In this document: one piece after another, positions 1 to 63,920 of the stretch | How the letters are laid out: every line of letters starts with the position of its first letter | Numbering within the stretch: the stretch's first letter is position 1 | NCBI GenBank assembly: GCA_002305195.1 | Contig: DBQK01000009.1 | Coordinates: forward strand, 61,575-125,494 | Length of the DNA stretch: 63,920 nucleotides | Source of the DNA: Patescibacteria group bacterium UBA1396 | GTDB lineage: Bacteria; Patescibacteriota; Microgenomatia; UBA1400; UBA1396 | Direction: 5' to 3' | Position numbers and translations under genes: made by a program | Notes under the pieces: generated by a model | What the model was told of the DNA's origin: nothing | What the model saw: only the letters and a program-made list of their open reading frames with translations | Databases searched by the model: none

Positions 1-11558: not shown

Positions 11559-12935
11559 TTATTCGAAACTTTGTTTAGCACCCAAACCGGTAATTAGTTG
11601 AGTTAGCTCCTGAGTTTTTGTCTCAAGTAGCTGCCTTGAATTTGCCTCAACATTTAGTCTCAAAACACCTTGTGTATTGGAGGGTCTTACATTTACCCAC
11701 CAATCAGGAAACCAGATTGAAATTCCATCCAGATAATCAACACTTTCCGCTTCAGGTTGATATTTTTCTTCTATTAATTTAATAATTTTATCTTTTTTCT
11801 CGGTCTCAAAATTAATCTCCCCACTCTGAGGGTATCTATCAAATTCTTGTACGATTTCTGACACAGGCTTGTTTTGTGTTGATAAGTACTCAAGTACAAA
11901 GAGCATTGCAACAAGACCGCTATCGGCACCAAAGAAGTCTCGGAAAAAGTAATGACCTGAATGTTCACCGGCAAAAACAGCTCCTGTTTCCCTCATCACT
12001 TTTTTGATGATCGAATGACCTACTCTTGTGCGCCGGCTTTTTCCACCGGTATTGTTAATTGTTTCAGGAACAATGCGTCCGCATATCGCGTTATATAGCA
12101 CCATTTCGCCAGGATTTTTAGTTAAGATTTGTTTGGCGACCATCGCGGTCGTAATGGTTCCAGAGATAAATTCTCCATTTTCTGTCATTAGAAACATCCG
12201 ATCGCCATCACCATCAAAAAGAACACCTAAATCGTATTCACCAGCCTGAAGTTTTTCCCTGGCTATTTTTTGTCCCGCCTCAATTAAAGGATTGGCTAAA
12301 TGATTGGGGAAGTTACCATCAAGTTCAAAAAAGAGTTTGTTGGCTTGAATCGGTAATTTTTCCAGAACCGGTGGCAAAATTTTACCAGCCATTCCATTGC
12401 CGGCATCGATGAGTACGCGTAGTGGCTTAATGTTTTTAATTTCAATTAACGACAAAGCGTGATTGGTAAAATCAGTGATTAAAGCGGGGGCGGTTGAAAT
12501 TTTTCCAGGTTTTTGAGTAGAAGAAAATGTTTCATCAGACAAAACCTTGTCACGAATGGGATAAATAAGTGCTTCACCATCCAGACTGACACCACCTCTT
12601 TTGGTAAATTTAAAACCATTAAATCGCGGTGGATTGTGAGAAGCCGTGATCATAACGACATAATCTACATCCAGCTTATTAGCCGCAAAGTATGAAGCAT
12701 CGGTCGAAATGAGACCAAGATCAATCACGTCAACTCCCATAGCCGTGATTTCCTCAATCATGGCTTGGGCAAATTGTTTGCCAGTTATTCTCATATCGTG
12801 CCCGATCCCCACACAACGCGGCTGTGTGAGGGAAATAAAAGCTTGGGCAATGCGTCTGACACCCTCTTCATCTAATTCGGTGCCGATTTCGGCACGAATG
12901 TCATAGTCTTTAAAAATTTTGGGACTAACTATCAT
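11559..12935 (-). CDS. manB: Phosphomannomutase/phosphoglucomutase
   Basis: TASHNP phosphoserine loop, FDGDGDR metal loop, GEHSGH, VRPSNT. Confidence 0.93.
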   Translation of the reverse strand: MIVSPKIFKDYDIRAEIGTELDEEGVRRIAQAFISLTQPRCVGIGHDMRITGKQFAQAMIEEITAMGVDVIDLGLISTDASYFAANKLDVDYVVMITASHNPPRFNGFKFTKRGGVSLDGEALIYPIRDKVLSDETFSSTQKPGKISTAPALITDFTNHALSLIEIKNIKPLRVLIDAGNGMAGKILPPVLEKLPIQANKLFFELDGNFPNHLANPLIEAGQKIAREKLQAGEYDLGVLFDGDGDRMFLMTENGEFISGTITTAMVAKQILTKNPGEMVLYNAICGRIVPETINNTGGKSRRTRVGHSIIKKVMRETGAVFAGEHSGHYFFRDFFGADSGLVAMLFVLEYLSTQNKPVSEIVQEFDRYPQSGEINFETEKKDKIIKLIEEKYQPEAESVDYLDGISIWFPDWWVNVRPSNTQGVLRLNVEANSRQLLETKTQELTQLITGLGAKQSFE

Positions 12936-12962
12936 TAACCCCCCCTTTTCGACCTGAAGTAG

Positions 12963-13658
12963 TCAATTTGACCTCACCCCATCGTAGAGTCTGACCAGCA
13001 ACCTGTCAATTTGTTGTGACCAGGTTGTGACAGCCTGGCCAGACTTTATATCTCTCTCTATCTCAAATAAGGTGTGCAAAGCAAAAATAATTTCTTCAGG
13101 CGTAAATTTTTTTGCTTGGGCGCGTAGTTTTGGGATGGCGAACGGGGGCGCCTGAACAGGCGCCCCCGTCGCCACCGCCAGAAGCAATCTGAACTGTCTT
13201 GCGATTAAACTATGCAGCTCCCACTCATTTTTTTGTTCCAAAGACTTTAGTAATAGTTTATGACAATCACGCAGTGGTCTAACCTTGATTGACTCGGTAA
13301 ATTGGAAGAACACTTTTGGCATCTTAAATTCTTTGATCTGCCAGGAATGAGCGGTAAACTTTTTCTTAATACTTGGTGTTAATTCCGACTGGACAACAAC
13401 AATTATTTCATCAGCTGACTCACTCAAAAGTTCAATTAACTCACCTTTCATTTTTGGCGATCTGATTTTTTCCAAACCTGTAATTTTCCAACTTTGCTGG
13501 TCACCAAACATCGAAATGCTGCCCAATTTTTCTCTGATTTCAGGTAGCGATAACTTATTAACATTGATTGAATTAAACGGTTGGCCAATTTTTTGTTCGT
13601 GTTGAATTTGATACTCTGTCAAGGTAGCTAAATTATCGCCGGCCAGTACTAGTTTCAT
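12963..13658 (-). CDS. holA: DNA polymerase III delta-like subunit, reduced
   Basis: SMFGDQQ segment; C-terminal LFEIERDIKSG pattern typical of delta. Confidence 0.6.
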   Translation of the reverse strand: MKLVLAGDNLATLTEYQIQHEQKIGQPFNSINVNKLSLPEIREKLGSISMFGDQQSWKITGLEKIRSPKMKGELIELLSESADEIIVVVQSELTPSIKKKFTAHSWQIKEFKMPKVFFQFTESIKVRPLRDCHKLLLKSLEQKNEWELHSLIARQFRLLLAVATGAPVQAPPFAIPKLRAQAKKFTPEEIIFALHTLFEIERDIKSGQAVTTWSQQIDRLLVRLYDGVRSN

Positions 13659-13743
13659 ATGGGTATTGTAACCTGGGATGAAGTCTTAATCGACCGTTAA
13701 CACAAGCCTATTCCAGACAAAACTGTGGTACAATTTTGACCTT

Positions 13744-14145
13744 ATGAACAAAAGAATTAAGCCTATCGATCCGCAAAATATTACTCTGGAAGAGTTAATG
13801 AAGCAGAGTTTGGAAATTCACGAATTGGTATCGTTAGCTTTTCCAGTTGGTACCAAAAATGAATCAATTTACGCTCGAATGCTTAAGTTAATGGAAGAAC
13901 TGGGCGAGCTAGCCAATGAGGTGCTGGCAAAATTAGGTCTACAGCGACAATCCAAACTGGACAAATTTACCGATCGTCAACTGGAAGATGAGTACGGCGA
14001 TGTTTTGCTAACCGTTTTAATGCTGGGCATTGAGTTAAACTTAGATGTCGCCGAAATTATGCGCCGAAAATTCATTAGTAATTACCAACGAATGCAAGAT
14101 GAGCTTGAGCAACAAGCCCAGCAGAATGGGTTTGCGGAAGAATAA
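13744..14145 (+). CDS. MazG-like nucleotide pyrophosphohydrolase
   Basis: MEELGELA...EDEYGDVL (EExxE/ExxD) motif. Confidence 0.85.
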   Translation: MNKRIKPIDPQNITLEELMKQSLEIHELVSLAFPVGTKNESIYARMLKLMEELGELANEVLAKLGLQRQSKLDKFTDRQLEDEYGDVLLTVLMLGIELNLDVAEIMRRKFISNYQRMQDELEQQAQQNGFAEE

Positions 14146-14192
14146 TAATTTTTTTATCTTGATTGAAAAACCAATAAACCAAAAAGTAAATT

Positions 14193-15917
14193 ATGAGTCC
14201 AAAAGATAGATTAGATGCCCAAAGACATAATGAAGATCCTCGGAAACGGCTCTCAGAGATAATATCTAGAATTATCAGCTCCAAAAAAATTACTTGGCGA
14301 GACGATAGAACCTCAAACAATGTTGCTTTAAACATTGTTGATTATTGTCCTCCTAAAATGGGAGAAACATTTACAGACTGGAAAACAAGAGCTAGAAGGC
14401 AACTTAGAGAAGATATCGGACCCACTCATCCGGATCGGGTTGGCTCTGAAATTGATACTAAATATGCACAGTTATTAACAAGTTCTCTTGACTTATTTAA
14501 GAAGCCAGACCATTTTTTTGAAAGATTATTTCTTAATCTATTTAATGAATACCAAAGATTACTTAACAGGAATACTGCTTCAAGGATACCAAGCTGGCAT
14601 GATGAAACCATTCGTCCAACCCGTCCATCGACCCGACCTCAACACCGAGAATCACCACCACACAGAGAGCACAGTAGACAATCTGACCGAGATCTGGCTA
14701 GACTCAATAATTTAGTTCAAGAAATAAAGAACGCTTTTACTCTCGACACTACTTTTGAATTCTCTAAGGATTATAGAGAAGGCTTGCTTAACAGATTTGC
14801 AGACCAGTTTCGGAAAACAAGCAATTCAGAAAAAAACAAAATCTTTTCCGAAACTAACCAGATTATAAGAGATTATGCTTATAAAAGAAGACAATCTATT
14901 GAACAGCAACTGAATCAAGAACTACCTGCTTATCAGAAAAGCCTAGCTAGAAGTAAAGAAGGTCAACCAAGAAATTTTAACAACTGGTACGGCTGTTTTA
15001 ATAAAATTCTCCAGTTAGCTATCGAAGTTGGCGGCTACCCAGCATTGTTCAAAGGTGATCAGTCACAAATTAATAATGATTTATTAAGGTTTTTTTCCGA
15101 TTTTGTCGATGTATTTATTAACCTGGCAACAAAAAACGCTTATAGAACTACAACAGATAATTCAGAAAATTCTTATGATCCTTACCTACTTGTAATGGAA
15201 TTTGATAGATTTATTGCTGGAATCGTTGGACAAAAAGGTCTGCCTACCGATTTTTATAAAAGCGAGTTTGGTCAGCAGTTTGGCGCAATAGTCCAGCAAA
15301 AAAAAGAAGAAATGTGGCGGTTAGTGAGCACTAATTTTGGAACTACAGCAACTTTTGAGGAAGTAGATTTCAGTCGCTACCAAAGACAATTTAATAAACC
15401 CATTAACAACTGGGATGAATTTAATATCGCAGTAGAAATTATTAATGAACTTTATTACCAATGGCTCCAGATTTCAGATAATAGTTTCATAGGTTATAAC
15501 CGAAGAAAAGATGAATTGATTCATAAGTTGAGAAATAATATCCATGGTTTTATTGAGGCCGAGATAATTAATCTTCATAGTGCCTCAGATGCAGAGAATC
15601 TTTGTAATGAGCTTGACAAGCTTTATCCCCTTGTTTTATTTCCTTTTAATCCTGACGCTGCTTTGGAAAAGAAAAAATTATTAGACAGAGTGAAGGGTTA
15701 TATTCCCAATTTATTGATTAAGGATCTAAAAGTTGGAGCGGGTGAACGAGCTAAAAGATTCCTTCAGCGTAATCTGTTTATCCAAGATAAAATTTCAATT
15801 GACGAGCAACAACTAATAACGCTTAGATACTATCTAGAAAAAGGTTTGATTAATCAACAACAAGCTAGGTGGATCTGTGAAAAACTAAATATTCCCTACC
15901 TAGATAGACATAATTAA
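14193..15917 (+). CDS. Hypothetical 574 aa soluble, helical protein
   Basis: Long open frame; no recognisable motif, signal peptide or TM segment. Confidence 0.75.
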   Translation: MSPKDRLDAQRHNEDPRKRLSEIISRIISSKKITWRDDRTSNNVALNIVDYCPPKMGETFTDWKTRARRQLREDIGPTHPDRVGSEIDTKYAQLLTSSLDLFKKPDHFFERLFLNLFNEYQRLLNRNTASRIPSWHDETIRPTRPSTRPQHRESPPHREHSRQSDRDLARLNNLVQEIKNAFTLDTTFEFSKDYREGLLNRFADQFRKTSNSEKNKIFSETNQIIRDYAYKRRQSIEQQLNQELPAYQKSLARSKEGQPRNFNNWYGCFNKILQLAIEVGGYPALFKGDQSQINNDLLRFFSDFVDVFINLATKNAYRTTTDNSENSYDPYLLVMEFDRFIAGIVGQKGLPTDFYKSEFGQQFGAIVQQKKEEMWRLVSTNFGTTATFEEVDFSRYQRQFNKPINNWDEFNIAVEIINELYYQWLQISDNSFIGYNRRKDELIHKLRNNIHGFIEAEIINLHSASDAENLCNELDKLYPLVLFPFNPDAALEKKKLLDRVKGYIPNLLIKDLKVGAGERAKRFLQRNLFIQDKISIDEQQLITLRYYLEKGLINQQQARWICEKLNIPYLDRHN

Positions 15918-17068
15918 TTAGTTTTGCCCTCTTCTAACTTTTGCACTTCCGCAGTTTCCAACATTCCGTGACGGTACTCCTCGATTCGGTTAATTCGCAA
16001 GCGCATTCTGTTAAACCTAGTACCGGAGATTTTATCGTAAACTTGGCGAAGTTTTAAAAGTTGACGGTCAAAATCGCTGAACTCGCCCTCAAACCTTTCC
16101 CATTCAGTCACAAAGTCACTAATATACTTAATGATATCCCGCAAATTATTTTCAATCATAAAATTGCGATAGCTCTCCATAATTGTTCTGGCCACCACTA
16201 AGAATGTAAAAGGCGAAACAATCGCCACCCTATTCTTCATTGCCAACTCGATAACAGCCGGTGCCTCTTGGTTAATATAAGAAAACAACATTTCATTGGG
16301 GACAAACAAGATAGTGTAGTCCAGAGTACCCTCTTCAGGGTTAATGTAACCTTTTTGAGATAGATCTTTAACTTTGGACTTTACATCGTTGATAAACTCG
16401 CGGCGATACTTATCTTTTTCTAATTTAGATTCGGTCTCAACCATTTTCTGGATAGCCGAAAATGGAAATTTAGCATCCACCGCTACCCGACGATCATTTG
16501 GGAGCAAAAGTGTAATATCTGGCTTAACCAAACTCTTACCCAGAACCTGCTGCTTAACGTAGTGAACCCCCTCAACCAAGCCAGCGGTGCGTAAAATGTC
16601 GTCCAAAATATACTCACCCCACTCGCCTCGCTTTTGGTTGTTTTGGAGTACTTTATTTAATCGCTCGGTACTCAGTTGTAGTTCTTTAGTTATGTTTTGA
16701 TGTTCGCGAATATGAGTGGAAACCATCGAAAACTGCTTATTCCTCTCCCCTTCCAGCTTTCTTATTTCTTCTTGCCGATTTGACAATTCACGACGTAACT
16801 CGGAAATAACTTTCTCGATTTGCTCTTGGCGACTTTTAAGATTGCTTTCAATTAGTTGTTGCTCCTGCTTCAAAATACCGCGACTTTGTTCACTGACCTT
16901 TTGGGTAATTTCACCATAAACTTCATTAACTAGGTTTTTCATTAACTCGCGCTGACCGTCCTGGTCCTTACCTAGCCCAAACTGCTGAAACTTTTTGTAC
17001 AAAAATAAACCAATTAAACCTATCAAAGCGATATTAAGAATAATAATTAGTATCAATTCTATGCTCAT
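15914..17068 (-). CDS. rmuC: DNA recombination protein RmuC
   Basis: N-terminal TM plus coiled coil; RGEWGE, KPDITL, VDAKFP, LFVPNE. Confidence 0.93.
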   Translation of the reverse strand: MSIELILIIILNIALIGLIGLFLYKKFQQFGLGKDQDGQRELMKNLVNEVYGEITQKVSEQSRGILKQEQQLIESNLKSRQEQIEKVISELRRELSNRQEEIRKLEGERNKQFSMVSTHIREHQNITKELQLSTERLNKVLQNNQKRGEWGEYILDDILRTAGLVEGVHYVKQQVLGKSLVKPDITLLLPNDRRVAVDAKFPFSAIQKMVETESKLEKDKYRREFINDVKSKVKDLSQKGYINPEEGTLDYTILFVPNEMLFSYINQEAPAVIELAMKNRVAIVSPFTFLVVARTIMESYRNFMIENNLRDIIKYISDFVTEWERFEGEFSDFDRQLLKLRQVYDKISGTRFNRMRLRINRIEEYRHGMLETAEVQKLEEGKTN

Positions 17069-17237
17069 ACTTTTCCTTAATTATCTAGCTTATCACTATC
17101 TAGTCACTTCACCCTAGTAGGTTGTGTTCCAATGACTTTTTTACCTAATTTCATTCTAGCAATTGATGCCTAAAAATGCTAATTATCGTTTTGGGTTTTT
17201 TACACTTTTTACCAAAAGGGCTTATAATTGGTGAGTT

Positions 17238-17627
17238 ATGAAAAAACAGCCGGCCAAAACAGCCAAAACTGAGAAGACTGACTACACTTTAACCAAGGCA
17301 TTTGCCAAGATTTTATCCAGTCAAGAAGCTCCTGATGCCTTGCAGCTGCTGACCGAGATTTTGACCGAGAAAGAGCTTGAGTATATTGAGAGACGTTTAC
17401 GAATTGCTTTAATGCTAAAACAAGGCGAATCTTATACTAAAATTCAGAAGGAACTGCAGGTTTCGGCGGCCACCGTGGCGGTAGTGGCTGAACAGATGAA
17501 GCAACCTGGTTTTCAAGCCTTAGTGAATCACTTACATAAAGAAATAAGTCGTTTTCGCTGGATTGCAAAATTTTTTAGTCGCCGCCATAACCAGGGCTTA
17601 AAAAAGAGCTCAAAGCAGGTACAATAG
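17238..17627 (+). CDS. TrpR-like (YerC/YecD) HTH protein
   Basis: LTEKELEYIERRLRIALML...SYTKIQKELQVSAATV. Confidence 0.85.
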   Translation: MKKQPAKTAKTEKTDYTLTKAFAKILSSQEAPDALQLLTEILTEKELEYIERRLRIALMLKQGESYTKIQKELQVSAATVAVVAEQMKQPGFQALVNHLHKEISRFRWIAKFFSRRHNQGLKKSSKQVQ

Positions 17628-17633
17628 TCTGGT

Positions 17634-18443
17634 ATGTTTTCTTTGTTGTTGATTATTCCCATGGCGGCGATCGTTAGTGGCGTCTTAATTTATGGCCGCA
17701 GTGGTAAACGAGATTTTTTAAAGTTTGATTTGGTGCAGTTTGTTTATGCATTTTTGTTGGCGCCACTACTATTTGTCTGGATGAAGAGCTTTTTATTCTA
17801 CTTATTGAGGCAAGAATTTGATGTTCGCCTGTCGTTAAATGAAATTTTTATTTTAGATACAATGTTTTCGGTGTTATCCATTTATATTTACTCATTTATT
17901 GTGATTCACTCGCTCACTAAAAGTTTTGAACTCAAAAGATATGTTGACCCACTTTATGATGTTTTTTCACACGCCGAGGCACTACACTTGTGGATTTCAC
18001 ACACCGGAATGTATGTGGGCGGGATGATCATTTTTTCAATTGTTTCTTTGGTAAATGTATTTTTGCCGGCCGAAATTGAAATGGGCAGAAGCTTCTTTTA
18101 CTTTGCCTTAAGCCTTGGATTTTTGTCTGGAGTTTTCGCGTTTGCTGGCATGTGGATGTCAAATTTTACTGAGAAGCCAACCTTTCTTAAAATATTAAAG
18201 CTATCGATTGCCTTCTGTTTAACTGCCCATGTCGCTGCTTATTTTATTGTTGAGCCTTCGTTTGGACCTTCAAACATTATTTATTGGACAGTTTTTATGG
18301 CTTTTTTAGCAGCTGGTCTCTGTTCTTATGTGTTTGAGAGGTCAGAAAAGGCATCAAGTTGGTTTGAGCGATTTCATCACAAAAAAGGTTGGAATTGGAA
18401 AAATGGAAATTTTCTTCGCAGCAAAAGCAAGTTTAAACTCTAG
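17634..18443 (+). CDS. Multi-pass membrane protein, unknown function
   Basis: About 7 hydrophobic segments. Confidence 0.7.
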   Translation: MFSLLLIIPMAAIVSGVLIYGRSGKRDFLKFDLVQFVYAFLLAPLLFVWMKSFLFYLLRQEFDVRLSLNEIFILDTMFSVLSIYIYSFIVIHSLTKSFELKRYVDPLYDVFSHAEALHLWISHTGMYVGGMIIFSIVSLVNVFLPAEIEMGRSFFYFALSLGFLSGVFAFAGMWMSNFTEKPTFLKILKLSIAFCLTAHVAAYFIVEPSFGPSNIIYWTVFMAFLAAGLCSYVFERSEKASSWFERFHHKKGWNWKNGNFLRSKSKFKL

Positions 18444-18460
18444 CTTTGTTAAGATAGTTT

Positions 18461-19888
18461 ATGAGTCATTTTTATATCACTACTACTCTACCCTACGTTA
18501 ATGCCAGTCCACATATTGGATTTGGTCTGGAAATTCTGGCTGCAGATGTTATTGCTCGATGGCATCGACTAAATGGTGATGAGGTTGTTTTCAATACAGG
18601 TACCGATGAACACGGCGCTAAAATTTATCAAAATGCCCTTGATAACCACCAAGATCCTCAAGAATACGTTGATTTTTATGCCGCCCAGTTTGACCAGCTG
18701 AAGGAGCAGTTAAATCTTAGTTATACAAATTTCATTAGAACTACAGATGTTAATCACCAAAAAGCTGCGCAATATTTTTGGCAATTATGTCTAGATAAGG
18801 GCGATATTTATTTGGCAAAGTATCCAGTTAAGTATTGTGTGGGCTGCGAACTTGAGAAAAATGAATCGGACTTAGTCGACGGTCATTGTCCTTTGCACCC
18901 AAATTTAGAGATTGAAGTTCGTGAAGAAGAAAATTATTTTTTTAGATTCTCTAAGTATCAATCAGATTTGTTGGAGTTTTATAAGCAACATCCAAGTTTT
19001 GTTAAACCGAACGCCAAAATGAAGGAGATCGTTAGTTTCGTGGAGCAAGGCTTACAAGATTTTAGTATTTCTAGACTTAAAGAAAAAATGCCTTGGGGAG
19101 TACCGGTGCCAAATGACGATCAGCACGTTATGTATGTCTGGTTCGATGCTTTAATTAATTATATTTCAACTTTGGGCTGGCCTGATGATCAGGATACATT
19201 TAAAAAATTCTGGCCAGGAGTACAAGTGGCTGGTAAAGATAACTTGCGCCAACAATCTGCTATGTGGCAAGCAATGCTGATGTCTGCCGATCTGCCCAAT
19301 TCAAGTCAGATTCTAATCAATGGTTTTATTAGTGTAGGTGGCCAAAAAATGAGTAAGAGTTTGGGCAATGTTATTTCGCCTTTTGACTTGGTTGATAAAT
19401 ATGGTATTGATGGGGCCAGGTATGTTCTACTCTCTTTGGGACCCTTTGATAAGGATATGGATGTTACTTGGGAAAGGTTTAATCAGCTTTACACCGCTGA
19501 GCTTGCTAATGGTTTAGGCAATTTAGCCTCACGTGTTGCCAAGTTAGCCAATCAAAGCGGAGTCAGCCTAACTTCTTCCGAAAGGCATAAGATTACCGCT
19601 AATTTTGAGCCTGCCTATGTTGAATTAATGAGAAATTATCAGTTGGGAGTCACATTATCCTTACTAGTTGATTGGGTTAAAGAAACGGATGAATATCTGA
19701 GTCAGACAAAACCCTGGCTTTTATCCGGCAGTGAGCGCAGTGAAATAGTCAAATCAGCAGTTAAGCGAGTTTTTAAGATAGCGGTTCATTTGGAACCGTT
19801 TTTGCCTCAGACCACCCAACAGTTAACTAAAATTTTTAGTGCTCAACCAGTTGAGGTTTTAACACCCCTCTTTCCAAGGTTGGCATAA
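18461..19888 (+). CDS. metG: Methionyl-tRNA synthetase, short form
   Basis: TTTLPYVNASPHIG, GTDEHG, single Zn knuckle CVGC..CPLH, YVWFDAL, KMSKSLGN. Confidence 0.97.
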   Translation: MSHFYITTTLPYVNASPHIGFGLEILAADVIARWHRLNGDEVVFNTGTDEHGAKIYQNALDNHQDPQEYVDFYAAQFDQLKEQLNLSYTNFIRTTDVNHQKAAQYFWQLCLDKGDIYLAKYPVKYCVGCELEKNESDLVDGHCPLHPNLEIEVREEENYFFRFSKYQSDLLEFYKQHPSFVKPNAKMKEIVSFVEQGLQDFSISRLKEKMPWGVPVPNDDQHVMYVWFDALINYISTLGWPDDQDTFKKFWPGVQVAGKDNLRQQSAMWQAMLMSADLPNSSQILINGFISVGGQKMSKSLGNVISPFDLVDKYGIDGARYVLLSLGPFDKDMDVTWERFNQLYTAELANGLGNLASRVAKLANQSGVSLTSSERHKITANFEPAYVELMRNYQLGVTLSLLVDWVKETDEYLSQTKPWLLSGSERSEIVKSAVKRVFKIAVHLEPFLPQTTQQLTKIFSAQPVEVLTPLFPRLA

Positions 19889-19893
19889 GACTT

Positions 19894-20721
19894 ATGAAGA
19901 AAGCACCAGCAATTTCAGACTGCGTTTTTTCTAGTCAAAACGCAACAATTATCGATACTCACGTTCACTATAATCTCGACCCGCTGCTATCTAACTGGCA
20001 AATCCACTGGCAAAAAGCGCAAAGCAAAGAGGTCACTGCTTCAGTTGTTGCTAGCATAGATCTGATTTCTTCCCAAAAAGCAGTTGAGATTGCCAACCAA
20101 GACGACAACTTATGGGCATTGGTTGGTGTTCACCCCTCAGAGGTAGCTAAAAACAAATCACTTGATCAAGTCGTTACCGAGCTATCCAGATTACTTGATG
20201 ATCCAAAAGTATTGGGCATTGGAGAAATTGGTCTTGATTATTATTGGCTACCAGATAATCAGTTAGCACAAAAATCCCAGGTACAGCAGATTTGGTTTCA
20301 AGCACAGCTAGAGCTAGCTCGCCAAAAAGGAGGTTGGATTTCTTTACATATTAGAGACAAAGCGGAGCCAGTTGAACAAACTAAAGGTAATGCTTATTGG
20401 GATGCTTATCAGATAATGAAGCAATATGACTGGTCAAATCAACCTTTTATTTTGCATTGTGTATCAGGATCTAATACCTATGTAAAAGCAATGTTAGAGT
20501 TAGGCGCTTTTATTGGCTTTGATGGCAATATTACTTATCCTTCGGCTGCTAATTTAAGGTCATTGTTAGATTTGGTGCCGGCTGACAGATTGTTGGTTGA
20601 AACAGATGCACCTTACTTGCCACCCCAGTCTCAAAGAGGCAAGCTCTGTGAACCTTGGATGATTGCCGAAACCGCTTCTTATTTACAATCTTATTTTCAG
20701 GCTAGGAATCAATTAGAGTAA
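19894..20721 (+). CDS. tatD: TatD family DNase
   Basis: DTHVH, GEIGLD, LHC, ETDAPYL. Confidence 0.93.
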   Translation: MKKAPAISDCVFSSQNATIIDTHVHYNLDPLLSNWQIHWQKAQSKEVTASVVASIDLISSQKAVEIANQDDNLWALVGVHPSEVAKNKSLDQVVTELSRLLDDPKVLGIGEIGLDYYWLPDNQLAQKSQVQQIWFQAQLELARQKGGWISLHIRDKAEPVEQTKGNAYWDAYQIMKQYDWSNQPFILHCVSGSNTYVKAMLELGAFIGFDGNITYPSAANLRSLLDLVPADRLLVETDAPYLPPQSQRGKLCEPWMIAETASYLQSYFQARNQLE

Positions 20722-20735
20722 AGTACAATAGGTCT

Positions 20736-22226
20736 ATGGTTAAAAAATGGGTCAGAAGACATCCGGTTAGAACTCAACGAGCTTTAGAGATTTTACCCGG
20801 CTTTGTTTCCTGGTCCTTAATTTTATTTCCGATATGGGGATCCCTGGTGATTCCTGTCGTGGTTTCCTATTATGTGCTGGCTTTTTCTATTTATTGGTTA
20901 TATCGATCCTTAACAATGTCGGTATTGTCGTTGATGGCTCATTATCGAATTAAAGCTTCGCAACGAAATGATTGGCTCAGCGATGCTAGGAAACTTGAGC
21001 ATTTTGAAAAAGTTCACCACATTATTATTATTCCTACTTACAAGGAGCCGCTTTCAACTTTAGAGAGAACACTCGATGGTTTGTTACAACAGAGTTTTCC
21101 GAAAAAGAGACTCCACATTGTGTTGTCATTTGAAGAGCGCGAGGGTCAGCCAGCCAAGGAAAAAAGTGAGCAGTTACTTGCTAAATATAAGGATAAATTC
21201 GGTAATTTATGGTCGGCTTTTCATCCTGATATTGAAGGAGAGGTTAAAGGTAAATCGTCCAATACTTCTTGGGGCGCCAAACAAGCCAAGCAGTTTATTG
21301 ATAACAAGCCTGACATTAATCCGGATTTTGTAACGATCACTTCAGAAGACGCTGATGTGATTTTCGATCACCAATACTTCGCCGCTTTGGCTTTTGAATT
21401 TCTCTCCCACTCCAAACGCTACAACCGAATTTGGCAGGGCTCGATTCGTTTTTACAATAATATCTGGAAGGTTCCGGCGCCAATTCGCGTTTTAGCTAGT
21501 ATTTTTTCTGTTACACAAATGTTCATCTTGATGCGTCGGGATCGGCTGGTTAATTTTTCTTCTTATAGTACTTCTTTAAGACTCATTGAGAAAGTTGGCT
21601 ATTGGGATACCGATGTGATTCCTGAGGATTACCGTCTGTTTTTTAAGGCCTACTTTGCTTTAGGTGGCGATTTAGAAGTTGATCCCATCTTTTTGCCCAT
21701 TAATGCCGATGCCCCAGAATCACATAGCTGGTGGTCCTCAATGGTTAATCAATATGAGCAAGTTAAGCGTTGGGCTTGGGGTGTATCTGATGATGCTTAT
21801 ATTATTCGCAATTACATTTTAGCTGATCACATTCCCTTTTTTGATCGAACCATCAGAGTACTAAAAACAGTTGAGGACCATTTTCTTTGGCCGGTTAACT
21901 GGTTTGCTATTACGGTTGGTGCCTTGTTGCCACCATTGTTAAATGAAGATTTTGGGCGAACCGTGATGGGCAAGACTTTACCCCAGGTAACATCGACAAT
22001 TTTAACGATTGCCCTGCTCTCTCTTCTAACAATCATTTTTATTGACTGGCAATCAAGACCCCCGCGCCCGGAAGGCTCATCTTGGCTTCGCCGAGTTATG
22101 CAGCCGCTAGAATTTTTATTATTACCGATTGTGGGTTTCTTTTTCTCTGCCCTACCAGGTATTGACGCCCACACCAGATTAATGCTGGGTAAATATATTG
22201 AGTATCGAGTAACTGAAAAAGTTTAA
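20736..22226 (+). CDS. Membrane GT2 glycosyltransferase, processive-type
   Basis: EDAD, IPED and QVKRW (D,D,D,QxxRW) with flanking TM helices. Confidence 0.88.
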   Translation: MVKKWVRRHPVRTQRALEILPGFVSWSLILFPIWGSLVIPVVVSYYVLAFSIYWLYRSLTMSVLSLMAHYRIKASQRNDWLSDARKLEHFEKVHHIIIIPTYKEPLSTLERTLDGLLQQSFPKKRLHIVLSFEEREGQPAKEKSEQLLAKYKDKFGNLWSAFHPDIEGEVKGKSSNTSWGAKQAKQFIDNKPDINPDFVTITSEDADVIFDHQYFAALAFEFLSHSKRYNRIWQGSIRFYNNIWKVPAPIRVLASIFSVTQMFILMRRDRLVNFSSYSTSLRLIEKVGYWDTDVIPEDYRLFFKAYFALGGDLEVDPIFLPINADAPESHSWWSSMVNQYEQVKRWAWGVSDDAYIIRNYILADHIPFFDRTIRVLKTVEDHFLWPVNWFAITVGALLPPLLNEDFGRTVMGKTLPQVTSTILTIALLSLLTIIFIDWQSRPPRPEGSSWLRRVMQPLEFLLLPIVGFFFSALPGIDAHTRLMLGKYIEYRVTEKV

Positions 22227-22230
22227 CGAT

Positions 22231-22797
22231 TTAATTGTTTCTACTGACGTATTCGCCGGTGGACGTGTCGATTACGACTTTATCGCCGGTCTTAACAAAT
22301 ATTGGCACCGCGATGGTTGCTCCAGTTTCAAGTTTAGCTTGTTTTTTTGGCGCGGTAACCCGATCTCCAGCTACTGCCTCCTCAGCCTCAGTTACTTCAA
22401 GAGTAACTTTTTTGGGTAAAAAGATACCGATTGGCTGGTCATTGTAAAATTGAACGTGACAAGTCATTTCTTCTTTAAGAAAGTTACGATCACTGCCCAT
22501 TACTTCACCAGAAACCTCGACTTGATCATAGGTGCGAGGGTTCATAAACACAAAGTTATTGCCTTCTTGGTAGATGTACTGCAATTCCCTTGTTTCCACT
22601 TCCGCTAGCTCAACTTGCTCAGTGGTTTTGTAGGTAAAGTCCATCATTTTACTGGTGAGGACATTGCGTAGTTTTACTCTGGTAAAGGCCGAGCCTTTAC
22701 CTGGACTAACAAATTCGTGAGATATAACTTGGTGTGGTTCATTGTGATGTAGCACAAACATACCTTTGCGCACATTGCCGCCGTTAACTGTTGACAT
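22231..22797 (-). CDS. efp: Elongation factor P (Lys at the modified position)
   Basis: VSPGKGSAF loop; LETGA..VPIFV..GD C-terminus. Confidence 0.97.
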   Translation of the reverse strand: MSTVNGGNVRKGMFVLHHNEPHQVISHEFVSPGKGSAFTRVKLRNVLTSKMMDFTYKTTEQVELAEVETRELQYIYQEGNNFVFMNPRTYDQVEVSGEVMGSDRNFLKEEMTCHVQFYNDQPIGIFLPKKVTLEVTEAEEAVAGDRVTAPKKQAKLETGATIAVPIFVKTGDKVVIDTSTGEYVSRNN

Positions 22798-22803
22798 AGG
22801 AGG

Positions 22804-23838
22804 CTATTTTATCAGTTCTGGCCAGAGGTGAGTAGCGGGGAAAGCCAAAGTTTCTTGAATTGATGGTTGATCGGTAAAAAGCATTACCAGTCGATCTACC
22901 CCAACCGCAATGCCGGCGCATTCTGGCAGCCCGCTTTTGAGGGCATTAATAAAGTTATAATCAATGTCGAATAAGGTTCTACCAGTTTTGGCTTTTTCTT
23001 GTTGATCCTCCTTCAATCTATTCAACTGTTCCTGCCAATCGGTTAATTCTGAGAAGGCATTTCCCAGCTCAAGACCGTTGATGTAGAACTCAAACCTTTC
23101 AGCGAATCTGGGATCTGACTTTTTCTTTTTCGATAACGCTGCCTGACTGACAGGATATTCGTAAATAATGGTTGGTTTGGTTTTTCCTAAGTTAGGTTCT
23201 ATCTCATTTAAAAATATTTGGTTATACACTTCTTCCCAGGTTGTTTGTTCGTTAACCTGATAACCTCTTTCTTTGCTGGCGGCTAATAATTTAGGAGTTG
23301 TAAGTAGGATTTTCTGATCAATTTGAGCGTATTTCTTAAAAGCTTGGCTGACAGTTATCCTTTCCCAAGGCTCAGTAAGATTATATATTTCTCCCTGATA
23401 TTCTAAAATTGGTTGTTGGTCTGGGTGAATGGTTTTGGCGATGGATTTGAGCAACTGTTCACAGTCGTCCATAATTTGAAGATAATCTGCACCCACGCGA
23501 TACCATTCTAGGATGGAAAATTCCGGATTATGCCGAGGGCTTACGCCCTCGGCATTACGAAAACTTTTTGTAATTTGGAATATATTACCTGATCCGGCTG
23601 CCAGCATCTGCTTCATCGCATATTCCGGGCTGGAAATTAAAAAGGCTCTAGTTGGCTGACGATTTTGATCAAGTAGTTGAGTTTCAAAAACCTCTAGATA
23701 CGGCTCCATACTTGGTAGTGGTACTAACTGAGGAGTTTCGGCTTCCCAAAAACCTGATCGCCGAAAAAAATCGCGGATGGCTTGAACAATTACCGCACGT
23801 TGTTTAAGCACGGGGAAGTTAAATTGGTGGGAGCTCAT
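22804..23838 (-). CDS. epmA: EF-P lysine aminoacylase EpmA/GenX
   Basis: LysRS catalytic core without anticodon domain; SSPEYAMK, FRNAE...HNPEF, GIAVGVDRL; adjacent to efp. Confidence 0.93.
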   Translation of the reverse strand: MSSHQFNFPVLKQRAVIVQAIRDFFRRSGFWEAETPQLVPLPSMEPYLEVFETQLLDQNRQPTRAFLISSPEYAMKQMLAAGSGNIFQITKSFRNAEGVSPRHNPEFSILEWYRVGADYLQIMDDCEQLLKSIAKTIHPDQQPILEYQGEIYNLTEPWERITVSQAFKKYAQIDQKILLTTPKLLAASKERGYQVNEQTTWEEVYNQIFLNEIEPNLGKTKPTIIYEYPVSQAALSKKKKSDPRFAERFEFYINGLELGNAFSELTDWQEQLNRLKEDQQEKAKTGRTLFDIDYNFINALKSGLPECAGIAVGVDRLVMLFTDQPSIQETLAFPATHLWPELIK

Positions 23839-23852
23839 GCCTGGATTGTTGG

Positions 23853-24245
23853 TTAGATAGATTTGTTATTTAATCTAAAAATTTGCCTTAATTTTTCAGC
23901 AAAGATTTCTTGGAATTCTTGATGAAGGTGCGGAGATGCAATTGGACTGATATCGGCTACTTCAAGGAATTGTTGCAAAGCTTGTTTATAGGTAGCAAGG
24001 AGCCTTCTATCTCCTTTTTTATTTTTTAATTGAGCATAAATGGCGTCTCTTTCACCATTATTCAAGTCTGTATTTTGTTTCAGTGCATCTTCTGCATTTC
24101 TCAGATTAATTGACCAATGACCAATTTTTTCCTTATTTCCAACCAACTCGCGTAAATCTTCGGTAGTTAAAGCAGTTTGAGTGCCAAGCTCATCATAGAT
24201 TTGATTTGCGTTCTTGTAGTTTTCCAATCTATCTTCCATTGACAT
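23853..24245 (-). CDS. Hypothetical protein
   Basis: 130 aa ORF filling the gap between epmA and sod; no motif. Confidence 0.65.
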   Translation of the reverse strand: MSMEDRLENYKNANQIYDELGTQTALTTEDLRELVGNKEKIGHWSINLRNAEDALKQNTDLNNGERDAIYAQLKNKKGDRRLLATYKQALQQFLEVADISPIASPHLHQEFQEIFAEKLRQIFRLNNKSI

Positions 24246-24305
24246 AGAAACCGATTCTATCTCAATTGGCTGATTTTTTCTAGATAAAGAAAAGTTAGCG
24301 CGTTA

Positions 24306-24905
24306 TTATTCCAAACGCTTTTCAACCTCAGCCCAGTTAACTATCTGCCACCAGTTTTCAACATATTCTGGTCGGCGATTCTGGTACTGAAGATAGTAAG
24401 CGTGTTCCCAAACATCCAACCCTAAAATGGGCTTTAATCCATCCATAATTGGACTATCTTGATTAGGAGTTGATAAGACTAAAAGTTGGTTATCTGGGTT
24501 AGCCACTAGCCAGGCCCATCCACTGCCAAATCTGTTTAGCGCGTGTTGGGTAAACTCATTTTTAAAGTTGTCGAATCCACCAAAAAATTGCTTAAAGGCA
24601 GACATTAGTTTTTCACTTGGTTCTTGTGGGCCATTTCCTTGTAGACTAGTCCAGAACAAGGAGTGGTTAGCGTGGCCGCCACCGTTGTTTCTAACTGCCA
24701 GTTGAATCTCAGCCGGAACTTGATCGAGGTTAGCCAGCAGATTTTCAACACTCATTGTTAGTAAATCGTGATGTCCTTCTAAAGCAGCGTTTAATTTGTC
24801 AACATAACCACCATGATGTTTAGTGTGGTGAATTTCCATGGTTTTGGCGTCGATAACCGGCTCGAGCGACCGGTAGTCATACGGCAATTTTGGCAATTGA
24901 TGCAT
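24306..24905 (-). CDS. sodA: Superoxide dismutase, Mn-type signature
   Basis: [28 protein letters not shown]; SD AAGGAGG upstream. Confidence 0.93.
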
Positions 24906-25042
24906 AAACCCTCCTTACTGAAAACGTTAACTGTTTATTATTAAAGGTGTAATACAAAGTATACTTTATTCCTAGTAAGAAGACGGTAAGCCTTTAGCAA
25001 CTACTTATAAAGGAATTTCTACACCTTAACTAAAGTGAATGA

Positions 25043-26473
25043 TTACAGGTTCTGAATGATATTCAAAGCCACAAAAATTACAAAGAAAGTGAAGGCAATT
25101 AACATTACCAGCTTACGCCACCAACTGGCTTGAATTGATTTGGGCAGCTCGCGACGATTAAGCCAGTAAATAAGCGGAAAGGCAATCATCATAGCGGTGG
25201 CATTTAGAACAGCGCTTAAGGTGATTAAAAATCTTGGTTCTTGCCACCCAGACAGTAAGACCAAGATTCCCAGTGTAATTTGACCCCACAGGGCAAAGTA
25301 GAAACCTGCTGATAGATTAGATTTTTTTCCTGGTCGATAAAATAAAAGCAAGATATTTTCAGAAATAATTCTTGAAGAAGACTCAATGACCCCTAACTGA
25401 GTCGAAAACAGCATAATGGCTGATAACAACAAGAATGACGTGCCAATAAACGGCCCAACCTGTTGAGTGATAACAGCAGCTTCATGATAGAGAAACGATA
25501 TACCCTCTGTCTGCGCTTGTCCAAAGACTAAGGCATAAGCCAAAATAGAAAGCAAAGCAATTGTTACAAATCCCAAGACCCAGAAAACCAAGAAATGTTC
25601 AATATTAACTAGTCTCCACCAACGTTGCCAAAGCTTATTGTTGCTGGCAGTCTGGCTAAAAACCCTACCTTCCAAATACATTTTTTGCTGACCGCCGCTA
25701 ATTAAAGAAGAGATTTTCTGGGTGCCTTTGCCCATGCCAAATCCTTTCTCCTTTATATAGTAGGATTGAGCCAAATTTAAATTACCGCCGGCACCGGAAT
25801 AGGCAAAGGCACCTAGAAAGGCAAAGAAGCCAATATTGGTAGGAAATAACCACCAGCCATCGCCTCTACCAACAAGCCCCCAAGCTGCTGATTGCCAGTC
25901 TGCTAGAGAGCTGAGATAAAAGGTCAGTAAGATAATCATCGGCACCCCAATCAGGATGATATTGCGCTGTATTGTCTCCATTGTTTTGTATAAGGTCTTG
26001 CCAGCGCTAAGGATGATTCCGGTTAGTAATAACAAGCCAATAGCCACAATTTTTGTGCTAAATATCGGTATAAATTGGGCAAGGATCTGGGAGCTGGCTG
26101 AAGAAAAGCCAGGAATCGACCAGGGAATAAAAGTAGATAAAATAAACCAAATTGGTAATAAAATTGATAAGCGTCTGAAACCGACAAAAATGCTTTCTCC
26201 TTTGGCCAAGGTGTAGCGCATTGCTTCTGTATTAAGTATAAATTGAAAACTTACACCAAGCAAAGCTCCCCACAGAAGACCTAGTCCATAGTTAGCGGCT
26301 AAATATGGCCATAAAAGCAACTCACCACTACCAAGCGCTAAACCTAGTAAAATAAATGACGGTCCGATAGTCCGCCACAAACTTGGGGGCGTTGGTAAAT
26401 TGACTGATTGACGTTTTTTGGACGCTGGGCGAGGCACCTTTTCACAATAGCAAAAATCTGGTTTAAGAAGCAA
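25043..26473 (-). CDS. Nramp-like divalent metal transporter (YcsG-like)
   Basis: GPSFILLGLALGSGELLLWP, AYSGAGG; about 11 TM segments; start may be slightly downstream. Confidence 0.75.
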   Translation of the reverse strand: MLLKPDFCYCEKVPRPASKKRQSVNLPTPPSLWRTIGPSFILLGLALGSGELLLWPYLAANYGLGLLWGALLGVSFQFILNTEAMRYTLAKGESIFVGFRRLSILLPIWFILSTFIPWSIPGFSSASSQILAQFIPIFSTKIVAIGLLLLTGIILSAGKTLYKTMETIQRNIILIGVPMIILLTFYLSSLADWQSAAWGLVGRGDGWWLFPTNIGFFAFLGAFAYSGAGGNLNLAQSYYIKEKGFGMGKGTQKISSLISGGQQKMYLEGRVFSQTASNNKLWQRWWRLVNIEHFLVFWVLGFVTIALLSILAYALVFGQAQTEGISFLYHEAAVITQQVGPFIGTSFLLLSAIMLFSTQLGVIESSSRIISENILLLFYRPGKKSNLSAGFYFALWGQITLGILVLLSGWQEPRFLITLSAVLNATAMMIAFPLIYWLNRRELPKSIQASWWRKLVMLIAFTFFVIFVALNIIQNL

Positions 26474-26547
26474 ATTCTAATTTGGTAGTATGGAATAAAA
26501 ATTTTCTCAAGTTGAAACTTGCCAGCGCTAGAAACCCTATTAGAAAT

Positions 26548-27411
26548 TTACTGTTGGCATACTGGACAATAGTGGGTGCCTCGCCCAGCCACTTTGGTTT
26601 TCTGAATAATCGAACCACATTGGAGGCATTTTTCTTCGGCTCGACCATAAACTTGCAAGAATTTGGCATAGCCACCCTTTTTACCTTCATGGTCGGCATA
26701 ATTTCTAAATGTAGTACCTCGGTGTTTTATCGCTTGAGAAATAATATTTTTAATCGCTTGATACAAAGCATGCTTTTGAGAATCATTTAGAGTACCTGTG
26801 TTTCTATTAGGCAAGATGCCAGCTTGAAGGCAAACTTCATCGGCATATATGTTGCCTAAGCCGGCAATTTCCTGTTGATCCAGTAACCAACTTTTGACCG
26901 GTCTCTTTCTTAAATCAATTTTTTCTTTAAATGCCTGCCAAGTAAAGCTCGGAGTTCCTGGTTCTAAACCATAGCTATTAACCAGCTGACTTAATTGGTC
27001 GGTGGTAGCTAGTTGGGTGTAACCAAATTGTCGAAGGTCGTTAAAAAATAGGGTCGACTGATCTTGAAAGTGGAACATTAAATGTGTGTATTTATTGGGT
27101 AATTCTGATTTAAAATCCGGATATGGGTGCCCACCAGCTATTAAGGTTTGATCGGTTGGGTAAATTAACTGGCCGGTCATTTTCAGATGAATTAACAAAT
27201 ATTGGGGCTCAGATTTTTTTAAATGAAAGATTAGAAGTTTGGCTCTGCGACTAATATTAGTAAATTGATTACCGATAATTGCTGCTTGAAATTGACTTAA
27301 ATCGCCACGTACAATTTTAGGCAGACCAACCGTGACATTTTCGATCCTTTTAAAAAGGACATTGTTTTCTAGTCCTCTTCTAATGGTCTCTACCTCTGGA
27401 AGTTCGGGCAT
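26548..27411 (-). CDS. mutM: Formamidopyrimidine-DNA glycosylase
   Basis: MPELPEVE, HLKMTG, GLGNIYADE, C-terminal CxxC...CxxC zinc finger. Confidence 0.97.
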   Translation of the reverse strand: MPELPEVETIRRGLENNVLFKRIENVTVGLPKIVRGDLSQFQAAIIGNQFTNISRRAKLLIFHLKKSEPQYLLIHLKMTGQLIYPTDQTLIAGGHPYPDFKSELPNKYTHLMFHFQDQSTLFFNDLRQFGYTQLATTDQLSQLVNSYGLEPGTPSFTWQAFKEKIDLRKRPVKSWLLDQQEIAGLGNIYADEVCLQAGILPNRNTGTLNDSQKHALYQAIKNIISQAIKHRGTTFRNYADHEGKKGGYAKFLQVYGRAEEKCLQCGSIIQKTKVAGRGTHYCPVCQQ

Positions 27412-27469
27412 AAGAGATTATTATAGGTGTTTTTATATAAATATTAAGTAAGAGTTTATTGGGAAATAC

Positions 27470-27499
27470 TTGACAGAGCTTGGTTTTCTATCTTAGAAT
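27470..27499 (+). promoter_or_regulatory. Sigma70-type promoter of hsp20
   Basis: TTGACA (27470-27475), 18 bp spacer, TAGAAT (27494-27499); SD AGGAGG at 27557-27562. Confidence 0.7.
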
Positions 27500-27503
27500 T
27501 TCC

Positions 27504-27530
27504 TTAGCAGTCAACACTATAGACTGCCAA
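27504..27530. promoter_or_regulatory. CIRCE (HrcA operator) variant
   Basis: TTAGCAGTC-N9-GACTGCCAA versus consensus TTAGCACTC-N9-GAGTGCTAA, located between promoter and hsp20. Confidence 0.85.
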
Positions 27531-27567
27531 AAACGAACAAAATACAAAACAGGGAAAGGAGGAAAAA

Positions 27568-27987
27568 ATGACCCTAACACGTTGGAGTCCAGTTAGCCGA
27601 ATGCTGTCTCCTTGGTCAGACTTATGGGAGGATGATTTACTACCAGTAGGCGGCAGTTCTCTAGGAGGTATGGAGGTTTACGAAACCGAAAAAGATGTTG
27701 TGGTTAAATTAAATGTGGCTGGTGTGCCGCAAGATAAAATCGACATAACTTTCGAAAAAGGAGTTTTGTTTGTTAATGCCCAACTTGAAGAAGAAAAGCA
27801 TGAGGAAAAGCGTAACTACTATAGTCGTTCCACCAAGCAGTACAGTTACCGAGTAGCTGTACCAGGAGAGATTGATCTTGGCAAAGAACCAGACGCACAA
27901 GTTGACCAAGGCATCTTGACCGTCAAGTTTGCTAAATCTCAAGCTGCCTTACCAAAGAAGTTGAAGATTAAAGCTAGTAGTAAGTAA
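27568..27987 (+). CDS. Hsp20/alpha-crystallin small heat shock protein
   Basis: VYETEKDVVVKLNVAGV...DQGILTVKF. Confidence 0.93.
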   Translation: MTLTRWSPVSRMLSPWSDLWEDDLLPVGGSSLGGMEVYETEKDVVVKLNVAGVPQDKIDITFEKGVLFVNAQLEEEKHEEKRNYYSRSTKQYSYRVAVPGEIDLGKEPDAQVDQGILTVKFAKSQAALPKKLKIKASSK

Positions 27988-28022
27988 AACCAATCCTTGG
28001 TGAAAATTGGTTAAAGATAATT

Positions 28023-28053
28023 AAAGGCGCCGGCCAAACTGACCGGCGCTTTT
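28023..28053 (+). terminator. Intrinsic terminator after hsp20
   Basis: GCGCCGG/CCGGCGC stem followed by TTTT. Confidence 0.8.
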
Positions 28054-28129
28054 AATAACCACTAAGTAAAAATTATACTTGCTACTCTACTCTTTTTAAC
28101 TTCCTTGCCAAACTTGGTATCATAGAGTC

Positions 28130-29224
28130 ATGATCGATAACCAATTGTTTAACTTTGGCAGTTTTTTTCCAGCTTGGTTTTTAGACTTACTCACACATCA
28201 ATATTTTGGCAATCGGCTTTGGCAATATTTAATCACTGCGTTTTTGGGGGCAATCGTATTTTTTTCATTGTTAATTTTGAAGCAGATGGTTATCAAAAAA
28301 TTAGATCGACTGGTGAAGAGAACTTCATCTGGACTTGATGATGTTTTGTTGAAAACGCTTGGGAAAATGCACTGGTATGTTTACTTATTGATTGCTGCAA
28401 TTTTGGTGCTACCCATATTGGATGTCGACGAGCAAATCACAAAAAATATTGACCTTTTGGCTCTAATCATTATCACGATTGAAATAATTTCCTTTTTGCA
28501 GCGAGTCATTAATTACTTTATTGCAAGACAAAAATTATTAAATACCGACACTCAATCCTCTGGAGAAGCGATTAAATTAGCCGGTCGGATTGCACAATCG
28601 GTTTTGTGGTTTTTTGGTGGTTTACTAATAATTTCTAATTTAGGTATTGATGTAACCTCTCTTTTAGCTGGAGTTGGTGTCAGTGGTATTATCGTGGCTT
28701 TTGCCTTGCAAAATGTTTTATCTGATTTATTTAGTTCACTATCAATTCATTTTGATAAGCCTTTTAAAGTTGGTGACTTTATCGCTTTTGGCGATTATTT
28801 AGGTACTGTGGAAAAGATTGGTGTTAAGTCGGTCCGTATTAGATCATTAAGTGGCGAAGAATTAATCATTCCTAACCAAGATATTACTAATGAGAGAATT
28901 AAAAATTATAGATCATTACACCGGCGACGAGTGCAGCTTTCCTTTGGCGTTGCCTATGGGACAAGTAACAACCAGCTAAAAAAAATTCCTCCAGCGGTGG
29001 CTAAAATTATCGACGATATAGAATTAACCGATTTCAGTCGAACTCATTTTTCATCTTTTGATTCTCATGCTTATACTTTTGAAGTTGTCTATTTTGTCAA
29101 CAGCAGTGATTATCGAACTCATATGGATATTAAGCAGCAGATTTTATTGGGGATTAAGTCTTACCTTGAAAAAGAAAAGATTGACATTCCCTTCCCCACT
29201 CAAACCATCAAGCTGGAAAAGTAA
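28130..29224 (+). CDS. mscS: Small-conductance mechanosensitive channel
   Basis: LGIDVTSLLAGVGVSG..FALQNVLSD, PFKVGD, IPFPTQ. Confidence 0.93.
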   Translation: MIDNQLFNFGSFFPAWFLDLLTHQYFGNRLWQYLITAFLGAIVFFSLLILKQMVIKKLDRLVKRTSSGLDDVLLKTLGKMHWYVYLLIAAILVLPILDVDEQITKNIDLLALIIITIEIISFLQRVINYFIARQKLLNTDTQSSGEAIKLAGRIAQSVLWFFGGLLIISNLGIDVTSLLAGVGVSGIIVAFALQNVLSDLFSSLSIHFDKPFKVGDFIAFGDYLGTVEKIGVKSVRIRSLSGEELIIPNQDITNERIKNYRSLHRRRVQLSFGVAYGTSNNQLKKIPPAVAKIIDDIELTDFSRTHFSSFDSHAYTFEVVYFVNSSDYRTHMDIKQQILLGIKSYLEKEKIDIPFPTQTIKLEK

Positions 29225-29238
29225 GAGCAAATAATAGT

Positions 29239-30216
29239 TTAGCCAGCTAAACCGATTTTTTGTTTAACTTCTTGAATAGTGTCTTGAGCAATTACCAGAG
29301 CTTTTTCGGTTCCCTCTGCAATAATTTGATCGACATATTGTGGATCAGACAAAATTTCTTGACGTTTAGCCTGAAAGGGCTCAAGTTCTTGATAAATTGC
29401 TTGGGCGACAGTGTCTTTTAGCTCAACATACTTAAGTGTACCGCCAGCAAATTTTTCTAGAAATGCTGTATGTTTCTCTGGGGCAAAAAAGTTAAGCAGT
29501 GTAAACAATACCTCTACTCCACGGCTCATCTTACCGCCGACCTCAGTGGCTGTGGGAACGCTTCTGACTTTCTTTCTAATGGTGTCTAAGTCATCGGTTA
29601 ACAAGATGTAACTTCCAGCTACTGATTTACTCATTTTGCCTTCACCAGTTAAGCTGGGGATGTATTCCCCTTTAGTGGCGAATCTTTGTGGTTCGGGGAA
29701 ATTAGTACCGTAATCTTGATTCATTTTACGAGCAATATTTCTAGCCACTTCAAGATGAGGTTCTTGGTCAATGCCTACCGGAACCAATTCACCTTGATAC
29801 AGCAAAATATCAGCTGCCTGCAGAACTGGATAATTGAGTAAAGCCAAGCTGGTGAAGTTGGGGTACTGTTTAACTTTTTCCTTAAAAGTTGGTAGATGCT
29901 GCATTTTGGCCACGGTCGTTACTGACGCGAAATAGAAGGCCAGCTCGAAATGATAAGGTATATCAGCTTGACAAAAAAGAATGCTTTTTTGGGGATCAAG
30001 GCCAGCTGCTAAATAATCGATAATTATTTCGCGACGTTGTCGGCGTAGCTGGTTCACATCATAAGGTGTAGTGATAGCGTGAGCATCTGCCACCATATAT
30101 AAGGTTTCGTACTCACTACTATCCTGCAATGCTAGCATTCCCGATACTGCACCTAAATAGTTGCCAAGGTGTAGTTGTCCGGTTGCTCGGATTCCTGATA
30201 AAACACGTTTGCTCAT
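29239..30216 (-). CDS. trpS: Tryptophanyl-tRNA synthetase
   Basis: SGIRATGQLHLGN, YPVLQAADIL, VGIDQEPH, KMSKS. Confidence 0.97.
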   Translation of the reverse strand: MSKRVLSGIRATGQLHLGNYLGAVSGMLALQDSSEYETLYMVADAHAITTPYDVNQLRRQRREIIIDYLAAGLDPQKSILFCQADIPYHFELAFYFASVTTVAKMQHLPTFKEKVKQYPNFTSLALLNYPVLQAADILLYQGELVPVGIDQEPHLEVARNIARKMNQDYGTNFPEPQRFATKGEYIPSLTGEGKMSKSVAGSYILLTDDLDTIRKKVRSVPTATEVGGKMSRGVEVLFTLLNFFAPEKHTAFLEKFAGGTLKYVELKDTVAQAIYQELEPFQAKRQEILSDPQYVDQIIAEGTEKALVIAQDTIQEVKQKIGLAG

Positions 30217-30250
30217 ATATCTCCTTTATTTTCTTGTGTTTATTGCTAAC

Positions 30251-30480
30251 AAAAAAGCCCTAGCGTATTTCCAAGCCTAAGGCTTAGAAACACGCTAGGG
30301 CCATTTTTTGGCGGTGCCACCTAGCTTCACTTAGAGTGTTACCACCCTAAGTCTTAACTACCATTCGTTTGGTAGTTTGAACTTGATAACGGATTCAACC
30401 CGAGATGGCTACTTTCTTTATTATTAAAGCCGTTTCACCACCCAGCTCGGCAGGCCCATTTTCCTGCCTCTAGCGCTTTG
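30251..30480 (-). promoter_or_regulatory. Trp T-box riboswitch with ultrashort Stem I and intrinsic terminator
   Basis: Stem I 30477-30444 with UGG in the apical loop (30458-30456); Stem II 30443-30403 with GAA/AGUA S-turn; IIA/B pseudoknot 30402-30383; Stem III 30351-30330; antiterminator GCUAGG-UGGCACC-GCC...GGC-CCUAGC 30325-30294; terminator 30301-30251. Confidence 0.92.
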
Positions 30481-30486
30481 TGACCC

Positions 30487-30514
30487 AGTATAATGTAGAG
30501 CCAGTAGGTGTCAA
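30487..30514 (-). promoter_or_regulatory. Promoter of the trpS leader
   Basis: TTGACA (30514-30509), 16 bp spacer, TATACT (30492-30487); overlaps a + strand TATAAT (30489-30494) facing truB. Confidence 0.7.
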
Positions 30515-30534
30515 TAGACAAGTCAGGAATATAA

Positions 30535-31230
30535 ATGACTCAATTAGATTCAATAAACCGAGTCCTGCCGGTTTTTAAGCCAGTAGGAATGTCCTCGCAC
30601 CATGTTATCCGGATCTTTAAAAAGCAAGCCGATTATAAAGGAAAGATAGGTCACGCCGGAACTTTAGATGTTTTTGCCAGTGGTTTATTATTGTTATTGT
30701 TAGGTAAAGCCACCAAACAATTTGACTATTGGCAAACTCAAACTAAAACATATGTCAGCGGTTCAAGACTAGGAATGGCTAGCGAGACCCTAGATGTTGA
30801 GGGTAATTTGAAAGTCCAATCCAACGTTTCTTCCCCTTCTGCTGATCAAATACGAGGAGTTCTCCCCAAATTTATTGGTGAAATTGAACAGGCTGTTCCA
30901 ACCTACTCCGCCGCCAAGTTTCAAGGTCAGCCTTTTTACAAGTATGCCAGGCAAGGAAAAATTATTGAAAAATCAAAAAAAGTTAGGATAGATAAGATTG
31001 ACTTGGTCGCTTGTCAATATCCATTGGTAACGCTAGAGATTCAATGTGGTTCGGGAACTTATATTCGGCAGCTTGCCTGGGACATATTTCAGTCATTGGG
31101 GATTGACAGTTTTTTATATTACTTGACTCGAACTCAAGTTGGCGAGGTAAATCTTGCTCAGGCAGCACCAATTAGTCACTTTAACAACCAAAAGTGGCAG
31201 GATTTTTTAATTGATATCAAAGCCAGTTAA
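30535..31230 (+). CDS. truB: tRNA pseudouridine-55 synthase
   Basis: GHAGTLD, SAAKFQG, CGSGTYIR. Confidence 0.95.
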   Translation: MTQLDSINRVLPVFKPVGMSSHHVIRIFKKQADYKGKIGHAGTLDVFASGLLLLLLGKATKQFDYWQTQTKTYVSGSRLGMASETLDVEGNLKVQSNVSSPSADQIRGVLPKFIGEIEQAVPTYSAAKFQGQPFYKYARQGKIIEKSKKVRIDKIDLVACQYPLVTLEIQCGSGTYIRQLAWDIFQSLGIDSFLYYLTRTQVGEVNLAQAAPISHFNNQKWQDFLIDIKAS

Positions 31231-31307
31231 TTAATCAGAACTAGTTATCGACCGTGAAACTAGCTAAAGGTTTACGAGTTGGATACAATGTTAAATAAGT
31301 AGAGCAA

Positions 31308-31754
31308 GTGCGAGGAGGTTGTATGTCGAAGCGAAATAATTCTTTTTTGTCGTTATTTGGGGTTGTGTTGGGAGTTGCCGCAGGTTGGAAATTGCGAAAG
31401 ATAGTTCAGAGAGAGTATGAAAATATCAAGGTTAAACCAGGATCTTCACAGAAAGTCTCAGATAAAGAACTATTAAATACAATCTTTGGCAAGTATTCGC
31501 AAGAATTAAAAAGTTACTTTCAAGAAGTGAGAGACGGAATTGATTGTCAGGTAAAAGAACTTAAGCTTGATTTAAAAAGTATTGATACTGCTAAGTATAA
31601 AGATATTGTGAATGAAGTTTTGACTAGTTTGAAGTCTGAGTACAAGGTTTCTAAGCAAGAGATTAGCCAGCTGCGCGATTATTTATTGTCCGATTTTGAA
31701 GTGATGACTAAAAAAGTTAAATCAAAAACTTCGAAAGACACAAAAAAGAAATAA
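31308..31754 (+). CDS. Hypothetical protein with N-terminal membrane anchor (YtxH-like)
   Basis: GVVLGVAAG TM segment then helical domain; likely start is ATG 31323 after GAGGAGG. Confidence 0.65.
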   Translation: MRGGCMSKRNNSFLSLFGVVLGVAAGWKLRKIVQREYENIKVKPGSSQKVSDKELLNTIFGKYSQELKSYFQEVRDGIDCQVKELKLDLKSIDTAKYKDIVNEVLTSLKSEYKVSKQEISQLRDYLLSDFEVMTKKVKSKTSKDTKKK

Positions 31755-31772
31755 ATATACAGAAGGTGTTTT

Positions 31773-31991
31773 ATGCAGCTGGAACAAATTTTTTACATCT
31801 TAAGCATTGCCTTTTTCTTTAGTTTCTGGATATTAATAGCAGTTGTGATTGTTTTTTTATTGTCACTGTATCGCAACTACTCCGATTGGAAAAAAAACTT
31901 TTGGCATGGAAAAACATTTCTATCTGGTTTGTTAACTATTACTACCCTGGCTGGTCCTTTGATTAAAAAATTAACCAATAAGCGTCGCTAA
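31773..31991 (+). CDS. Small membrane protein
   Basis: 72 aa, hydrophobic, preceded by GAAGGTG. Confidence 0.6.
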   Translation: MQLEQIFYILSIAFFFSFWILIAVVIVFLLSLYRNYSDWKKNFWHGKTFLSGLLTITTLAGPLIKKLTNKRR

Positions 31992-32060
31992 TCACTAGGC
32001 TCGTGCAAGTTGAATTTATTAATTAGGAATAAAAGAATAGGAATGTAAGATAACAGCGGT

Positions 32061-33905
32061 TTACCAACTACCGCCTCCTCCGCCTCCCCCGCCACCACCT
32101 GAAAAACCACCACCTGAAAAGCCGGAAGATCCGGAGCCAGATCCAGAACTAGAGGAGTTGAAAGCTAAGTTTTTATTAACCTGCTGGCTGAAATCATTGG
32201 TGAAATTAACTAAAGTACTACCAACCACAGCATTACTACCTAGATATTCTGGAGCGGCTATACCAAGATCCTTCATATCATTGGCAATTTTATCAACTAC
32301 CCCCAAACCGATAGCAAAGGGAAGCACTTCCTCGATGAATAGGTTTTTTTCCTTGATTTCTTCTCGCCACTTACCTCTTTCAATAGTCTTTTTTAAACCA
32401 TTGGCAAGTTGACTGATCCTCCAACCTGCCAGAGTTTTAGCTGGCATTTGCCAAGCAAATATTAGAGCTGCCGTTGAAGAAATCATAAAAATTAAAACGA
32501 GACCAATCAAAATAATAGGCCAAAATAAAAATGTTTCCCAGACTGAAAACAGTGCAGCTCCGGAGACTACTATTAAGCTACCAGCCACGGCAAAATAGAT
32601 TCCCTTCTGCTTACTGGGAGTTGCTGTAAAGTACTTTCCGGATTTAAGACTTTGTTCAACCTTCTTTTTCCACTCCAAAAATTGTTGATAAAAAGTGCCC
32701 TTTAACTCGCTAAGCTTAACTTTATTATTTTTTTTAAATATTGCTGAAACCAAAAAAGATTGGTGATCCGGCAAATTTGGCTGTTTACTATTTTTAATGA
32801 GAGAATATTCGTCTTTTGTAGAAAATAACCGTTTTTTCTGTTCAACCTTGATGCTAAGGGCTTTTTTTCTGGCTAGATCGATAATTTCGGCGGCCAGCGC
32901 CCGGTTGGGAATGGTCTCGGTCCGGATTAATTCAACTTGGGCGGGAGAAAGATCAGTAAATGGCTCATAGTGAAACGGCACTGGCCGCCGCCAAAACAAA
33001 GGTTTCTTGACAACCTCATTGGTTTTAGCGGATAGATAAACATGAGATAACGAAACAGTGTCCCTACCCTTTCGCCACCACAAGTAGCCCATTATCGGAC
33101 CTGAAATAACAGTACCGATTAACTGTAGAATTACCAGCCAATTAATATTATTTTTTTGCCACCAAGTGGGAAAGGTCAGTTGGTTAGGCAGCTCAAGTTT
33201 TAGGACTACGGTTAGGTTATCGCCTGGGTTAAACAGTTGTTTGGAAGTTACGCTAACTTGACTAGAATTAATGAACTCTATGTTACAGTTGGAGTCGGTG
33301 CTACCAAACTTACCAGTAAAACATTTAGCATCAACAATCTCAGCATGTGGGGAAGATATTGTAGCTGCCGCTTGGTTAATGGGGAAATTCCAATCTTCAC
33401 CTGTAATATCCCAATAAAGCTCATCATAGCTGTCATAATGATCAACAGCGTAAGAAACTTCATAATTTAGTTGATAATGCTGCTGACCGGAAAAAGTACG
33501 GTTAGGATCGCCAATTTTTGCCACAAAATTGTTATTTTCAATTTGGGAGGTCCAAGGAACTGAACCACCATCAATTAACTGAACCGAAAAGTTTTTGATG
33601 GAAAATCTCTCTACTCCACTTGAGGATTTGATCTTCAGAGGAATGAAGCGAAAAATACCATGTTTTTCCAACTGAGTTTTGAATAAAATCTTTTCCGATA
33701 TTTTTAGTGATGTGTCTGGCAAGATCTCTATCTCGGTTGTAAATGATTCAATGAATTCCGGCACTGCTTGTCTACTTAGTTCGCCTTGAGCATATGCCGT
33801 ACTTAATATAACTAAAAAATAGGAGCTGCAAATAACCAATCCAAAAATAATCAACCGAAACAAAGAAATTTTTTTCAGCCAGCTCTTAAAATGAGACATT
33901 TTCAT
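32061..33905 (-). CDS. DUF2207 family membrane protein
   Basis: HGIFRFIP, DELYWDITG, LPFAIGLG, Gly/Ser-rich tail ending GGGGGSW. Confidence 0.9.
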   Translation of the reverse strand: MKMSHFKSWLKKISLFRLIIFGLVICSSYFLVILSTAYAQGELSRQAVPEFIESFTTEIEILPDTSLKISEKILFKTQLEKHGIFRFIPLKIKSSSGVERFSIKNFSVQLIDGGSVPWTSQIENNNFVAKIGDPNRTFSGQQHYQLNYEVSYAVDHYDSYDELYWDITGEDWNFPINQAAATISSPHAEIVDAKCFTGKFGSTDSNCNIEFINSSQVSVTSKQLFNPGDNLTVVLKLELPNQLTFPTWWQKNNINWLVILQLIGTVISGPIMGYLWWRKGRDTVSLSHVYLSAKTNEVVKKPLFWRRPVPFHYEPFTDLSPAQVELIRTETIPNRALAAEIIDLARKKALSIKVEQKKRLFSTKDEYSLIKNSKQPNLPDHQSFLVSAIFKKNNKVKLSELKGTFYQQFLEWKKKVEQSLKSGKYFTATPSKQKGIYFAVAGSLIVVSGAALFSVWETFLFWPIILIGLVLIFMISSTAALIFAWQMPAKTLAGWRISQLANGLKKTIERGKWREEIKEKNLFIEEVLPFAIGLGVVDKIANDMKDLGIAAPEYLGSNAVVGSTLVNFTNDFSQQVNKNLAFNSSSSGSGSGSSGFSGGGFSGGGGGGGGGGSW

Positions 33906-33928
33906 AGTCTTGTTATTTAAACTTTATT

Positions 33929-34735
33929 TTACTTACTTTTTCTGTTTTTTGGCTGACTGAATAATTTCAGTGAAGAAGTAATAACTATAGTAGTTATGGT
34001 TATTAATCCGAGTTGATAGAGATTTGCTGAAGTGATAATTGTTGCAGGTGCTGCAGTTGGAAGAATAATCTGTTCTGCCGCTTGTACCCTGGCACCAGCA
34101 ACTTGAGACTCATTTGCTTGGGAGTCTGTTAATGAATTTTCTGAGTTGGTACCAGATTCTTGTCCAATGTTAGGACTATTTAGTGGTTTGCCAAAAAAAT
34201 TAACCACTAGTGTGGTGGGGTTATCTTGGTAACTTCCAGATAAAACCGCAATTCCGATTTCGGTATATTCTGGGTTTAAAATATTTTCTTTATGGGTTGG
34301 TGAGCTCATCCAGGCTTGAACCATTTGATTGGTGTCACTAAAATTTCTAGCTAAGTTTTCGCCAGCAAATTTATAGTTGTAACCTACCCTATCTAAAAAT
34401 ATCCACGGTTCAAAACCGTCCGGACTATTGTGTGACCAGTATTGTCGATTCATCATATCTTGTGCTTTTTCCCAAGCAGCTTCTGATAATTGATCATTGA
34501 GTTTTAGCGGCAGCAGATTTGCTTCGGTTCTTTGTGAATTAATTTTGGTCAAAACCTCTGGAACCGCAATAGAACTTTGAAAACCAATTATTCTGGCAAG
34601 CTGCGGTAAGTAAAAATTTGCCCACAAGCTAAGCACCCAGCTAACACTAATAATGATAATTAGCCAAAACCAGCGATTATTGACAGGAAATTTTTTATGA
34701 TTGGTTCGATGATAAAAAATTGACTTAGTTGGCAC
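33929..34735 (-). CDS. CAP (SCP) domain surface protein
   Basis: KAQDM..YWSHNSPDG, AGENLA, WMSSPTHKENIL; TM segments at both ends. Confidence 0.9.
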   Translation of the reverse strand: MPTKSIFYHRTNHKKFPVNNRWFWLIIIISVSWVLSLWANFYLPQLARIIGFQSSIAVPEVLTKINSQRTEANLLPLKLNDQLSEAAWEKAQDMMNRQYWSHNSPDGFEPWIFLDRVGYNYKFAGENLARNFSDTNQMVQAWMSSPTHKENILNPEYTEIGIAVLSGSYQDNPTTLVVNFFGKPLNSPNIGQESGTNSENSLTDSQANESQVAGARVQAAEQIILPTAAPATIITSANLYQLGLITITTIVITSSLKLFSQPKNRKSK

Positions 34736-34808
34736 GATAACATCATATCAATTTTGCGATAAGAAAAGCTAACAACAATTACTATCAATATATATAGAAA
34801 TCAGTCAA

Positions 34809-35555
34809 TTGCTAGTTATCTATAGCATGGTGTATATTGCAACTATGCTTACCCTACTTCTGGTTGAGGATAATCAAGAAGTAGCAACTTTTATTCAAGA
34901 ATATCTTGGTAGAGGCGGCTACAATGTGCTACGCGCCAGCACCGGTTCCAGAGCTCACGATCTTTTTGCCCAAACTCAACCTGACCTAATTATTCTAGAT
35001 CTAGATTTGCCTGATGTTAGAGGTGAGACTCTTTGTGAGGAATTTAAACAAATGAACCCTGAGATACCAATTATTATGTTAACCGGTGCATCTCAAACTT
35101 CCGATGTAGTGCGTGGGTTAAACATTGGTGCTGACGACTACATCACGAAACCTTTCGAGGGTAAGGAATTGACCGCCAGGATTAAAGCTCGTTTAAGAGA
35201 AAGAGGTTTGAGTAATAAAATTTTGCGTGTTGAAGATCTAACTCTTAACACCGAGACGATGGAGGTTTTTAGAGGAGAGAGACAGATAAGTTTAACTCCC
35301 CAGGAATTCCGGCTACTTGAATATTTGATGCTTAACCCTAATCGAGTTTTAACCAGGGATATGATTTTAAGCAGGGTTTGGCAAACAGCTCCTGATATCG
35401 AAACCAGAGTAGTTGATGTCTATGTTGGCTACTTAAGAAAAAAAATTGATCAAGGTGAAAAATTAAAATTAATTACTTCCGTTAGGGGTTTTGGTTACAC
35501 GATTAAAACCAGCAAAACTGTTAAAGTGAAAAATAACCCTGAAAAAAACAATTAA
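34809..35555 (+). CDS. OmpR-family response regulator
   Basis: LLVED, ILDLDLP, GADDYITKPF, winged-helix VRGFGY; real start probably at MLTLLLVED. Confidence 0.95.
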   Translation: MLVIYSMVYIATMLTLLLVEDNQEVATFIQEYLGRGGYNVLRASTGSRAHDLFAQTQPDLIILDLDLPDVRGETLCEEFKQMNPEIPIIMLTGASQTSDVVRGLNIGADDYITKPFEGKELTARIKARLRERGLSNKILRVEDLTLNTETMEVFRGERQISLTPQEFRLLEYLMLNPNRVLTRDMILSRVWQTAPDIETRVVDVYVGYLRKKIDQGEKLKLITSVRGFGYTIKTSKTVKVKNNPEKNN

Positions 35556-36607
35556 GCTGCTTTTTTAGTATCATTATTAGTATTAGCGATTGGCAGTGAA
35601 AAGCTGATGGTAGTTCCTTTACTTTTTTGGCTAACGATCTCTATTTTACTTTGGTAGTGATTCAATATTTCTCTGACTAAAAATAAACCAATGCCCATAC
35701 CTGATGGCGAAGGCCTTGACTTGACTTGGTAGTACAAATCAAATATTTTATGTTGTTCTGGTTGAGGAATACCAACTCCTTGGTCCTTAACCGATATTTG
35801 AACTCTATTTTGTGAGGTTAGTTTTTTGATTGAAATTTTTATCAAAGTGCCAGACTCAGAATTTTTGATAGCGTTTGACAATAAATTATCAAGAACTTGA
35901 GAAAGTCTTTGTGGATCAAAAACAACTTTTGATTTTATACTTCCGGAAATTTCGAGCCAATGTGTCTGATGAGACAAACGATATTCAGTCACAAATTTGT
36001 TTAAAAATTTCATTAACGACTGGGACTGGTCATTATAGATTAACTCGCCACCTGAAAGTCTGGTGACATCAAGAAAGTCAGCCAATAAAGTGTCAATCAA
36101 GATAATTTTTTGCTTAATTTTTTTAACATACTCAAGGCGCTTTTTAGCATCTGATTCCTGATTTAACATAGCAATTGTTTCAGACATGGCCATCAGACTA
36201 GCAAGTGGATTTTTTAGTTCATGACCAACTACTTTAAGAATGTGTTCTCGTCTTTGATTACCTTTAATTTCTTGAGAAATATCTTTTAAATCAAGATATA
36301 ACTGATTTTTATCGGCTTGCAAAGTAATTTGAACCACAATTTGCTGGCCGTTCAGTAGCCAGGTTCTAGTAACGGTGTGTGGCTTATTTGAATGTTCAAT
36401 TTTGTTAATTAATTTTTTGAAATCAGAGGAATGTTTATCGACTGAAATTTTTCGATCAAACGCAAAAAAGTTAAGCTTATTGGGTGTTTGATGAACAATT
36501 TTCCAGAAACTTTGGTTCGCCCAAATTAGATCACCTGTCAAATTGAGAATTGCTAGTCCCGAGTTACTTAGCTTGGCTAGCTGTTGATAATTTTGGTAAT
36601 TGCTCAT
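35552..36607 (-). CDS. Cytoplasmic PAS-containing sensor histidine kinase
   Basis: HELKNPL H-box, NLLSNAIK, DQGVGI, GMGIGL; no TM segment. Confidence 0.9.
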   Translation of the reverse strand: MSNYQNYQQLAKLSNSGLAILNLTGDLIWANQSFWKIVHQTPNKLNFFAFDRKISVDKHSSDFKKLINKIEHSNKPHTVTRTWLLNGQQIVVQITLQADKNQLYLDLKDISQEIKGNQRREHILKVVGHELKNPLASLMAMSETIAMLNQESDAKKRLEYVKKIKQKIILIDTLLADFLDVTRLSGGELIYNDQSQSLMKFLNKFVTEYRLSHQTHWLEISGSIKSKVVFDPQRLSQVLDNLLSNAIKNSESGTLIKISIKKLTSQNRVQISVKDQGVGIPQPEQHKIFDLYYQVKSRPSPSGMGIGLFLVREILNHYQSKIEIVSQKSKGTTISFSLPIANTNNDTKKAA

Positions 36608-36775
36608 TATTTAGATTGTTAGTTTATATTTATCCAGTAAACAAACTGATTGTGCCGATTTGTCCCAGTTTAGCTCATAGTTGGGATTATCTGAAGTCCT
36701 TTTTTTAAATTTGCTTGCTGGAAAAATATATTTTCTTTATACTTCTTTAGTTAGGATTAACTTAATAAGATTGTT

Positions 36776-37339
36776 TTGGTCGTTATGAATATTATTTACC
36801 TTTTTAAAAAATACCCGCCCTATTTAAAAGCAGCCGTCTATGGCGCCAATGATGGACTGGTTACCACCTTTGCTGTGGTGGCCGGCGCCGCCGGCGCCGG
36901 CCTACCTGTTCCTTCAGCACTAATCTTGGGCATCTCAAATGTAGTTGCTGATGGTTTGAGTATGGGACTGGGAGATTTTTTGGGCGAACGTTCAGAAAGA
37001 AGAATTGATTCCAATACTAAGAATAAAATTGCGGTGTGGCATACAGGTTTAATCACATTTTTATTTTTTGTGTTAGCTGGCCTATTGCCCCTTATATCAT
37101 TAGTTTTTGTGGTATTAGATATTCCAATACTGATCAACTTGTCGGATAATTATTTATTACTGTCTTCAGTAACAACCGGCTTTGCGATGTTTGCGTTTGG
37201 TAGTTTACGAACTTTAGTCACTAAAGGTTCCTGGATAAAAAACGGAATGGAAATGCTGCTTGTTGGCATGTTGGCTGCCGCCCTTGCCTATGGTTTGGGT
37301 CATTTTTTACAGCGACTATTTTCTTCTTTTCTCTTATAA
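36776..37339 (+). CDS. VIT1/CCC1 Fe/Mn transporter family protein
   Basis: YGANDGLVTTFAVVAG, ADGLSMGLGDFL. Confidence 0.9.
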   Translation: MVVMNIIYLFKKYPPYLKAAVYGANDGLVTTFAVVAGAAGAGLPVPSALILGISNVVADGLSMGLGDFLGERSERRIDSNTKNKIAVWHTGLITFLFFVLAGLLPLISLVFVVLDIPILINLSDNYLLLSSVTTGFAMFAFGSLRTLVTKGSWIKNGMEMLLVGMLAAALAYGLGHFLQRLFSSFLL

Positions 37340-37412
37340 AAATAGAGTAATTAATGCACCAAAATCAAACTACTGATTGTCATTAAGATGTTATTTGCTA
37401 CACTTATAACAA

Positions 37413-38765
37413 GTGTTTCTGCATACATCAAAAAGACTACTTTTTACTCTTTTGCTAATTATCTGTTTTTCTTGGCCTTTTTTCTCCTCACCTTCTGTTA
37501 GTTATTCCACCACTGAACATTGTCGATCAGGTTTTGAGATAAAAATTGAAAGTAAGGATGCTCCATTTGAGTACACAACTTCAGAAGGTAAAGTCATACG
37601 TAAAATCTGTGTTAAATCTGGTACTAAAACTTTTAGTAGCCTAAGAAATATTAATAACGGATGTTATACCTTTAGTGGTATTGGCACAAAGACAGGCAAA
37701 GTAGAAAAAACAGGAGCTGATAGTCCAACCTGTCAGGATATTTCTTATGCAGTCTTTTATACCAAACGCAAATGTGGTGGCCATTGCCCTCAACCCTCAC
37801 CTAGCCCAGTTGTCTCGCCGGAGCCTTCATCAAAACCATCTCCCGAGCCATCTCCTACTTCTTCCCCCGAGCCATCACCATCGCCAACACCTTTACTTTC
37901 TCCGATTCCTTCACCTGCACCCTCTCCCGAGCCATCCCCGACTCCTACTGAGACACCTTTGCTAACTCCTTCACCTCAGGCCTCGCCGGTCTTAACTTCT
38001 ACACCAACACCAACGCTTTCTGCAGTTCCCTCTTCAAGTCCAACACCCATACCTACTCCTACTCAGGCTAGTCCAGAACCCTCTGACGATGATAATAATG
38101 ATGACCGAGACAATGATGATGACGACCACGATTCTACTAACGATGATGACTCGTCCGACAATAAGTCTGAAGAGCCAACCACAAGTAATGACGTGGCTCA
38201 AGCAGTAATTGCCAGCACCGTTCTACCTCAGGTTTTAGGTGCATCTGATACTTATAATCCCTTGATTGAAGGTTTGAAGCTTGGTTTTGGCCAAATTTTG
38301 GGTGCTGCCACCTACCCATATACCTCTAATGAGATTGAGAATATATCCTCTGAAACTGGGGGCAAGCCGAAGAAATCGGCTAATAACTTAACGATGACAG
38401 ATTACTATCTTCTCTCACCACAAACCAATCAATTTTGGTCGGTTTATCAGGGGTATCGAGTTGGTGAAGATTTAGCTGTTGGTAGTCAAGAAATATCTTT
38501 TTTGCCTGGTTATAACAACCAAGTAATTTACGGTCACAACACTAAGGAAGTTTTTGGTCAGGTTAGAGCCTTGCCTTACGGAAGTAAAATAATGTTTGGT
38601 GAATTGGGAGACTTTTCTGCCTATCAGTTAACAAAATCTAAAGCAGTGGGAGTTTTAGGCCGGGATTTATCAAGTCTTTCGGTGGCAGATGATGAATTAT
38701 TACTAATAACTTGTGCCGGCCAAGGTGATGAGCTAAGGCTAATCTTAACCTTTAAAAAATTATGA
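37413..38765 (+). CDS. Secreted multidomain protein with C-terminal sortase domain
   Basis: Signal/TM segment, 6-Cys domain, Pro/Ser/Thr stalk, poly-Asp patch, then YGHN...LLITC...R catalytic triad. Confidence 0.75.
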
Positions 38766-39400
38766 AAATCAACAATCCAGAAATAACCCAACCTAATTTA
38801 AATCCAGTCGATCTTACCTGGCTGAAATTTGGTTTAATTATTGCTTTTGTTTTGATTATGGCTGGTGTTTGGTGGCAGTCGTGGCGAAACACTAATAACG
38901 TCGCCGACCAATCAATGATAGATATTTCTCCTACTTTAACACTGCCCAGTGGTTGGGTTGAGGAAGATGTCGAAGAACACGAAACAATGTTATTCCATGC
39001 TAAAAAAGAAGCTCTTTTTGATAATGAAAAAACTGCTCAGGTAGCGGTTGTAGTTTTACAAAATGTTTTAGATTCTGAGCAAGATCCAGCGGAGTATGCC
39101 GCCGAAATGATTGCTGGTGCCCAAAATACCCTACCAGGCTTAAAGTACACAGATAGCGAATTTATTAGTCAAGACAGTTTTGATTTACAAAGACTTAAAG
39201 GTGAATACCAAGTGGGTGATTTAACCTTCGGAATCAAACAACAATTATATTTCGTTGATGACCAGGTTTTTACTTTTTCCGGGTCATACCCTCTCGACGA
39301 CTCTATTACCTCTGCTGAAGTTGAAATAATTTTTGATCAAGTAATTGCCGATAAAAAACTAATTCCGCCCCAGGCAGAAATTACGGAAATCTCAGAATAG
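38762..39400 (+). CDS. Membrane-anchored protein, possibly PsbP/DcrB-like fold
   Basis: Single N-terminal TM, acidic extracellular domain; 4 bp overlap with the sortase gene. Confidence 0.5.
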
Positions 39401-40006
39401 CTAAATCTGCACAAGCTTAACTAAATTTTTGGTTTTAGCTTGAATATTTAGACCAACCTGTTTGAGCAATTCTTGTTGGCTGATTAATAATTGAGTTATC
39501 CCAAACCACACAGTCACAAAAATCAACGTGCTTTGAAGTTGCCAGCGCAAAAATGGTAGCCCATTAACGTAGGCCATACCTAGACCGGCGAGAGTATTAG
39601 GATACATTTGCCAGTGGTCAAGCCACCAAACACCAAAATTTGTCCAGGTAAAGAAAAATAAATTAAAGCCAATTCCAGTTAGGGCAGCCTTAAACATGAG
39701 AGGTACGCGATCAAACTTTTTATTTTTCAGCAACTTATTGGCAATTAAAAGTGGAAAGAGGAATCCTGACCAAGTAAACAGAAAAATACTGCTATTACCG
39801 ATAACTAAGTCTGACAAAATCAGCATTAATATAGTAAAGGTAATACTAGTTTTTCTACCCCAGTAATAGACTACCAGCAAGGAACTGGCAGTTAGAATCT
39901 CTCGATTTGGGCCAAGATCTAAAAGAGTCCTCTCACCCAAAGTTATCAGCCCAAGAATAACTAGCGGCCAGTATTTACTACCAAATTGACTCATATTTCC
40001 ATTCAA
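39401..40006 (-). CDS. Putative ECF S-component (DUF6580-like)
   Basis: About 6 TM segments; ILSDLVIG and YPNTLAGL..AY..GLPF motifs. Confidence 0.7.
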   Translation of the reverse strand: MNGNMSQFGSKYWPLVILGLITLGERTLLDLGPNREILTASSLLVVYYWGRKTSITFTILMLILSDLVIGNSSIFLFTWSGFLFPLLIANKLLKNKKFDRVPLMFKAALTGIGFNLFFFTWTNFGVWWLDHWQMYPNTLAGLGMAYVNGLPFLRWQLQSTLIFVTVWFGITQLLISQQELLKQVGLNIQAKTKNLVKLVQI

Positions 40007-40436
40007 TTATGTCGCCATCATTTAATTGGTAATCAGCCGCTCCAACTGAAGAAACCGCTCCATTGGTGTAAAAAATCCAGGCTTTTCGTTCGTCTTGCGC
40101 AAAGCTGCCAATTTTTTCAACTAGTGAACCAAAGTCATACTCCTTGATGGACAACTCTAACTCATTCTTAGTTGCCAGATCTTTTAAGAGCTGTAAAGCG
40201 GTGCTATCGGCTCGAGTGACCGCCGAAAACTCGGTTGGTTCTAACTGATTCGGAAAAAATATTTTAGTATCGACCTTGATATTTTGAGGTTTGTTTGGCG
40301 GTGATTGAGATAATGATGTTGTATCAGGTTGTGGAATTTGATCAGTGGTAGGCATCGATTGCCAGATAAAGAACATCGCCACCACCAATCCAATGCCGAT
40401 GAAACTTAAAAGTGAGATTAATTTTGATTTATTCAT
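39978..40436 (-). CDS. DUF4430 / transcobalamin C-terminal-like anchored protein
   Basis: FGSLVEKIG...WIFYTNG..SSVGAADYQLNDGDIIEWKY. Confidence 0.8.
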   Translation of the reverse strand: MNKSKLISLLSFIGIGLVVAMFFIWQSMPTTDQIPQPDTTSLSQSPPNKPQNIKVDTKIFFPNQLEPTEFSAVTRADSTALQLLKDLATKNELELSIKEYDFGSLVEKIGSFAQDERKAWIFYTNGAVSSVGAADYQLNDGDIIEWKYESIW

Positions 40437-42327
40437 TTAGCCTTAATTTTGCTTGGTATTGTTTTTCAAGGGTGGCCACAACTTTATCACGAATAGGCCG
40501 GACTGTGTCAAGGCTAATTGCTTGCTGAGGATCATGGTAGGTAAGTTTTATAAAGACTGACTTTTGGCCGTCAATTAATTGAGGTTCTTCGCCAAGTTTA
40601 ACCTGATATATTAATTGACTAACTTTTTTGATAGTGTCTAGGAGGTCTCCAACCTGAATTTCGACCGGCACCAACAAAGATAAGTCCTGAAAGATTACTT
40701 GTGGTGGAGAGGTTAAAACTTGAGTTGTCTTGGTCTCTTGGCTTTTTAATAGAGTATCCAGATCAAGTTGAGCTACGTATCCAGAGGAAAAATCAACTAC
40801 TTTTTCAATTGAGTAACAGGTAGAGTCTGGTTGATAACCAAGCCTAATGATCATCTCCTCAATGTCACCTTTTATTTGTCGATAACGAGCATCATTACCA
40901 AGAGCAATTACGCCAACAACATTCTTTTCAAGATACTGATCATCTGATCGATAATAAATTTTACCTACTTCAAAAATCTTTATGTGGCTATAGTGATGTT
41001 TGCGACGATAATTGGTACCTCGGACAAGCATTGGGATTAAGCTAGTGCGCAACATCCTTTTTTCACTAGTAAGTGAATTTTCCAGTATTACCGGTTCTAA
41101 AACGGGGTTTTGTTCATCGGTTAGTGGCTCGGTTATTTGCTCGTGATATCCCAGTCCAACTAGATAATCTCTGATTTTTTCACTGATGATGTAATTTTTT
41201 GATTGAATATCCTGAGGTGGAGGCGCTGCGGGCAAGTCTTCCGGAATTCTATCGTATCCGTATATCCGTAAAACTTCTTCTACCAAATCAGCTTCTTGCT
41301 CAATGTCGGTTCTAAAATAAGGTACATTAATTGTTAAAGTATCGTTGCCAGTTTGATCTGCCGGCAAATGAACTTTAGCTAAAAGTTCTTTGGTCTGATC
41401 AGCTGAGAAATCAATACCGGCAATCTGGTTAAGATAACTTAAGCGTAAATTAACTTTGTTTTCTGGAATAACTGTGGGGTAATTATCGACTTGTCCAACT
41501 AGTTCGCCCTCGGCCAGCTCGGTCAATAGTTGAGCTACTCTGGCTAAAGCTAGCTGAGTTAACTTGGGATGTAAGAATTTTTCCAGACGTGTGGAGGCTT
41601 CGGTGCGTAGATTGTGGCGTAGCGAGGAGCGTCTCACAGTAGCTTGGTAATAGTTGGCTGCTTCGACAACAATCGTAGTAGTGTTGTTGTTAACAGAGCT
41701 TGCCTCACCGCCGATGACGCCGGCCAGCGCCAGCGGGCGCTGGCCGCTAGCAATAATCAAATCATCCTCCACTAGAGCAATGGATTTGTTGCCTAAAACG
41801 GTTAGTATCTCGCCTTTGGCAGCTTGTCTAACAACAAAACGTTCTCCATCAATTTTTTCCAGATCAAAAGCGTGAAGTGGTTGTCCTGATTCCACCATTA
41901 CAAAGTTAGTAATATCAACCACATTATTAATCGGTTTAATACCATAAGCAGTTAATCTTTTTTTAAGCCAATCTGGCGACGGACCAACCTTAAGATTTTT
42001 AAAGGTTAAGGTTTGGAAGCGAAAACACAATTTTGGATCGGTTATTTCAACCGTAACACTGCCTGATTTATCGGTGAGCTCTGCTTCGTAAGCAGCCGGT
42101 AATTTTAGTTGGCGGCCGCTTACAGCGGCCGCCTCCCTGGCTATACCAAGCATCGACAAACAATCTGAACGATTTTGTCTAACCTCCAAGTCGTAAACTA
42201 GATCTCCCTCAATATCTTGAGGTGGGCCGTCTTGCATATGGCCAATAGCGGTCAAATCTGCCATCAACTTTTCTGCCTGACCATCAACTTCAACATAATC
42301 GTTAAGCCAACTTAAAGGAACCTTCAT
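40429..42327 (-). CDS. pheT: Phenylalanyl-tRNA synthetase beta subunit, short form
   Basis: NRSDCLS, NNVVDITN, GQPLHAFD, RTDIEQEADLVEE; OB-fold (B2) domain absent. Confidence 0.93.
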   Translation of the reverse strand: MKVPLSWLNDYVEVDGQAEKLMADLTAIGHMQDGPPQDIEGDLVYDLEVRQNRSDCLSMLGIAREAAAVSGRQLKLPAAYEAELTDKSGSVTVEITDPKLCFRFQTLTFKNLKVGPSPDWLKKRLTAYGIKPINNVVDITNFVMVESGQPLHAFDLEKIDGERFVVRQAAKGEILTVLGNKSIALVEDDLIIASGQRPLALAGVIGGEASSVNNNTTTIVVEAANYYQATVRRSSLRHNLRTEASTRLEKFLHPKLTQLALARVAQLLTELAEGELVGQVDNYPTVIPENKVNLRLSYLNQIAGIDFSADQTKELLAKVHLPADQTGNDTLTINVPYFRTDIEQEADLVEEVLRIYGYDRIPEDLPAAPPPQDIQSKNYIISEKIRDYLVGLGYHEQITEPLTDEQNPVLEPVILENSLTSEKRMLRTSLIPMLVRGTNYRRKHHYSHIKIFEVGKIYYRSDDQYLEKNVVGVIALGNDARYRQIKGDIEEMIIRLGYQPDSTCYSIEKVVDFSSGYVAQLDLDTLLKSQETKTTQVLTSPPQVIFQDLSLLVPVEIQVGDLLDTIKKVSQLIYQVKLGEEPQLIDGQKSVFIKLTYHDPQQAISLDTVRPIRDKVVATLEKQYQAKLRLNE

Positions 42328-43352
42328 GCTATCTCCTCAATCACTAATTCACCGTTATATAACTTACGCACATCGCTGATACCGTATTTAAGCATTACGA
42401 GCCTATCAAAGCCCATGCCAAAAGCGAAACCAGACCATTTATTGGTATCAACTTTACAAGCTTTTAATGTATTAGGGTGTACCATCCCGGCTCCCAACAC
42501 TTCAATCCAGCCTCGGTGCTTACACACGGGACAGCCCTTTCCACCGCAGAACGTGCATTGAATATCCATCCCGGCTCCTGGTTCAACTTGAGGGTAATAT
42601 TTGCATCTAAAACGTGTTTTGACTTCTTCTCCATATAAAAATTTTGCGAGGGCAACTAAAGTACCTTTTAAAGACGACATATTAATATTTTTATCCACCA
42701 CTAAACCCTCATACTGATAAAACATTGAGTTATTGGTCGTATTGGTAGTTTCATTACGATAAACCTTGCCAGGCACAACAATTCGAAGCGGTAATTTTTC
42801 ATTTAACATTGCCCTAATCTCAACCGAAGAAGTATGTGTCCTTAACAAGTAATCCGGTTCTTTAATATACAGAGTGTCAGCTAGATCGCGAGCGGGATGA
42901 TCTAGAGGTAAATTCAATTTAGCAAAGTTGTTATCATCGGTTTCGATTTCTGGTCCTTCATACACGCTATAACCTAAATAGCGAAAAAAAGAGTTAACTT
43001 GCCTCATTACCTGAGTTGAGGGGTGTAAAAATCCGGTTTGTGGTCTGATTCCAGGCAAACTTGTATCCGTTTGATCAAGCTCTTTTGTTCCTGACTGTTC
43101 AAGTTCTTTTTTACGAGTTGTTAGAACCTGTTGAATTTCTGTTTTAACTTGATTAATAACTCGTCCCAATTGCTGTCTATCCTCTAAAACCAGCTTTTTT
43201 AATTCTTTTGACTGCTGATTAAGCTCACCTTTTCTGCCAAGGTACTGAACCTTAGCTTTGTTTAAGTCATCGGAGGATGAAATTTTTTCAATATCGGATA
43301 AGGCTTTATCCCTAATTTGATTTAATTTAGTTATTTTTAGATCGATATTCAT
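42324..43352 (-). CDS. pheS: Phenylalanyl-tRNA synthetase alpha subunit
   Basis: HPARD, LRTHTS, WIEVLGAGMVHP, FAFGMGFDRL. Confidence 0.97.
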   Translation of the reverse strand: MNIDLKITKLNQIRDKALSDIEKISSSDDLNKAKVQYLGRKGELNQQSKELKKLVLEDRQQLGRVINQVKTEIQQVLTTRKKELEQSGTKELDQTDTSLPGIRPQTGFLHPSTQVMRQVNSFFRYLGYSVYEGPEIETDDNNFAKLNLPLDHPARDLADTLYIKEPDYLLRTHTSSVEIRAMLNEKLPLRIVVPGKVYRNETTNTTNNSMFYQYEGLVVDKNINMSSLKGTLVALAKFLYGEEVKTRFRCKYYPQVEPGAGMDIQCTFCGGKGCPVCKHRGWIEVLGAGMVHPNTLKACKVDTNKWSGFAFGMGFDRLVMLKYGISDVRKLYNGELVIEEIA

Positions 43353-43390
43353 AGAGTCATTATAGCTTTCTTGTTTCGGCTTTTTTTACT

Positions 43391-43416
43391 AAAAAACCCT
43401 CCTGGTTAGGAGGGTT
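43391..43416 (-). terminator. Intrinsic terminator after the pspC pair
   Basis: AACCCTCCT-aacc-AGGAGGGTT followed by a T-run on the minus strand. Confidence 0.75.
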
Positions 43417-43436
43417 GTACTTACAGACTACCCTCC

Positions 43437-43808
43437 CTACTGGTTAAAGAAAAAGAAGGTAGAATTGAAGTTTTTATTCACCATAGCTAAATAATTATAC
43501 CAGGACTCCGGTAATGGTGCCCGACTGTTTAAAAGCAGATAAATTAGTAAACCTCCAAAAACAACTAAACTGATTATTAATGTTAACAACCTACCAAGCC
43601 AAGAATCTCCTAACAACCAGCTAGTTCCCAGCAAAATTAATAACATCGGCCACAACTGCCAAATCTGCGGCCAGATACTCTTATCTAGCCAGCCAAAATT
43701 GTTGAGTAAAAAAACGATGCCTAAAAAAATTAGTAAAAAGGCCAAGATAATTTCGCCTGAATTCGGCTTATCTCTTTTTAAATGGTGATTAGAAATAGGC
43801 TTTTCCAT
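43437..43808 (-). CDS. DUF5668 / LiaF-like membrane protein
   Basis: LGIVFLLNNFG...WQLWPMLLILLG. Confidence 0.75.
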   Translation of the reverse strand: MEKPISNHHLKRDKPNSGEIILAFLLIFLGIVFLLNNFGWLDKSIWPQIWQLWPMLLILLGTSWLLGDSWLGRLLTLIISLVVFGGLLIYLLLNSRAPLPESWYNYLAMVNKNFNSTFFFFNQ

Positions 43809-43809
43809 A

Positions 43810-44250
43810 TTATTTTTTTGTTAGCAGTGAAATTCCGATAATCACTAGTATTAGAGGCCAGAAGTGTTGTAACCGAATAAAGGTAAAGTTATCTAAAAAG
43901 AAAATTAAACCTAGAAAAATTAAAATTAAACCTAACCACTTTTTCGAGTTACTACCTTTGTATGTAGTTTCAACATCTTCGGCAATATTTTTGGCTTTTT
44001 GGCCTATTTCTTCGACATTGGTTTTAACGGTTTTGTCAGTAGGCTGATCAACTCGCGATTCTGCCGGCAAGACTAGCCACAACAAAATGTATAGCGGAAT
44101 ACCGGCTCCACCAAAAACTGTTAAAAAAATGAAAATAATTCGAATTAATACAGGGTCTATTTCAAAGTAATCTCCTAGACCAGCCGAAACCCCAGCTAAA
44201 ACCTGATCTTTTTCACTTCGATATAGTTTTTTTGGTCCCACTGTGGCCAT
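43810..44250 (-). CDS. PspC domain protein fused to DUF5668-like TM segment
   Basis: KLYRSEKDQVLAGVSAGLGDYF.IDP..IR; YILLWLVLP. Confidence 0.9.
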   Translation of the reverse strand: MATVGPKKLYRSEKDQVLAGVSAGLGDYFEIDPVLIRIIFIFLTVFGGAGIPLYILLWLVLPAESRVDQPTDKTVKTNVEEIGQKAKNIAEDVETTYKGSNSKKWLGLILIFLGLIFFLDNFTFIRLQHFWPLILVIIGISLLTKK

Positions 44251-44311
44251 AATGATTCCAATCTAAACAATTTTCTTGTTGCTATTTACAAGGCTTTTTT
44301 CTTTATTATTG

Positions 44312-45160
44312 TTACTGGTTGATAATTTTTCTCAGCCAACCGAAAAGGCTGAAGGAATTCGCAACTTCATTAATTCTGGTGTCAATGCTTTGTTGTTGTT
44401 CCTCCAGAGCGATTAAGGTTTCTTCTATTATGGCTTGTAACTCTGGGTCATCGGTTTTATTTTGTAGTTCTTGGAGAGCTAAAATTCTTTCTTGACTTCT
44501 TTCCTGATGTGTTTTTAAAGCTTCTAGCGCTCTGGGATTGGGACCTAGAATTGCTTTGACTATTGTTCCATCAGATTCTAGCTCACTAACAACTTCAGAA
44601 ATTTGGGTTTGGGTTTGACCCTGCTCGGAAGCGATGACTCTTATTTCTTGGTGAATTTCTCCATTATCATCGGTTACTTCTAGTAGGACTTTGACCTGTT
44701 CTCCAGCAGTCTGAATTCGATTGTTAATTCTGGCTTCTGTCTGATTCTCTTCACCTTCTTTAGCCAATAACTCCTTAACGAACTCTTGTCGTTGTTGGAT
44801 TCGCTCCTCCACCCTATTTTGCATTTCGGTCATCGATTCCTGCATTTGTTGTTGATTCTGTTCCATTTCCTTTCTTCTTTGCTCCAACTCTTCTCTTTTT
44901 TGTTCTAGAGCTTCTATACGGTTTGCAGCTTGGGTTTGATTTTGAGTTGGCAGATATGTTGGAAGGTCCTGTGGTTCTGGCATTGCCGGTTGCTGTTTTT
45001 CTGGTTGTTGCGCCTGCTGAGAATTATTTTGACTAGGCATAATGACAGAGTCTTTTGGAGCCACCATTGTTGGTCGATTCTGTGCTTGAGCTTGACTGGA
45101 AACCGATGCAACCAAATACATCAGTGCTACTAGCCAAATTAACCTCTTTTTATTATCCAT
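44312..45160 (-). CDS. Secreted Gln/Glu-rich coiled-coil protein
   Basis: Signal peptide, Q/P-rich linker, long heptad regions, FSLFGWL tail. Confidence 0.7.
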   Translation of the reverse strand: MDNKKRLIWLVALMYLVASVSSQAQAQNRPTMVAPKDSVIMPSQNNSQQAQQPEKQQPAMPEPQDLPTYLPTQNQTQAANRIEALEQKREELEQRRKEMEQNQQQMQESMTEMQNRVEERIQQRQEFVKELLAKEGEENQTEARINNRIQTAGEQVKVLLEVTDDNGEIHQEIRVIASEQGQTQTQISEVVSELESDGTIVKAILGPNPRALEALKTHQERSQERILALQELQNKTDDPELQAIIEETLIALEEQQQSIDTRINEVANSFSLFGWLRKIINQ

Positions 45161-45196
45161 AATGCCTCCTTCTTTAATTAAGAATTACTTATTAAC

Positions 45197-45898
45197 TTAG
45201 CAGTTTTTTTGATGTCCCTCAATGATGGCCAGGCCTCGCACTTTAACAGGATCGGTTTGATGACCATTTTGCCAAACCGAAACTTCAAACTGATGTTGAG
45301 TCAAAAACTCAACAATTGGTAATAAATGATTATCTGATCGGCCATGAAACTCAACAAACATATGCTTAACCTGTCTAATGGTTGAGCCAGTGGCTAATAA
45401 AACATCTTGCTCAACGCCCTCAATATCCATTTTTAGAAGATCAATCGGTTTTTGTAGGAATTCTCTTAATGGTACTGATGGTACGGAAATAGGTTTACCT
45501 GGCTGGGTGTTGGCCCAGCCTTTTGAGTGCAGGCTAGCGGTTGAATTCCAGTGATCTTCTGTGGGGTCAATATATAGTGATATTCGTCCAGTCTGAGTTG
45601 ATAGCGCCACTGGCTCGATTGTGATATCTGTTAATTGATTAGTGTTAATGTTTTCTTGAAGATAAATGACAGTGTCAGGATTGGGTTCGATAGCAATAAC
45701 TTTTGCTGTTGGCCAGGCTTGTTTGAAGTATAAAGTACTCAAGCCAATGTGAGCACCGGCATCGATAATTGTTGGCGATTCAAAATCTTTATCAAGATAA
45801 TAATGGTGTTGAGAAAAAATCTCTCTTTTTAGCTGATGAAATTCGGTGGAATTGGGAAAAGTAACCACAAACTTCCCAAGTTTGGCAGAATTCTTCAT
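45197..45898 (-). CDS. FkbM family methyltransferase
   Basis: IIDAGAHIG, AIEPN, LKMDIEGVE. Confidence 0.9.
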   Translation of the reverse strand: MKNSAKLGKFVVTFPNSTEFHQLKREIFSQHHYYLDKDFESPTIIDAGAHIGLSTLYFKQAWPTAKVIAIEPNPDTVIYLQENINTNQLTDITIEPVALSTQTGRISLYIDPTEDHWNSTASLHSKGWANTQPGKPISVPSVPLREFLQKPIDLLKMDIEGVEQDVLLATGSTIRQVKHMFVEFHGRSDNHLLPIVEFLTQHQFEVSVWQNGHQTDPVKVRGLAIIEGHQKNC

Positions 45899-45983
45899 AT
45901 AAAATATAAACTCCCATTTGCACCAACCGAACTTACCTGTCTAATTTTACAGGGGTAAAAACTCAACCAATTTTTGGTTCTGA

Positions 45984-46298
45984 CTAGAAATTTAACTTTT
46001 CGGCGTATTGACCAATGATGGGTAGAGGTTTCTCCTCACCATTCAGAGCGTTAATAATGCCCATTAACAAGAGAATCAATATTCCAACTCCCATGACAAA
46101 ACTAATCGCCCAACCCAATACAGGTACCTGGCCAATAATCACCGAAACCAACCAACCAATTAATAAAATAATTGCTTGCTTAACGTGAAATTTGACAAAT
46201 GGATCATTTTTAGCATCGGTGAGTAGTGGAACAAAGAATAATAGATAGGCAACTACAGCCATACCGGTATTTTTTTTAGCGCTACTTTCTTTAGCCAT
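45984..46298 (-). CDS. DUF4870 family small membrane protein
   Basis: FVKFHVKQA...KPLPIIG. Confidence 0.85.
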   Translation of the reverse strand: MAKESSAKKNTGMAVVAYLLFFVPLLTDAKNDPFVKFHVKQAIILLIGWLVSVIIGQVPVLGWAISFVMGVGILILLLMGIINALNGEEKPLPIIGQYAEKLNF

Positions 46299-46356
46299 AA
46301 ATCTCCTTTTTGTTTAGTATACGCTACCATTCGTAACAAAATAATAAGAAATTTAC

Positions 46357-47022
46357 TCAAAAAAGTTTGTTTAACTCAATCGGTTGCTTGACAACTTTAA
46401 CTGCCGAGGTTTGTAGTAAGGTTTTAAAAGAGTTTAAACCCCAACTAACGCCAACAAAACAGACTCCGGCTTTCTTGGCAGCCTGAGCGTCTCTAACTTC
46501 GTCGCCTATATAAACAACTTCCGATTTTAGCCAGTTGTTTTGTTTTACCAAATTAATAAGTTTTTCATTCTTTTTAAACAAATCTGGCTCTGAAGAGATT
46601 AATGAAAAATAGCTTAATAAGTTATGTTGATTTAAAAACTCTTGTACGTACTCGCCAGAATTAGAGGTAACGATACCTAGCTGATAATTATGTTGGTATA
46701 GATTCATTATCACTTTATCGATATCAGCAACTATGGGTGGAATCGGTTTAGTTTTTAAAAGCTCTCTGGCTTCTGATAGCAATTGTGGTAATCTCCACCA
46801 TGGTATTTTCATCCAATTGATAAGTTGCCTAACGCTATAGTCGCGCAATTTGGAAATTTCATCTTGTCGAATGATTGTGCCACCATATTTTTTTGCCAGG
46901 AAATTATAAATTTCTAATTGATTTAAGATGGAGTCGGCTAATGTCCCATCAAAATCAAATAAGATGATTTTTGTTTGTTGAAATTGGTTTTTTTGAATAC
47001 CTGCCGATTTAATTTGAGACAT
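46357..47022 (-). CDS. HAD-IA family phosphatase
   Basis: FDFDGTLADS, IVTSN, YIGDEVRD. Confidence 0.9.
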   Translation of the reverse strand: MSQIKSAGIQKNQFQQTKIILFDFDGTLADSILNQLEIYNFLAKKYGGTIIRQDEISKLRDYSVRQLINWMKIPWWRLPQLLSEARELLKTKPIPPIVADIDKVIMNLYQHNYQLGIVTSNSGEYVQEFLNQHNLLSYFSLISSEPDLFKKNEKLINLVKQNNWLKSEVVYIGDEVRDAQAAKKAGVCFVGVSWGLNSFKTLLQTSAVKVVKQPIELNKLF

Positions 47023-47088
47023 AACCCAACAATGGATTGTTTCACTTTCTAATCAAACCAAGAAATTATCTCTTTGTAATATTTGGTG

Positions 47089-48072
47089 TTAAGCAGAATC
47101 AAGGGGCTTAACTTTTTTGGCTTTAAGTCGCCTAATAAACCAGATCACTGCTCCGATTGCGAGAATTGGAGATAAAATAATTATGGTTTTCAATCCCACA
47201 ATCAGAAGTTCCTGATACAGATTAATGGTATTGCGAACCGAGATTTTAATTTCTTCCCAAATAGAGTCACGTTCTGGATCAACAATTGGCAAGGCAGATT
47301 CTTGGGTAGCAATCTCAATCTGGATAACAGCCATAGCTTCTGAGCTTTCCAGATTTGTTTTTTGCGCCGTGAGTCTTTCAATTTGAGTTCTAGTTTGACT
47401 TAATTCTCGTTGTACCTGCAAAGTTTCTTCAACGGTTTTAGCCTCCTCCATCAAGGTGAGAAGGCGCGATTCAGAAGCTTGTAGATTTCTTAATTGGGCG
47501 TCGATATCTACTATTCGCTCAGTCTGATCACTAGCAGAAACCGACTCGTGAGTAACTTTAACTGCAAGGTCGCGAATGTGGTTCAAGGCTTCATCAAGCC
47601 TATCGACTGGGATGCGAACAGTTAGACTGGCGTGAATGTCCCCTCCAGTCATACTAGTCTCATAAATATTAGAATTGGTAACTAAGCCATCAATTGTGCC
47701 AACAAATTCATTAATTTTGTTGACCATATCTCTGGTATTTTCGGCTGTTAAGTTTAGATTGGCGGTTTTAACGATAAGGCGATTTTCGGACATCACAAAG
47801 CCGCTGTCTGGAGCTGGTTCAGGCAAGATCATAGTATTACCATTATTACCAAAACCAACTGCAACTCCGGCTTGAGGTTCATAGCTGTTTGGTAAGGGCT
47901 TGCTGTCAACATCTTCTGCCAGAAAAGACTCGGCTCGCATTGTGGAAGTACTTGGCATTTGAGTCTGAGGATTTGCTTGATGGCGAAGTTCTAAAACCGA
48001 CATCGAGAATAATCCTAAGAGTGGCAAACCAATTATTAAAAGCAAAAAAGATAAAACAACAATTTTTTTCAT
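47089..48072 (-). CDS. DUF4349 domain protein
   Basis: IVKTANLNL, LTVRIP, ERIVDIDAQL coiled coil; TM segments at both ends. Confidence 0.85.
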   Translation of the reverse strand: MKKIVVLSFLLLIIGLPLLGLFSMSVLELRHQANPQTQMPSTSTMRAESFLAEDVDSKPLPNSYEPQAGVAVGFGNNGNTMILPEPAPDSGFVMSENRLIVKTANLNLTAENTRDMVNKINEFVGTIDGLVTNSNIYETSMTGGDIHASLTVRIPVDRLDEALNHIRDLAVKVTHESVSASDQTERIVDIDAQLRNLQASESRLLTLMEEAKTVEETLQVQRELSQTRTQIERLTAQKTNLESSEAMAVIQIEIATQESALPIVDPERDSIWEEIKISVRNTINLYQELLIVGLKTIIILSPILAIGAVIWFIRRLKAKKVKPLDSA

Positions 48073-48179
48073 ACAACTCAGTATACCCTAATTAAAGTTA
48101 GTCTCAATCAGAAACAGGTGGTATTTAAGAAATTAGTCAAGGCAAATCGAATTTAGCGCTGCAGCGACTTTTTTATAAG

Positions 48180-48680
48180 TTACTCAACAATTAATTTGCC
48201 AACCATTCCCATTTGTCGATGATTGCCAACGCTGCAGTAAAACTCGTATTCGCCTGACTGGCTAGTGTCGAGCGTAACGGTCTCGGTTTGGCCAGCGGTT
48301 AGCACTTGTGTTTTTACATCAAGTTCATCGATTACAAAATCATGCATTCCCTCCTGGATTTCCAGTTTGATTTCTACTTTTTCGCCTTGTTTAACTCTGA
48401 TTTCTGAAGGAGTGTAAGCATAATTAGCAGCCATGACAACAATTGTTTTAACAGACTCGTTCTCGGTCATTATAAATTCGGTGTTGTTGTTTGGATCCAT
48501 AGCGTCAGTTGTTGGAGTAGAAATATTGGTTGTCGCCGGCGGTGTGGTGGCAATGGTTGGTGATGCGGTTGAACCGTTGCTTGATTCTTCTTGTAACGCC
48601 TGAGCCAAAACCAGCCCGCCGGCGACAACCAAAAAAATTAGCAATAAAATTTTGAGATTGTTTGACATAACAAGGAGCAT
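48180..48680 (-). CDS. Membrane-anchored cupredoxin (type 1 copper)
   Basis: MHDF and YCSVGNHRQMGM supply the His/Cys/His/Met ligand set. Confidence 0.88.
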   Translation of the reverse strand: MLLVMSNNLKILLLIFLVVAGGLVLAQALQEESSNGSTASPTIATTPPATTNISTPTTDAMDPNNNTEFIMTENESVKTIVVMAANYAYTPSEIRVKQGEKVEIKLEIQEGMHDFVIDELDVKTQVLTAGQTETVTLDTSQSGEYEFYCSVGNHRQMGMVGKLIVE

Positions 48681-48770
48681 TATTTTCGACGGGAGTAAAA
48701 ATTTAGTAAGATAAGTGCTAGAACTTTTACTAAATCAACAATGTGATTTACTTTTTAGTAGATTTTTATT

Positions 48771-50108
48771 TTATTCAAGATTGGCTGCGGCAGTAGCTGC
48801 TTCGATCTCGGAAATCTGCTGTTGTAGCCAGTTATGCAAAATTGTCCAGTTAGAAGTTACACTGGCTGAATCAATGGCGTTGCCAGAACTAGTCGATGTC
48901 GCAGAGTCGCTAAGAGTTTGTAAAGTCGAGTTGTTTTCGAGAATTTTTGCTTCATCAACAATTAAGGCAAATTGGCCGTTAATTCGAGCTTCTTTTAATG
49001 CGTTCTGGTCGTTAATCGACAAACTGGTAATTGAATAATCACTTAATTCTTCTGGTTTTTTAGCTGTTTCTAACAGCAGATCCCAAGGAATATCTGTTTT
49101 AACTTCATTTGCGATGTTTTCAATAAAGGGAATTAATCTTGGTAAGAAACTTATACTCAAGATTTTATTTTTAACCGCGATGATCAAACTTTTTTGCCGA
49201 TCTGATCTAGCAAAATCATTACCAGACTGGTTTGAGTGCCTGGAGCGAACATACTTAAGTGCCGTTATACCATCCATATGTGTTTTACCTTGATTAAAAT
49301 GCAAGGATTCATATCGACAAGGAAACTGTTGCTCCAATAAAAAGCCAGACATAGTTGCAGTAAGACTGGCTATCTCTTCATCTGTTTTATCACAAGGATT
49401 ATCTTCTTCTCCCTCAAGGGGATACCAGTCGTCAATAAAAGCATTAGTTACGTTGACATCAACTCCGCCCAGGATATCAATAGCCCTGGTAAAGCCTTGG
49501 AAGCTTACGGCTGCGTAGTAATCTACTGGCCAGCCAATTACGGTTGTGATGGTTTCTTTAGCCAGCTGGCCGCCGCCAGTTTCGCCAGCGAAGCGAGCTG
49601 ACTTATTGGGGTAACTTTTATCGTCACGACCAACCTGATATGCCAAATTAATCTTCCCACTTAATTGTTCATTATCCGCTAGCTGCATATTAACCCACAG
49701 ATCCCGGGGAATTGAGATTAAGGTTATTGTTTTAGTTTCTTCATTTAGACGGGCAACGATGATGGTATCGGTCAAATTGCCGCCCGCGTGAGTACCGCCG
49801 CCATAACCTAGTAGGGCGATGGTGGTAACGGGTGATTTTTCTTCAATTTGTTCAGTTTGTTCGACGCTAGTTGAATTCTCAGGTTGGTTTTGATTGGAAA
49901 TAAATATTTTATTAAATGAAGTAGTTAAAAAAATAAGCAAGAATACCAGTCCGCCAGTTAGTAAACCAAAAATAACAGCTAGGACTAATTTAATTGTTAA
50001 TTTTGGTCTTGGATTTTTAGAGATGCTATTAACCTGTAATTTTACGTCCTTAACATCAGGTGATGGCTCAAGTGATTTAATCAGCGGTTTCTTAGTCTGC
50101 TTAGTCAT
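48771..50108 (-). CDS. LCP (LytR-CpsA-Psr) family glycopolymer transferase
   Basis: TDTIIV, ISIPRD, KINLAY, YVRSRH, DFARSDRQ. Confidence 0.93.
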   Translation of the reverse strand: MTKQTKKPLIKSLEPSPDVKDVKLQVNSISKNPRPKLTIKLVLAVIFGLLTGGLVFLLIFLTTSFNKIFISNQNQPENSTSVEQTEQIEEKSPVTTIALLGYGGGTHAGGNLTDTIIVARLNEETKTITLISIPRDLWVNMQLADNEQLSGKINLAYQVGRDDKSYPNKSARFAGETGGGQLAKETITTVIGWPVDYYAAVSFQGFTRAIDILGGVDVNVTNAFIDDWYPLEGEEDNPCDKTDEEIASLTATMSGFLLEQQFPCRYESLHFNQGKTHMDGITALKYVRSRHSNQSGNDFARSDRQKSLIIAVKNKILSISFLPRLIPFIENIANEVKTDIPWDLLLETAKKPEELSDYSITSLSINDQNALKEARINGQFALIVDEAKILENNSTLQTLSDSATSTSSGNAIDSASVTSNWTILHNWLQQQISEIEAATAAANLE

Positions 50109-50189
50109 AAGTTAGGCTTCTTAATTATCAATATTATGAAACACTTGAGTATAGCATTGTCAGTTAGCTATACTCTCTGAAGGTTTAAG

Positions 50190-51674
50190 ATGTTTAAATC
50201 AAATTTTTTTTCTATACTCTGGTCCTGGCTGGTGGGTTTTTGCCAGCAGTATAAAGTGCGGCTGGCAGTATTTTTTCTCTTCTCGTTAAGTCTTTTTTTT
50301 TGGTTCAGACTATATCGAATAACTACATCAATTCAGTTCTATAATGATATTGGTCGTGACTTCTGGGAGCTTTTAAACTGGTACCAAACAGGCAAGCCTC
50401 CTTTGTTGGGTCCACAAACCAGCGCCCTACCCTTCAATCAAAGTGCAATTTATTTCTACTTACTTTTTCCTGGATATGTATTAAGTGGTCAATCGGCTTA
50501 CTCCACTATTTACACTGGATTGTTTGTCTACGTTTTGAGTTTTTTAATTGGTTGGCGCTGGCTTAAAAACAACAAGGACAAATGGATTTTGGGGCTTATT
50601 TTTCTTTTCACGACTGTTCACCCTCAAGTTGTAATTCAGAATCGATATGTTTGGAATCCAACTTTTGTTCTGCCTAGCTTAGTAGCGGCAGTTTTTATTT
50701 GGCTATCGCTTATTGATAGGTGGTCATCTAAGAAACTGCTGGCCTGGTCTTTTTTTAGTGCTTTAGCAACTGCCTTTTCTTATTCAGCGGCTCCCTTGGT
50801 TTTATCGATGTTGGCTTTAACTCCCTGGCTCAAAATAATTAGTTGGAAAAAGTTTTTTAAATATCAAATACCCTTTTTCATTTTGTCATTGGTCGCTGTT
50901 AATTTGCCAACCATTGTCTTTGAGATTCGACACCAGTTTTTACTTACTAAGATGTTGCTGTTTCAGCCAAAAACCGAGCATTTAGGTACTGAGCTAACTA
51001 CAAAAATTTCCGCTTTAGCAAATTATGTATTTAGCACTTCCTCTTGGTTGGCAGTTGTTGTTTTGGTCTTCTTACTTGTTTTAGCAATTAGAGCATATTG
51101 TCAGTATCGATCAAATCGCCAATATAATTTTGCAAAAAAAGTTTTTGTAATTCTGGCTTTAACAGTTATTTCTTTAACCCTTACTTTTTTAGCACCGGTG
51201 CCGATTCACCCTCATTACGTCTTTGGTGCCTTAACTGTACTTTTGTTTTTAGTAGCACTTTTACCTAAGAAAGTGGGTGTAATTATTTTAATTATTGCTT
51301 CTGTTTATTGGTTACAACCAAAATTTACTGATCAATATTTTGAACCAGTCGGTAGGTCACCCTCTGATTTGCTGGCTTGTTATACAGATTTTTGTGATAA
51401 ATATCAGCAACCTATTTATGTTAGTGTGCAATCGAGTTTACACCCCTATCATAATGGGCCTGAGCATCGTTACTTTATGAAATTTTCTGGTTGTGATGTC
51501 AAGGAGATTGAAAAGTTTGAGCCAGCCGAACTGATGGCGGTTGTTTTGGAAGAGGGAGACTACCAACACGGTTCAACTAGTTATTATGAACTATCTTTAT
51601 TTGGTGAGTCTATTGAACTGGAGCGGTACACTTGTTTACCTGAAGTTTTGGAAGTAGTAGTTTTGTCCAAGTAA
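50190..51674 (+). CDS. ArnT/PMT-like GT-C membrane glycosyltransferase
   Basis: YNDIGRD loop after TM1, PLLGP, WNP; many TM segments. Confidence 0.75.
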   Translation: MFKSNFFSILWSWLVGFCQQYKVRLAVFFLFSLSLFFWFRLYRITTSIQFYNDIGRDFWELLNWYQTGKPPLLGPQTSALPFNQSAIYFYLLFPGYVLSGQSAYSTIYTGLFVYVLSFLIGWRWLKNNKDKWILGLIFLFTTVHPQVVIQNRYVWNPTFVLPSLVAAVFIWLSLIDRWSSKKLLAWSFFSALATAFSYSAAPLVLSMLALTPWLKIISWKKFFKYQIPFFILSLVAVNLPTIVFEIRHQFLLTKMLLFQPKTEHLGTELTTKISALANYVFSTSSWLAVVVLVFLLVLAIRAYCQYRSNRQYNFAKKVFVILALTVISLTLTFLAPVPIHPHYVFGALTVLLFLVALLPKKVGVIILIIASVYWLQPKFTDQYFEPVGRSPSDLLACYTDFCDKYQQPIYVSVQSSLHPYHNGPEHRYFMKFSGCDVKEIEKFEPAELMAVVLEEGDYQHGSTSYYELSLFGESIELERYTCLPEVLEVVVLSK

Positions 51675-51754
51675 ATTAGCATCTATTATGGTGGTTAAAA
51701 AATAGACAATAAGTTATCAGCAATATTTTGCTGAATTTTGCCAATTTTCAATTT

Positions 51755-53599
51755 TTACTTGCTGGAGTTAATTAATTCATTAATGTGACGTCTATTTCCC
51801 TCAAAATCACCATCCGCCAACACTCTATTAGCTAGAAATAGCCAGTTCAGAGCATTGGTTGGTGTTAGCAAATCTTTGCGAGCTAATTTTCTAGCCTGTT
51901 GTGACATCTTTTGATATAAATTTTTATCTGATAGGAGTGAGTGAAGATGTCTGGCTACCTGAGTTGTGTCGCCCACTTTATCAACTAAAAAGCCACTTTT
52001 ATTATGTTCAATTTGGAGAGGAATACCGCCAGCTCTATAAGCTATAACTGGTCTGCCCTTCATTAGGGCTTCGGTTACCTTAAACTCAAATCCCTCTTTA
52101 TGAGATAGTTGCAGAACAATTTTACTTTTTCTAACCAGGGTATTGGAGAGCTGATCAATATGCGGCAGCCTAACCACTTTTATATCGTCAGTCAGATTGG
52201 GATAGTTTTCGTGAATAAGATTAAGAGTAAGGTTGTAGATCGGGATTCCATCTGGGTCATCTACCGAACTATGCCCCACAATCACCAGTTGTGGTCGCTG
52301 TGGATCGTCAATGGTATACGCCTTCATTAAATGTGAGAAAGCCTCGATGGTATCCGGAATGCCTTTGGAAGGATCAAAGCGAGCATTTTGAATAATATAT
52401 GGTCTTTTTAAATCCAAGGGCGTTTGGTTGCTTTCGAGCAGTAATTTATTAAACAATTTCAAGTAATAATTCATTTGTCCACTTGTTAGCGACTTGTTGA
52501 GTCCGTCCAAAGGATCGGTGGTTGGCGGCATTAGCACGGTTTTTTCCTCTGGTATTTGTTTGGGGATAAATTCTTCTACGGGATGTGAAATAAATAGATC
52601 GCAATTTTTAATATTATTCCAAATAAAATCCCAAGTTTTAGCTTGGGCGGTTCCTGACTTGTTTGTTAGGTGAGATTCAATTTGGATATGAGATCGATAG
52701 ATAATTTTGGCTTTAGGGTTAATATTTTTTATGAACGGAACTAAACCTGATGGCTGTGGATCGTCAATAACAATGACATCACTGGTCTTAAAAACCGGAC
52801 TGAAAATTTCGGCATTATCCTTGATCCAGCCTCGGTAAATCTCCTTGTCCTTATTTGACAGCTGGATATTTTTATTGGCAACCGCTTGCAAAATGTTGTG
52901 GAATTTTGTTTTGGTTACTTGGAAAGCTTCTGGGGATTCTGTTAGCACATACCAGTTAGCCTTTACTCCCATTAATCGATAAAGCCTAATAAGAGCATGC
53001 CTCATAATTGATACTCCCCCACCCTGAGGTGTAGCGCTAATGAAACTAATAGTTTTGCCTCTAAATTGCTTTACCTCTTTAAGAAGTTTTCTGAAAGTTG
53101 AACTAGGTGTTTTTCTTTTATAATCAGCCAGGGTTACCAACCAAGCTGGGTTAAGTAAACGATTTTTTGCAATATCTATCTTAACTACACCATTGTCCTG
53201 AAAAGATTGTTGAGCAACTCTAGCTAACTTTTGAACATCACTTTGACAATTAGTTTGTTTGCGTTGACTGGCGATAGGAACAATATCATCAGACAACCAA
53301 AGCTTAGACATAATTTGATCGTCTGCTTGTGGTTGATTAAAAGCACAGGCTAAAAACTTTAGGTTATGACCTTTAGAATGACGCCTGAAGCGACTGTGAA
53401 TGAAGCTATTGGTGTTTTCAGGAGAAAAATGGTACTGGTGGTGGCTTTGATGAACGGCGCTGTTTTCAGACAAATAGAATCGCTTATGGTTAAAACAGAT
53501 ACCGGCAAAAGCTGAGATTGGAAGGTCTAGCTGATCAATTTGTTGGCGAATTTTTACTAGTTGTTCAGTTACTTGAGCAGTGCTCTGCCTCATAATCAT
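51755..53599 (-). CDS. GT4 trehalose synthase/phosphorylase, fungal-like
   Basis: SATPQGGGVSIMRHAL, TKTKFHNILQ, IDDPQP, IYRSHI, ARFDPSKG, EGFEFKVTEAL. Confidence 0.85.
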   Translation of the reverse strand: MIMRQSTAQVTEQLVKIRQQIDQLDLPISAFAGICFNHKRFYLSENSAVHQSHHQYHFSPENTNSFIHSRFRRHSKGHNLKFLACAFNQPQADDQIMSKLWLSDDIVPIASQRKQTNCQSDVQKLARVAQQSFQDNGVVKIDIAKNRLLNPAWLVTLADYKRKTPSSTFRKLLKEVKQFRGKTISFISATPQGGGVSIMRHALIRLYRLMGVKANWYVLTESPEAFQVTKTKFHNILQAVANKNIQLSNKDKEIYRGWIKDNAEIFSPVFKTSDVIVIDDPQPSGLVPFIKNINPKAKIIYRSHIQIESHLTNKSGTAQAKTWDFIWNNIKNCDLFISHPVEEFIPKQIPEEKTVLMPPTTDPLDGLNKSLTSGQMNYYLKLFNKLLLESNQTPLDLKRPYIIQNARFDPSKGIPDTIEAFSHLMKAYTIDDPQRPQLVIVGHSSVDDPDGIPIYNLTLNLIHENYPNLTDDIKVVRLPHIDQLSNTLVRKSKIVLQLSHKEGFEFKVTEALMKGRPVIAYRAGGIPLQIEHNKSGFLVDKVGDTTQVARHLHSLLSDKNLYQKMSQQARKLARKDLLTPTNALNWLFLANRVLADGDFEGNRRHINELINSSK

Positions 53600-53922
53600 C
53601 GCTTGTTCTCCTCAGCTTTGGTTAGCCAGACTTTGGTGCACTGTAAAAAATTTAGTAATAAATTGTCAAGTGATTGGTAAGTAGAATGAAAGTTTGCTGG
53701 CGTTTCTATATCAAATTAGTAAATAGCTAAAAAGATTGGTAAAAAATATAATTTAGCACTTGTAATTTGAAAAAACCTGTTATAATAATCCCTCAAAAGT
53801 TTCACTACTGAATAGATAACTGATGGGTTTACTTTAAATACTTTTCAAGTTTTGATTTCGGCAGTTAGTCAGTTAACTAGGTCATCGGTGAAGCGGAAAA
53901 AAGAAAGAGGGAGTAAACCCAT

Positions 53923-54306
53923 ATGTCAGTTAAGTTATTCGTGGGTAGTCTGTCGTGGGATACGACTGATGAATCACTATCGGCATTTTTTGCCAAAGTT
54001 GGTACGGTTGTATCGGCGACAGTTATAAAGGATAAATTCTCAGGTAGATCCAGAGGATTTGGTTTTGTGGAGATGAGCTCTGAAGAAGAAGCCAATCAAG
54101 CAATTGAACAGTTAAATGAGCAAGAGCTTGATGGTCGTGTCATCAAAGTAAACATTGCCAAGCCAAAAGAGGATCGTCCTCGTGGCGGCCAGGGCGGTTT
54201 TAACCGCGGTGGCGGCAGCGGTCGTGGCGGCAGCTGGCGTGATCGAGATAATAATCGATCCGGTGGTGGTCGTGGCAATCGTGGCGGTGGTCGTCGAGAC
54301 TACTAA
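53923..54306 (+). CDS. RRM RNA-binding protein with RGG tail
   Basis: KLFVGSL (RNP2), RGFGFVEM (RNP1), Gly/Arg-rich C-terminus. Confidence 0.95.
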   Translation: MSVKLFVGSLSWDTTDESLSAFFAKVGTVVSATVIKDKFSGRSRGFGFVEMSSEEEANQAIEQLNEQELDGRVIKVNIAKPKEDRPRGGQGGFNRGGGSGRGGSWRDRDNNRSGGGRGNRGGGRRDY

Positions 54307-54346
54307 ACAAGCCTTTAAGTTTCAGCCATTAAGCTAGTTGAAATTG

Positions 54347-54379
54347 ATTAGGCGCCAGGGCTTTGCCCTGGCGCCTAAT
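54347..54379. terminator. 15 bp perfect hairpin after the RRM gene, probable terminator
   Basis: ATTAGGCGCCAGGGC-ttt-GCCCTGGCGCCTAAT; weak U-tract. Confidence 0.6.
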
Positions 54380-54437
54380 TTACATTGATTTAAATTGGTA
54401 TTTGACGGGCGATTAAAAATCGTTTACACCAATAGTT

Positions 54438-55442
54438 ATGAAAAAAAATCCGGCAAATCGCCAAAAAAAGTCAACAAATAATCTGGACTACGACCCTTTG
54501 GGTGGCTTAGTTTTTAAAGTTTCGCCGCACTTAGAAGAATTAGCCAAGCGTTCACCGGCAGTAAGAAGAGAGTTTTATCCCTCTGCTGAAGAAACTAGAC
54601 CCACCAGTCAATCCTTGGTTGATCCTCTTTTAGAAGATGCCCACGCTGTAACCAGGGGTTTGGTTCACAAATATCCCAGTCGCGTGTTGGTTTTGTTAAC
54701 AATGACTTGTGCGGCTTATTGTCGCTTTTGTACCAGAAGGCGAAGAGTTTCAGACATCGAAGCCGGTAACATAACACTTGAAGATATCGAGGCAATGGTT
54801 AGTTATTTAGAAAGTCATCAAGACATTAATGAGGTTATTTTTTCTGGTGGTGATCCTGTAACGGTACCTCGATTGTTAATAGCAGCCATTAACAAGATTA
54901 AAAAACTTCCGCAGATCAAGATTATCAGGGTTCATACTCGAACTCCGGTGGCTAATCCAACCTTGATTACGCCCCAACTTTTAAAAACTTTTCGCTCGAT
55001 TACCAAACAAGCTCTTTATGTTTCTATTCATTTCGAACATCCTGATGAGCTGACGCCAATTACCAGAAAAACCGTCAAAGCAATCAAGGATACCGGTGCC
55101 ATCTTGTTATCTCAATCGGTTTTTCTTAAGGGAATCAATGATGATGTGGAGGTTTTGTATAACTTGTTTTCTGAACTGCCGATGCTAGGTGTTCGTCCCT
55201 ATTATATTTATCGCTGCGATCCCACGATTGGTGTGGAACATTTTATGGTGTCTTTTAAAAAGGAAGTTGCTATTATGACCGAGCTAAGAAAAAGACTTTC
55301 TGGTATTGCTTATCCAACTTATGTTATCGATGCTCCAAATGGATCAGGGAAAATTCCGGTACCACTAGAATTTTGGGAATTTAAACGGACAAACCACACT
55401 GATTTTTTAGATAAGAACATAAAAATTGTTGGTCCTAAATAA
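54438..55442 (+). CDS. epmB: KamA/EpmB radical-SAM lysine 2,3-aminomutase
   Basis: HKYPSR, CAAYCRFC, SGGDP, HFEHPDEL, QSVFLKGIND; 334 aa EpmB-like length; epmA and efp are in the same window. Confidence 0.8.
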   Translation: MKKNPANRQKKSTNNLDYDPLGGLVFKVSPHLEELAKRSPAVRREFYPSAEETRPTSQSLVDPLLEDAHAVTRGLVHKYPSRVLVLLTMTCAAYCRFCTRRRRVSDIEAGNITLEDIEAMVSYLESHQDINEVIFSGGDPVTVPRLLIAAINKIKKLPQIKIIRVHTRTPVANPTLITPQLLKTFRSITKQALYVSIHFEHPDELTPITRKTVKAIKDTGAILLSQSVFLKGINDDVEVLYNLFSELPMLGVRPYYIYRCDPTIGVEHFMVSFKKEVAIMTELRKRLSGIAYPTYVIDAPNGSGKIPVPLEFWEFKRTNHTDFLDKNIKIVGPK

Positions 55443-55467
55443 AATCAATTCTAGTAGTTTCAAGTTT

Positions 55468-55614
55468 TTACTTAACCAAGAAATACCAGGCAAGTAACAA
55501 TGTGGAAATAGCTACTAACAGTAGCCAAGCAGTCATATTCCAGCTTACTATTGCTGTGAGAAATAAAATTGAGATGGACAAGGTGGTAATAATTTGATCT
55601 TTATGTTTGTTCAC
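55468..55614 (-). CDS. 48 aa two-TM small protein (below ORF-track cutoff)
   Basis: AAGGAG SD then GTG; MNKHKDQIITTLSISILFLTAIVSWNMTAWLLLVAISTLLLAWYFLVK. Confidence 0.6.
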   Translation of the reverse strand: MNKHKDQIITTLSISILFLTAIVSWNMTAWLLLVAISTLLLAWYFLVK

Positions 55615-55815
55615 AGCTCTCCTTCTTGTCTTGATAAGTTAACCAATAATTGTTTTGTTGTAATGTTTATTGTGATTTATAAAGTATTTGCGCGCAAGCA
55701 TTGTTTTTATTGTCAGTGATGAACCGCTAAATTCAAAAGTTCAAAAAATGTAATAATTTGTTAGAAACTGATATGCATTTATAGAAAAATGTAAGTACTT
55801 CGATACAATCTGATA

Positions 55816-57003
55816 CTAAAATATAAGCCTGATAATTTTATCATCTTCTTCGTCTGGATTGCCTCTACCATCTTGATTGCTGGTTGAGATATACAAACTA
55901 TTATTTGGACCAGCCACAACTTCTCGAATTCGGCCGAATTCGCGTTGGAAGTGATTGGTAATAGACAAATCATCTAATTTTACTTGGTAAAGAGTTTGCC
56001 CTCGCAAGCCACCAAAAAATACTGATCCATCTAGGTAAGCTAAACCAGAGGGTGCCCAAGTTGTGCTTGATCCCGAGTGAAGCTTGGGCGCTAACATCTG
56101 CTCTGTTTGTTCATCTCCTTGAATCGACGGCCAGCCGTAGTTGCTCCCGTTTTTAATTAGATTTAACTCATCAAAACCTGATTGAATACCTGATCTTCCG
56201 TGCTCGGTTGCCCACAATCTGCCCTGCTCATCCCATGCCAAACCCTGAACGTTTCGATGGCCGTAGGAATAAACTCGATTATCAAGTGCATTACCTGGAG
56301 CCGGTTCTCCACTTGATGTGACTCGCAAAATTTTTCCAGCCAGAGAATCTGTGTCTTGAGCCAAATCTGCTTGCCCTGCATCGCCAGTGCCAATGTATAA
56401 GTAATTGTCTGGACCGAATTTTATTCGACCTCCATTATGGTTGTTTGAGCCTGGTATCTTGTCGACCACAATCTGCTCATTTGTCAGAGCATTGTCAGCT
56501 AAAAGAAATTTAGAAACCCGATTAAAGACATTGCTATTTTCTCTATAGGTATAGTAAAGATAAACTTGATTATTGGTGAGGAAGTTAGGATCTAAAGCAA
56601 TGCCTAACAGACCACCTTCGCCAATTTCTTCAGTTTGACTGATCTGGACAAGTTGAATACTTACCGATGCTCCTTCTGTTGTAATAAGTTTTACCCTCCC
56701 AGGTCGCTCGGTAACCAACAAATTACCATTTGGAAGAACAGATATTCCCCAAGGAGTATCAAGATTAGAGGCAATAATTGTGGGGGTGTTAGGGTTGTCA
56801 TTAGTTGGACTGGCACCATTGGTACCAACTGCCGATGATGACAACCTATCTTGATTGCTCTTATTGTATTGTTGTTCAGTTGTGCTAATTGGTTGTTTAA
56901 TTAACTCTGTTCGATTTAACCAAACCCCTATACCCGCTAGACCAAGTAATAAAACAACAATTAGCAAACGTTTCATATCAGACCAATCAGACCGAAACAT
57001 CAT
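55816..57003 (-). CDS. PQQ-dependent glucose/sorbosone dehydrogenase family, membrane-anchored
   Basis: LVTERPG, GEGGLLG, HNGGRIKFGPD, LAGKILR, GHRNVQGL, NYGWP, FGRIR. Confidence 0.9.
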   Translation of the reverse strand: MMFRSDWSDMKRLLIVVLLLGLAGIGVWLNRTELIKQPISTTEQQYNKSNQDRLSSSAVGTNGASPTNDNPNTPTIIASNLDTPWGISVLPNGNLLVTERPGRVKLITTEGASVSIQLVQISQTEEIGEGGLLGIALDPNFLTNNQVYLYYTYRENSNVFNRVSKFLLADNALTNEQIVVDKIPGSNNHNGGRIKFGPDNYLYIGTGDAGQADLAQDTDSLAGKILRVTSSGEPAPGNALDNRVYSYGHRNVQGLAWDEQGRLWATEHGRSGIQSGFDELNLIKNGSNYGWPSIQGDEQTEQMLAPKLHSGSSTTWAPSGLAYLDGSVFFGGLRGQTLYQVKLDDLSITNHFQREFGRIREVVAGPNNSLYISTSNQDGRGNPDEEDDKIIRLIF

Positions 57004-57157
57004 TAATTACTTTTGAATGTAAGTTAAAGGCTAATTTCTGGTTAGAAAATTGTATAAGTTTTTTCCAGCTTGGCACCGAGTTTTTTAGAGAAAGACAAAC
57101 AGGTTTAATAATATCGATTAAAAAGAAATCATAAAAGTACAGTTCAATATTTACAGC

Positions 57158-59050
57158 TTATGGCAAATCTTGTTTAGCTTCTGGAGTTGCTGCTTGCTGC
57201 AGTGACTGATAAAGATTAATGAAGTCAGATGATCTAGTTTGTTTAGCTAAATATTCTGCCATAGGCAGGGCGGTTCTAATTTCATCAGGCTCTTCTAAGC
57301 TGGACAGATAGACAAACCAAAGTGTTAAGTTATAGGGAAAATAATTAAGAGCCTCCTGTGTGAAGTTTTTAGCCTCGATAGTTGAGGTGTGCATTAATAA
57401 TTTGGCCTGGTTTTCATAGGCTAGATAATAATTTCCATTATCGATTGCCTTCTGGTAAGCCATTCGCGCTTCTTCATTATTACCCTGCTGTTCCATAATG
57501 GCCCCGTAATTATTCCAGTTCGTCCACCAATAAGGAGCAATATCAAGTGAGTGTTTAAACGCAGTCAAAGCTTCTTCTACTCTTCCCTCTCGATATAAGG
57601 CGACCCCATAATTATTGCTCAAATCAAAAGCGTCGGGATTATTTTTTATATCATTTTCATACAAAGTTAAACTATTTCTCCAAGTATTTATTCGATACTG
57701 ACTTCTTACACCAAGCAGGACAATGATTACAATTGCAAAAAGTGAGACTGCATATTTTCCTACTTTCCAGAAGTGATTGCGTTTCCAGCGATTGAATGTT
57801 AACAACTTACCAAATGCTAGACCTAGTAGGCTTAATAAACCCACCATAGAAAAGTAAAACCAGCGATCTGCCACGGTCATATCAAGTGGAAAAATATGTG
57901 AGTGAAGCAATAGTCCTAGAAGTAGCCAAGACAAACCAAACAAAAAACATCTTGATTGCCAGAGTTTAAATCTATAAATAACAAAGAGAAGCAAGATTGC
58001 GCCTGTCAAAATTATAATTAGAGGCTGCCAAAAATTTATCCAATCTAAACTGCCAACATGCCAATGTTGAGCAATAATTAGTTGTTGGGGCCAAAAAAAT
58101 GTGTGTAAATAAAACAAAATAATTTTTGGCAAACTTGCCAGTCTTTCGAGCAGTGATATTTGCGTAATGGGTGAGAGTCCGTGGCTGGCTAGATCTAAGC
58201 CAGCATAATAAAATCTCAAGAAAACATAAATTATTCCGATTACTACTGATAAAATTCCACCATAAATAAGTTCTGTTTCTCTAGCAATTTTTTTTGATTG
58301 CACAAACATTTTTTCGTTTGTCTGCAGCTTGAGTTTCTCCAAATGGGAAGATTTTGAAGCTGCCGGCCAAAAAATTGTTGCCAACCAAGTTAAGGGTACA
58401 AACAAGCCGCCGGTTTCTTTAGATAAAACGGCTAGTAACAAGAATGTGCCAGTTAAAAGATATCGCCAAAATGTTCTTGGCAACCTTAAGGCAGAATGTA
58501 AAGCAAGCATTCCCCAAAAAAATGATAAAACATCTTGCAAGCTGGCAATATAAGCCACCGCCTCAACGTTTTGTGGATGAACTAAAAAAATTAGAGTAAG
58601 CCACCAGCCAATTAATAACCATACCTTTCTTTTTTCAGATGGTGAAAAGTGTGAAATATTAGATGAGTAAATATTTTGATCAATGAGCCACTTTACTAGT
58701 GACCACAATAAGCAAGAATTAACAAGGTGAATTATTGTTTGATACAAATGAAAGAATTCAGCTCTTGGTCCAAAAATATTATATAAAACTGCATAGTTAA
58801 GCGTCATAACTGGCTTATAATACAAACCTCCACTAACTGATTTTCCTCCGGAGTTAAAGGTCGATCCGCCAAAAAAATCCGTCCAATTGGCCAGGCTGTG
58901 TACGGATTGATTTAAAACAATCTGCTCTTCGTCGTCCCAGACAAAATCGTTTTTAAAGGATGGCCAGTATACTATCAAACCAATAGCAAAAATAACAAAA
59001 TATGCCAAATACTTATTTTTGAGTAACCGAATCAAGAGACGCTTAATCAC
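57158..59050 (-). CDS. TMTC-like GT-C glycosyltransferase with C-terminal TPRs
   Basis: FVWDDEE, YYKP, HPQNVEAVAYI, SKET, ADRWFY, WRNSLTL, TPR tail. Confidence 0.85.
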   Translation of the reverse strand: MIKRLLIRLLKNKYLAYFVIFAIGLIVYWPSFKNDFVWDDEEQIVLNQSVHSLANWTDFFGGSTFNSGGKSVSGGLYYKPVMTLNYAVLYNIFGPRAEFFHLYQTIIHLVNSCLLWSLVKWLIDQNIYSSNISHFSPSEKRKVWLLIGWWLTLIFLVHPQNVEAVAYIASLQDVLSFFWGMLALHSALRLPRTFWRYLLTGTFLLLAVLSKETGGLFVPLTWLATIFWPAASKSSHLEKLKLQTNEKMFVQSKKIARETELIYGGILSVVIGIIYVFLRFYYAGLDLASHGLSPITQISLLERLASLPKIILFYLHTFFWPQQLIIAQHWHVGSLDWINFWQPLIIILTGAILLLFVIYRFKLWQSRCFLFGLSWLLLGLLLHSHIFPLDMTVADRWFYFSMVGLLSLLGLAFGKLLTFNRWKRNHFWKVGKYAVSLFAIVIIVLLGVRSQYRINTWRNSLTLYENDIKNNPDAFDLSNNYGVALYREGRVEEALTAFKHSLDIAPYWWTNWNNYGAIMEQQGNNEEARMAYQKAIDNGNYYLAYENQAKLLMHTSTIEAKNFTQEALNYFPYNLTLWFVYLSSLEEPDEIRTALPMAEYLAKQTRSSDFINLYQSLQQAATPEAKQDLP

Positions 59051-59141
59051 ATCTTGATACTAGGCTAAGTTGACTATTTTGCCAAGCTAAACATGAACAC
59101 TCAGCAATATATTTTTATGACTGGTGGGTGTATTAGATTTT

Positions 59142-59552
59142 TTACTTGGTAGGTACTAATGAAGAGTGATGATGAAATATCTGCCACTCACCGTCAATTA
59201 ATTGCCAGCCAAATGTAAACCTTGCGTGTACAACTTCACGCTGATCGTCAGGACCAACCTCAAAATCATAAAAACCGCTGTGAAGATATGCTTTATCGCT
59301 AAGATAATGAACGGACTCAGTAACCACGACACCTTCTGGGTTTTTAGCTAAAAAATGTTCAAAATAGTTTTCTGCTCCTTGATGTCCGTGGTGGAAATCA
59401 GGTGACAAGGTTGGTAAAAAAGAGTTGTTTGGTGTGTAAAGTCTGGCGACTTCTTCTGGATTTTTAGTTAATAGAGCATCATTCCAACGTTTAAAATTCT
59501 GCTTGGCCAAGGTTAGTAGAGTTTCTTGATTGTTTCTCAATTCAGTTGCCAT
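59142..59552 (-). CDS. CaMKII-association-domain/NTF2-fold protein, candidate iota-carbonic anhydrase
   Basis: RWNDAL, FLPTLS, YFEHFL, ARFTF, WQIFHHHSS; SD AGGAGG. Confidence 0.8.
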   Translation of the reverse strand: MATELRNNQETLLTLAKQNFKRWNDALLTKNPEEVARLYTPNNSFLPTLSPDFHHGHQGAENYFEHFLAKNPEGVVVTESVHYLSDKAYLHSGFYDFEVGPDDQREVVHARFTFGWQLIDGEWQIFHHHSSLVPTK

Positions 59553-59676
59553 TTGTCCTCCTAATTTTTTTTCAATTGTTTAACTCGAGTATTCTACGAC
59601 CCAGATAGCTGATTGTGAATAATTAATTCAGACAAGGTTTAAACAACACACTGATTATCTTAAGAAATAATTTCTA

Positions 59677-60783
59677 TCATGAAAGGAGGCGCTTTTGCCG
59701 CAACTGTTGTCCAAGATGGATAACGATACCAATTGCTAGGAAAATCTCACTTAGCTCCTCCCAACCTTGATATTTCCAGGGCCCGTGGTGTTCACGTAAC
59801 CACACATAGAGTGAAATCATCGCAAAGTTAAAGAACAGATAGCCGCTGGGAGTAATTAGATTGATAAAGCGATTACAATAGTCTTTTTTAGGTAGAATAT
59901 CCCTTAGACTCCATCTAACCAACCATAAAGACATACCATAAATACCGATCAGTAAGTAAGCCAGATAAACATATGGCCAAACAATATCTGAGTTATGAAT
60001 ATTAACCTCTGATTGTCGATTAATAATGGCAATTGATTCAGGAGTTTCAAAACCGATTATTCGCTGTCCCCAAGAAATTTCTTCTGCTCCAACAAGCATC
60101 AGCGCTGCCCCAGCCAGTATAAATAATCCCTGAAATACTCGTTGAAGCCAGAGGGATTTTGCCCAGTATTTTGGTTGTCGGCTTAACAGAATGGCCAATA
60201 TGGCAGCCACAAAATAGCTAATGGCAGTCAGATTTTCTACTAAACCATCTTCACTTGTGTAATTTTTGTAAAGTTCTGGTTCAATGTAGTAAGTCATAAG
60301 AGCAGCGAACATAATCGCCAGACAGCTATAAAAATACACAACGGGAGCCTGTCTTTTTAGCCAAGCAAAGTCCACATGAATAAATCCAAATAGAGCGACT
60401 ATTATTGCCAACGGGAAAATACCCAAATAGTGAAAACCAAAATTAGTGAAAAAATAGTTAGGGTACAAAGGACCATATTCTTCAAATAAAAACAAGAAGG
60501 CTGGTAAGATGCCAAGGACAGGGACGATAAACCCCAGATTAATTTTGGCAAATGATTCCGAGAGTGACTGTTTAAATTTCAACCTTATAATTAAATGTAT
60601 TGCACCAATAATTGTAGCTAGGCAAAGAGGAGAAATACCTAGGTTATTTTTAACAGCTCCAAAATAAATGAGAACATCAATTAAGCCAATCAGTAGTACT
60701 CCAAGGTAAGAAAATTTTAAAAATAGTGGCCAAATAATTTGCCGTGACCACACTTTTTTCAAAGAAAATTTATCTTGTAACAT
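59677..60783 (-). CDS. Multi-pass membrane protein, last gene of the VTC operon
   Basis: SEDGLVE and EEISWGQRIIGFETPE...N.HN motifs; 2 bp from the upstream gene. Confidence 0.7.
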   Translation of the reverse strand: MLQDKFSLKKVWSRQIIWPLFLKFSYLGVLLIGLIDVLIYFGAVKNNLGISPLCLATIIGAIHLIIRLKFKQSLSESFAKINLGFIVPVLGILPAFLFLFEEYGPLYPNYFFTNFGFHYLGIFPLAIIVALFGFIHVDFAWLKRQAPVVYFYSCLAIMFAALMTYYIEPELYKNYTSEDGLVENLTAISYFVAAILAILLSRQPKYWAKSLWLQRVFQGLFILAGAALMLVGAEEISWGQRIIGFETPESIAIINRQSEVNIHNSDIVWPYVYLAYLLIGIYGMSLWLVRWSLRDILPKKDYCNRFINLITPSGYLFFNFAMISLYVWLREHHGPWKYQGWEELSEIFLAIGIVIHLGQQLRQKRLLS

Positions 60784-60785
60784 AG

Positions 60786-61478
60786 CTAAACCAACGGTTG
60801 GTACTGCAGAAGTGAAAAGCGAGCATCTTTGTATTTTGTTTGAAAAAGTTGTTGCAGTTTTTCTAAAGCATCCGTCGATTGAGGTTTAATCAAAAACATC
60901 ATAACCTGTTGTTCGTCTTGATTTAAACGAACTAGAGTAATTTTTTGACAATATGGTTGCATTTCTTCCACAACCTGATTAAGTGACCGTGGCTTTTGAA
61001 AAACTATTTCCAGATGAAGTGAGTCTCGATCAGTAAAAACTCGACTAAAAGGTTGGCGCAACACAGCTTGCCCTAAAACCAACAACAAGATAACAGCCAA
61101 AAAGATTAGTGTAATAATCGGTTGGCCGGCACCAAAACCCAAACCCAAGGCAATTGCCAAAAAAATAAAGGCCAGCTCTTCTGGATCTTTAATTGCCGAA
61201 CGGAAACGAACAATCGATAAAGCACCTACTAGTCCCAGAGACAGCGCTAGTGAAGATTGAATAATCGAGATAATTAGCATCGTGGTGACTGACATTAAAG
61301 GCAAGATTGCTGCGAGGCGTCCGCGATTAGATAGTGAGTTGCCGGTGTAGTAATACACCAAAGAAACCAAGCTACTGCTCAAAATTAAAATCAGCGCTAG
61401 TATCAAGGTTTGTTGCGGATCAAAAGATCCCGATACTTCAAAATATGAACGTAGGGTTTCCAGTTGCATAACTCGCAT
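60786..61478 (-). CDS. DUF4956 membrane protein
   Basis: SLALSLGLVGALSIVRFRSAIKDPEEL. Confidence 0.88.
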   Translation of the reverse strand: MRVMQLETLRSYFEVSGSFDPQQTLILALILILSSSLVSLVYYYTGNSLSNRGRLAAILPLMSVTTMLIISIIQSSLALSLGLVGALSIVRFRSAIKDPEELAFIFLAIALGLGFGAGQPIITLIFLAVILLLVLGQAVLRQPFSRVFTDRDSLHLEIVFQKPRSLNQVVEEMQPYCQKITLVRLNQDEQQVMMFLIKPQSTDALEKLQQLFQTKYKDARFSLLQYQPLV

Positions 61479-61503
61479 CAGTATAGCATTTGTTTTGTTG
61501 TGG

Positions 61504-63144
61504 CTAAGGGATATTGTGACTATTTTTTATAAACTCTTGAGTGTGATCTTGGAAAGCAGCAGTGCGAGTCCGCAAGAAATCTTTTAACAATTCCACTTGA
61601 CCTTCCCATTCTGTTAAAGAATCGACACTGTCTACACCATCTTGAGCCGCTTCTTTACCCCACCTTTCAATGTGACGGGACATCTCCGGACGAATTTCGG
61701 CGGCTAGAGCCTCAGCAGTTTGGACCAGATTACGCTGTGATAATACATTTGCTGTTAACTCATTTAATCGTGCTTGCCAGTGTTGTTGGAAAGTTTGGTT
61801 AAAGAACATATTACGAAATGGAAAAGCGTGGTCTTCAAAGTTGGTATAAGGGTTGTTGTTTGCCACCTTAATCATCTTTTCTGTACTATCACGACCAGCA
61901 CCAAAACCAACATCGACATCAAAAAGAAGCCAGCGAAACCGGCCGTCTAATTCTGGCTGAAGTTGCGATTCAACCGGCTGATTTGTTGGGCTACGATAGC
62001 GCCAGGCTTTAGTATTGTTATATGGCCAGTCGGCATTGGCAAAAAAGAACTCAAAGAGAAAGTAATCGATTAAGTTGTTAGTATCGACTAGACGATCTAA
62101 GTGATTGAAATCTACACAGTCACGACACCTGCGAATATCAGATAAAAGTTGATTATAAAGATCGGCATCTGCCTGAGACTTTTTGGAATCTGAGATAGCT
62201 TGACCGCGTTTTTCGGCATTATTTAACGGTACTTCTACAATCGACAACAATTCAGGATCAACTTGATATTTTTCCGAGAAATAAGTTTCGTCAAATCTTT
62301 CACGTAAATAATATAACCCCCAATACTGGCCGTTAAGATAAAGAACAACTGGTCTAGCTGATTGTGTATCCAAATTAGAGTCGCTTTGCTGAACTAGCTC
62401 ACTCGCCAAACGATCCCTCATAAAAGTATGTGCCATATCACTACTGCTGTTGCGTAGGACGAATGAAGAATGCTGACGATTACCAGCTTCACCAAATAAT
62501 GGGTAAGTAAGTTTTACTTCCCTACCTTGCTCATCCCGCACATAAATGCGGAAGGCTTTCTGTGGCATTCCACGCATTGCATTGCCGTGTAATCTAAGTC
62601 CAATTAGACGTTCAAAACCCAACTTTTGATCTGGTTCATACCAGCGCATCCAAGCCGACCTTTCCCAATCAGATCCAGTTTGACGATAGTTATTGTGATT
62701 ACCCTCAACATAAATACCGATCTCATCATCCCAGAGTGATTCTGGAGGCAAATTGATTGACACAATCGGCATATTGTGTTTGGCGTTAATGAAAAAATCG
62801 TGAGACTGAATATTTGTTTGTAAGTTATCGTCAATAAACACAGCTGTTTGTAAAATTGCACTTTGAGAGACATCGAATGGCTGAGTATATATGGGAGAAT
62901 TGTTGGTCGGAATTGTACCGTCGAGGGTGTAATGAATTTGACCTCTTAGCGGTGAACTCAAACTTACCTTGACAGGTTGGTAAAAGAAATTTTCACTAGG
63001 GGTGACAGAGATTGGCCGATTAAGAATAGATCGTAACAACCAGTTTGGTCGCCAAATTACCATTCCAAAAACAAAAAGAGTTGCCATTAACAATCCTGCC
63101 AACCAAAACTTCAACCTGGGAGTTTTGACTTGGTAAAGGATCAT
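61504..63144 (-). CDS. CotH-family secreted kinase with Fn3/chitobiase-like repeat
   Basis: N-terminal TM; HYTLDGTIP; LRLHGN..R..PQK; NGQYWGLY; DWPYNN; WLLFDVD. Confidence 0.88.
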   Translation of the reverse strand: MILYQVKTPRLKFWLAGLLMATLFVFGMVIWRPNWLLRSILNRPISVTPSENFFYQPVKVSLSSPLRGQIHYTLDGTIPTNNSPIYTQPFDVSQSAILQTAVFIDDNLQTNIQSHDFFINAKHNMPIVSINLPPESLWDDEIGIYVEGNHNNYRQTGSDWERSAWMRWYEPDQKLGFERLIGLRLHGNAMRGMPQKAFRIYVRDEQGREVKLTYPLFGEAGNRQHSSFVLRNSSSDMAHTFMRDRLASELVQQSDSNLDTQSARPVVLYLNGQYWGLYYLRERFDETYFSEKYQVDPELLSIVEVPLNNAEKRGQAISDSKKSQADADLYNQLLSDIRRCRDCVDFNHLDRLVDTNNLIDYFLFEFFFANADWPYNNTKAWRYRSPTNQPVESQLQPELDGRFRWLLFDVDVGFGAGRDSTEKMIKVANNNPYTNFEDHAFPFRNMFFNQTFQQHWQARLNELTANVLSQRNLVQTAEALAAEIRPEMSRHIERWGKEAAQDGVDSVDSLTEWEGQVELLKDFLRTRTAAFQDHTQEFIKNSHNIP

Positions 63145-63151
63145 AGTGTTA

Positions 63152-63835
63152 TTAGTATACGTTGTTGGGAAAACACTGCTGCATGCCCATCACAAATTTT
63201 GATGATCTGCTAATCTGAAGTGGAATTTTTTGAGAAATTTTACCTAAATAAAGATCCTGTTCTATAGCGTATTTCGCTTCAAGAATGGTAAATGGTAGTT
63301 GATGAGTGTCATAGTTTTGTTGCCAACTATCAATAGTGGCAAATTTTAAGTCTGAATCAATAGTAAGGCGATAAGGAACTTGATTGGAGATATAGTATCG
63401 TCGTTGATAATGATTCACTATAGCTGGTAAAAGTACTTTGCTTTCAGGCAGGTGCGATTCAAGTTGCTCTTGAACTAGGCTGGTTAGATTTGATAATGTT
63501 AATGACGTAATTTTAATGTTAAATGGGTAGATTATTTTTTTCAAAACTTCACCTAGTCTTTGTTTGATCTCAATTTGAAAATTATCTAGCTGGCCATGAT
63601 GTTCATACCAACGAACTCTAATCTTTATCCTTCGTTGATGGCCAAGTAAATTCTGTTGGAAATATTCTTTTGTTGGTGTATCAAAATACAGCGACCATAC
63701 CTCTCTTGGATAAAAAACTGGGCTAAACATATTTGATTGAAGCAAAATTGATTTCTCGATTTGCCAGGGTGAAGCAAGATTACTGAGATACTTTCTCTCA
63801 TATCTATAAGCCGTTTGTGGTGGGTTTAAGATCAT
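63152..63835 (-). CDS. VTC-domain (CYTH/TTM) polyphosphate polymerase-like protein
   Basis: RYERKY, SLYFDT, KIRVRWY, EIK, RLTID, LEAKY, SKF. Confidence 0.9.
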   Translation of the reverse strand: MILNPPQTAYRYERKYLSNLASPWQIEKSILLQSNMFSPVFYPREVWSLYFDTPTKEYFQQNLLGHQRRIKIRVRWYEHHGQLDNFQIEIKQRLGEVLKKIIYPFNIKITSLTLSNLTSLVQEQLESHLPESKVLLPAIVNHYQRRYYISNQVPYRLTIDSDLKFATIDSWQQNYDTHQLPFTILEAKYAIEQDLYLGKISQKIPLQISRSSKFVMGMQQCFPNNVY

Positions 63836-63920
63836 TTCCTGTTTAGTATACGCATCCTATTGATCAAGCGCACTCTAATTTTAAAACTTTTTATTTTAAA
63901 GACATCTTGTTTGCTATACT

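What the first reader, a model, noticed from the sequence alone, without database searches (positions are those of the whole stretch)
30251..30480. Trp T-box with actinobacterial-style ultrashort Stem I but a transcriptional terminator
Seen (minus strand): AGC-GCUA-GA-GGCAGG-[AAAAUGGG]-CCUGCC-GA-GCU, a 34 nt K-turn stem with the Trp codon UGG in the apical loop and no AG-bulge or T-loops. It is followed by Stem II with S-turn, the CGGG-UUGAA-UCCG-UUA-UCAA pseudoknot, an extra hairpin and Stem III. The antiterminator bulge is UGGCACC, whose C matches the G73 discriminator of tRNA-Trp. A 21 bp terminator plus U6 overlaps the antiterminator, directly upstream of trpS. Known: ultrashort Stem I T-boxes are described as translational ileS switches in Actinobacteria, whereas terminator-type T-boxes normally have a long Stem I. 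Inference: a hybrid class with a new specificity, in a phylum thought to have little regulation. Standard covariance models may miss it.
Basis: partly seen in the sequence, partly recalled or inferred. Interest (0 to 1): 0.9.

Follow-up and report, generated by a model that had tools for sequence, protein, structure and literature searches.

The report
Short-stem tryptophan T-box with terminator
This is a real tRNA-sensing "T-box" RNA switch in front of the tryptophanyl-tRNA synthetase gene of an ultrasmall (CPR/Patescibacteria) bacterium; it reads tRNA-Trp with a tiny 34-nt hairpin yet ends in a transcription terminator, a combination the T-box literature treats as not going together.

Summary
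The parts, in order:
- a sigma-70-like promoter
- a 34-nt K-turn hairpin with UGG in an 8-nt apical loop
- Stem II with a GAA/AGUA S-turn
- the IIA/B pseudoknot
- an extra hairpin
- Stem III
- an antiterminator with a UGGCACC bulge
- an overlapping 22-23 bp terminator plus U6
- an unpaired Shine-Dalgarno sequence
- trpS

Rfam's T-box model scores only 37 bits against a cut-off of 93, because the long Stem I is missing. The genome's tRNA-Trp(CCA) has G73, which matches UGGC.

A covariance model built from this leader finds 15 same-type leaders in the order. All have the loop AGAAUGGG and a terminator plus U-run. Nine precede TrpRS genes. 42 of 51 base pairs show compensatory changes. The pseudoknot was not in the model, and all 5 of its pairs covary.

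Across the phylum, short apical-loop Stem I leaders with terminators carry other codons that match their genes: GUC with valS, GAC/AAC with aspS, AUC with ileS.

One correction: the pseudoknot partner is GUUCAA (30382-30377), not the UCAA next to UUA.

I found no description of this class in the searchable literature. Function is inferred; no experiment or RNA reads were available.

The parts
30487..30514 (-). Promoter-like site TTGACA-16 nt-TATACT. It places the transcription start a few bases before Stem I.
   Evidence: 11 of 12 matches. The same TTGACA/TATACT pair is visible, by my reading of the sequence, upstream of the leaders in L003 and L004.
30444..30477 (-). Short Stem I (34 nt). K-turn C-stem AGC/GCU; tandem GA at 30470-30469 and 30448-30447; 6-bp helix GGCAGG/CCUGCC; 8-nt apical loop AAAAUGGG.
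   Evidence: Covariation in helices 1 and 2. Stem I is 31-35 nt in all 15 family members.
30456..30458 (-). Specifier codon UGG (Trp), followed by the loop-closing purine G30455.
   Evidence: loop AGAAUGGG conserved. Frame rule checked on valS, aspS and ileS leaders.
30403..30443 (-). Stem II. Lower helix GGGUGGU/GCCAUCU, internal loop GAAACGG / AAAGUA (S-turn type, purine run GAAAG), upper helix CUUUA/UAAAG.
   Evidence: All 12 pairs of helices 3 and 4 show compensatory changes.
30377..30402 (-). Stem IIA/B pseudoknot. IIA is CGG/CCG with the conserved CCGUUA. IIB is UUGAAU (30398-30393) paired with GUUCAA (30382-30377).
   Evidence: IIB was not part of the covariance model, yet 5 of 5 pairs covary and 90% of cells pair.
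30357..30376 (-). Extra hairpin between IIA/B and Stem III (ACUACCA-AACGAA-UGGUAGU). It is a simplified copy of a lineage-specific insert.
   Evidence: Helix 7 has 6 of 6 pairs with compensatory changes. Relatives carry a UGUCAC...ACAGAG version, and so does the long-stem T-box in the same genome.
30330..30351 (-). Stem III (CUUAGGG-UGGUAACA-CUCUAAG), flanked by purines (AAGA before, UGAA after).
   Evidence: Helix 8 has 7 of 7 pairs with compensatory changes.
30294..30325 (-). Antiterminator. Helix A1 is GCUAGG/CCUAGC. The 7-nt T-box bulge UGGCACC lies at 30319-30313, and its UGGC pairs with the 3'-ACCG-5' end of tRNA-Trp. Helix A2 is GCC/GGC.
   Evidence: tRNA-Trp has G73. Folded alone the antiterminator is -11 kcal/mol.
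30251..30302 (-). Intrinsic terminator: a 22-23 bp hairpin at 30302-30257, then UUUUUU at 30256-30251. Its 5' arm includes the 3' arms of both antiterminator helices.
   Evidence: -39 kcal/mol. An equivalent hairpin plus U-run is present in all 15 family members.
30221..30227 (-). Shine-Dalgarno AAAGGAG of trpS, unpaired in the predicted fold.
29239..30216 (-). trpS, tryptophan--tRNA ligase (325 aa), the regulated gene.
   Evidence: TIGR00233, 274.7 bits, cut-off 176.75.

Best explanation
This is a tRNA-Trp-responsive T-box riboswitch that controls trpS by transcription attenuation.

Transcription starts just downstream of the -10 box (30492-30487). The nascent RNA folds a decoding module made of three parts: a K-turn-based 6-bp Stem I that presents UGG in an apical loop, Stem II with an S-turn, and the IIA/B pseudoknot. 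By analogy with the solved short-Stem-I ileS T-boxes, this module clamps the anticodon stem-loop of tRNA-Trp(CCA) without touching the tRNA elbow.

When the bound tRNA is uncharged, its 3' G73-C-C-A pairs with UGGC in the antiterminator bulge. Stem III stacks on this, and the weak antiterminator (-11 kcal/mol) is held long enough for RNA polymerase to pass. trpS is then transcribed.

When tRNA-Trp is charged or absent, the much stronger terminator (-39 kcal/mol, plus U6) displaces the antiterminator and transcription stops at about 30251.

Shown here: the sequence and structure elements, their covariation, the codon/discriminator/gene match, and the conservation of the terminator. Inferred: tRNA binding, the lack of an elbow contact, and termination in vivo.
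For: - RF00230 matches end to end at E = 8e-7, with only the distal Stem I missing.
- The specifier UGG, the UGGC bulge, G73 of the genome's tRNA-Trp and the downstream trpS are all mutually consistent.
- 15 leaders of this type occur in the order, all with the loop AGAAUGGG (one AGAAUGGU) and Stem I of 31-35 nt.
- On these 15 leaders, 96% of cells pair and 42 of 51 pairs carry double changes. Slid controls pair at 32-47%. The pseudoknot was outside the model, and all 5 of its pairs covary.
- All 15 have a hairpin plus U-run that overlaps the antiterminator.
- 9 of 15 precede TrpRS genes of three sequence types.
- The codon frame rule is confirmed on valS (GUC), aspS (GAC/AAC) and ileS (AUC) leaders of the same build.
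- The SD is unpaired and lies 24 nt beyond the U-run.
- The promoter is conserved in the genus.
Against: - No experimental or transcript-end evidence is available.
- Terminator-like sites are not enriched in the surrounding 20 kb (19 found against 17 +/- 4.7 in shuffles). General use of intrinsic terminators by this organism is therefore not shown.
- The literature holds that transcriptional T-boxes need the Stem I elbow platform for fast tRNA capture (PMC7583486).
- The alignment used for the pair counts was fitted to the model.
- Most trpS genes of related species have no T-box upstream.
Confidence: 0.85

Rival explanations
1. It is a T-box that acts mainly on translation, or on both levels, like the actinobacterial short-Stem-I ileS leaders. 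On this view the long hairpin serves as a sequestrator or stability element rather than a terminator.
For: Short Stem I types are described as mostly translational (PMC10482949; PMC11297988). One short-stem ileS leader in the phylum sample (L121) has no terminator. Intrinsic terminators are not enriched locally.
Against: The hairpin is followed directly by U6. The SD and AUG lie 24-35 nt beyond the U-run and are unpaired. All 15 family members keep a hairpin plus U-run even though the distance to the start codon varies.
Confidence: 0.07
2. It is a T-box that reads a different tRNA through another triplet of the loop AAAAUGGG, for example AUG (Met), AAU (Asn) or GGG (Gly).
For: AUG followed by G is as conserved as UGG followed by G in the family loop AGAAUGGG.
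Against: In the same genome tRNA-Met has A73 and tRNA-Gly has U73, and neither matches UGGC, whereas tRNA-Trp has G73. One member has GGU in place of GGG. The rule 'three bases before the last loop purine' predicts the downstream synthetase in the valS, aspS and ileS leaders of the same build. 9 of 15 members precede TrpRS genes. tRNA-Asn was not found in this incomplete assembly, so its discriminator base could not be checked.
Confidence: 0.04
3. It is a decaying, non-functional remnant of a long-stem T-box that has lost the distal part of Stem I.
For: The Rfam score is far below the cut-off. trpS T-boxes are sporadic among relatives. The genome also has a long-stem T-box.
Against: The short hairpin has the same length and loop in 15 genomes from several families, with compensatory changes in every helix. 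The promoter, terminator and bulge are intact.
Confidence: 0.02

Closest known systems
Class III T-box riboswitches (short or 'ultrashort' Stem I; Nocardia farcinica, Mycobacterium tuberculosis and M. smegmatis ileS leaders)
   Same: A K-turn-based short Stem I with the specifier in an apical loop. No AG bulge or distal T-loops. An obligatory Stem II with S-turn and a IIA/B pseudoknot. The same discriminator core (Stem III plus the UGGN bulge).
   Different: - The expression platform is an intrinsic terminator plus U-run, not an SD sequestrator.
- The specificity is Trp, not Ile.
- The apical loop is 8 nt (AGAAUGGG), against the 5-6 nt described (PMC10482949).
- There is an extra hairpin between IIA/B and Stem III.
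- The host is Patescibacteria, not Actinobacteria.
Class I transcriptional T-boxes (Rfam RF00230; e.g. Bacillus subtilis tyrS, and Trp-specific leaders of Firmicutes)
   Same: Stem II, the IIA/B pseudoknot, Stem III, the antiterminator/terminator switch, and the codon plus UGGN logic. Regulation of an aminoacyl-tRNA synthetase gene.
   Different: Stem I is 34 nt rather than about 85-110 nt. The specifier sits in the apical loop, not in an internal loop. The interdigitated T-loop platform that docks the tRNA elbow is absent. The Rfam score is 37 bits against a cut-off of 93.
Class II T-boxes (B. subtilis glyQS)
   Same: A transcription-terminating compact T-box. The still smaller trpS leaders seen in relatives (L087, L042, L065) share with this class the lack of Stem II.
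   Different: glyQS keeps the long Stem I with the elbow platform and is glycine-specific. The window's leader keeps Stem II and lacks the platform.

Membership tests
T-box leader (general; RF00230) | Score at or above the Rfam gathering cut-off (93 bits) | tested here: not met
   37.2 bits, local E = 8e-7, full-length match with 72 Stem I positions deleted.
T-box leader (general; RF00230) | Specifier codon in Stem I that matches the amino acid of the regulated gene | tested here: met
   UGG at 30458-30456 upstream of trpS. The frame rule is validated on other codon/gene pairs.
T-box leader (general; RF00230) | Antiterminator with a 7-nt bulge whose UGGN is complementary to NCCA of the cognate tRNA | tested here: met
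   The bulge is UGGCACC, and tRNA-Trp(CCA) of the same genome has G73.
T-box leader (general; RF00230) | Mutually exclusive terminator (or sequestrator) that overlaps the 3' strand of the antiterminator | tested here: met
   The terminator at 30302-30257 shares GGCCCUAGC with the antiterminator. Stabilities are -39 and -11 kcal/mol.
T-box leader (general; RF00230) | tRNA-dependent, aminoacylation-sensitive switching | not testable with these tools
   This needs in vitro antitermination or binding assays.
Class I transcriptional T-box | [quoted passage not shown] | tested here: not met
   Stem I is 34 nt with an apical loop. For contrast, the other T-box of the genome (L001) has AGAGAG and a distal loop.
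Class III T-box (actinobacterial ileS type) | Short Stem I without the platform, with the specifier in the apical loop | tested here: met
   The loop is 8 nt, against the 5-6 nt described in PMC10482949.
Class III T-box (actinobacterial ileS type) | Stem II with S-turn, plus the IIA/B pseudoknot | tested here: met
   The GAA/AGUA motif, CCGUUA and a covarying IIB helix are all present.
Class III T-box (actinobacterial ileS type) | Translational control through an SD sequestrator and anti-sequestrator (typical, described as 'mostly') | tested here: not met
   A hairpin plus U6 is followed 24 nt later by an unpaired SD.

The most novel reading that the evidence does not exclude
Patescibacteria use, as their standard T-box, an undescribed class that makes the co-transcriptional termination decision with only an apical-loop Stem I and no tRNA-elbow contact. 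It usually has Stem II and the pseudoknot, but some trpS leaders lack even those. The class carries many specificities (Trp, Val, Asp/Asn, Ile).

If this is right, the elbow platform is not a requirement of terminator-type T-boxes. Something else would have to supply the speed of tRNA capture: a tight anticodon clamp, the lineage-specific insert hairpin, slow polymerases, or very long terminators that delay the decision.
Probability: 0.55. Interest if true: 0.75.

Novelty: new variant of a known kind. Interest (0 to 1): 0.62.

Why it matters
T-box reviews tie architecture to mechanism. Long Stem I with an elbow-docking platform goes with fast, kinetically controlled transcription termination. 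Short Stem I goes with slower, reversible translational control, essentially the ileS leaders of Actinobacteria.

A conserved, covarying family that joins the short decoding module to a strong terminator, with Trp and other specificities, breaks that link. It also offers natural test cases for what really sets the kinetics of tRNA capture.

It shows that reduced CPR genomes keep tRNA-sensing regulation of synthetase genes. It shows that the Rfam cut-off hides these leaders. And its Trp regulon points to uncharacterised genes, for example a TrpD-like protein, that are linked to tryptophan supply. At about 105-190 nt these leaders are compact parts for engineering.

Tried and rejected
- Rfam at gathering thresholds found nothing in the 64-kb window. 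The T-box appears only in E-value mode.
- A MAFFT alignment of four leaders (A1) misaligned Stem I of L086 and the window's hairpin and Stem III. I replaced it with a single-sequence covariance model carrying a hand-set structure (R1), then with a 4-sequence model (R2).
- I expected trpS leaders to be common. Of 80 trpS loci from related species, only a handful have a T-box core upstream. The family was recovered instead by model search of whole genomes.
- AUG (Met) and GGG (Gly) as specifier are rejected on discriminator bases, loop variation and downstream genes.
- The extra hairpin as a replacement for the elbow platform is disfavoured. The long-stem T-box of the same genome carries the same UGUCAC...ACAGAG insert, and the window's copy has lost that motif.
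- Sherwood 2015 (PNAS) and Vitreschak 2008 (RNA) are not held. I therefore could not check whether they list any terminator-type short-stem leaders.
- Literature searches for T-box together with CPR or Patescibacteria returned nothing.

Full report
**Where and what**

The window is contig C5:61575-125494 of a 666-kb, 12-contig assembly that is 73% complete. Its TrpRS is closest to those of Roizmanbacteria, Levybacteria and Microgenomates MAGs, which belong to Patescibacteria/CPR.

On the minus strand, a 325-aa ORF at 30216-29239 is trpS (TIGR00233, 274.7 bits against a cut-off of 176.75). truB lies divergently at 30535-31230.

**Checking the observation**

- Stem I with K-turn, 30477-30444: AGC-GCUA-GA-GGCAGG-[AAAAUGGG]-CCUGCC-GA-GCU, with UGG at 30458-30456.
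- Stem II, 30443-30403, with a GAA...AGUA internal loop.
- CGG/CCG Stem IIA with CCGUUA.
- A 7-bp hairpin, 30376-30357.
- Stem III, 30351-30330.
- An antiterminator, 30325-30294, with the bulge UGGCACC.
- A 22-23 bp hairpin, 30302-30257, followed by UUUUUU at 30256-30251. Its 5' arm reuses the 3' arms of the antiterminator.

A promoter-like TTGACA-16-TATACT sits at 30514-30487. Two same-genus relatives show the same TTGACA/TATACT pair upstream of their leaders, read by eye from the sequence.

At gathering thresholds Rfam reports nothing in the whole window. In E-value mode, RF00230 matches 30482-30293 end to end at 37.2 bits (cut-off 93) and E = 8e-7. Seventy-two model positions of distal Stem I are replaced by 6 nt. 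The region folds far better than shuffles (z = -8.4).

**Specificity**

The genome's single tRNA-Trp(CCA), at C12:44841-44913, has G73. G73-C-C-A is therefore complementary to UGGC. tRNA-Met has A73 and tRNA-Gly has U73.

The loop also contains AUG and GGG, so the reading frame needed an independent check. In the same phylum, leaders with the same short hairpin carry other loops, and the triplet before the last loop purine matches the gene behind them:

| Loop | Codon | Downstream gene |
|---|---|---|
| AUGUCA, UUAGUCA | GUC | valS |
| CGACA | GAC | aspartate--tRNA(Asn) ligase |
| CAAACA | AAC | aspS / aspartate--tRNA(Asn) ligase |
| CUAUCA, GACAAUCAU | AUC | ileS |
| UUAACA | AAC | an aspartate aminotransferase |

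By this rule the window reads UGG.

**A family, not a one-off**

A covariance model of the window's leader with a hand-set structure (R1) recovered the leaders of two same-genus genomes and one from another family. A 4-sequence model (R2) was then run over 286 genomes of the order. It hit 69 genomes in 52 of 138 genera.

Fifteen hits at 77 bits or more are of the window's type. All have a Stem I of 31-35 nt. The loop is AGAAUGGG, or minor variants AAAAUGGG, AAUAUGGG, AGUAUGGG and AGCAUGGG, with one AGAAUGGU.

On their alignment:

- 96.1% of cells form standard pairs.
- 42 of 51 pairs carry changes on both sides.
- No shuffle reaches these values.
- Sliding the partners by 1-3 columns drops pairing to 32-47%.

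The alignment was fitted to the model, which inflates such counts. Two checks are free of that bias. The Stem I covariation is visible in the raw sequences (GGCAGG/CCUGCC, GGUGGG/CCCACC, GAGGGG/CCCCUC, GUUGGG/CCCAAC). And the IIB pseudoknot helix, which was not in the model, has 5 of 5 covarying pairs.

That helix fixes the window's IIB as UUGAAU (30398-30393) paired with GUUCAA (30382-30377).

**Expression platform**

All 15 leaders have a hairpin that includes the 3' strand of the antiterminator, followed by a run of 4-7 U.

In the window the terminator is -39 kcal/mol against -11 kcal/mol for the antiterminator. The Shine-Dalgarno sequence (30227-30221) is unpaired and lies 24 nt beyond the U-run. 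TBDB reports -19.5 +/- 7.9 kcal/mol for terminators and -7.4 +/- 4.2 kcal/mol for antiterminators, so this terminator is unusually strong.

These features argue for transcription attenuation and against SD sequestration. The main weakness is that terminator-like sites are not enriched in the neighbouring 20 kb (19 against 17 +/- 4.7), and no transcript data could be obtained.

**Regulated genes**

Nine of the 15 leaders precede TrpRS genes of three sequence types, each passing the TIGR00233 cut-off where tested. Four precede an approximately 490-aa protein with a weak anthranilate-phosphoribosyltransferase-family (Glycos_transf_3) match. One precedes a PPDK_N-like gene after a gap, and one is unclear.

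Most trpS genes of related species have no T-box upstream.

**Wider picture**

In an even sample of 401 genomes of the phylum, 29 have hits. Most of the 18 leaders fetched have a Stem I of 21-38 nt. By my script, which requires a hairpin followed directly by a U-run, 17 of the 18 have a terminator. The exception, an ileS leader (L121), has none and may be translational.

The window's genome also has a long-stem T-box on another contig (78.9 bits), with an AG bulge and a distal loop. Both builds therefore coexist in one cell.

The extra hairpin is a lineage-specific insert. In relatives, and in that long-stem T-box, it reads UGUCAC...ACAGAG. The window's copy is a plain hairpin. This makes it unlikely to be a substitute for the missing elbow platform.

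**Mechanism**

The mechanism is the standard T-box logic, driven by a class III-type decoding module.

1. Stem I presents UGG, and Stem II, the S-turn and the pseudoknot clamp the anticodon arm. This step is inferred from the solved ileS complexes described in PMC10482949 and PMC7583486.
2. The uncharged 3' end pairs with UGGC and holds the antiterminator.
3. Otherwise the terminator forms and transcription stops at about 30251.

About 200 nt are transcribed between the codon and the decision point. Whether the insert hairpin and the long terminator buy time for tRNA capture is speculation.

**Comparison with the literature**

- PMC7583486 states that transcriptional T-boxes generally require a long Stem I with the elbow-binding motif, and that most translational ones have an intermediate or 'ultrashort' Stem I.
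- PMC10482949 defines class III as having a short Stem I, a 5-6 nt apical loop and an obligatory Stem II, and as regulating 'mostly' translation.
- PMC11297988 repeats the contrast.
- TBDB searched its short-stem model only in Actinobacteria and among class I hits with a truncated Stem I. Its supplementary text names no candidate phyla.
- Searches for T-box together with CPR or Patescibacteria found no paper.
- Sherwood 2015 and Vitreschak 2008 could not be read, so an earlier mention of terminator-type short-stem leaders cannot be excluded.

**Earlier notes of this scan**

Several other windows were read as short-stem Trp or Tyr T-boxes with terminators in Patescibacteria. I treated these as leads only. 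The family search, the covariation counts and the codon/gene checks above were done independently here and agree with them.

**Verdict**

I rate it a new variant of a known kind. Confidence that it is a functional Trp T-box acting by termination is about 0.85. Interest is 0.62. For T-box specialists the architecture is a real surprise and it is testable, but this locus is one member of a family, and function rests on comparative evidence only.

Noticed in passing
L001:1501-1801 (G000 C7:161227-161527, + strand; outside the window): This is the second T-box of the same genome. It is a long-stem class I type (78.9 bits) with a terminator. The specifier region GAA-AUA-C and the bulge UGGU fit tRNA-Ile(UAU), which has A73 and is encoded at C12:12811-12885. 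It precedes a 323-aa protein with no Pfam match. It carries the same UGUCAC...ACAGAG insert hairpin as the short-stem family.
   Followed up: partly
L087:~1440-1590; L042:~1340-1480; L065:1362-1500: These are still smaller Trp leaders directly upstream of trpS in related genomes. They have a K-turn plus a 5-bp Stem I with the loop AAGGUUGGAR, and neither Stem II nor the pseudoknot. A short linker follows, then (where present) Stem III, the UGGCACC antiterminator, and a terminator plus U-run. They are about 105-150 nt in all and lack both known tRNA-body contacts.
   Followed up: partly
L094, L098, L101, L102 (downstream of the leaders): Four leaders of the window's Trp type control an approximately 490-aa protein with a weak Glycos_transf_3 (TrpD family) match instead of trpS. 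This suggests an uncharacterised tryptophan-linked enzyme.
   Followed up: partly
L121:1501-1748 (minus strand): This is a short-stem AUC (Ile) leader upstream of ileS with no detectable terminator. The start codon lies about 30 nt after the antiterminator-like helix. It may be a translational T-box of the actinobacterial kind, in Patescibacteria.
   Followed up: no
window 30487-30560: truB (tRNA pseudouridine-55 synthase, 30535-31230, + strand) starts 21 bp from the -35 box of the T-box promoter. Two tRNA-related genes therefore share a divergent control region about 50 bp long.
   Followed up: no
window 20001-40000: Intrinsic-terminator-like sites are not enriched over shuffles (19 against 17 +/- 4.7). 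The T-box terminator is by far the longest hairpin plus U-run in the 20 kb.
   Followed up: no
G000 C12:12811-12885: The genome encodes tRNA-Ile with anticodon UAU. Only one CAU-anticodon tRNA was found in this 73%-complete assembly. AUA may therefore be read without the lysidine system.
   Followed up: no

What the first reader, a model, noticed from the sequence alone, without database searches (positions are those of the whole stretch)
39401..40436. Possible cobalamin-scavenging pair coupled to pheST
Seen: DUF4430 overlaps pheT by 8 bp and the DUF6580-like gene by 29 bp; no ECF ATPase or B12 riboswitch is nearby. Known: DUF4430 resembles the transcobalamin C-terminal B12-binding domain, and solitary S-components can import B12. 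Inference: constitutive binder-plus-permease uptake of B12, perhaps for a class II ribonucleotide reductase.
Basis: partly seen in the sequence, partly recalled or inferred. Interest (0 to 1): 0.55.

Follow-up and report, generated by a model that had tools for sequence, protein, structure and literature searches.

The report
Riboswitch-less CbrS/CbrT-like vitamin B12 uptake pair
Two overlapping genes behind pheST in this tiny CPR bacterium encode a membrane-anchored protein shaped like the B12-binding half of human transcobalamin and a small vitamin-transporter-like membrane protein; together they most likely import vitamin B12 for the cell's only, B12-dependent, ribonucleotide reductase.

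Summary
DUF4430 (39978-40436, minus strand) overlaps pheT by 8 bp. It overlaps the DUF6580 gene (39401-40006) by 29 bp from the TTG start, or 17 bp from the ATG start. No B12 riboswitch or ECF gene lies nearby.

- The DUF4430 model matches the transcobalamin beta domain.
- The DUF6580 model has the ECF S-component fold. Its family profile hits one solved protein only, CbrT, the proven B12 S-component.
- In Lactobacillus, cbrT sits in nrdJ-DUF4430(cbrS)-cbrT-pduO, the same gene order as here.
- In relatives, Rfam-grade cobalamin riboswitches directly precede DUF4430-DUF6580 in 7 loci. nrdR plus a class II RNR flank the pair in 7 of 18 loci.
- The window's own genome encodes nrdR plus an RTPR-like class II RNR on another contig.

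EcfT was found in 1 of 97 DUF6580-bearing Patescibacteria, so the permease probably works alone, as BtuM does.

The pheST linkage is species-specific and looks incidental. No binding or transport has been measured.

Verdict: a new variant of a known kind of system. This scan has noted the same pair in many other CPR genomes.

The parts
39978..40436 (-). CbrS-like binder, 152 aa. It has an N-terminal membrane anchor (helix 4-26), a roughly 25-aa Pro/Ser/Thr/Gln-rich linker, and a DUF4430 / transcobalamin beta-type domain (residues ~52-150).
   Evidence: Pfam PF14478, E 7e-13. AF2 model pLDDT 90.3. The best PDB match is the human transcobalamin beta domain 5no0 (TM 0.86 normalised to the target, rmsd 2.0 A over 104 columns, E 5e-8), followed by intrinsic factor and haptocorrin. 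hhalign against Lactobacillus CbrS gives prob 97.7%, E 1.8e-12.
39401..40006 (-). DUF6580 membrane protein, 201 aa from the TTG start or 197 aa from the ATG at 39994. It has the ECF S-component fold and is a remote CbrT homologue, making it the putative corrinoid permease.
   Evidence: Pfam PF20221, E 3.9e-24. AF2 model pLDDT 91.6. The top 22 VIA-align hits are all ECF S-components (Z 10.6-14.5), and the next hit has Z 8.6. The family profile hits only 6fnp_A (the 182-aa membrane-protein chain of the ECF-CbrT entry, identified as CbrT) in the PDB, E 0.011. hhalign against CbrT gives prob 94%, E 1.2e-7 over 151 columns.
40429..42327 (-). pheT, the upstream gene of the same apparent transcription unit. 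Its stop overlaps the DUF4430 start by 8 bp.
   Evidence: Pfam B3_4, B5, tRNA_synthFbeta and FDX-ACB; junction sequence.
42324..43352 (-). pheS, the first gene of the apparent four-gene unit.
   Evidence: Pfam tRNA-synt_2d and Phe_tRNA-synt_N.
39363..39379 (-). Terminator-like hairpin followed by a T-run, 22 nt after the DUF6580 stop. It is the likely end of the transcription unit.
   Evidence: Consensus scan only.
43388..43500 (-). Possible Phe leader/attenuator upstream of pheS. It comprises a TATAAT box, the peptide MVNKNFNSTFFFFNQ, alternative pairings, and a terminator at 43416-43395.
   Evidence: Sequence; fold; weak Rfam Phe_leader match, 32.9 bits against a gathering score of 55, E 0.013; terminator scan. 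Not verified.

Best explanation
The two genes form a minimal corrinoid (vitamin B12) scavenging system, a distant, ECF-less version of cbrS-cbrT of Lactobacillales. The DUF4430 protein is anchored in the membrane by one N-terminal helix and holds a transcobalamin-beta-type domain on a flexible linker outside the cell. There it is inferred to capture cobalamin and hand it to the DUF6580 protein. DUF6580 is a six-helix S-component-type carrier that is inferred to move the vitamin across the membrane by itself, as BtuM and solitary BioY do. Uptake would be pulled by intracellular trapping, meaning adenosylation and binding to the RTPR-like class II ribonucleotide reductase encoded on contig C11. 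In this species the pair has no B12 riboswitch and no promoter-like site of its own. It is read through from pheS-pheT, so its expression does not respond to B12. Shown here: the folds, the homologies, the gene order, B12-riboswitch control and class II RNR linkage in relatives, the presence of the RNR, and no detectable EcfT. Inferred: ligand binding, hand-over, direction of transport and the energy source.
For: (1) Binder fold: the model matches the transcobalamin, intrinsic factor and haptocorrin beta domains. The isolated human beta domain binds cobalamin and cobinamide (PMC5599065). The aromatic residue of the beta-hairpin (F102 in DFG) and W120 are conserved and align with the W of haptocorrin's SWG and the W of its YWELL motif.
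(2) Permease fold: all top 22 structural matches are ECF S-components.
(3) Specific kinship with the proven B12 S-component: CbrT is the only PDB sequence hit by the DUF6580 profile. hhalign gives prob 94% and shares the motifs R-x7-8-PNV(E/Q)xVT and S(D/N)xxxG.
(4) Same architecture as the known cluster: Lactobacillus and Faecalicatena loci read nrdJ(RTPR)-DUF4430-CbrT-PduO (PMC5997447).
(5) Conserved pairing: in all 18 of 61 same-order genomes that carry DUF4430, DUF6580 follows it on the same strand, 17 times adjacent and once one gene apart. It also follows in 21 of 30 phylum-wide DUF6580 loci.
(6) B12 riboswitches above Rfam gathering score directly precede DUF4430-DUF6580 in L011, L016, L017, L043, L054, L056 and L062. 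In L005, L008 and L015 a riboswitch sits directly after the pair. No RNA family other than tRNA was found in these loci.
(7) Link to the user enzyme: nrdR plus NrdJ_Z or an RTPR-like RNR lies within 6 kb of the pair in 7 of 18 loci. All 18 pair-bearing genomes have an RTPR-like RNR or a strong PF02867 RNR barrel match (NrdJ_Z-type where typed), and 0 of the 13 genomes lacking both have the pair (nominal Fisher p 0.007, relatives not independent).
(8) The window's own genome has nrdR plus an 833-aa RTPR-like RNR (PF21995 49.6 bits; TIGR02505 E 4e-77). No NrdD was found, and no BtuCD-type FecCD permease.
(9) Solitary operation: EcfT is not found in G000 or in the same-genus genomes G001 (97% complete) and G002 (95% complete). 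It occurs in 3 of 61 same-order genomes and in 1 of 97 DUF6580-bearing genomes of a 401-genome phylum sample. BtuM is a precedent for a B12 S-component that works without an ECF module (PMC6072759).
Against: No binding or transport data exist for any DUF4430/DUF6580 protein, and no paper mentions DUF6580. The CbrT kinship is remote (19% identity; E 0.011 by profile-sequence search). The window protein does not match CbrT's Pfam family PF12822. The window's own copy has no riboswitch and no nrd neighbour, so the B12 link is by homology to relatives. No cobalamin adenosyltransferase was found in this 73%-complete assembly: PduO and CobA are both missing, although same-genus G002 has CobA. A related Firmicute operon (L. 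sakei lsa1836-1840, with transcobalamin alpha- and beta-like proteins plus an ECF module) has been linked experimentally to heme uptake (10.1101/864751), so another tetrapyrrole is conceivable. A beta domain alone, without the alpha/alpha-toroid half of transcobalamin, may bind only weakly.
Confidence: 0.72

Rival explanations
1. The pair is the substrate-capture part of a canonical ECF transporter, and the EcfT/EcfAA' genes lie in the unassembled 27% of the genome.
For: The assembly is only 73.4% complete. CbrT, the closest characterised relative, needs an ECF module (PMC5997447). The 3 same-order genomes that have EcfT all carry the pair.
Against: EcfT was not found in same-genus G001 (97% complete) and G002 (95% complete), nor in the single-contig pair-bearing genomes G010, G041 and G060. 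Only 1 of 97 DUF6580-bearing genomes in the phylum sample has EcfT. The A-x-x-x-A motif of helix 1 is invariant in CbrT (A16/A20), and from my own knowledge it is needed for docking to EcfT. It is absent from the window protein and from 28 of 30 DUF6580 sequences.
Confidence: 0.08
2. The pair imports a different tetrapyrrole, heme, as proposed for the transcobalamin-like ECF operon lsa1836-1840 of Lactobacillus sakei.
For: That operon combines transcobalamin beta- and alpha-like proteins with an S-component, and its deletion or overexpression changed heme content (10.1101/864751).
Against: In relatives the pair is controlled by cobalamin/AdoCbl riboswitches and sits beside AdoCbl-dependent-type RNR genes. 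No heme-related context was seen.
Confidence: 0.05
3. The pair is functionally tied to phenylalanyl-tRNA synthetase, for example through a cofactor or a membrane function needed for PheRS, as the overlap with pheT might suggest.
For: There is an 8-bp overlap with pheT and no promoter-like site in front of DUF4430.
Against: Of the 17 other pair-bearing loci in the order (plus one DUF6580-only locus), only same-genus G002 has pheST within 6 kb. There, bipA and a 155-aa ORF separate pheT from the pair. In G000 bipA lies on another contig. In same-genus G001 the pair has different neighbours. The junction is therefore a recent rearrangement in a compact genome.
Confidence: 0.03
4. The pair handles corrinoids but is not a simple importer. 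It could be a surface store or sensor, or act in salvage of incomplete corrinoids such as cobinamide.
For: CbrT also transports cobinamide, and the transcobalamin beta domain binds cobinamide. Several relatives carry extra riboswitch-controlled genes of unknown function beside the pair.
Against: No corrinoid-remodelling genes were noticed. The S-component fold is known only from importers. The simplest need of a genome with an RTPR-like RNR and no B12 synthesis is uptake of complete cobalamin.
Confidence: 0.1

Closest known systems
cbrS-cbrT of Lactobacillales (nrdJ-cbrS-cbrT-pduO cluster; ECF-CbrT, PDB 6FNP; Santos et al. 2018, PMC5997447)
   Same: The gene order is the same: a 145-155-aa membrane-anchored DUF4430 protein directly upstream of a ~180-200-aa S-component gene. 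DUF6580 is remotely homologous to CbrT and the window's DUF4430 protein to CbrS. The pair is linked to an AdoCbl-dependent-type RNR in relatives.
   Different: The Pfam family differs (PF20221, not PF12822). Sequence identity to CbrT is only ~19%. There is no ECF module in the genome and no AxxxA docking motif. In this window there is no nrdJ or pduO neighbour. CbrS itself has never been characterised.
BtuM of Thiobacillus denitrificans (solitary B12 S-component; PMC6072759; PDB 8c7p, 8ovv)
   Same: It has the S-component fold (Z 12.4, rmsd 3.1 A, 163 residues aligned). It occurs in organisms without an ECF module and is proposed to import B12 on its own.
   Different: No sequence match was found: BtuM was not hit by the DUF6580 profile at E<=10. 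No Cys or His is invariant in DUF6580, so BtuM's cysteine ligation and decyanation chemistry is not expected. BtuM has no transcobalamin-like partner.
Transcobalamin / intrinsic factor / haptocorrin, and bacterial transcobalamin-like SLBB proteins (Burroughs et al. 2007, PMC1796856)
   Same: It has the beta-grasp SLBB fold with the clade-specific beta-hairpin. It is predicted to be surface-exposed. The 2007 paper predicted that such proteins scavenge B12 for bacteria that cannot make it.
   Different: Only the beta domain is present. There is no alpha/alpha-toroid half in the window or the genome, although relative G041 has a separate toroid gene between the two genes. The 2007 prediction tied these proteins to CbiO/CbiQ operons, which are missing here.
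L. sakei lsa1836-1840 (ECF-like operon with transcobalamin alpha- and beta-like proteins; 10.1101/864751)
   Same: It combines a transcobalamin-beta-like exported protein with an S-component.
   Different: That system includes EcfAA'T and an alpha-like protein and was linked to heme. The CPR pair is under B12 riboswitches in relatives.

Membership tests
Pfam PF14478 (DUF4430) / PF20221 (DUF6580) | Score above the curated gathering cut-off | tested here: met
   49.3 bits against 23.8, and 86.2 bits against 27.
CbrS-CbrT / ECF-CbrT system | A DUF4430 gene directly upstream of, and co-oriented with, the S-component gene | tested here: met
   Window ORFs; reference loci L020 and L025.
CbrS-CbrT / ECF-CbrT system | The S-component is homologous to CbrT | tested here: met
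   The homology is remote. It is the only PDB sequence hit (E 0.011), and hhalign gives prob 94%, E 1.2e-7. The window protein does not match CbrT's Pfam family PF12822 at E<=0.01.
CbrS-CbrT / ECF-CbrT system | An ECF module (EcfT with EcfA/A') is present in the genome | tested here: not met
   PF02361 was not found in G000 (73% complete), G001 (97% complete) or G002 (95% complete). It occurs in 1 of 97 DUF6580-bearing genomes in the phylum sample.
CbrS-CbrT / ECF-CbrT system | The A-x-x-x-A motif in helix 1 for docking to EcfT (the role of the motif is from my own knowledge of ThiT/ECF work) | tested here: not met
   CbrT has A16/A20 conserved. The window protein has none, and only 2 of 30 DUF6580 sequences do.
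CbrS-CbrT / ECF-CbrT system | Binds and transports cobalamin | not testable with these tools
   This needs a binding or uptake assay.
BtuM family | S-component fold in an organism without an ECF module | tested here: met
BtuM family | A conserved Cys (axial cobalt ligand) and sequence similarity to BtuM | tested here: not met
   The invariant columns of 30 DUF6580 sequences include no Cys or His. BtuM was not among the profile hits at E<=10.
Transcobalamin / intrinsic factor / haptocorrin | A beta (SLBB) domain with the clade-specific beta-hairpin | tested here: met
   TM 0.86 normalised to 5no0, rmsd 2.0 A. The hairpin is strands 95-100 and 103-109.
Transcobalamin / intrinsic factor / haptocorrin | An alpha/alpha-toroid domain that sandwiches B12 | tested here: not met
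   The 152-aa protein has no such domain. tblastn found no homologue of relative G041's toroid protein in G000.
Cobalamin-riboswitch regulon | A cobalamin riboswitch in the 5' leader | tested here: not met
   None was found in the window or the genome. The feature is met in 7 related loci.

The most novel reading that the evidence does not exclude
DUF6580 is a family of stand-alone, ATP-independent cobalamin carriers. Together with a membrane-tethered transcobalamin-beta-type catcher, it forms the main vitamin B12 import route of Patescibacteria, where it is present in about a quarter of sampled genomes, almost none of which has an ECF module. It would be a two-protein importer that no publication describes. 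In this species it has escaped B12 feedback control by fusing into the pheST operon.
Probability: 0.55. Interest if true: 0.6.

Novelty: new variant of a known kind. Interest (0 to 1): 0.45.

Why it matters
CPR/Patescibacteria cannot make B12, yet many, including this one, rely on an AdoCbl-type class II ribonucleotide reductase for all DNA precursors. How they obtain the vitamin is not described in the papers I could search. No paper mentions DUF6580, and the held papers that mention CbrS give it no function. This pair offers a compact, directly testable candidate: two small genes that can be expressed in the E. coli btuF metE assay already used for CbrT and BtuM. It also offers a second example, besides BtuM, of an S-component that imports B12 without an ATPase. 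The riboswitch-less, pheST-fused copy in this window shows that the cassette moves and can lose B12 feedback regulation.

Tried and rejected
- The PF02867 family search reported no RNR in G000, G001, G002 and G004. This was a false negative: the RTPR-like enzyme matches that model only weakly. A protein query from relative L007 found it at E = 0, and Pfam and NCBIfam confirmed it.
- B12-binding domain PF02310, PduO PF01923, CobA PF02572, NrdD PF13597 and FecCD PF01032 were not found in G000. The assembly is 73% complete, so none of these shows absence.
- The word-based homologue search for the DUF4430 protein found only one near-identical cluster. The exhaustive phmmer search was needed.
- NCBIfam has no family for either protein.
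- tblastn of the DUF4430 protein against plasmids found no match.
- Accession CP013155 is not in the plasmid collection.
- Rodionov 2009, requested as PMC2612444 (an id given from memory), was not held under that id. It is cited only through Santos 2018.
- Functional coupling to pheST was considered and rejected.
- Heme as the substrate was considered and judged unlikely.
- The unknown 437-563-aa neighbour ORFs of relatives have no homologue in G000.

Full report
**What is in the sequence.** On the minus strand four ORFs follow one another with overlaps: pheS (42324-43352), pheT (40429-42327), a 152-aa ORF (39978-40436) and a 201-aa ORF (39401-40006). Pfam assigns PF14478 (DUF4430) to the 152-aa protein and PF20221 (DUF6580) to the 201-aa protein, both well above the curated cut-offs. 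The pheT stop and the DUF4430 start share ATGAATAA, an 8-bp overlap. The DUF6580 ORF starts at a TTG, 29 bp inside DUF4430. An ATG 12 nt further downstream gives a 17-bp overlap and is the start used in the public gene call. No promoter-like site lies in front of DUF4430. A terminator-like hairpin follows the DUF6580 stop (39379-39363), and another precedes pheS. The window belongs to a 666-kb, 12-contig, 73%-complete assembly. The nearest named DUF6580 homologues are from Candidatus Woesebacteria and other Patescibacteria. No Rfam family reaches threshold in the window. No cobalamin riboswitch is found in the genome or at E<=1 around the operon.

**The two proteins.**
- *DUF4430.* The model (pLDDT 90.3) has an N-terminal helix (residues 4-26), a low-complexity linker and a beta-grasp domain. 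Its best PDB matches are the isolated beta domain of human transcobalamin (5no0/5np4; TM 0.86 normalised to the target, rmsd 2.0 A), then whole transcobalamins, intrinsic factor and haptocorrin. The isolated human beta domain binds cobalamin and cobinamide (PMC5599065). The family's near-invariant residues (F102-G103, W120, N125, D142, W146) include the hairpin aromatic and a Trp that align with Trp residues of haptocorrin.
- *DUF6580.* The model (pLDDT 91.6) matches ECF S-components only in its top 22 VIA-align hits: HmpT, FolT, RibU, BioY, CbiM, BtuM, ThiT and PanT, with Z 10.6-14.5. The next hit drops to Z 8.6. The fold alone does not single out B12.
- *Specific kinship with CbrT.* A profile of 30 DUF6580 sequences, searched against all PDB sequences, finds exactly one S-component: chain A of 6FNP (E 0.011, full length). 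I identify this chain as CbrT, the cobalamin S-component of Lactobacillus delbrueckii, from its length and sequence.

**Link to the known cbrS-cbrT system.** Santos et al. (PMC5997447) state that cbrT lies in an nrdJ-cbrS-cbrT-pduO cluster. I fetched that locus from Lactobacillus and Faecalicatena genomes with a degenerate pattern taken from the CbrT peptide shown. Pfam shows RTPR-type NrdJ, a 145-154-aa DUF4430 protein (cbrS), CbrT (PF12822) and PduO. Profile-profile comparison gives DUF6580 against CbrT prob 94%, E 1.2e-7 over 151 columns, with shared motifs R-x7-8-PNV(E/Q)xVT and S(D/N)xxxG. DUF4430 against CbrS gives prob 97.7%. The window pair is therefore a remote counterpart of cbrS-cbrT in the same order and sizes.

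**Comparative genomics.**
- Among 61 genomes of the same order, 18 carry DUF4430. In all 18, DUF6580 follows on the same strand, 17 times adjacent and once with one gene between.
- In a 401-genome sample of the phylum, DUF6580 occurs in 97 genomes. In 21 of the 30 best loci DUF4430 sits directly upstream.
- Rfam scans of these loci found, apart from tRNAs, only cobalamin-riboswitch families, all above gathering score.
- The riboswitch directly precedes DUF4430-DUF6580 in L011/G041, L016/G054 and L017/G059 and in L043, L054, L056 and L062.
- The riboswitch lies directly downstream of the pair, in front of an unknown 546-563-aa ORF, in L005, L008 and L015.
- In 7 of 18 same-order loci the pair lies within 6 kb of nrdR plus a class II RNR. 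This is NrdJ_Z above the equivalog cut-off in L008, L009 and L015, and an RTPR-like enzyme with PF21995 in L005, L007, L016 and L017.
- One locus (L012) sits next to a class III NrdD instead.
- All 18 pair-bearing genomes have an RTPR-like RNR or a strong PF02867 RNR barrel match (NrdJ_Z-type where typed). None of the 13 genomes lacking both has the pair (nominal Fisher p 0.007). Relatives are not independent, so this p-value overstates the case.

That result was a false negative. A query with the RTPR-like protein of a relative finds G000:C11:11165-13492 at 68% identity. The 833-aa product carries the B12-dependent RNR insertion domain (PF21995, 49.6 bits) and matches TIGR02505 (RTPR) end to end at E 4e-77, below the equivalog cut-off. 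It is preceded by nrdR. No class III NrdD and no other strong RNR barrel match were found, so this is apparently the only RNR. No BtuCD-type permease was found. No adenosyltransferase was found in G000. Same-genus G002 has CobA, so the gap may reflect the incomplete assembly.

**Energy coupling.** EcfT (PF02361) is not found in G000, G001 (97% complete) or G002 (95% complete). It occurs in 3 of 61 same-order genomes, and the single-contig pair-bearing genomes G010, G041 and G060 lack it. In the phylum sample, 1 of 97 DUF6580-bearing genomes has it. The AxxxA motif of helix 1 is invariant in CbrT but missing from DUF6580. The family therefore most likely works as a solitary carrier. BtuM supports B12 uptake in E. 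coli without an ECF module (PMC6072759). DUF6580 is not a BtuM relative by sequence, and it has no invariant Cys or His.

**The pheST linkage.** Among the other pair-bearing loci in the order, only same-genus G002 has pheST within 6 kb. There, bipA and a 155-aa ORF separate pheT from DUF4430. G000 has bipA on another contig, and same-genus G001 has the pair among other neighbours. The overlap with pheT is thus a species-specific junction. Its consequence is that the pair is probably transcribed with pheST and is not B12-regulated. Upstream of pheS lies a possible Phe attenuator: peptide MVNKNFNSTFFFFNQ, alternative hairpins, a terminator, and a weak Rfam Phe_leader match. It would govern the whole unit, but it is unverified and was not seen in G002.

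**Prior knowledge and novelty.** Burroughs et al. 2007 predicted that bacterial transcobalamin-like SLBB proteins scavenge B12. According to Santos 2018, Rodionov 2009 predicted CbrT, and Santos 2018 proved it. cbrS is only named there. A related L. sakei operon was linked to heme. No paper in the library mentions DUF6580, and none combines Patescibacteria with B12 uptake. This scan has noted the same DUF4430-DUF6580 pair in many other CPR genomes. I formed my reading before consulting those notes, and my analysis agrees with them. The finding is a new variant of a known kind: a CbrS/CbrT-type system with a divergent, ECF-independent S-component. This copy is unusual only in lacking the riboswitch and in sitting in the pheST operon.

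**Limits.** Everything about ligand, direction and energetics is inference from fold, homology, regulation in relatives and gene context. The assembly is incomplete.

Noticed in passing
window 43388-43500 (minus strand): A possible phenylalanine attenuator lies upstream of pheS. A TATAAT box is followed by an ORF end reading MVNKNFNSTFFFFNQ* (5 Phe). GGGAGGG can then pair either with the Phe-codon stretch or with the 5' arm of a terminator hairpin (43416-43395, followed by six U). The Rfam Phe_leader match is weak: 32.9 bits against a gathering score of 55, E 0.013. The peptide is in frame with the C-terminus of the LiaF-like ORF 43437-43808. It was not seen upstream of pheS in same-genus G002.
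   Followed up: partly
L005:6952-8643, L008:4207-5847, L015:4243-5901 (relatives G010, G027, G053): A family of 546-563-aa proteins with no Pfam match lies directly downstream of the pair, each preceded by its own cobalamin/AdoCbl-II riboswitch. A second unknown family (437 and 457 aa) occupies the same position in L009 and L016. Neither has a homologue in the window's genome. Both are candidate extra B12-handling proteins.
   Followed up: partly
L011:6151-7461 (relative G041): A 436-aa prenyltransferase/squalene-cyclase-like alpha/alpha-toroid protein is encoded between DUF4430 and DUF6580, behind an AdoCbl-II riboswitch. With DUF4430 it amounts to a 'split transcobalamin'.
   Followed up: partly
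G000:C11:9527-10135 (L038:4318-5022, minus strand): A P-loop kinase-like gene (AAA_18 / cytidylate-kinase-like, 234 aa) is divergent from nrdR-RTPR in the window's genome. It is homologous to the gene directly upstream of DUF4430 in relatives L008, L012 and L015. This suggests the pair once sat in the nrd locus.
   Followed up: no
G002:C3:46327-49512, G049:C14, G008:C10, G006:C8: The RTPR-like RNR genes of several relatives lie in much longer open frames (1019-1127 aa), with the match split around residue 150-160 or 570. This suggests inteins or other insertions.
   Followed up: no
P0108 (2038 aa), P0109-P0111, P0115: Giant proteins carry 3-10 tandem DUF4430 domains. They were the best-scoring hits in the exhaustive search with the window's DUF4430 protein. 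Their organisms and contexts are unknown.
   Followed up: no
G027, G038, G053: These are the only 3 of 61 same-order genomes with a detectable EcfT, and all 3 carry the DUF4430-DUF6580 pair. In G027 and G053, where the positions were compared, EcfT lies on a different contig from the pair.
   Followed up: no

What the first reader, a model, noticed from the sequence alone, without database searches (positions are those of the whole stretch)
59677..63835. VTC - CotH kinase - DUF4956 - membrane protein operon: possible polyphosphate synthesis, export and surface phosphorylation system
Seen: four tightly linked genes (gaps 7, 25 and 2 bp) encode a cytoplasmic VTC/TTM catalytic domain, an exported CotH kinase on a TM anchor, DUF4956 and a membrane protein with the EEISWGQR motif. 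Known: yeast Vtc4 polymerises polyP while translocating it through a membrane channel, and CotH kinases phosphorylate extracellular proteins. Inference: VTC plus DUF4956 rebuild a Vtc4-like synthase-channel that supplies polyP or phosphoryl donor outside the cell, where ATP is scarce, for CotH. The triad recurs in bacteria as I recall, but I know of no demonstrated mechanism.
Basis: partly seen in the sequence, partly recalled or inferred. Interest (0 to 1): 0.75.

Follow-up and report, generated by a model that had tools for sequence, protein, structure and literature searches.

The report
VTC–CotH–DUF4956 envelope phosphate module
An ultrasmall (CPR) bacterium carries a widespread but never-tested three-gene set: a yeast-type polyphosphate-making enzyme inside the cell, a small membrane protein, and a kinase anchored outside. 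It may carry phosphate chemistry across the membrane to the cell surface; the fourth gene in the row is an unrelated neighbour.

Summary
Four minus-strand ORFs with gaps of 7, 25 and 2 bp encode VTC (PF09359), a membrane-anchored CotH (PF08757), DUF4956 (PF16316) and a 368-aa polytopic protein carrying EEISWGQR.

VTC, CotH and DUF4956 form a real, widely conserved module. Of 51 DUF4956 loci with full flanks, from many phyla, 43 carry both VTC and CotH on the same strand, in shuffled order. VTC keeps all nine residues essential in yeast Vtc4, and CotH keeps both catalytic aspartates.

DUF4956 is not a Vtc1-type channel. It is a distant MgtC-like membrane protein with a cytoplasmic ACT/PII-like domain. 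Natural fusions indicate that its N-terminus lies outside the cell and its C-terminus inside.

Exported pyrophosphatases and phosphoesterases recur beside the module, and the loci sit among surface-glycan genes. Both fit phosphate chemistry outside the membrane.

Gene 4 is a passenger. It is absent from all 80 related loci and from all 14 other CPR genomes that have the triad.

The triad is already in print as untested accessory genes of Gram-positive pel loci, so this is a new member of a known, uncharacterised kind. The polyphosphate-export-to-CotH mechanism remains plausible but unproven.

The parts
63152..63835 (-). VTC-domain protein (227 aa): cytoplasmic triphosphate-tunnel enzyme of the Vtc4 polyphosphate-polymerase type
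   Evidence: PF09359 at E=4e-20. A profile of 30 bacterial homologues hits yeast Vtc4 3g3q at E=1e-11. R11/K15/R73/R75/K91/Y143/R145/E186/S212/K213 align to Vtc4 R196/K200/R264/R266/K281/Y359/R361/E426/S457/K458 and are invariant. No TM segment.
61504..63144 (-). CotH-family kinase (546 aa) on an N-terminal membrane anchor
   Evidence: PF08757 at E=3e-45. A profile hits B. cereus CotH 5jd9 at E=2e-42. D372 and D409 align with the catalytic and metal-binding Asp (B. subtilis D228 and D251).
63052..63108 (-). CotH N-terminal transmembrane anchor (aa 13-31, FWLAGLLMATLFVFGMVIW)
   Evidence: Hydropathy peak of 2.14. 62 of 72 CotH homologues in related loci have an N-terminal hydrophobic segment.
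62806..62991 (-). CHB_HEX_C_1 / Fn3_assoc beta-sandwich module of CotH (aa 52-113), a type found in extracellular carbohydrate-active proteins
   Evidence: PF13290 at E=6e-12 and PF13287 at E=9e-11. A beta-hexosaminidase 6q63 segment matches.
61558..62598 (-). CotH kinase domain (aa 183-529)
   Evidence: Pfam envelope and alignment to 5jd9.
60786..61478 (-). DUF4956 membrane protein (230 aa): MgtC-like polytopic domain plus a C-terminal ACT/PII-like domain. It is the obligate partner of VTC.
   Evidence: PF16316 at E=2e-16. The core S76-G116, including R91-F-R-x-A-I-K-x-P-E-E-L, is invariant. AF2 pLDDT 84.7. Foldseek matches only the C-terminal domain (SbtB, ACT, MgtC 2lqj) and nothing from Vtc1/Vtc4. 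70 of 110 relatives give sub-threshold MgtC hits.
59677..60783 (-). Gene 4: 368-aa polytopic membrane protein of a large unannotated family (EEISWGQR motif). Probably co-transcribed, but not a conserved member of the module.
   Evidence: No Pfam or NCBIfam hit. The family has 7,651 clusters at 50% identity. Homologues in four other CPR genomes are unlinked to the triad. It is absent from 80 of 80 DUF4956 loci and from 14 of 14 other CPR genomes with the triad. AF2 pLDDT 93.7 with no PDB fold match.

Best explanation
The locus is a CPR copy of the widespread VTC-CotH-DUF4956 module, followed by an unrelated membrane-protein gene. The proposed mechanism has three steps. First, the cytoplasmic VTC enzyme uses ATP to build a phosphate chain (polyP) at the inner face of the membrane. 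Second, its obligate partner DUF4956 docks VTC and passes the chain, or its phosphoryl groups, to the outer face. DUF4956 is modelled here as a MgtC-like protein with five TM helices, N-terminus outside and C-terminus inside. It would have an invariant basic cytoplasmic loop (RFRxAIKxPEEL) and a cytoplasmic ACT/PII-like domain. Third, the membrane-anchored CotH kinase outside uses this supply to phosphorylate a surface polymer. Given the neighbourhoods, that polymer is more likely a glycan than a protein.

Shown here: the domain identities; the intact catalytic residues of VTC and CotH; strict VTC-DUF4956 co-occurrence and adjacency; the existence of DUF4956-VTC and signal-peptide-lectin-DUF4956 fusions; and recurrent exported pyrophosphatase and phosphoesterase neighbours.

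Inferred: polymerase activity, translocation by DUF4956, the extracytoplasmic side for CotH, the donor used by CotH, and its substrate.
For: Linkage. Of 51 DUF4956 loci with at least 5 kb on both sides, 43 have both VTC and CotH within 5 kb on the same strand. Five have VTC only, two CotH only, and one neither. Gene orders are DCV 24, CDV 21, DVC 8 and VDC 1, while the order here is VCD. Three CotH subgroups were verified as PF08757.

CPR genomes. DUF4956 occurs in 15 of 301 genomes. All 14 others have VTC, adjacent to DUF4956 wherever the two share a contig. CotH lies in the cluster in at least 11, and own-HMM detection adds G281. In the control genomes, VTC and DUF4956 are found in the same 3 of 14.

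Catalysis. All nine Vtc4 residues shown essential in yeast (bioRxiv 10.1101/2023.01.27.525886) are invariant in bacterial VTC. This includes the K458 equivalent that inactive Vtc2/3 lack. CotH keeps D372 and D409.

Topology. Signal peptide + PF06439 lectin-like domain + DUF4956 fusions put the DUF4956 N-terminus outside. DUF4956-VTC fusions (P0200, P0201) put its C-terminus inside. The positive-inside rule agrees.

Extracytoplasmic phosphate chemistry. Exported family-I pyrophosphatases lie directly after VTC in 5 of 80 loci. Exported calcineurin-like phosphoesterases occur in 14 of 80 loci and in one CPR locus.

Glycan context. GT2, GT4, epimerase, DegT, Wzx-like and Wzy genes flank the triad in CPR and other loci.

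Own genome. No PPK1, PPK2 or Ppx-GppA was found.
Against: No bacterial VTC protein, DUF4956 protein or triad-type CotH has been assayed. DUF4956 has no fold or sequence relation to the Vtc1/Vtc4 channel helices, and its nearest relative, MgtC, is known as a regulator, not a channel. AF2 models residues 52-90 as one long helix at low confidence, so the five-TM count rests on fusions and charge, not on the model. DUF4956-VTC fusions are rare singletons and could be assembly errors. No kinase of the CotH fold is known to use polyP. Bacterial VTC keeps an invariant Glu (E13, RYERK) where Vtc4 has Thr, a feature of hydrolytic CYTH enzymes. In S. intermedius, single deletions of the three genes left Pel production and aggregation in place. 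CotH orientation in this protein is not settled by flanking charges. The genome is only 73% complete, so the absence of PPK and PPX is provisional.
Confidence: 0.35

Rival explanations
1. Intracellular polyP with a membrane regulator. VTC makes polyP that stays in the cytoplasm. DUF4956 is a MgtC-like anchor or regulator whose ACT/PII-like domain senses a metabolite and tunes VTC. CotH is merely co-regulated and works independently at the surface.
For: DUF4956 resembles MgtC in architecture and gives sub-threshold Pfam hits to it. MgtC is linked to ATP and phosphate homeostasis, and the S. intermedius preprint proposes that polyP stays cytoplasmic. This genome lacks PPK1 and PPK2, so VTC could be its only polyP source.
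Against: This does not explain why an exported CotH is linked in about 85-90% of loci through repeated gene-order shuffling. It also does not explain why exported pyrophosphatases and phosphoesterases sit in the same operons, or why many DUF4956 proteins carry an exported lectin-like domain. No PPX was found to use stored polyP.
Confidence: 0.25
2. VTC is a hydrolytic or otherwise non-polymerising tunnel enzyme. Its ATP or triphosphate turnover energises or gates DUF4956, which moves something else across the membrane, such as a glycan intermediate or an ion, for the surface-glycan pathway.
For: Bacterial VTC keeps an invariant Glu in the beta-1 motif (RYERK), reminiscent of the CYTH ExExK metal site. 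The loci sit in glycan clusters. No SPX or Vtc1-type partner is present.
Against: All nine residues needed for polymerisation in Vtc4 are invariant, including the Lys that separates active Vtc4 from inactive Vtc2/3. Exported pyrophosphatase neighbours point to phosphoanhydride products outside.
Confidence: 0.15
3. CotH here is not a kinase in practice. It would be a surface adhesin or structural protein, as proposed for fungal CotH invasins, and its linkage to VTC/DUF4956 would reflect shared regulation only.
For: Some triad CotH homologues lack the catalytic Asp (L034 and L064). CotH carries binding-type modules.
Against: This CotH and most relatives keep both catalytic Asp residues and the conserved N-lobe Lys. 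The profile match to the solved kinase is strong.
Confidence: 0.1
4. One reading: the EEISWGQR membrane protein is a functional component (an exporter or channel) of the system.
For: There is a 2-bp gap and no terminator between DUF4956 and gene 4. The same arrangement occurs in a relative with a 97%-identical gene 4 protein.
Against: Gene 4 homologues are absent from 80 of 80 DUF4956 loci and from 14 of 14 other CPR genomes with the triad. One is present in a same-order genome without the triad. Four homologues sit in unrelated contexts.
Confidence: 0.04

Closest known systems
CotH / 'polyphosphate polymerase' (VTC) / DUF4956 accessory genes of Gram-positive pel operons (Whitfield et al., bioRxiv 10.1101/768473; S. 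intermedius SIR_1592-1594, bioRxiv 10.1101/2024.04.20.589940) and the VTC/CotH genes of C. perfringens NELoc-2 (PMC2879425)
   Same: The same three Pfam families lie adjacent and co-directional. CotH is predicted secreted, VTC cytoplasmic with its catalytic residues, and DUF4956 MgtC-like with a C-terminal ACT domain. The function is untested.
   Different: There are no pel genes here (no PelG in the genome). The host is a CPR bacterium, the gene order is VTC-CotH-DUF4956, and there is no DUF4832 hydrolase. The 2024 preprint states that the trio was not found outside pel operons. Here it is found outside them in dozens of phyla-spanning loci.
Eukaryotic VTC complex (yeast Vtc4/Vtc3/Vtc1; PDB 3G3Q, 7YTJ, 8I6V), a polyP polymerase coupled to membrane translocation
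   Same: The catalytic tunnel domain is homologous (profile E=1e-11) and all nine essential residues are conserved. The enzyme is genetically tied to a small polytopic membrane protein.
   Different: There is no SPX domain and no fused or separate Vtc1-type (DUF202) helices. The membrane partner belongs to a different, MgtC-like family with an ACT/PII-like domain. The beta-1 motif keeps a Glu. Translocation is not shown.
Bacillus CotH spore-coat Ser kinase (PDB 5JD9/5JDA)
   Same: Same kinase fold (profile E=2e-42), with the catalytic and metal-binding Asp conserved.
   Different: Bacillus CotH has no signal or anchor, acts in the mother cell with ATP, and is not linked to VTC or DUF4956 (B. 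subtilis has CotH only). The protein here is membrane-anchored, with a carbohydrate-module-like domain.
MgtC/SapB/YhiD family (PF02308; MgtC C-terminal domain PDB 2LQJ)
   Same: DUF4956 shares the architecture: an N-terminal polytopic domain plus a C-terminal ACT-like domain. It gives weak sequence hits (70 of 110 relatives, best E=3e-4), and JGI names relatives 'YhiD'.
   Different: It scores below the Pfam threshold (12.4 vs 31.4 bits here). It has its own invariant motif and is strictly coupled to VTC, which MgtC is not.

Membership tests
VTC-CotH-DUF4956 triad (accessory genes of Gram-positive pel loci) | VTC, CotH and DUF4956 genes adjacent on one strand | tested here: met
   gaps of 7 and 25 bp, and all three Pfam families score above their cut-offs.
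VTC-CotH-DUF4956 triad (accessory genes of Gram-positive pel loci) | Contiguity with a pelDEA(DA)FG operon | tested here: not met
   No PelG (PF16933) anywhere in the 666-kb assembly. Downstream genes are unrelated. Upstream is unknown because the contig ends there.
Vtc4-type TTM polyphosphate polymerase (PF09359) | Pfam VTC domain above the gathering score | tested here: met
   72.7 bits against a cut-off of 23.
Vtc4-type TTM polyphosphate polymerase (PF09359) | Residues K200, R264, R266, K281, Y359, R361, E426, S457 and K458 of yeast Vtc4 | tested here: met
   K15, R73, R75, K91, Y143, R145, E186, S212 and K213 align to them and are invariant in 30 bacterial sequences.
Vtc4-type TTM polyphosphate polymerase (PF09359) | PolyP synthesis from ATP | not testable with these tools
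   Needs an enzyme assay.
Eukaryotic VTC complex (synthase-translocase) | SPX regulatory domain and Vtc1-type (DUF202) three-helix membrane domain | tested here: not met
   VTC is 227 aa with no other domain and no TM. The DUF4956 model matches no VTC-complex chain. None of the 110 DUF4956 relatives was among the listed top families for DUF202.
Eukaryotic VTC complex (synthase-translocase) | Physical coupling of the catalytic domain to a membrane conduit | tested here: inconclusive
   Strict co-occurrence and adjacency and rare DUF4956-VTC fusions. No complex prediction or experiment was possible.
CotH kinase (PF08757) | Pfam CotH domain and kinase fold | tested here: met
   155.8 bits. The profile hits 5jd9 at E=2e-42.
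CotH kinase (PF08757) | Catalytic Asp (B. subtilis D228) and metal-binding Asp (D251) | tested here: met
   D372 and D409. The mutant data are cited from bioRxiv 10.1101/469122.
CotH kinase (PF08757) | Signal-less cytoplasmic (mother-cell) protein acting on spore-coat proteins, as in Bacillus | tested here: not met
   N-terminal TM anchor. The carbohydrate-type module and the triad context are both absent from B. subtilis.
MgtC/SapB/YhiD (PF02308) | Pfam MgtC domain above the gathering score | tested here: not met
   12.4 bits against 31.4 (E=0.2) for this protein. 70 of 110 relatives give sub-threshold hits, best E=3e-4.
MgtC/SapB/YhiD (PF02308) | Polytopic N-terminal domain followed by an ACT-like C-terminal domain | tested here: met
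   AF2 model. Foldseek hits to ACT, PII-like and the MgtC C-terminal domain 2lqj, with TM-score 0.5-0.65 on the target.

The most novel reading that the evidence does not exclude
Prokaryotes have a PPK-independent machine in which a Vtc4-type polymerase and a MgtC-like membrane protein make polyphosphate and hand it across the cytoplasmic membrane. Outside, a CotH-fold enzyme uses it instead of ATP to phosphorylate surface glycans or proteins. Exported pyrophosphatases and phosphoesterases would clear the by-products. In this CPR bacterium no PPK1, PPK2 or PPX was found, and it probably has a single membrane. It would therefore carry the minimal form of that machine.
Probability: 0.15. Interest if true: 0.85.

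Novelty: new member of a known kind. Interest (0 to 1): 0.5.

Why it matters
How bacteria power phosphorylation outside the cytoplasm, where there is no ATP, is an open question. So is the function of bacterial VTC-domain and DUF4956 proteins, which number in the thousands. If the module exports polyP as a phosphoryl donor, three things would follow. It would be a new route of polyP synthesis in prokaryotes. It would be a new kind of trans-membrane energy and phosphate relay. It would also give a rationale for exported CotH kinases next to surface-glycan genes.

This CPR copy has no outer membrane to cross, and no PPK or PPX was detected. That makes it a clean minimal case, but it adds an instance rather than a new principle. 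This analysis adds several testable details:
- an N-out/C-in topology for DUF4956, inferred from natural fusions;
- an invariant cytoplasmic basic loop in DUF4956;
- recurrent exported pyrophosphatase and phosphoesterase neighbours;
- exclusion of gene 4 from the module.

Tried and rejected
- Single-sequence PDB searches with VTC and CotH found nothing useful. Profiles were needed.
- DUF4956 as a Vtc1 homologue is rejected. Foldseek matches only the C-terminal domain, and DUF202 is not among the families that the 110 relatives hit.
- Gene 4 as a module component is rejected by context and phyletic pattern. Its confident model has no PDB analogue, so no function could be assigned.
- The upstream context could not be recovered. 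The contig ends 85 bp before VTC, and another sample's contig ends at the same base. Contigs from a related strain (gene 4 protein 97% identical) begin 58 bp before CotH with a divergent leader.
- Joining contig C6, which starts inside a gene-4 paralogue, to this end is not supported: there is no DNA similarity.
- The promoter and terminator scan was uninformative within the operon.
- A lead from earlier scan notes says the VTC/DUF4956 pair joins HlyD/TolC ducts in diderm bacteria. I saw no such genes among ten sampled neighbours from four loci. My loci were chosen for likeness to the CPR protein, so this neither confirms nor refutes the lead.
- A literature search found no assay of any bacterial VTC or DUF4956 protein.

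Full report
OBSERVATION

- VTC, 63835..63152 (227 aa)
- CotH, 63144..61504 (546 aa)
- DUF4956, 61478..60786 (230 aa)
- a 368-aa membrane protein, 60783..59677

The gaps are 7, 25 and 2 bp. Pfam gives VTC PF09359 (E=4e-20), CotH PF08757 (E=3e-45) with a CHB_HEX_C_1/Fn3_assoc module at aa 52-113, and DUF4956 PF16316 (E=2e-16). It gives nothing for gene 4, and NCBIfam adds nothing decisive.

Hydropathy finds no TM segment in VTC, one N-terminal TM in CotH (aa 13-31), several in DUF4956 and at least eight in gene 4. Gene 4 carries E234-E235-I-S-W-G-Q-R241.

The window is the last 63.9 kb of a 125-kb contig of a 666-kb, 73%-complete genome. Earlier notes of this scan call the organism CPR/Patescibacteria. 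The contig stops 85 bp upstream of VTC, so the upstream neighbours are unknown. Another sample's contig ends at the same base.

No terminator-like site lies in any of the gaps between the four genes or after gene 4; the two such sites found lie inside the CotH gene. The next gene, a SnoaL/CaMKII_AD-like protein at 59552..59142, has its own promoter-like site and a strong Shine-Dalgarno sequence.

THE TRIAD IS A CONSERVED MODULE; GENE 4 IS NOT PART OF IT

An alignment of DUF4956 relatives retrieved 80 loci from species-representative genomes. They come from Bacteroidota, Chloroflexota, Planctomycetota, Verrucomicrobiota, Gemmatimonadota, SAR11/Rickettsiales, other Proteobacteria and one Woesearchaeota MAG.

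I built profiles iteratively from the window proteins. Of 51 loci with at least 5 kb on both sides of DUF4956:
- 43 have both VTC and CotH within 5 kb on the same strand
- 5 have VTC only
- 2 have CotH only
- 1 has neither

The gene order is shuffled: DCV 24, CDV 21, DVC 8 and VDC 1, while the order here is VCD. That argues for selection on the linkage rather than simple inheritance of one operon. Representatives of three CotH sub-clusters are genuine PF08757 proteins.

Within Patescibacteria, DUF4956 is patchy: 15 of 301 genomes, and none of three same-order genomes. All 14 other carriers have VTC, next to DUF4956 wherever the two share a contig. CotH lies in the same cluster in at least 11, and my own profile also finds a divergent CotH in G281.

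In the 14 control genomes, VTC and DUF4956 are found in the same three: B. thetaiotaomicron, C. glutamicum and M. acetivorans. CotH is found in those three plus B. subtilis.

Gene 4 behaves differently:
- Its homologues at 41-46% identity in four other CPR genomes sit in unrelated contexts.
- None of the 80 loci contains one.
- None of the 14 other CPR genomes with the triad has one, while a same-order genome without the triad does.

Gene 4 belongs to a very large unannotated family of 7,651 clusters at 50% identity. The invariant positions are E178, E183, E235-I-S-W-G-Q240, Q257, E259, H263 and N264; D179, E234, R241, N255, E343 and E346 are conserved in at least 90% of sequences. Its AlphaFold model is confident (pLDDT 93.7) but has no PDB fold match (best E=0.31). 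I treat it as a co-transcribed passenger.

WHAT THE THREE PROTEINS ARE

VTC. A profile of 30 bacterial homologues hits the yeast Vtc4 catalytic domain (3g3q, E=1e-11). The alignment maps window residues onto Vtc4 as follows:

| Window VTC | Yeast Vtc4 |
|---|---|
| R11 | R196 |
| K15 | K200 |
| R73 | R264 |
| R75 | R266 |
| K91 | K281 |
| K100 | K294 |
| Y143 | Y359 |
| R145 | R361 |
| R156 | R373 |
| E186 | E426 |
| K188 | K428 |
| S212 | S457 |
| K213 | K458 |

All of these are invariant in the bacterial alignment. The set includes the nine residues whose mutation lowers polyP in yeast. It also includes K458, the position that separates active Vtc4 from inactive Vtc2/3 (bioRxiv 10.1101/2023.01.27.525886; PMC9911596). 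One difference stands out. The bacterial beta-1 motif is R-Y-E-R-K with an invariant Glu where Vtc4 has Thr. This recalls the ExExK metal site of hydrolytic CYTH enzymes (my own knowledge).

CotH. A profile hits B. cereus CotH (5jd9, E=2e-42). D372 (N-A-D) and D409 (F-D-V-D) align with the Asp residues equivalent to B. subtilis D228 and D251. Substituting either of those inactivates the kinase (bioRxiv 10.1101/469122). Of 72 full-length CotH homologues in the loci, 62 have an N-terminal hydrophobic segment. A streptococcal homologue is reported in a secretome. The extracytoplasmic location of this CotH is therefore inferred, not shown.

DUF4956. The family is huge, with more than 7,600 hits. 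It has an invariant core, S76-G116, that includes R91-F-R-x-A-I-K-x-P-E-E-L. The AlphaFold model (pLDDT 84.7, dropping to 62-67 over residues 71-100) has helices at 21-45, 52-90, 99-116 and 120-141. A beta-alpha-beta-beta-alpha-beta domain follows at 154-225.

Foldseek against the PDB matches only that C-terminal domain. The hits are PII-like SbtB, ACT domains and the MgtC C-terminal domain 2lqj, and no VTC-complex chain appears. Seventy of 110 relatives give sub-threshold hits to Pfam MgtC. JGI names relatives 'YhiD'. DUF4956 is thus a distant MgtC-like protein, not a Vtc1-type channel subunit.

TOPOLOGY AND COUPLING FROM NATURAL FUSIONS

I searched with a concatenated VTC+DUF4956 query, so that only longer proteins were eligible. 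Two kinds of fusion turned up.

(i) DUF4956-VTC fusions: P0200 (466 aa), P0201 (463 aa) and the partial P0209. P0201 sits in a triad context, with CotH immediately upstream of the fused gene; for P0200 the flanking genes show no recorded CotH.

(ii) A large, mainly Chloroflexota subfamily with a cleavable-looking signal peptide, a PF06439 concanavalin-like domain, a Pro/Ala linker and then DUF4956.

The first kind ties the C-terminal domain of DUF4956 to the ATP-using VTC, so it lies in the cytoplasm. The second kind puts the N-terminus of the DUF4956 module outside. Together they require an odd number of TM passes. A five-TM, N-out/C-in arrangement also fits the positive-inside rule (R52/R54; R91/R93/K97; R142/R147). 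It places the invariant basic loop on the cytoplasmic face, where VTC would dock. The fusions are rare singletons, and AF2 does not resolve the 71-100 region, so this topology is an inference to be tested.

EVIDENCE FOR PHOSPHATE CHEMISTRY OUTSIDE THE MEMBRANE

Clustering of all neighbouring ORFs found no universal fourth gene, but it did find two recurrent ones.

- A roughly 300-aa calcineurin-like phosphoesterase occurs in 14 of 80 loci across six phyla, and between VTC and CotH in a same-class CPR genome. Most of the twelve members inspected carry an N-terminal signal peptide or lipobox; the planctomycete members do not.
- A family-I inorganic pyrophosphatase lies directly downstream of VTC in 5 loci (SAR11, Rickettsiales, Flavobacteriia). 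Every copy has a signal peptide or lipobox.

An exported pyrophosphatase makes sense only if phosphoanhydrides occur outside the cytoplasm. This is the best new circumstantial support for export.

The wider context is surface-glycan biosynthesis. GT2, GT4, epimerase/dehydratase, DegT aminotransferase, Wzx-like flippase, Wzy, sulfotransferase and initiating sugar transferase genes flank the triad in most of the ten CPR loci examined and in other phyla. With the carbohydrate-type modules on CotH and the lectin-like domain on some DUF4956 proteins, this makes a glycan the more likely CotH substrate. This genome shows no PPK1, PPK2, Ppx-GppA or PelG. The assembly is only 73% complete, which limits that conclusion.

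COMPARISON WITH WHAT IS KNOWN

The trio is in print as accessory genes (cotH, 'polyphosphate polymerase', DUF4956, often with DUF4832) downstream of Gram-positive pel operons (bioRxiv 10.1101/768473). A VTC/'tubulin'/CotH set is also reported in C. perfringens NELoc-2 (PMC2879425).

The S. intermedius preprint (10.1101/2024.04.20.589940) describes the same three proteins. It notes the MgtC/ACT likeness and suggests that polyP stays cytoplasmic. It reports that the trio was not found outside pel operons. It also shows that single deletions do not abolish Pel production or aggregation, with only a small effect for the DUF4956 mutant.

My data contradict the 'only in pel operons' statement. Beyond that, I found no functional test of any bacterial member.

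Earlier notes of this scan report the same module in hundreds of genomes. They also record a later check that rated the export reading as unlikely for lack of any experiment. I treat those notes as leads only. Their HlyD/TolC association was not seen among the ten neighbours I sampled. Their lipoprotein-phosphoesterase association was seen independently here.

VERDICT

However, gene 4 is not a member, and DUF4956 is MgtC-like rather than Vtc1-like. PolyP export and polyP use by CotH are unproven.

This is a new (CPR) member of a known but uncharacterised kind. I put the stated mechanism at about 0.35 and its strongest form, polyP as the donor for an ATP-independent surface kinase, at about 0.15.

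Noticed in passing
window 59677-60783 (-); also genome contig C6:16-429 (+): Gene 4 belongs to a very large unannotated membrane-protein family (7,651 clusters at 50% identity, no Pfam). Invariant positions are E178, E183, E235-I-S-W-G-Q240, Q257, E259, H263 and N264, with D179, E234, R241, N255, E343 and E346 conserved in at least 90% of sequences. Its AlphaFold model is confident (pLDDT 93.7) but has no PDB fold match. A second, divergent paralogue is cut by the start of contig C6.
   Followed up: partly
P0202, P0213, P0241, P0242, P0278; loci L013, L014, L019, L030, L031, L035, L038, L054: A large, mostly Chloroflexota subfamily of DUF4956 proteins (about 450 aa) carries an N-terminal signal peptide. 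A PF06439 (3-keto-disaccharide hydrolase/DUF1080, concanavalin-like) domain and a Pro/Ala linker follow, ahead of the membrane module. An exported lectin-like head on DUF4956 suggests it contacts a glycan outside the cell.
   Followed up: partly
L052:14082-14708, L057:9214-9840, L061:14347-15027, L063:14093-14755, L081:14248-14910: Family-I inorganic pyrophosphatases with signal peptides or lipoboxes are encoded beside the triad on the same strand in SAR11, Rickettsiales and Flavobacteriia, directly after VTC in four of the five. Exported soluble pyrophosphatases are unusual and imply PPi or polyP outside the cytoplasm.
   Followed up: partly
14 of loci L011-L090 (e.g. L068:5879-6817, L081:14910-15800, L047:4280-5188) and CPR locus L112:6986-8056: A roughly 300-aa calcineurin-like (Metallophos) phosphoesterase, usually with a signal peptide or lipobox, recurs beside the triad across six phyla. 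In one CPR genome it sits between VTC and CotH.
   Followed up: partly
window 63836-63920; L103:1-85; L003-L005:1-58: Assemblies from different samples break at fixed points here. Two contigs end 85 bp upstream of VTC. Three contigs of a related strain (gene 4 protein 97% identical) begin 58 bp upstream of CotH, with about 33 nt that do not match this window and no VTC on the contig. This suggests strain-level variation or a hard-to-assemble element at the 5' edge of the module.
   Followed up: partly
window 63797-63805 (VTC aa 11-15, RYERK); alignment A2: All 30 bacterial VTC proteins keep an invariant Glu in the beta-1 motif (R-x-E-x-K) where yeast Vtc4 has Thr (R196-Q-T-T-K200). This is a CYTH-like feature that might mean a second metal site or different chemistry.
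   Followed up: no
P0200 (L105:6001-7401), P0201 (L104:6001-7392), P0209: Rare single-ORF DUF4956-VTC fusions exist. P0201 lies directly after CotH. They are singletons from what look like long-read assemblies, so they need confirmation.
   Followed up: partly
window 59142-59552 (-): The next gene is a 136-aa SnoaL/CaMKII_AD-like protein ending WQIFHHHSS. It has its own promoter-like site (59619-59591) and a strong Shine-Dalgarno sequence, so it appears to be a separate transcription unit from the four genes. Another first-stage note proposes an iota-carbonic anhydrase here.
   Followed up: no
literature: bioRxiv 10.1101/2024.04.20.589940: The preprint states that the SIR_1592-1594 combination was not found outside pel operons. 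The 80 loci and 15 CPR genomes examined here show that the trio is common without pel genes.
   Followed up: yes
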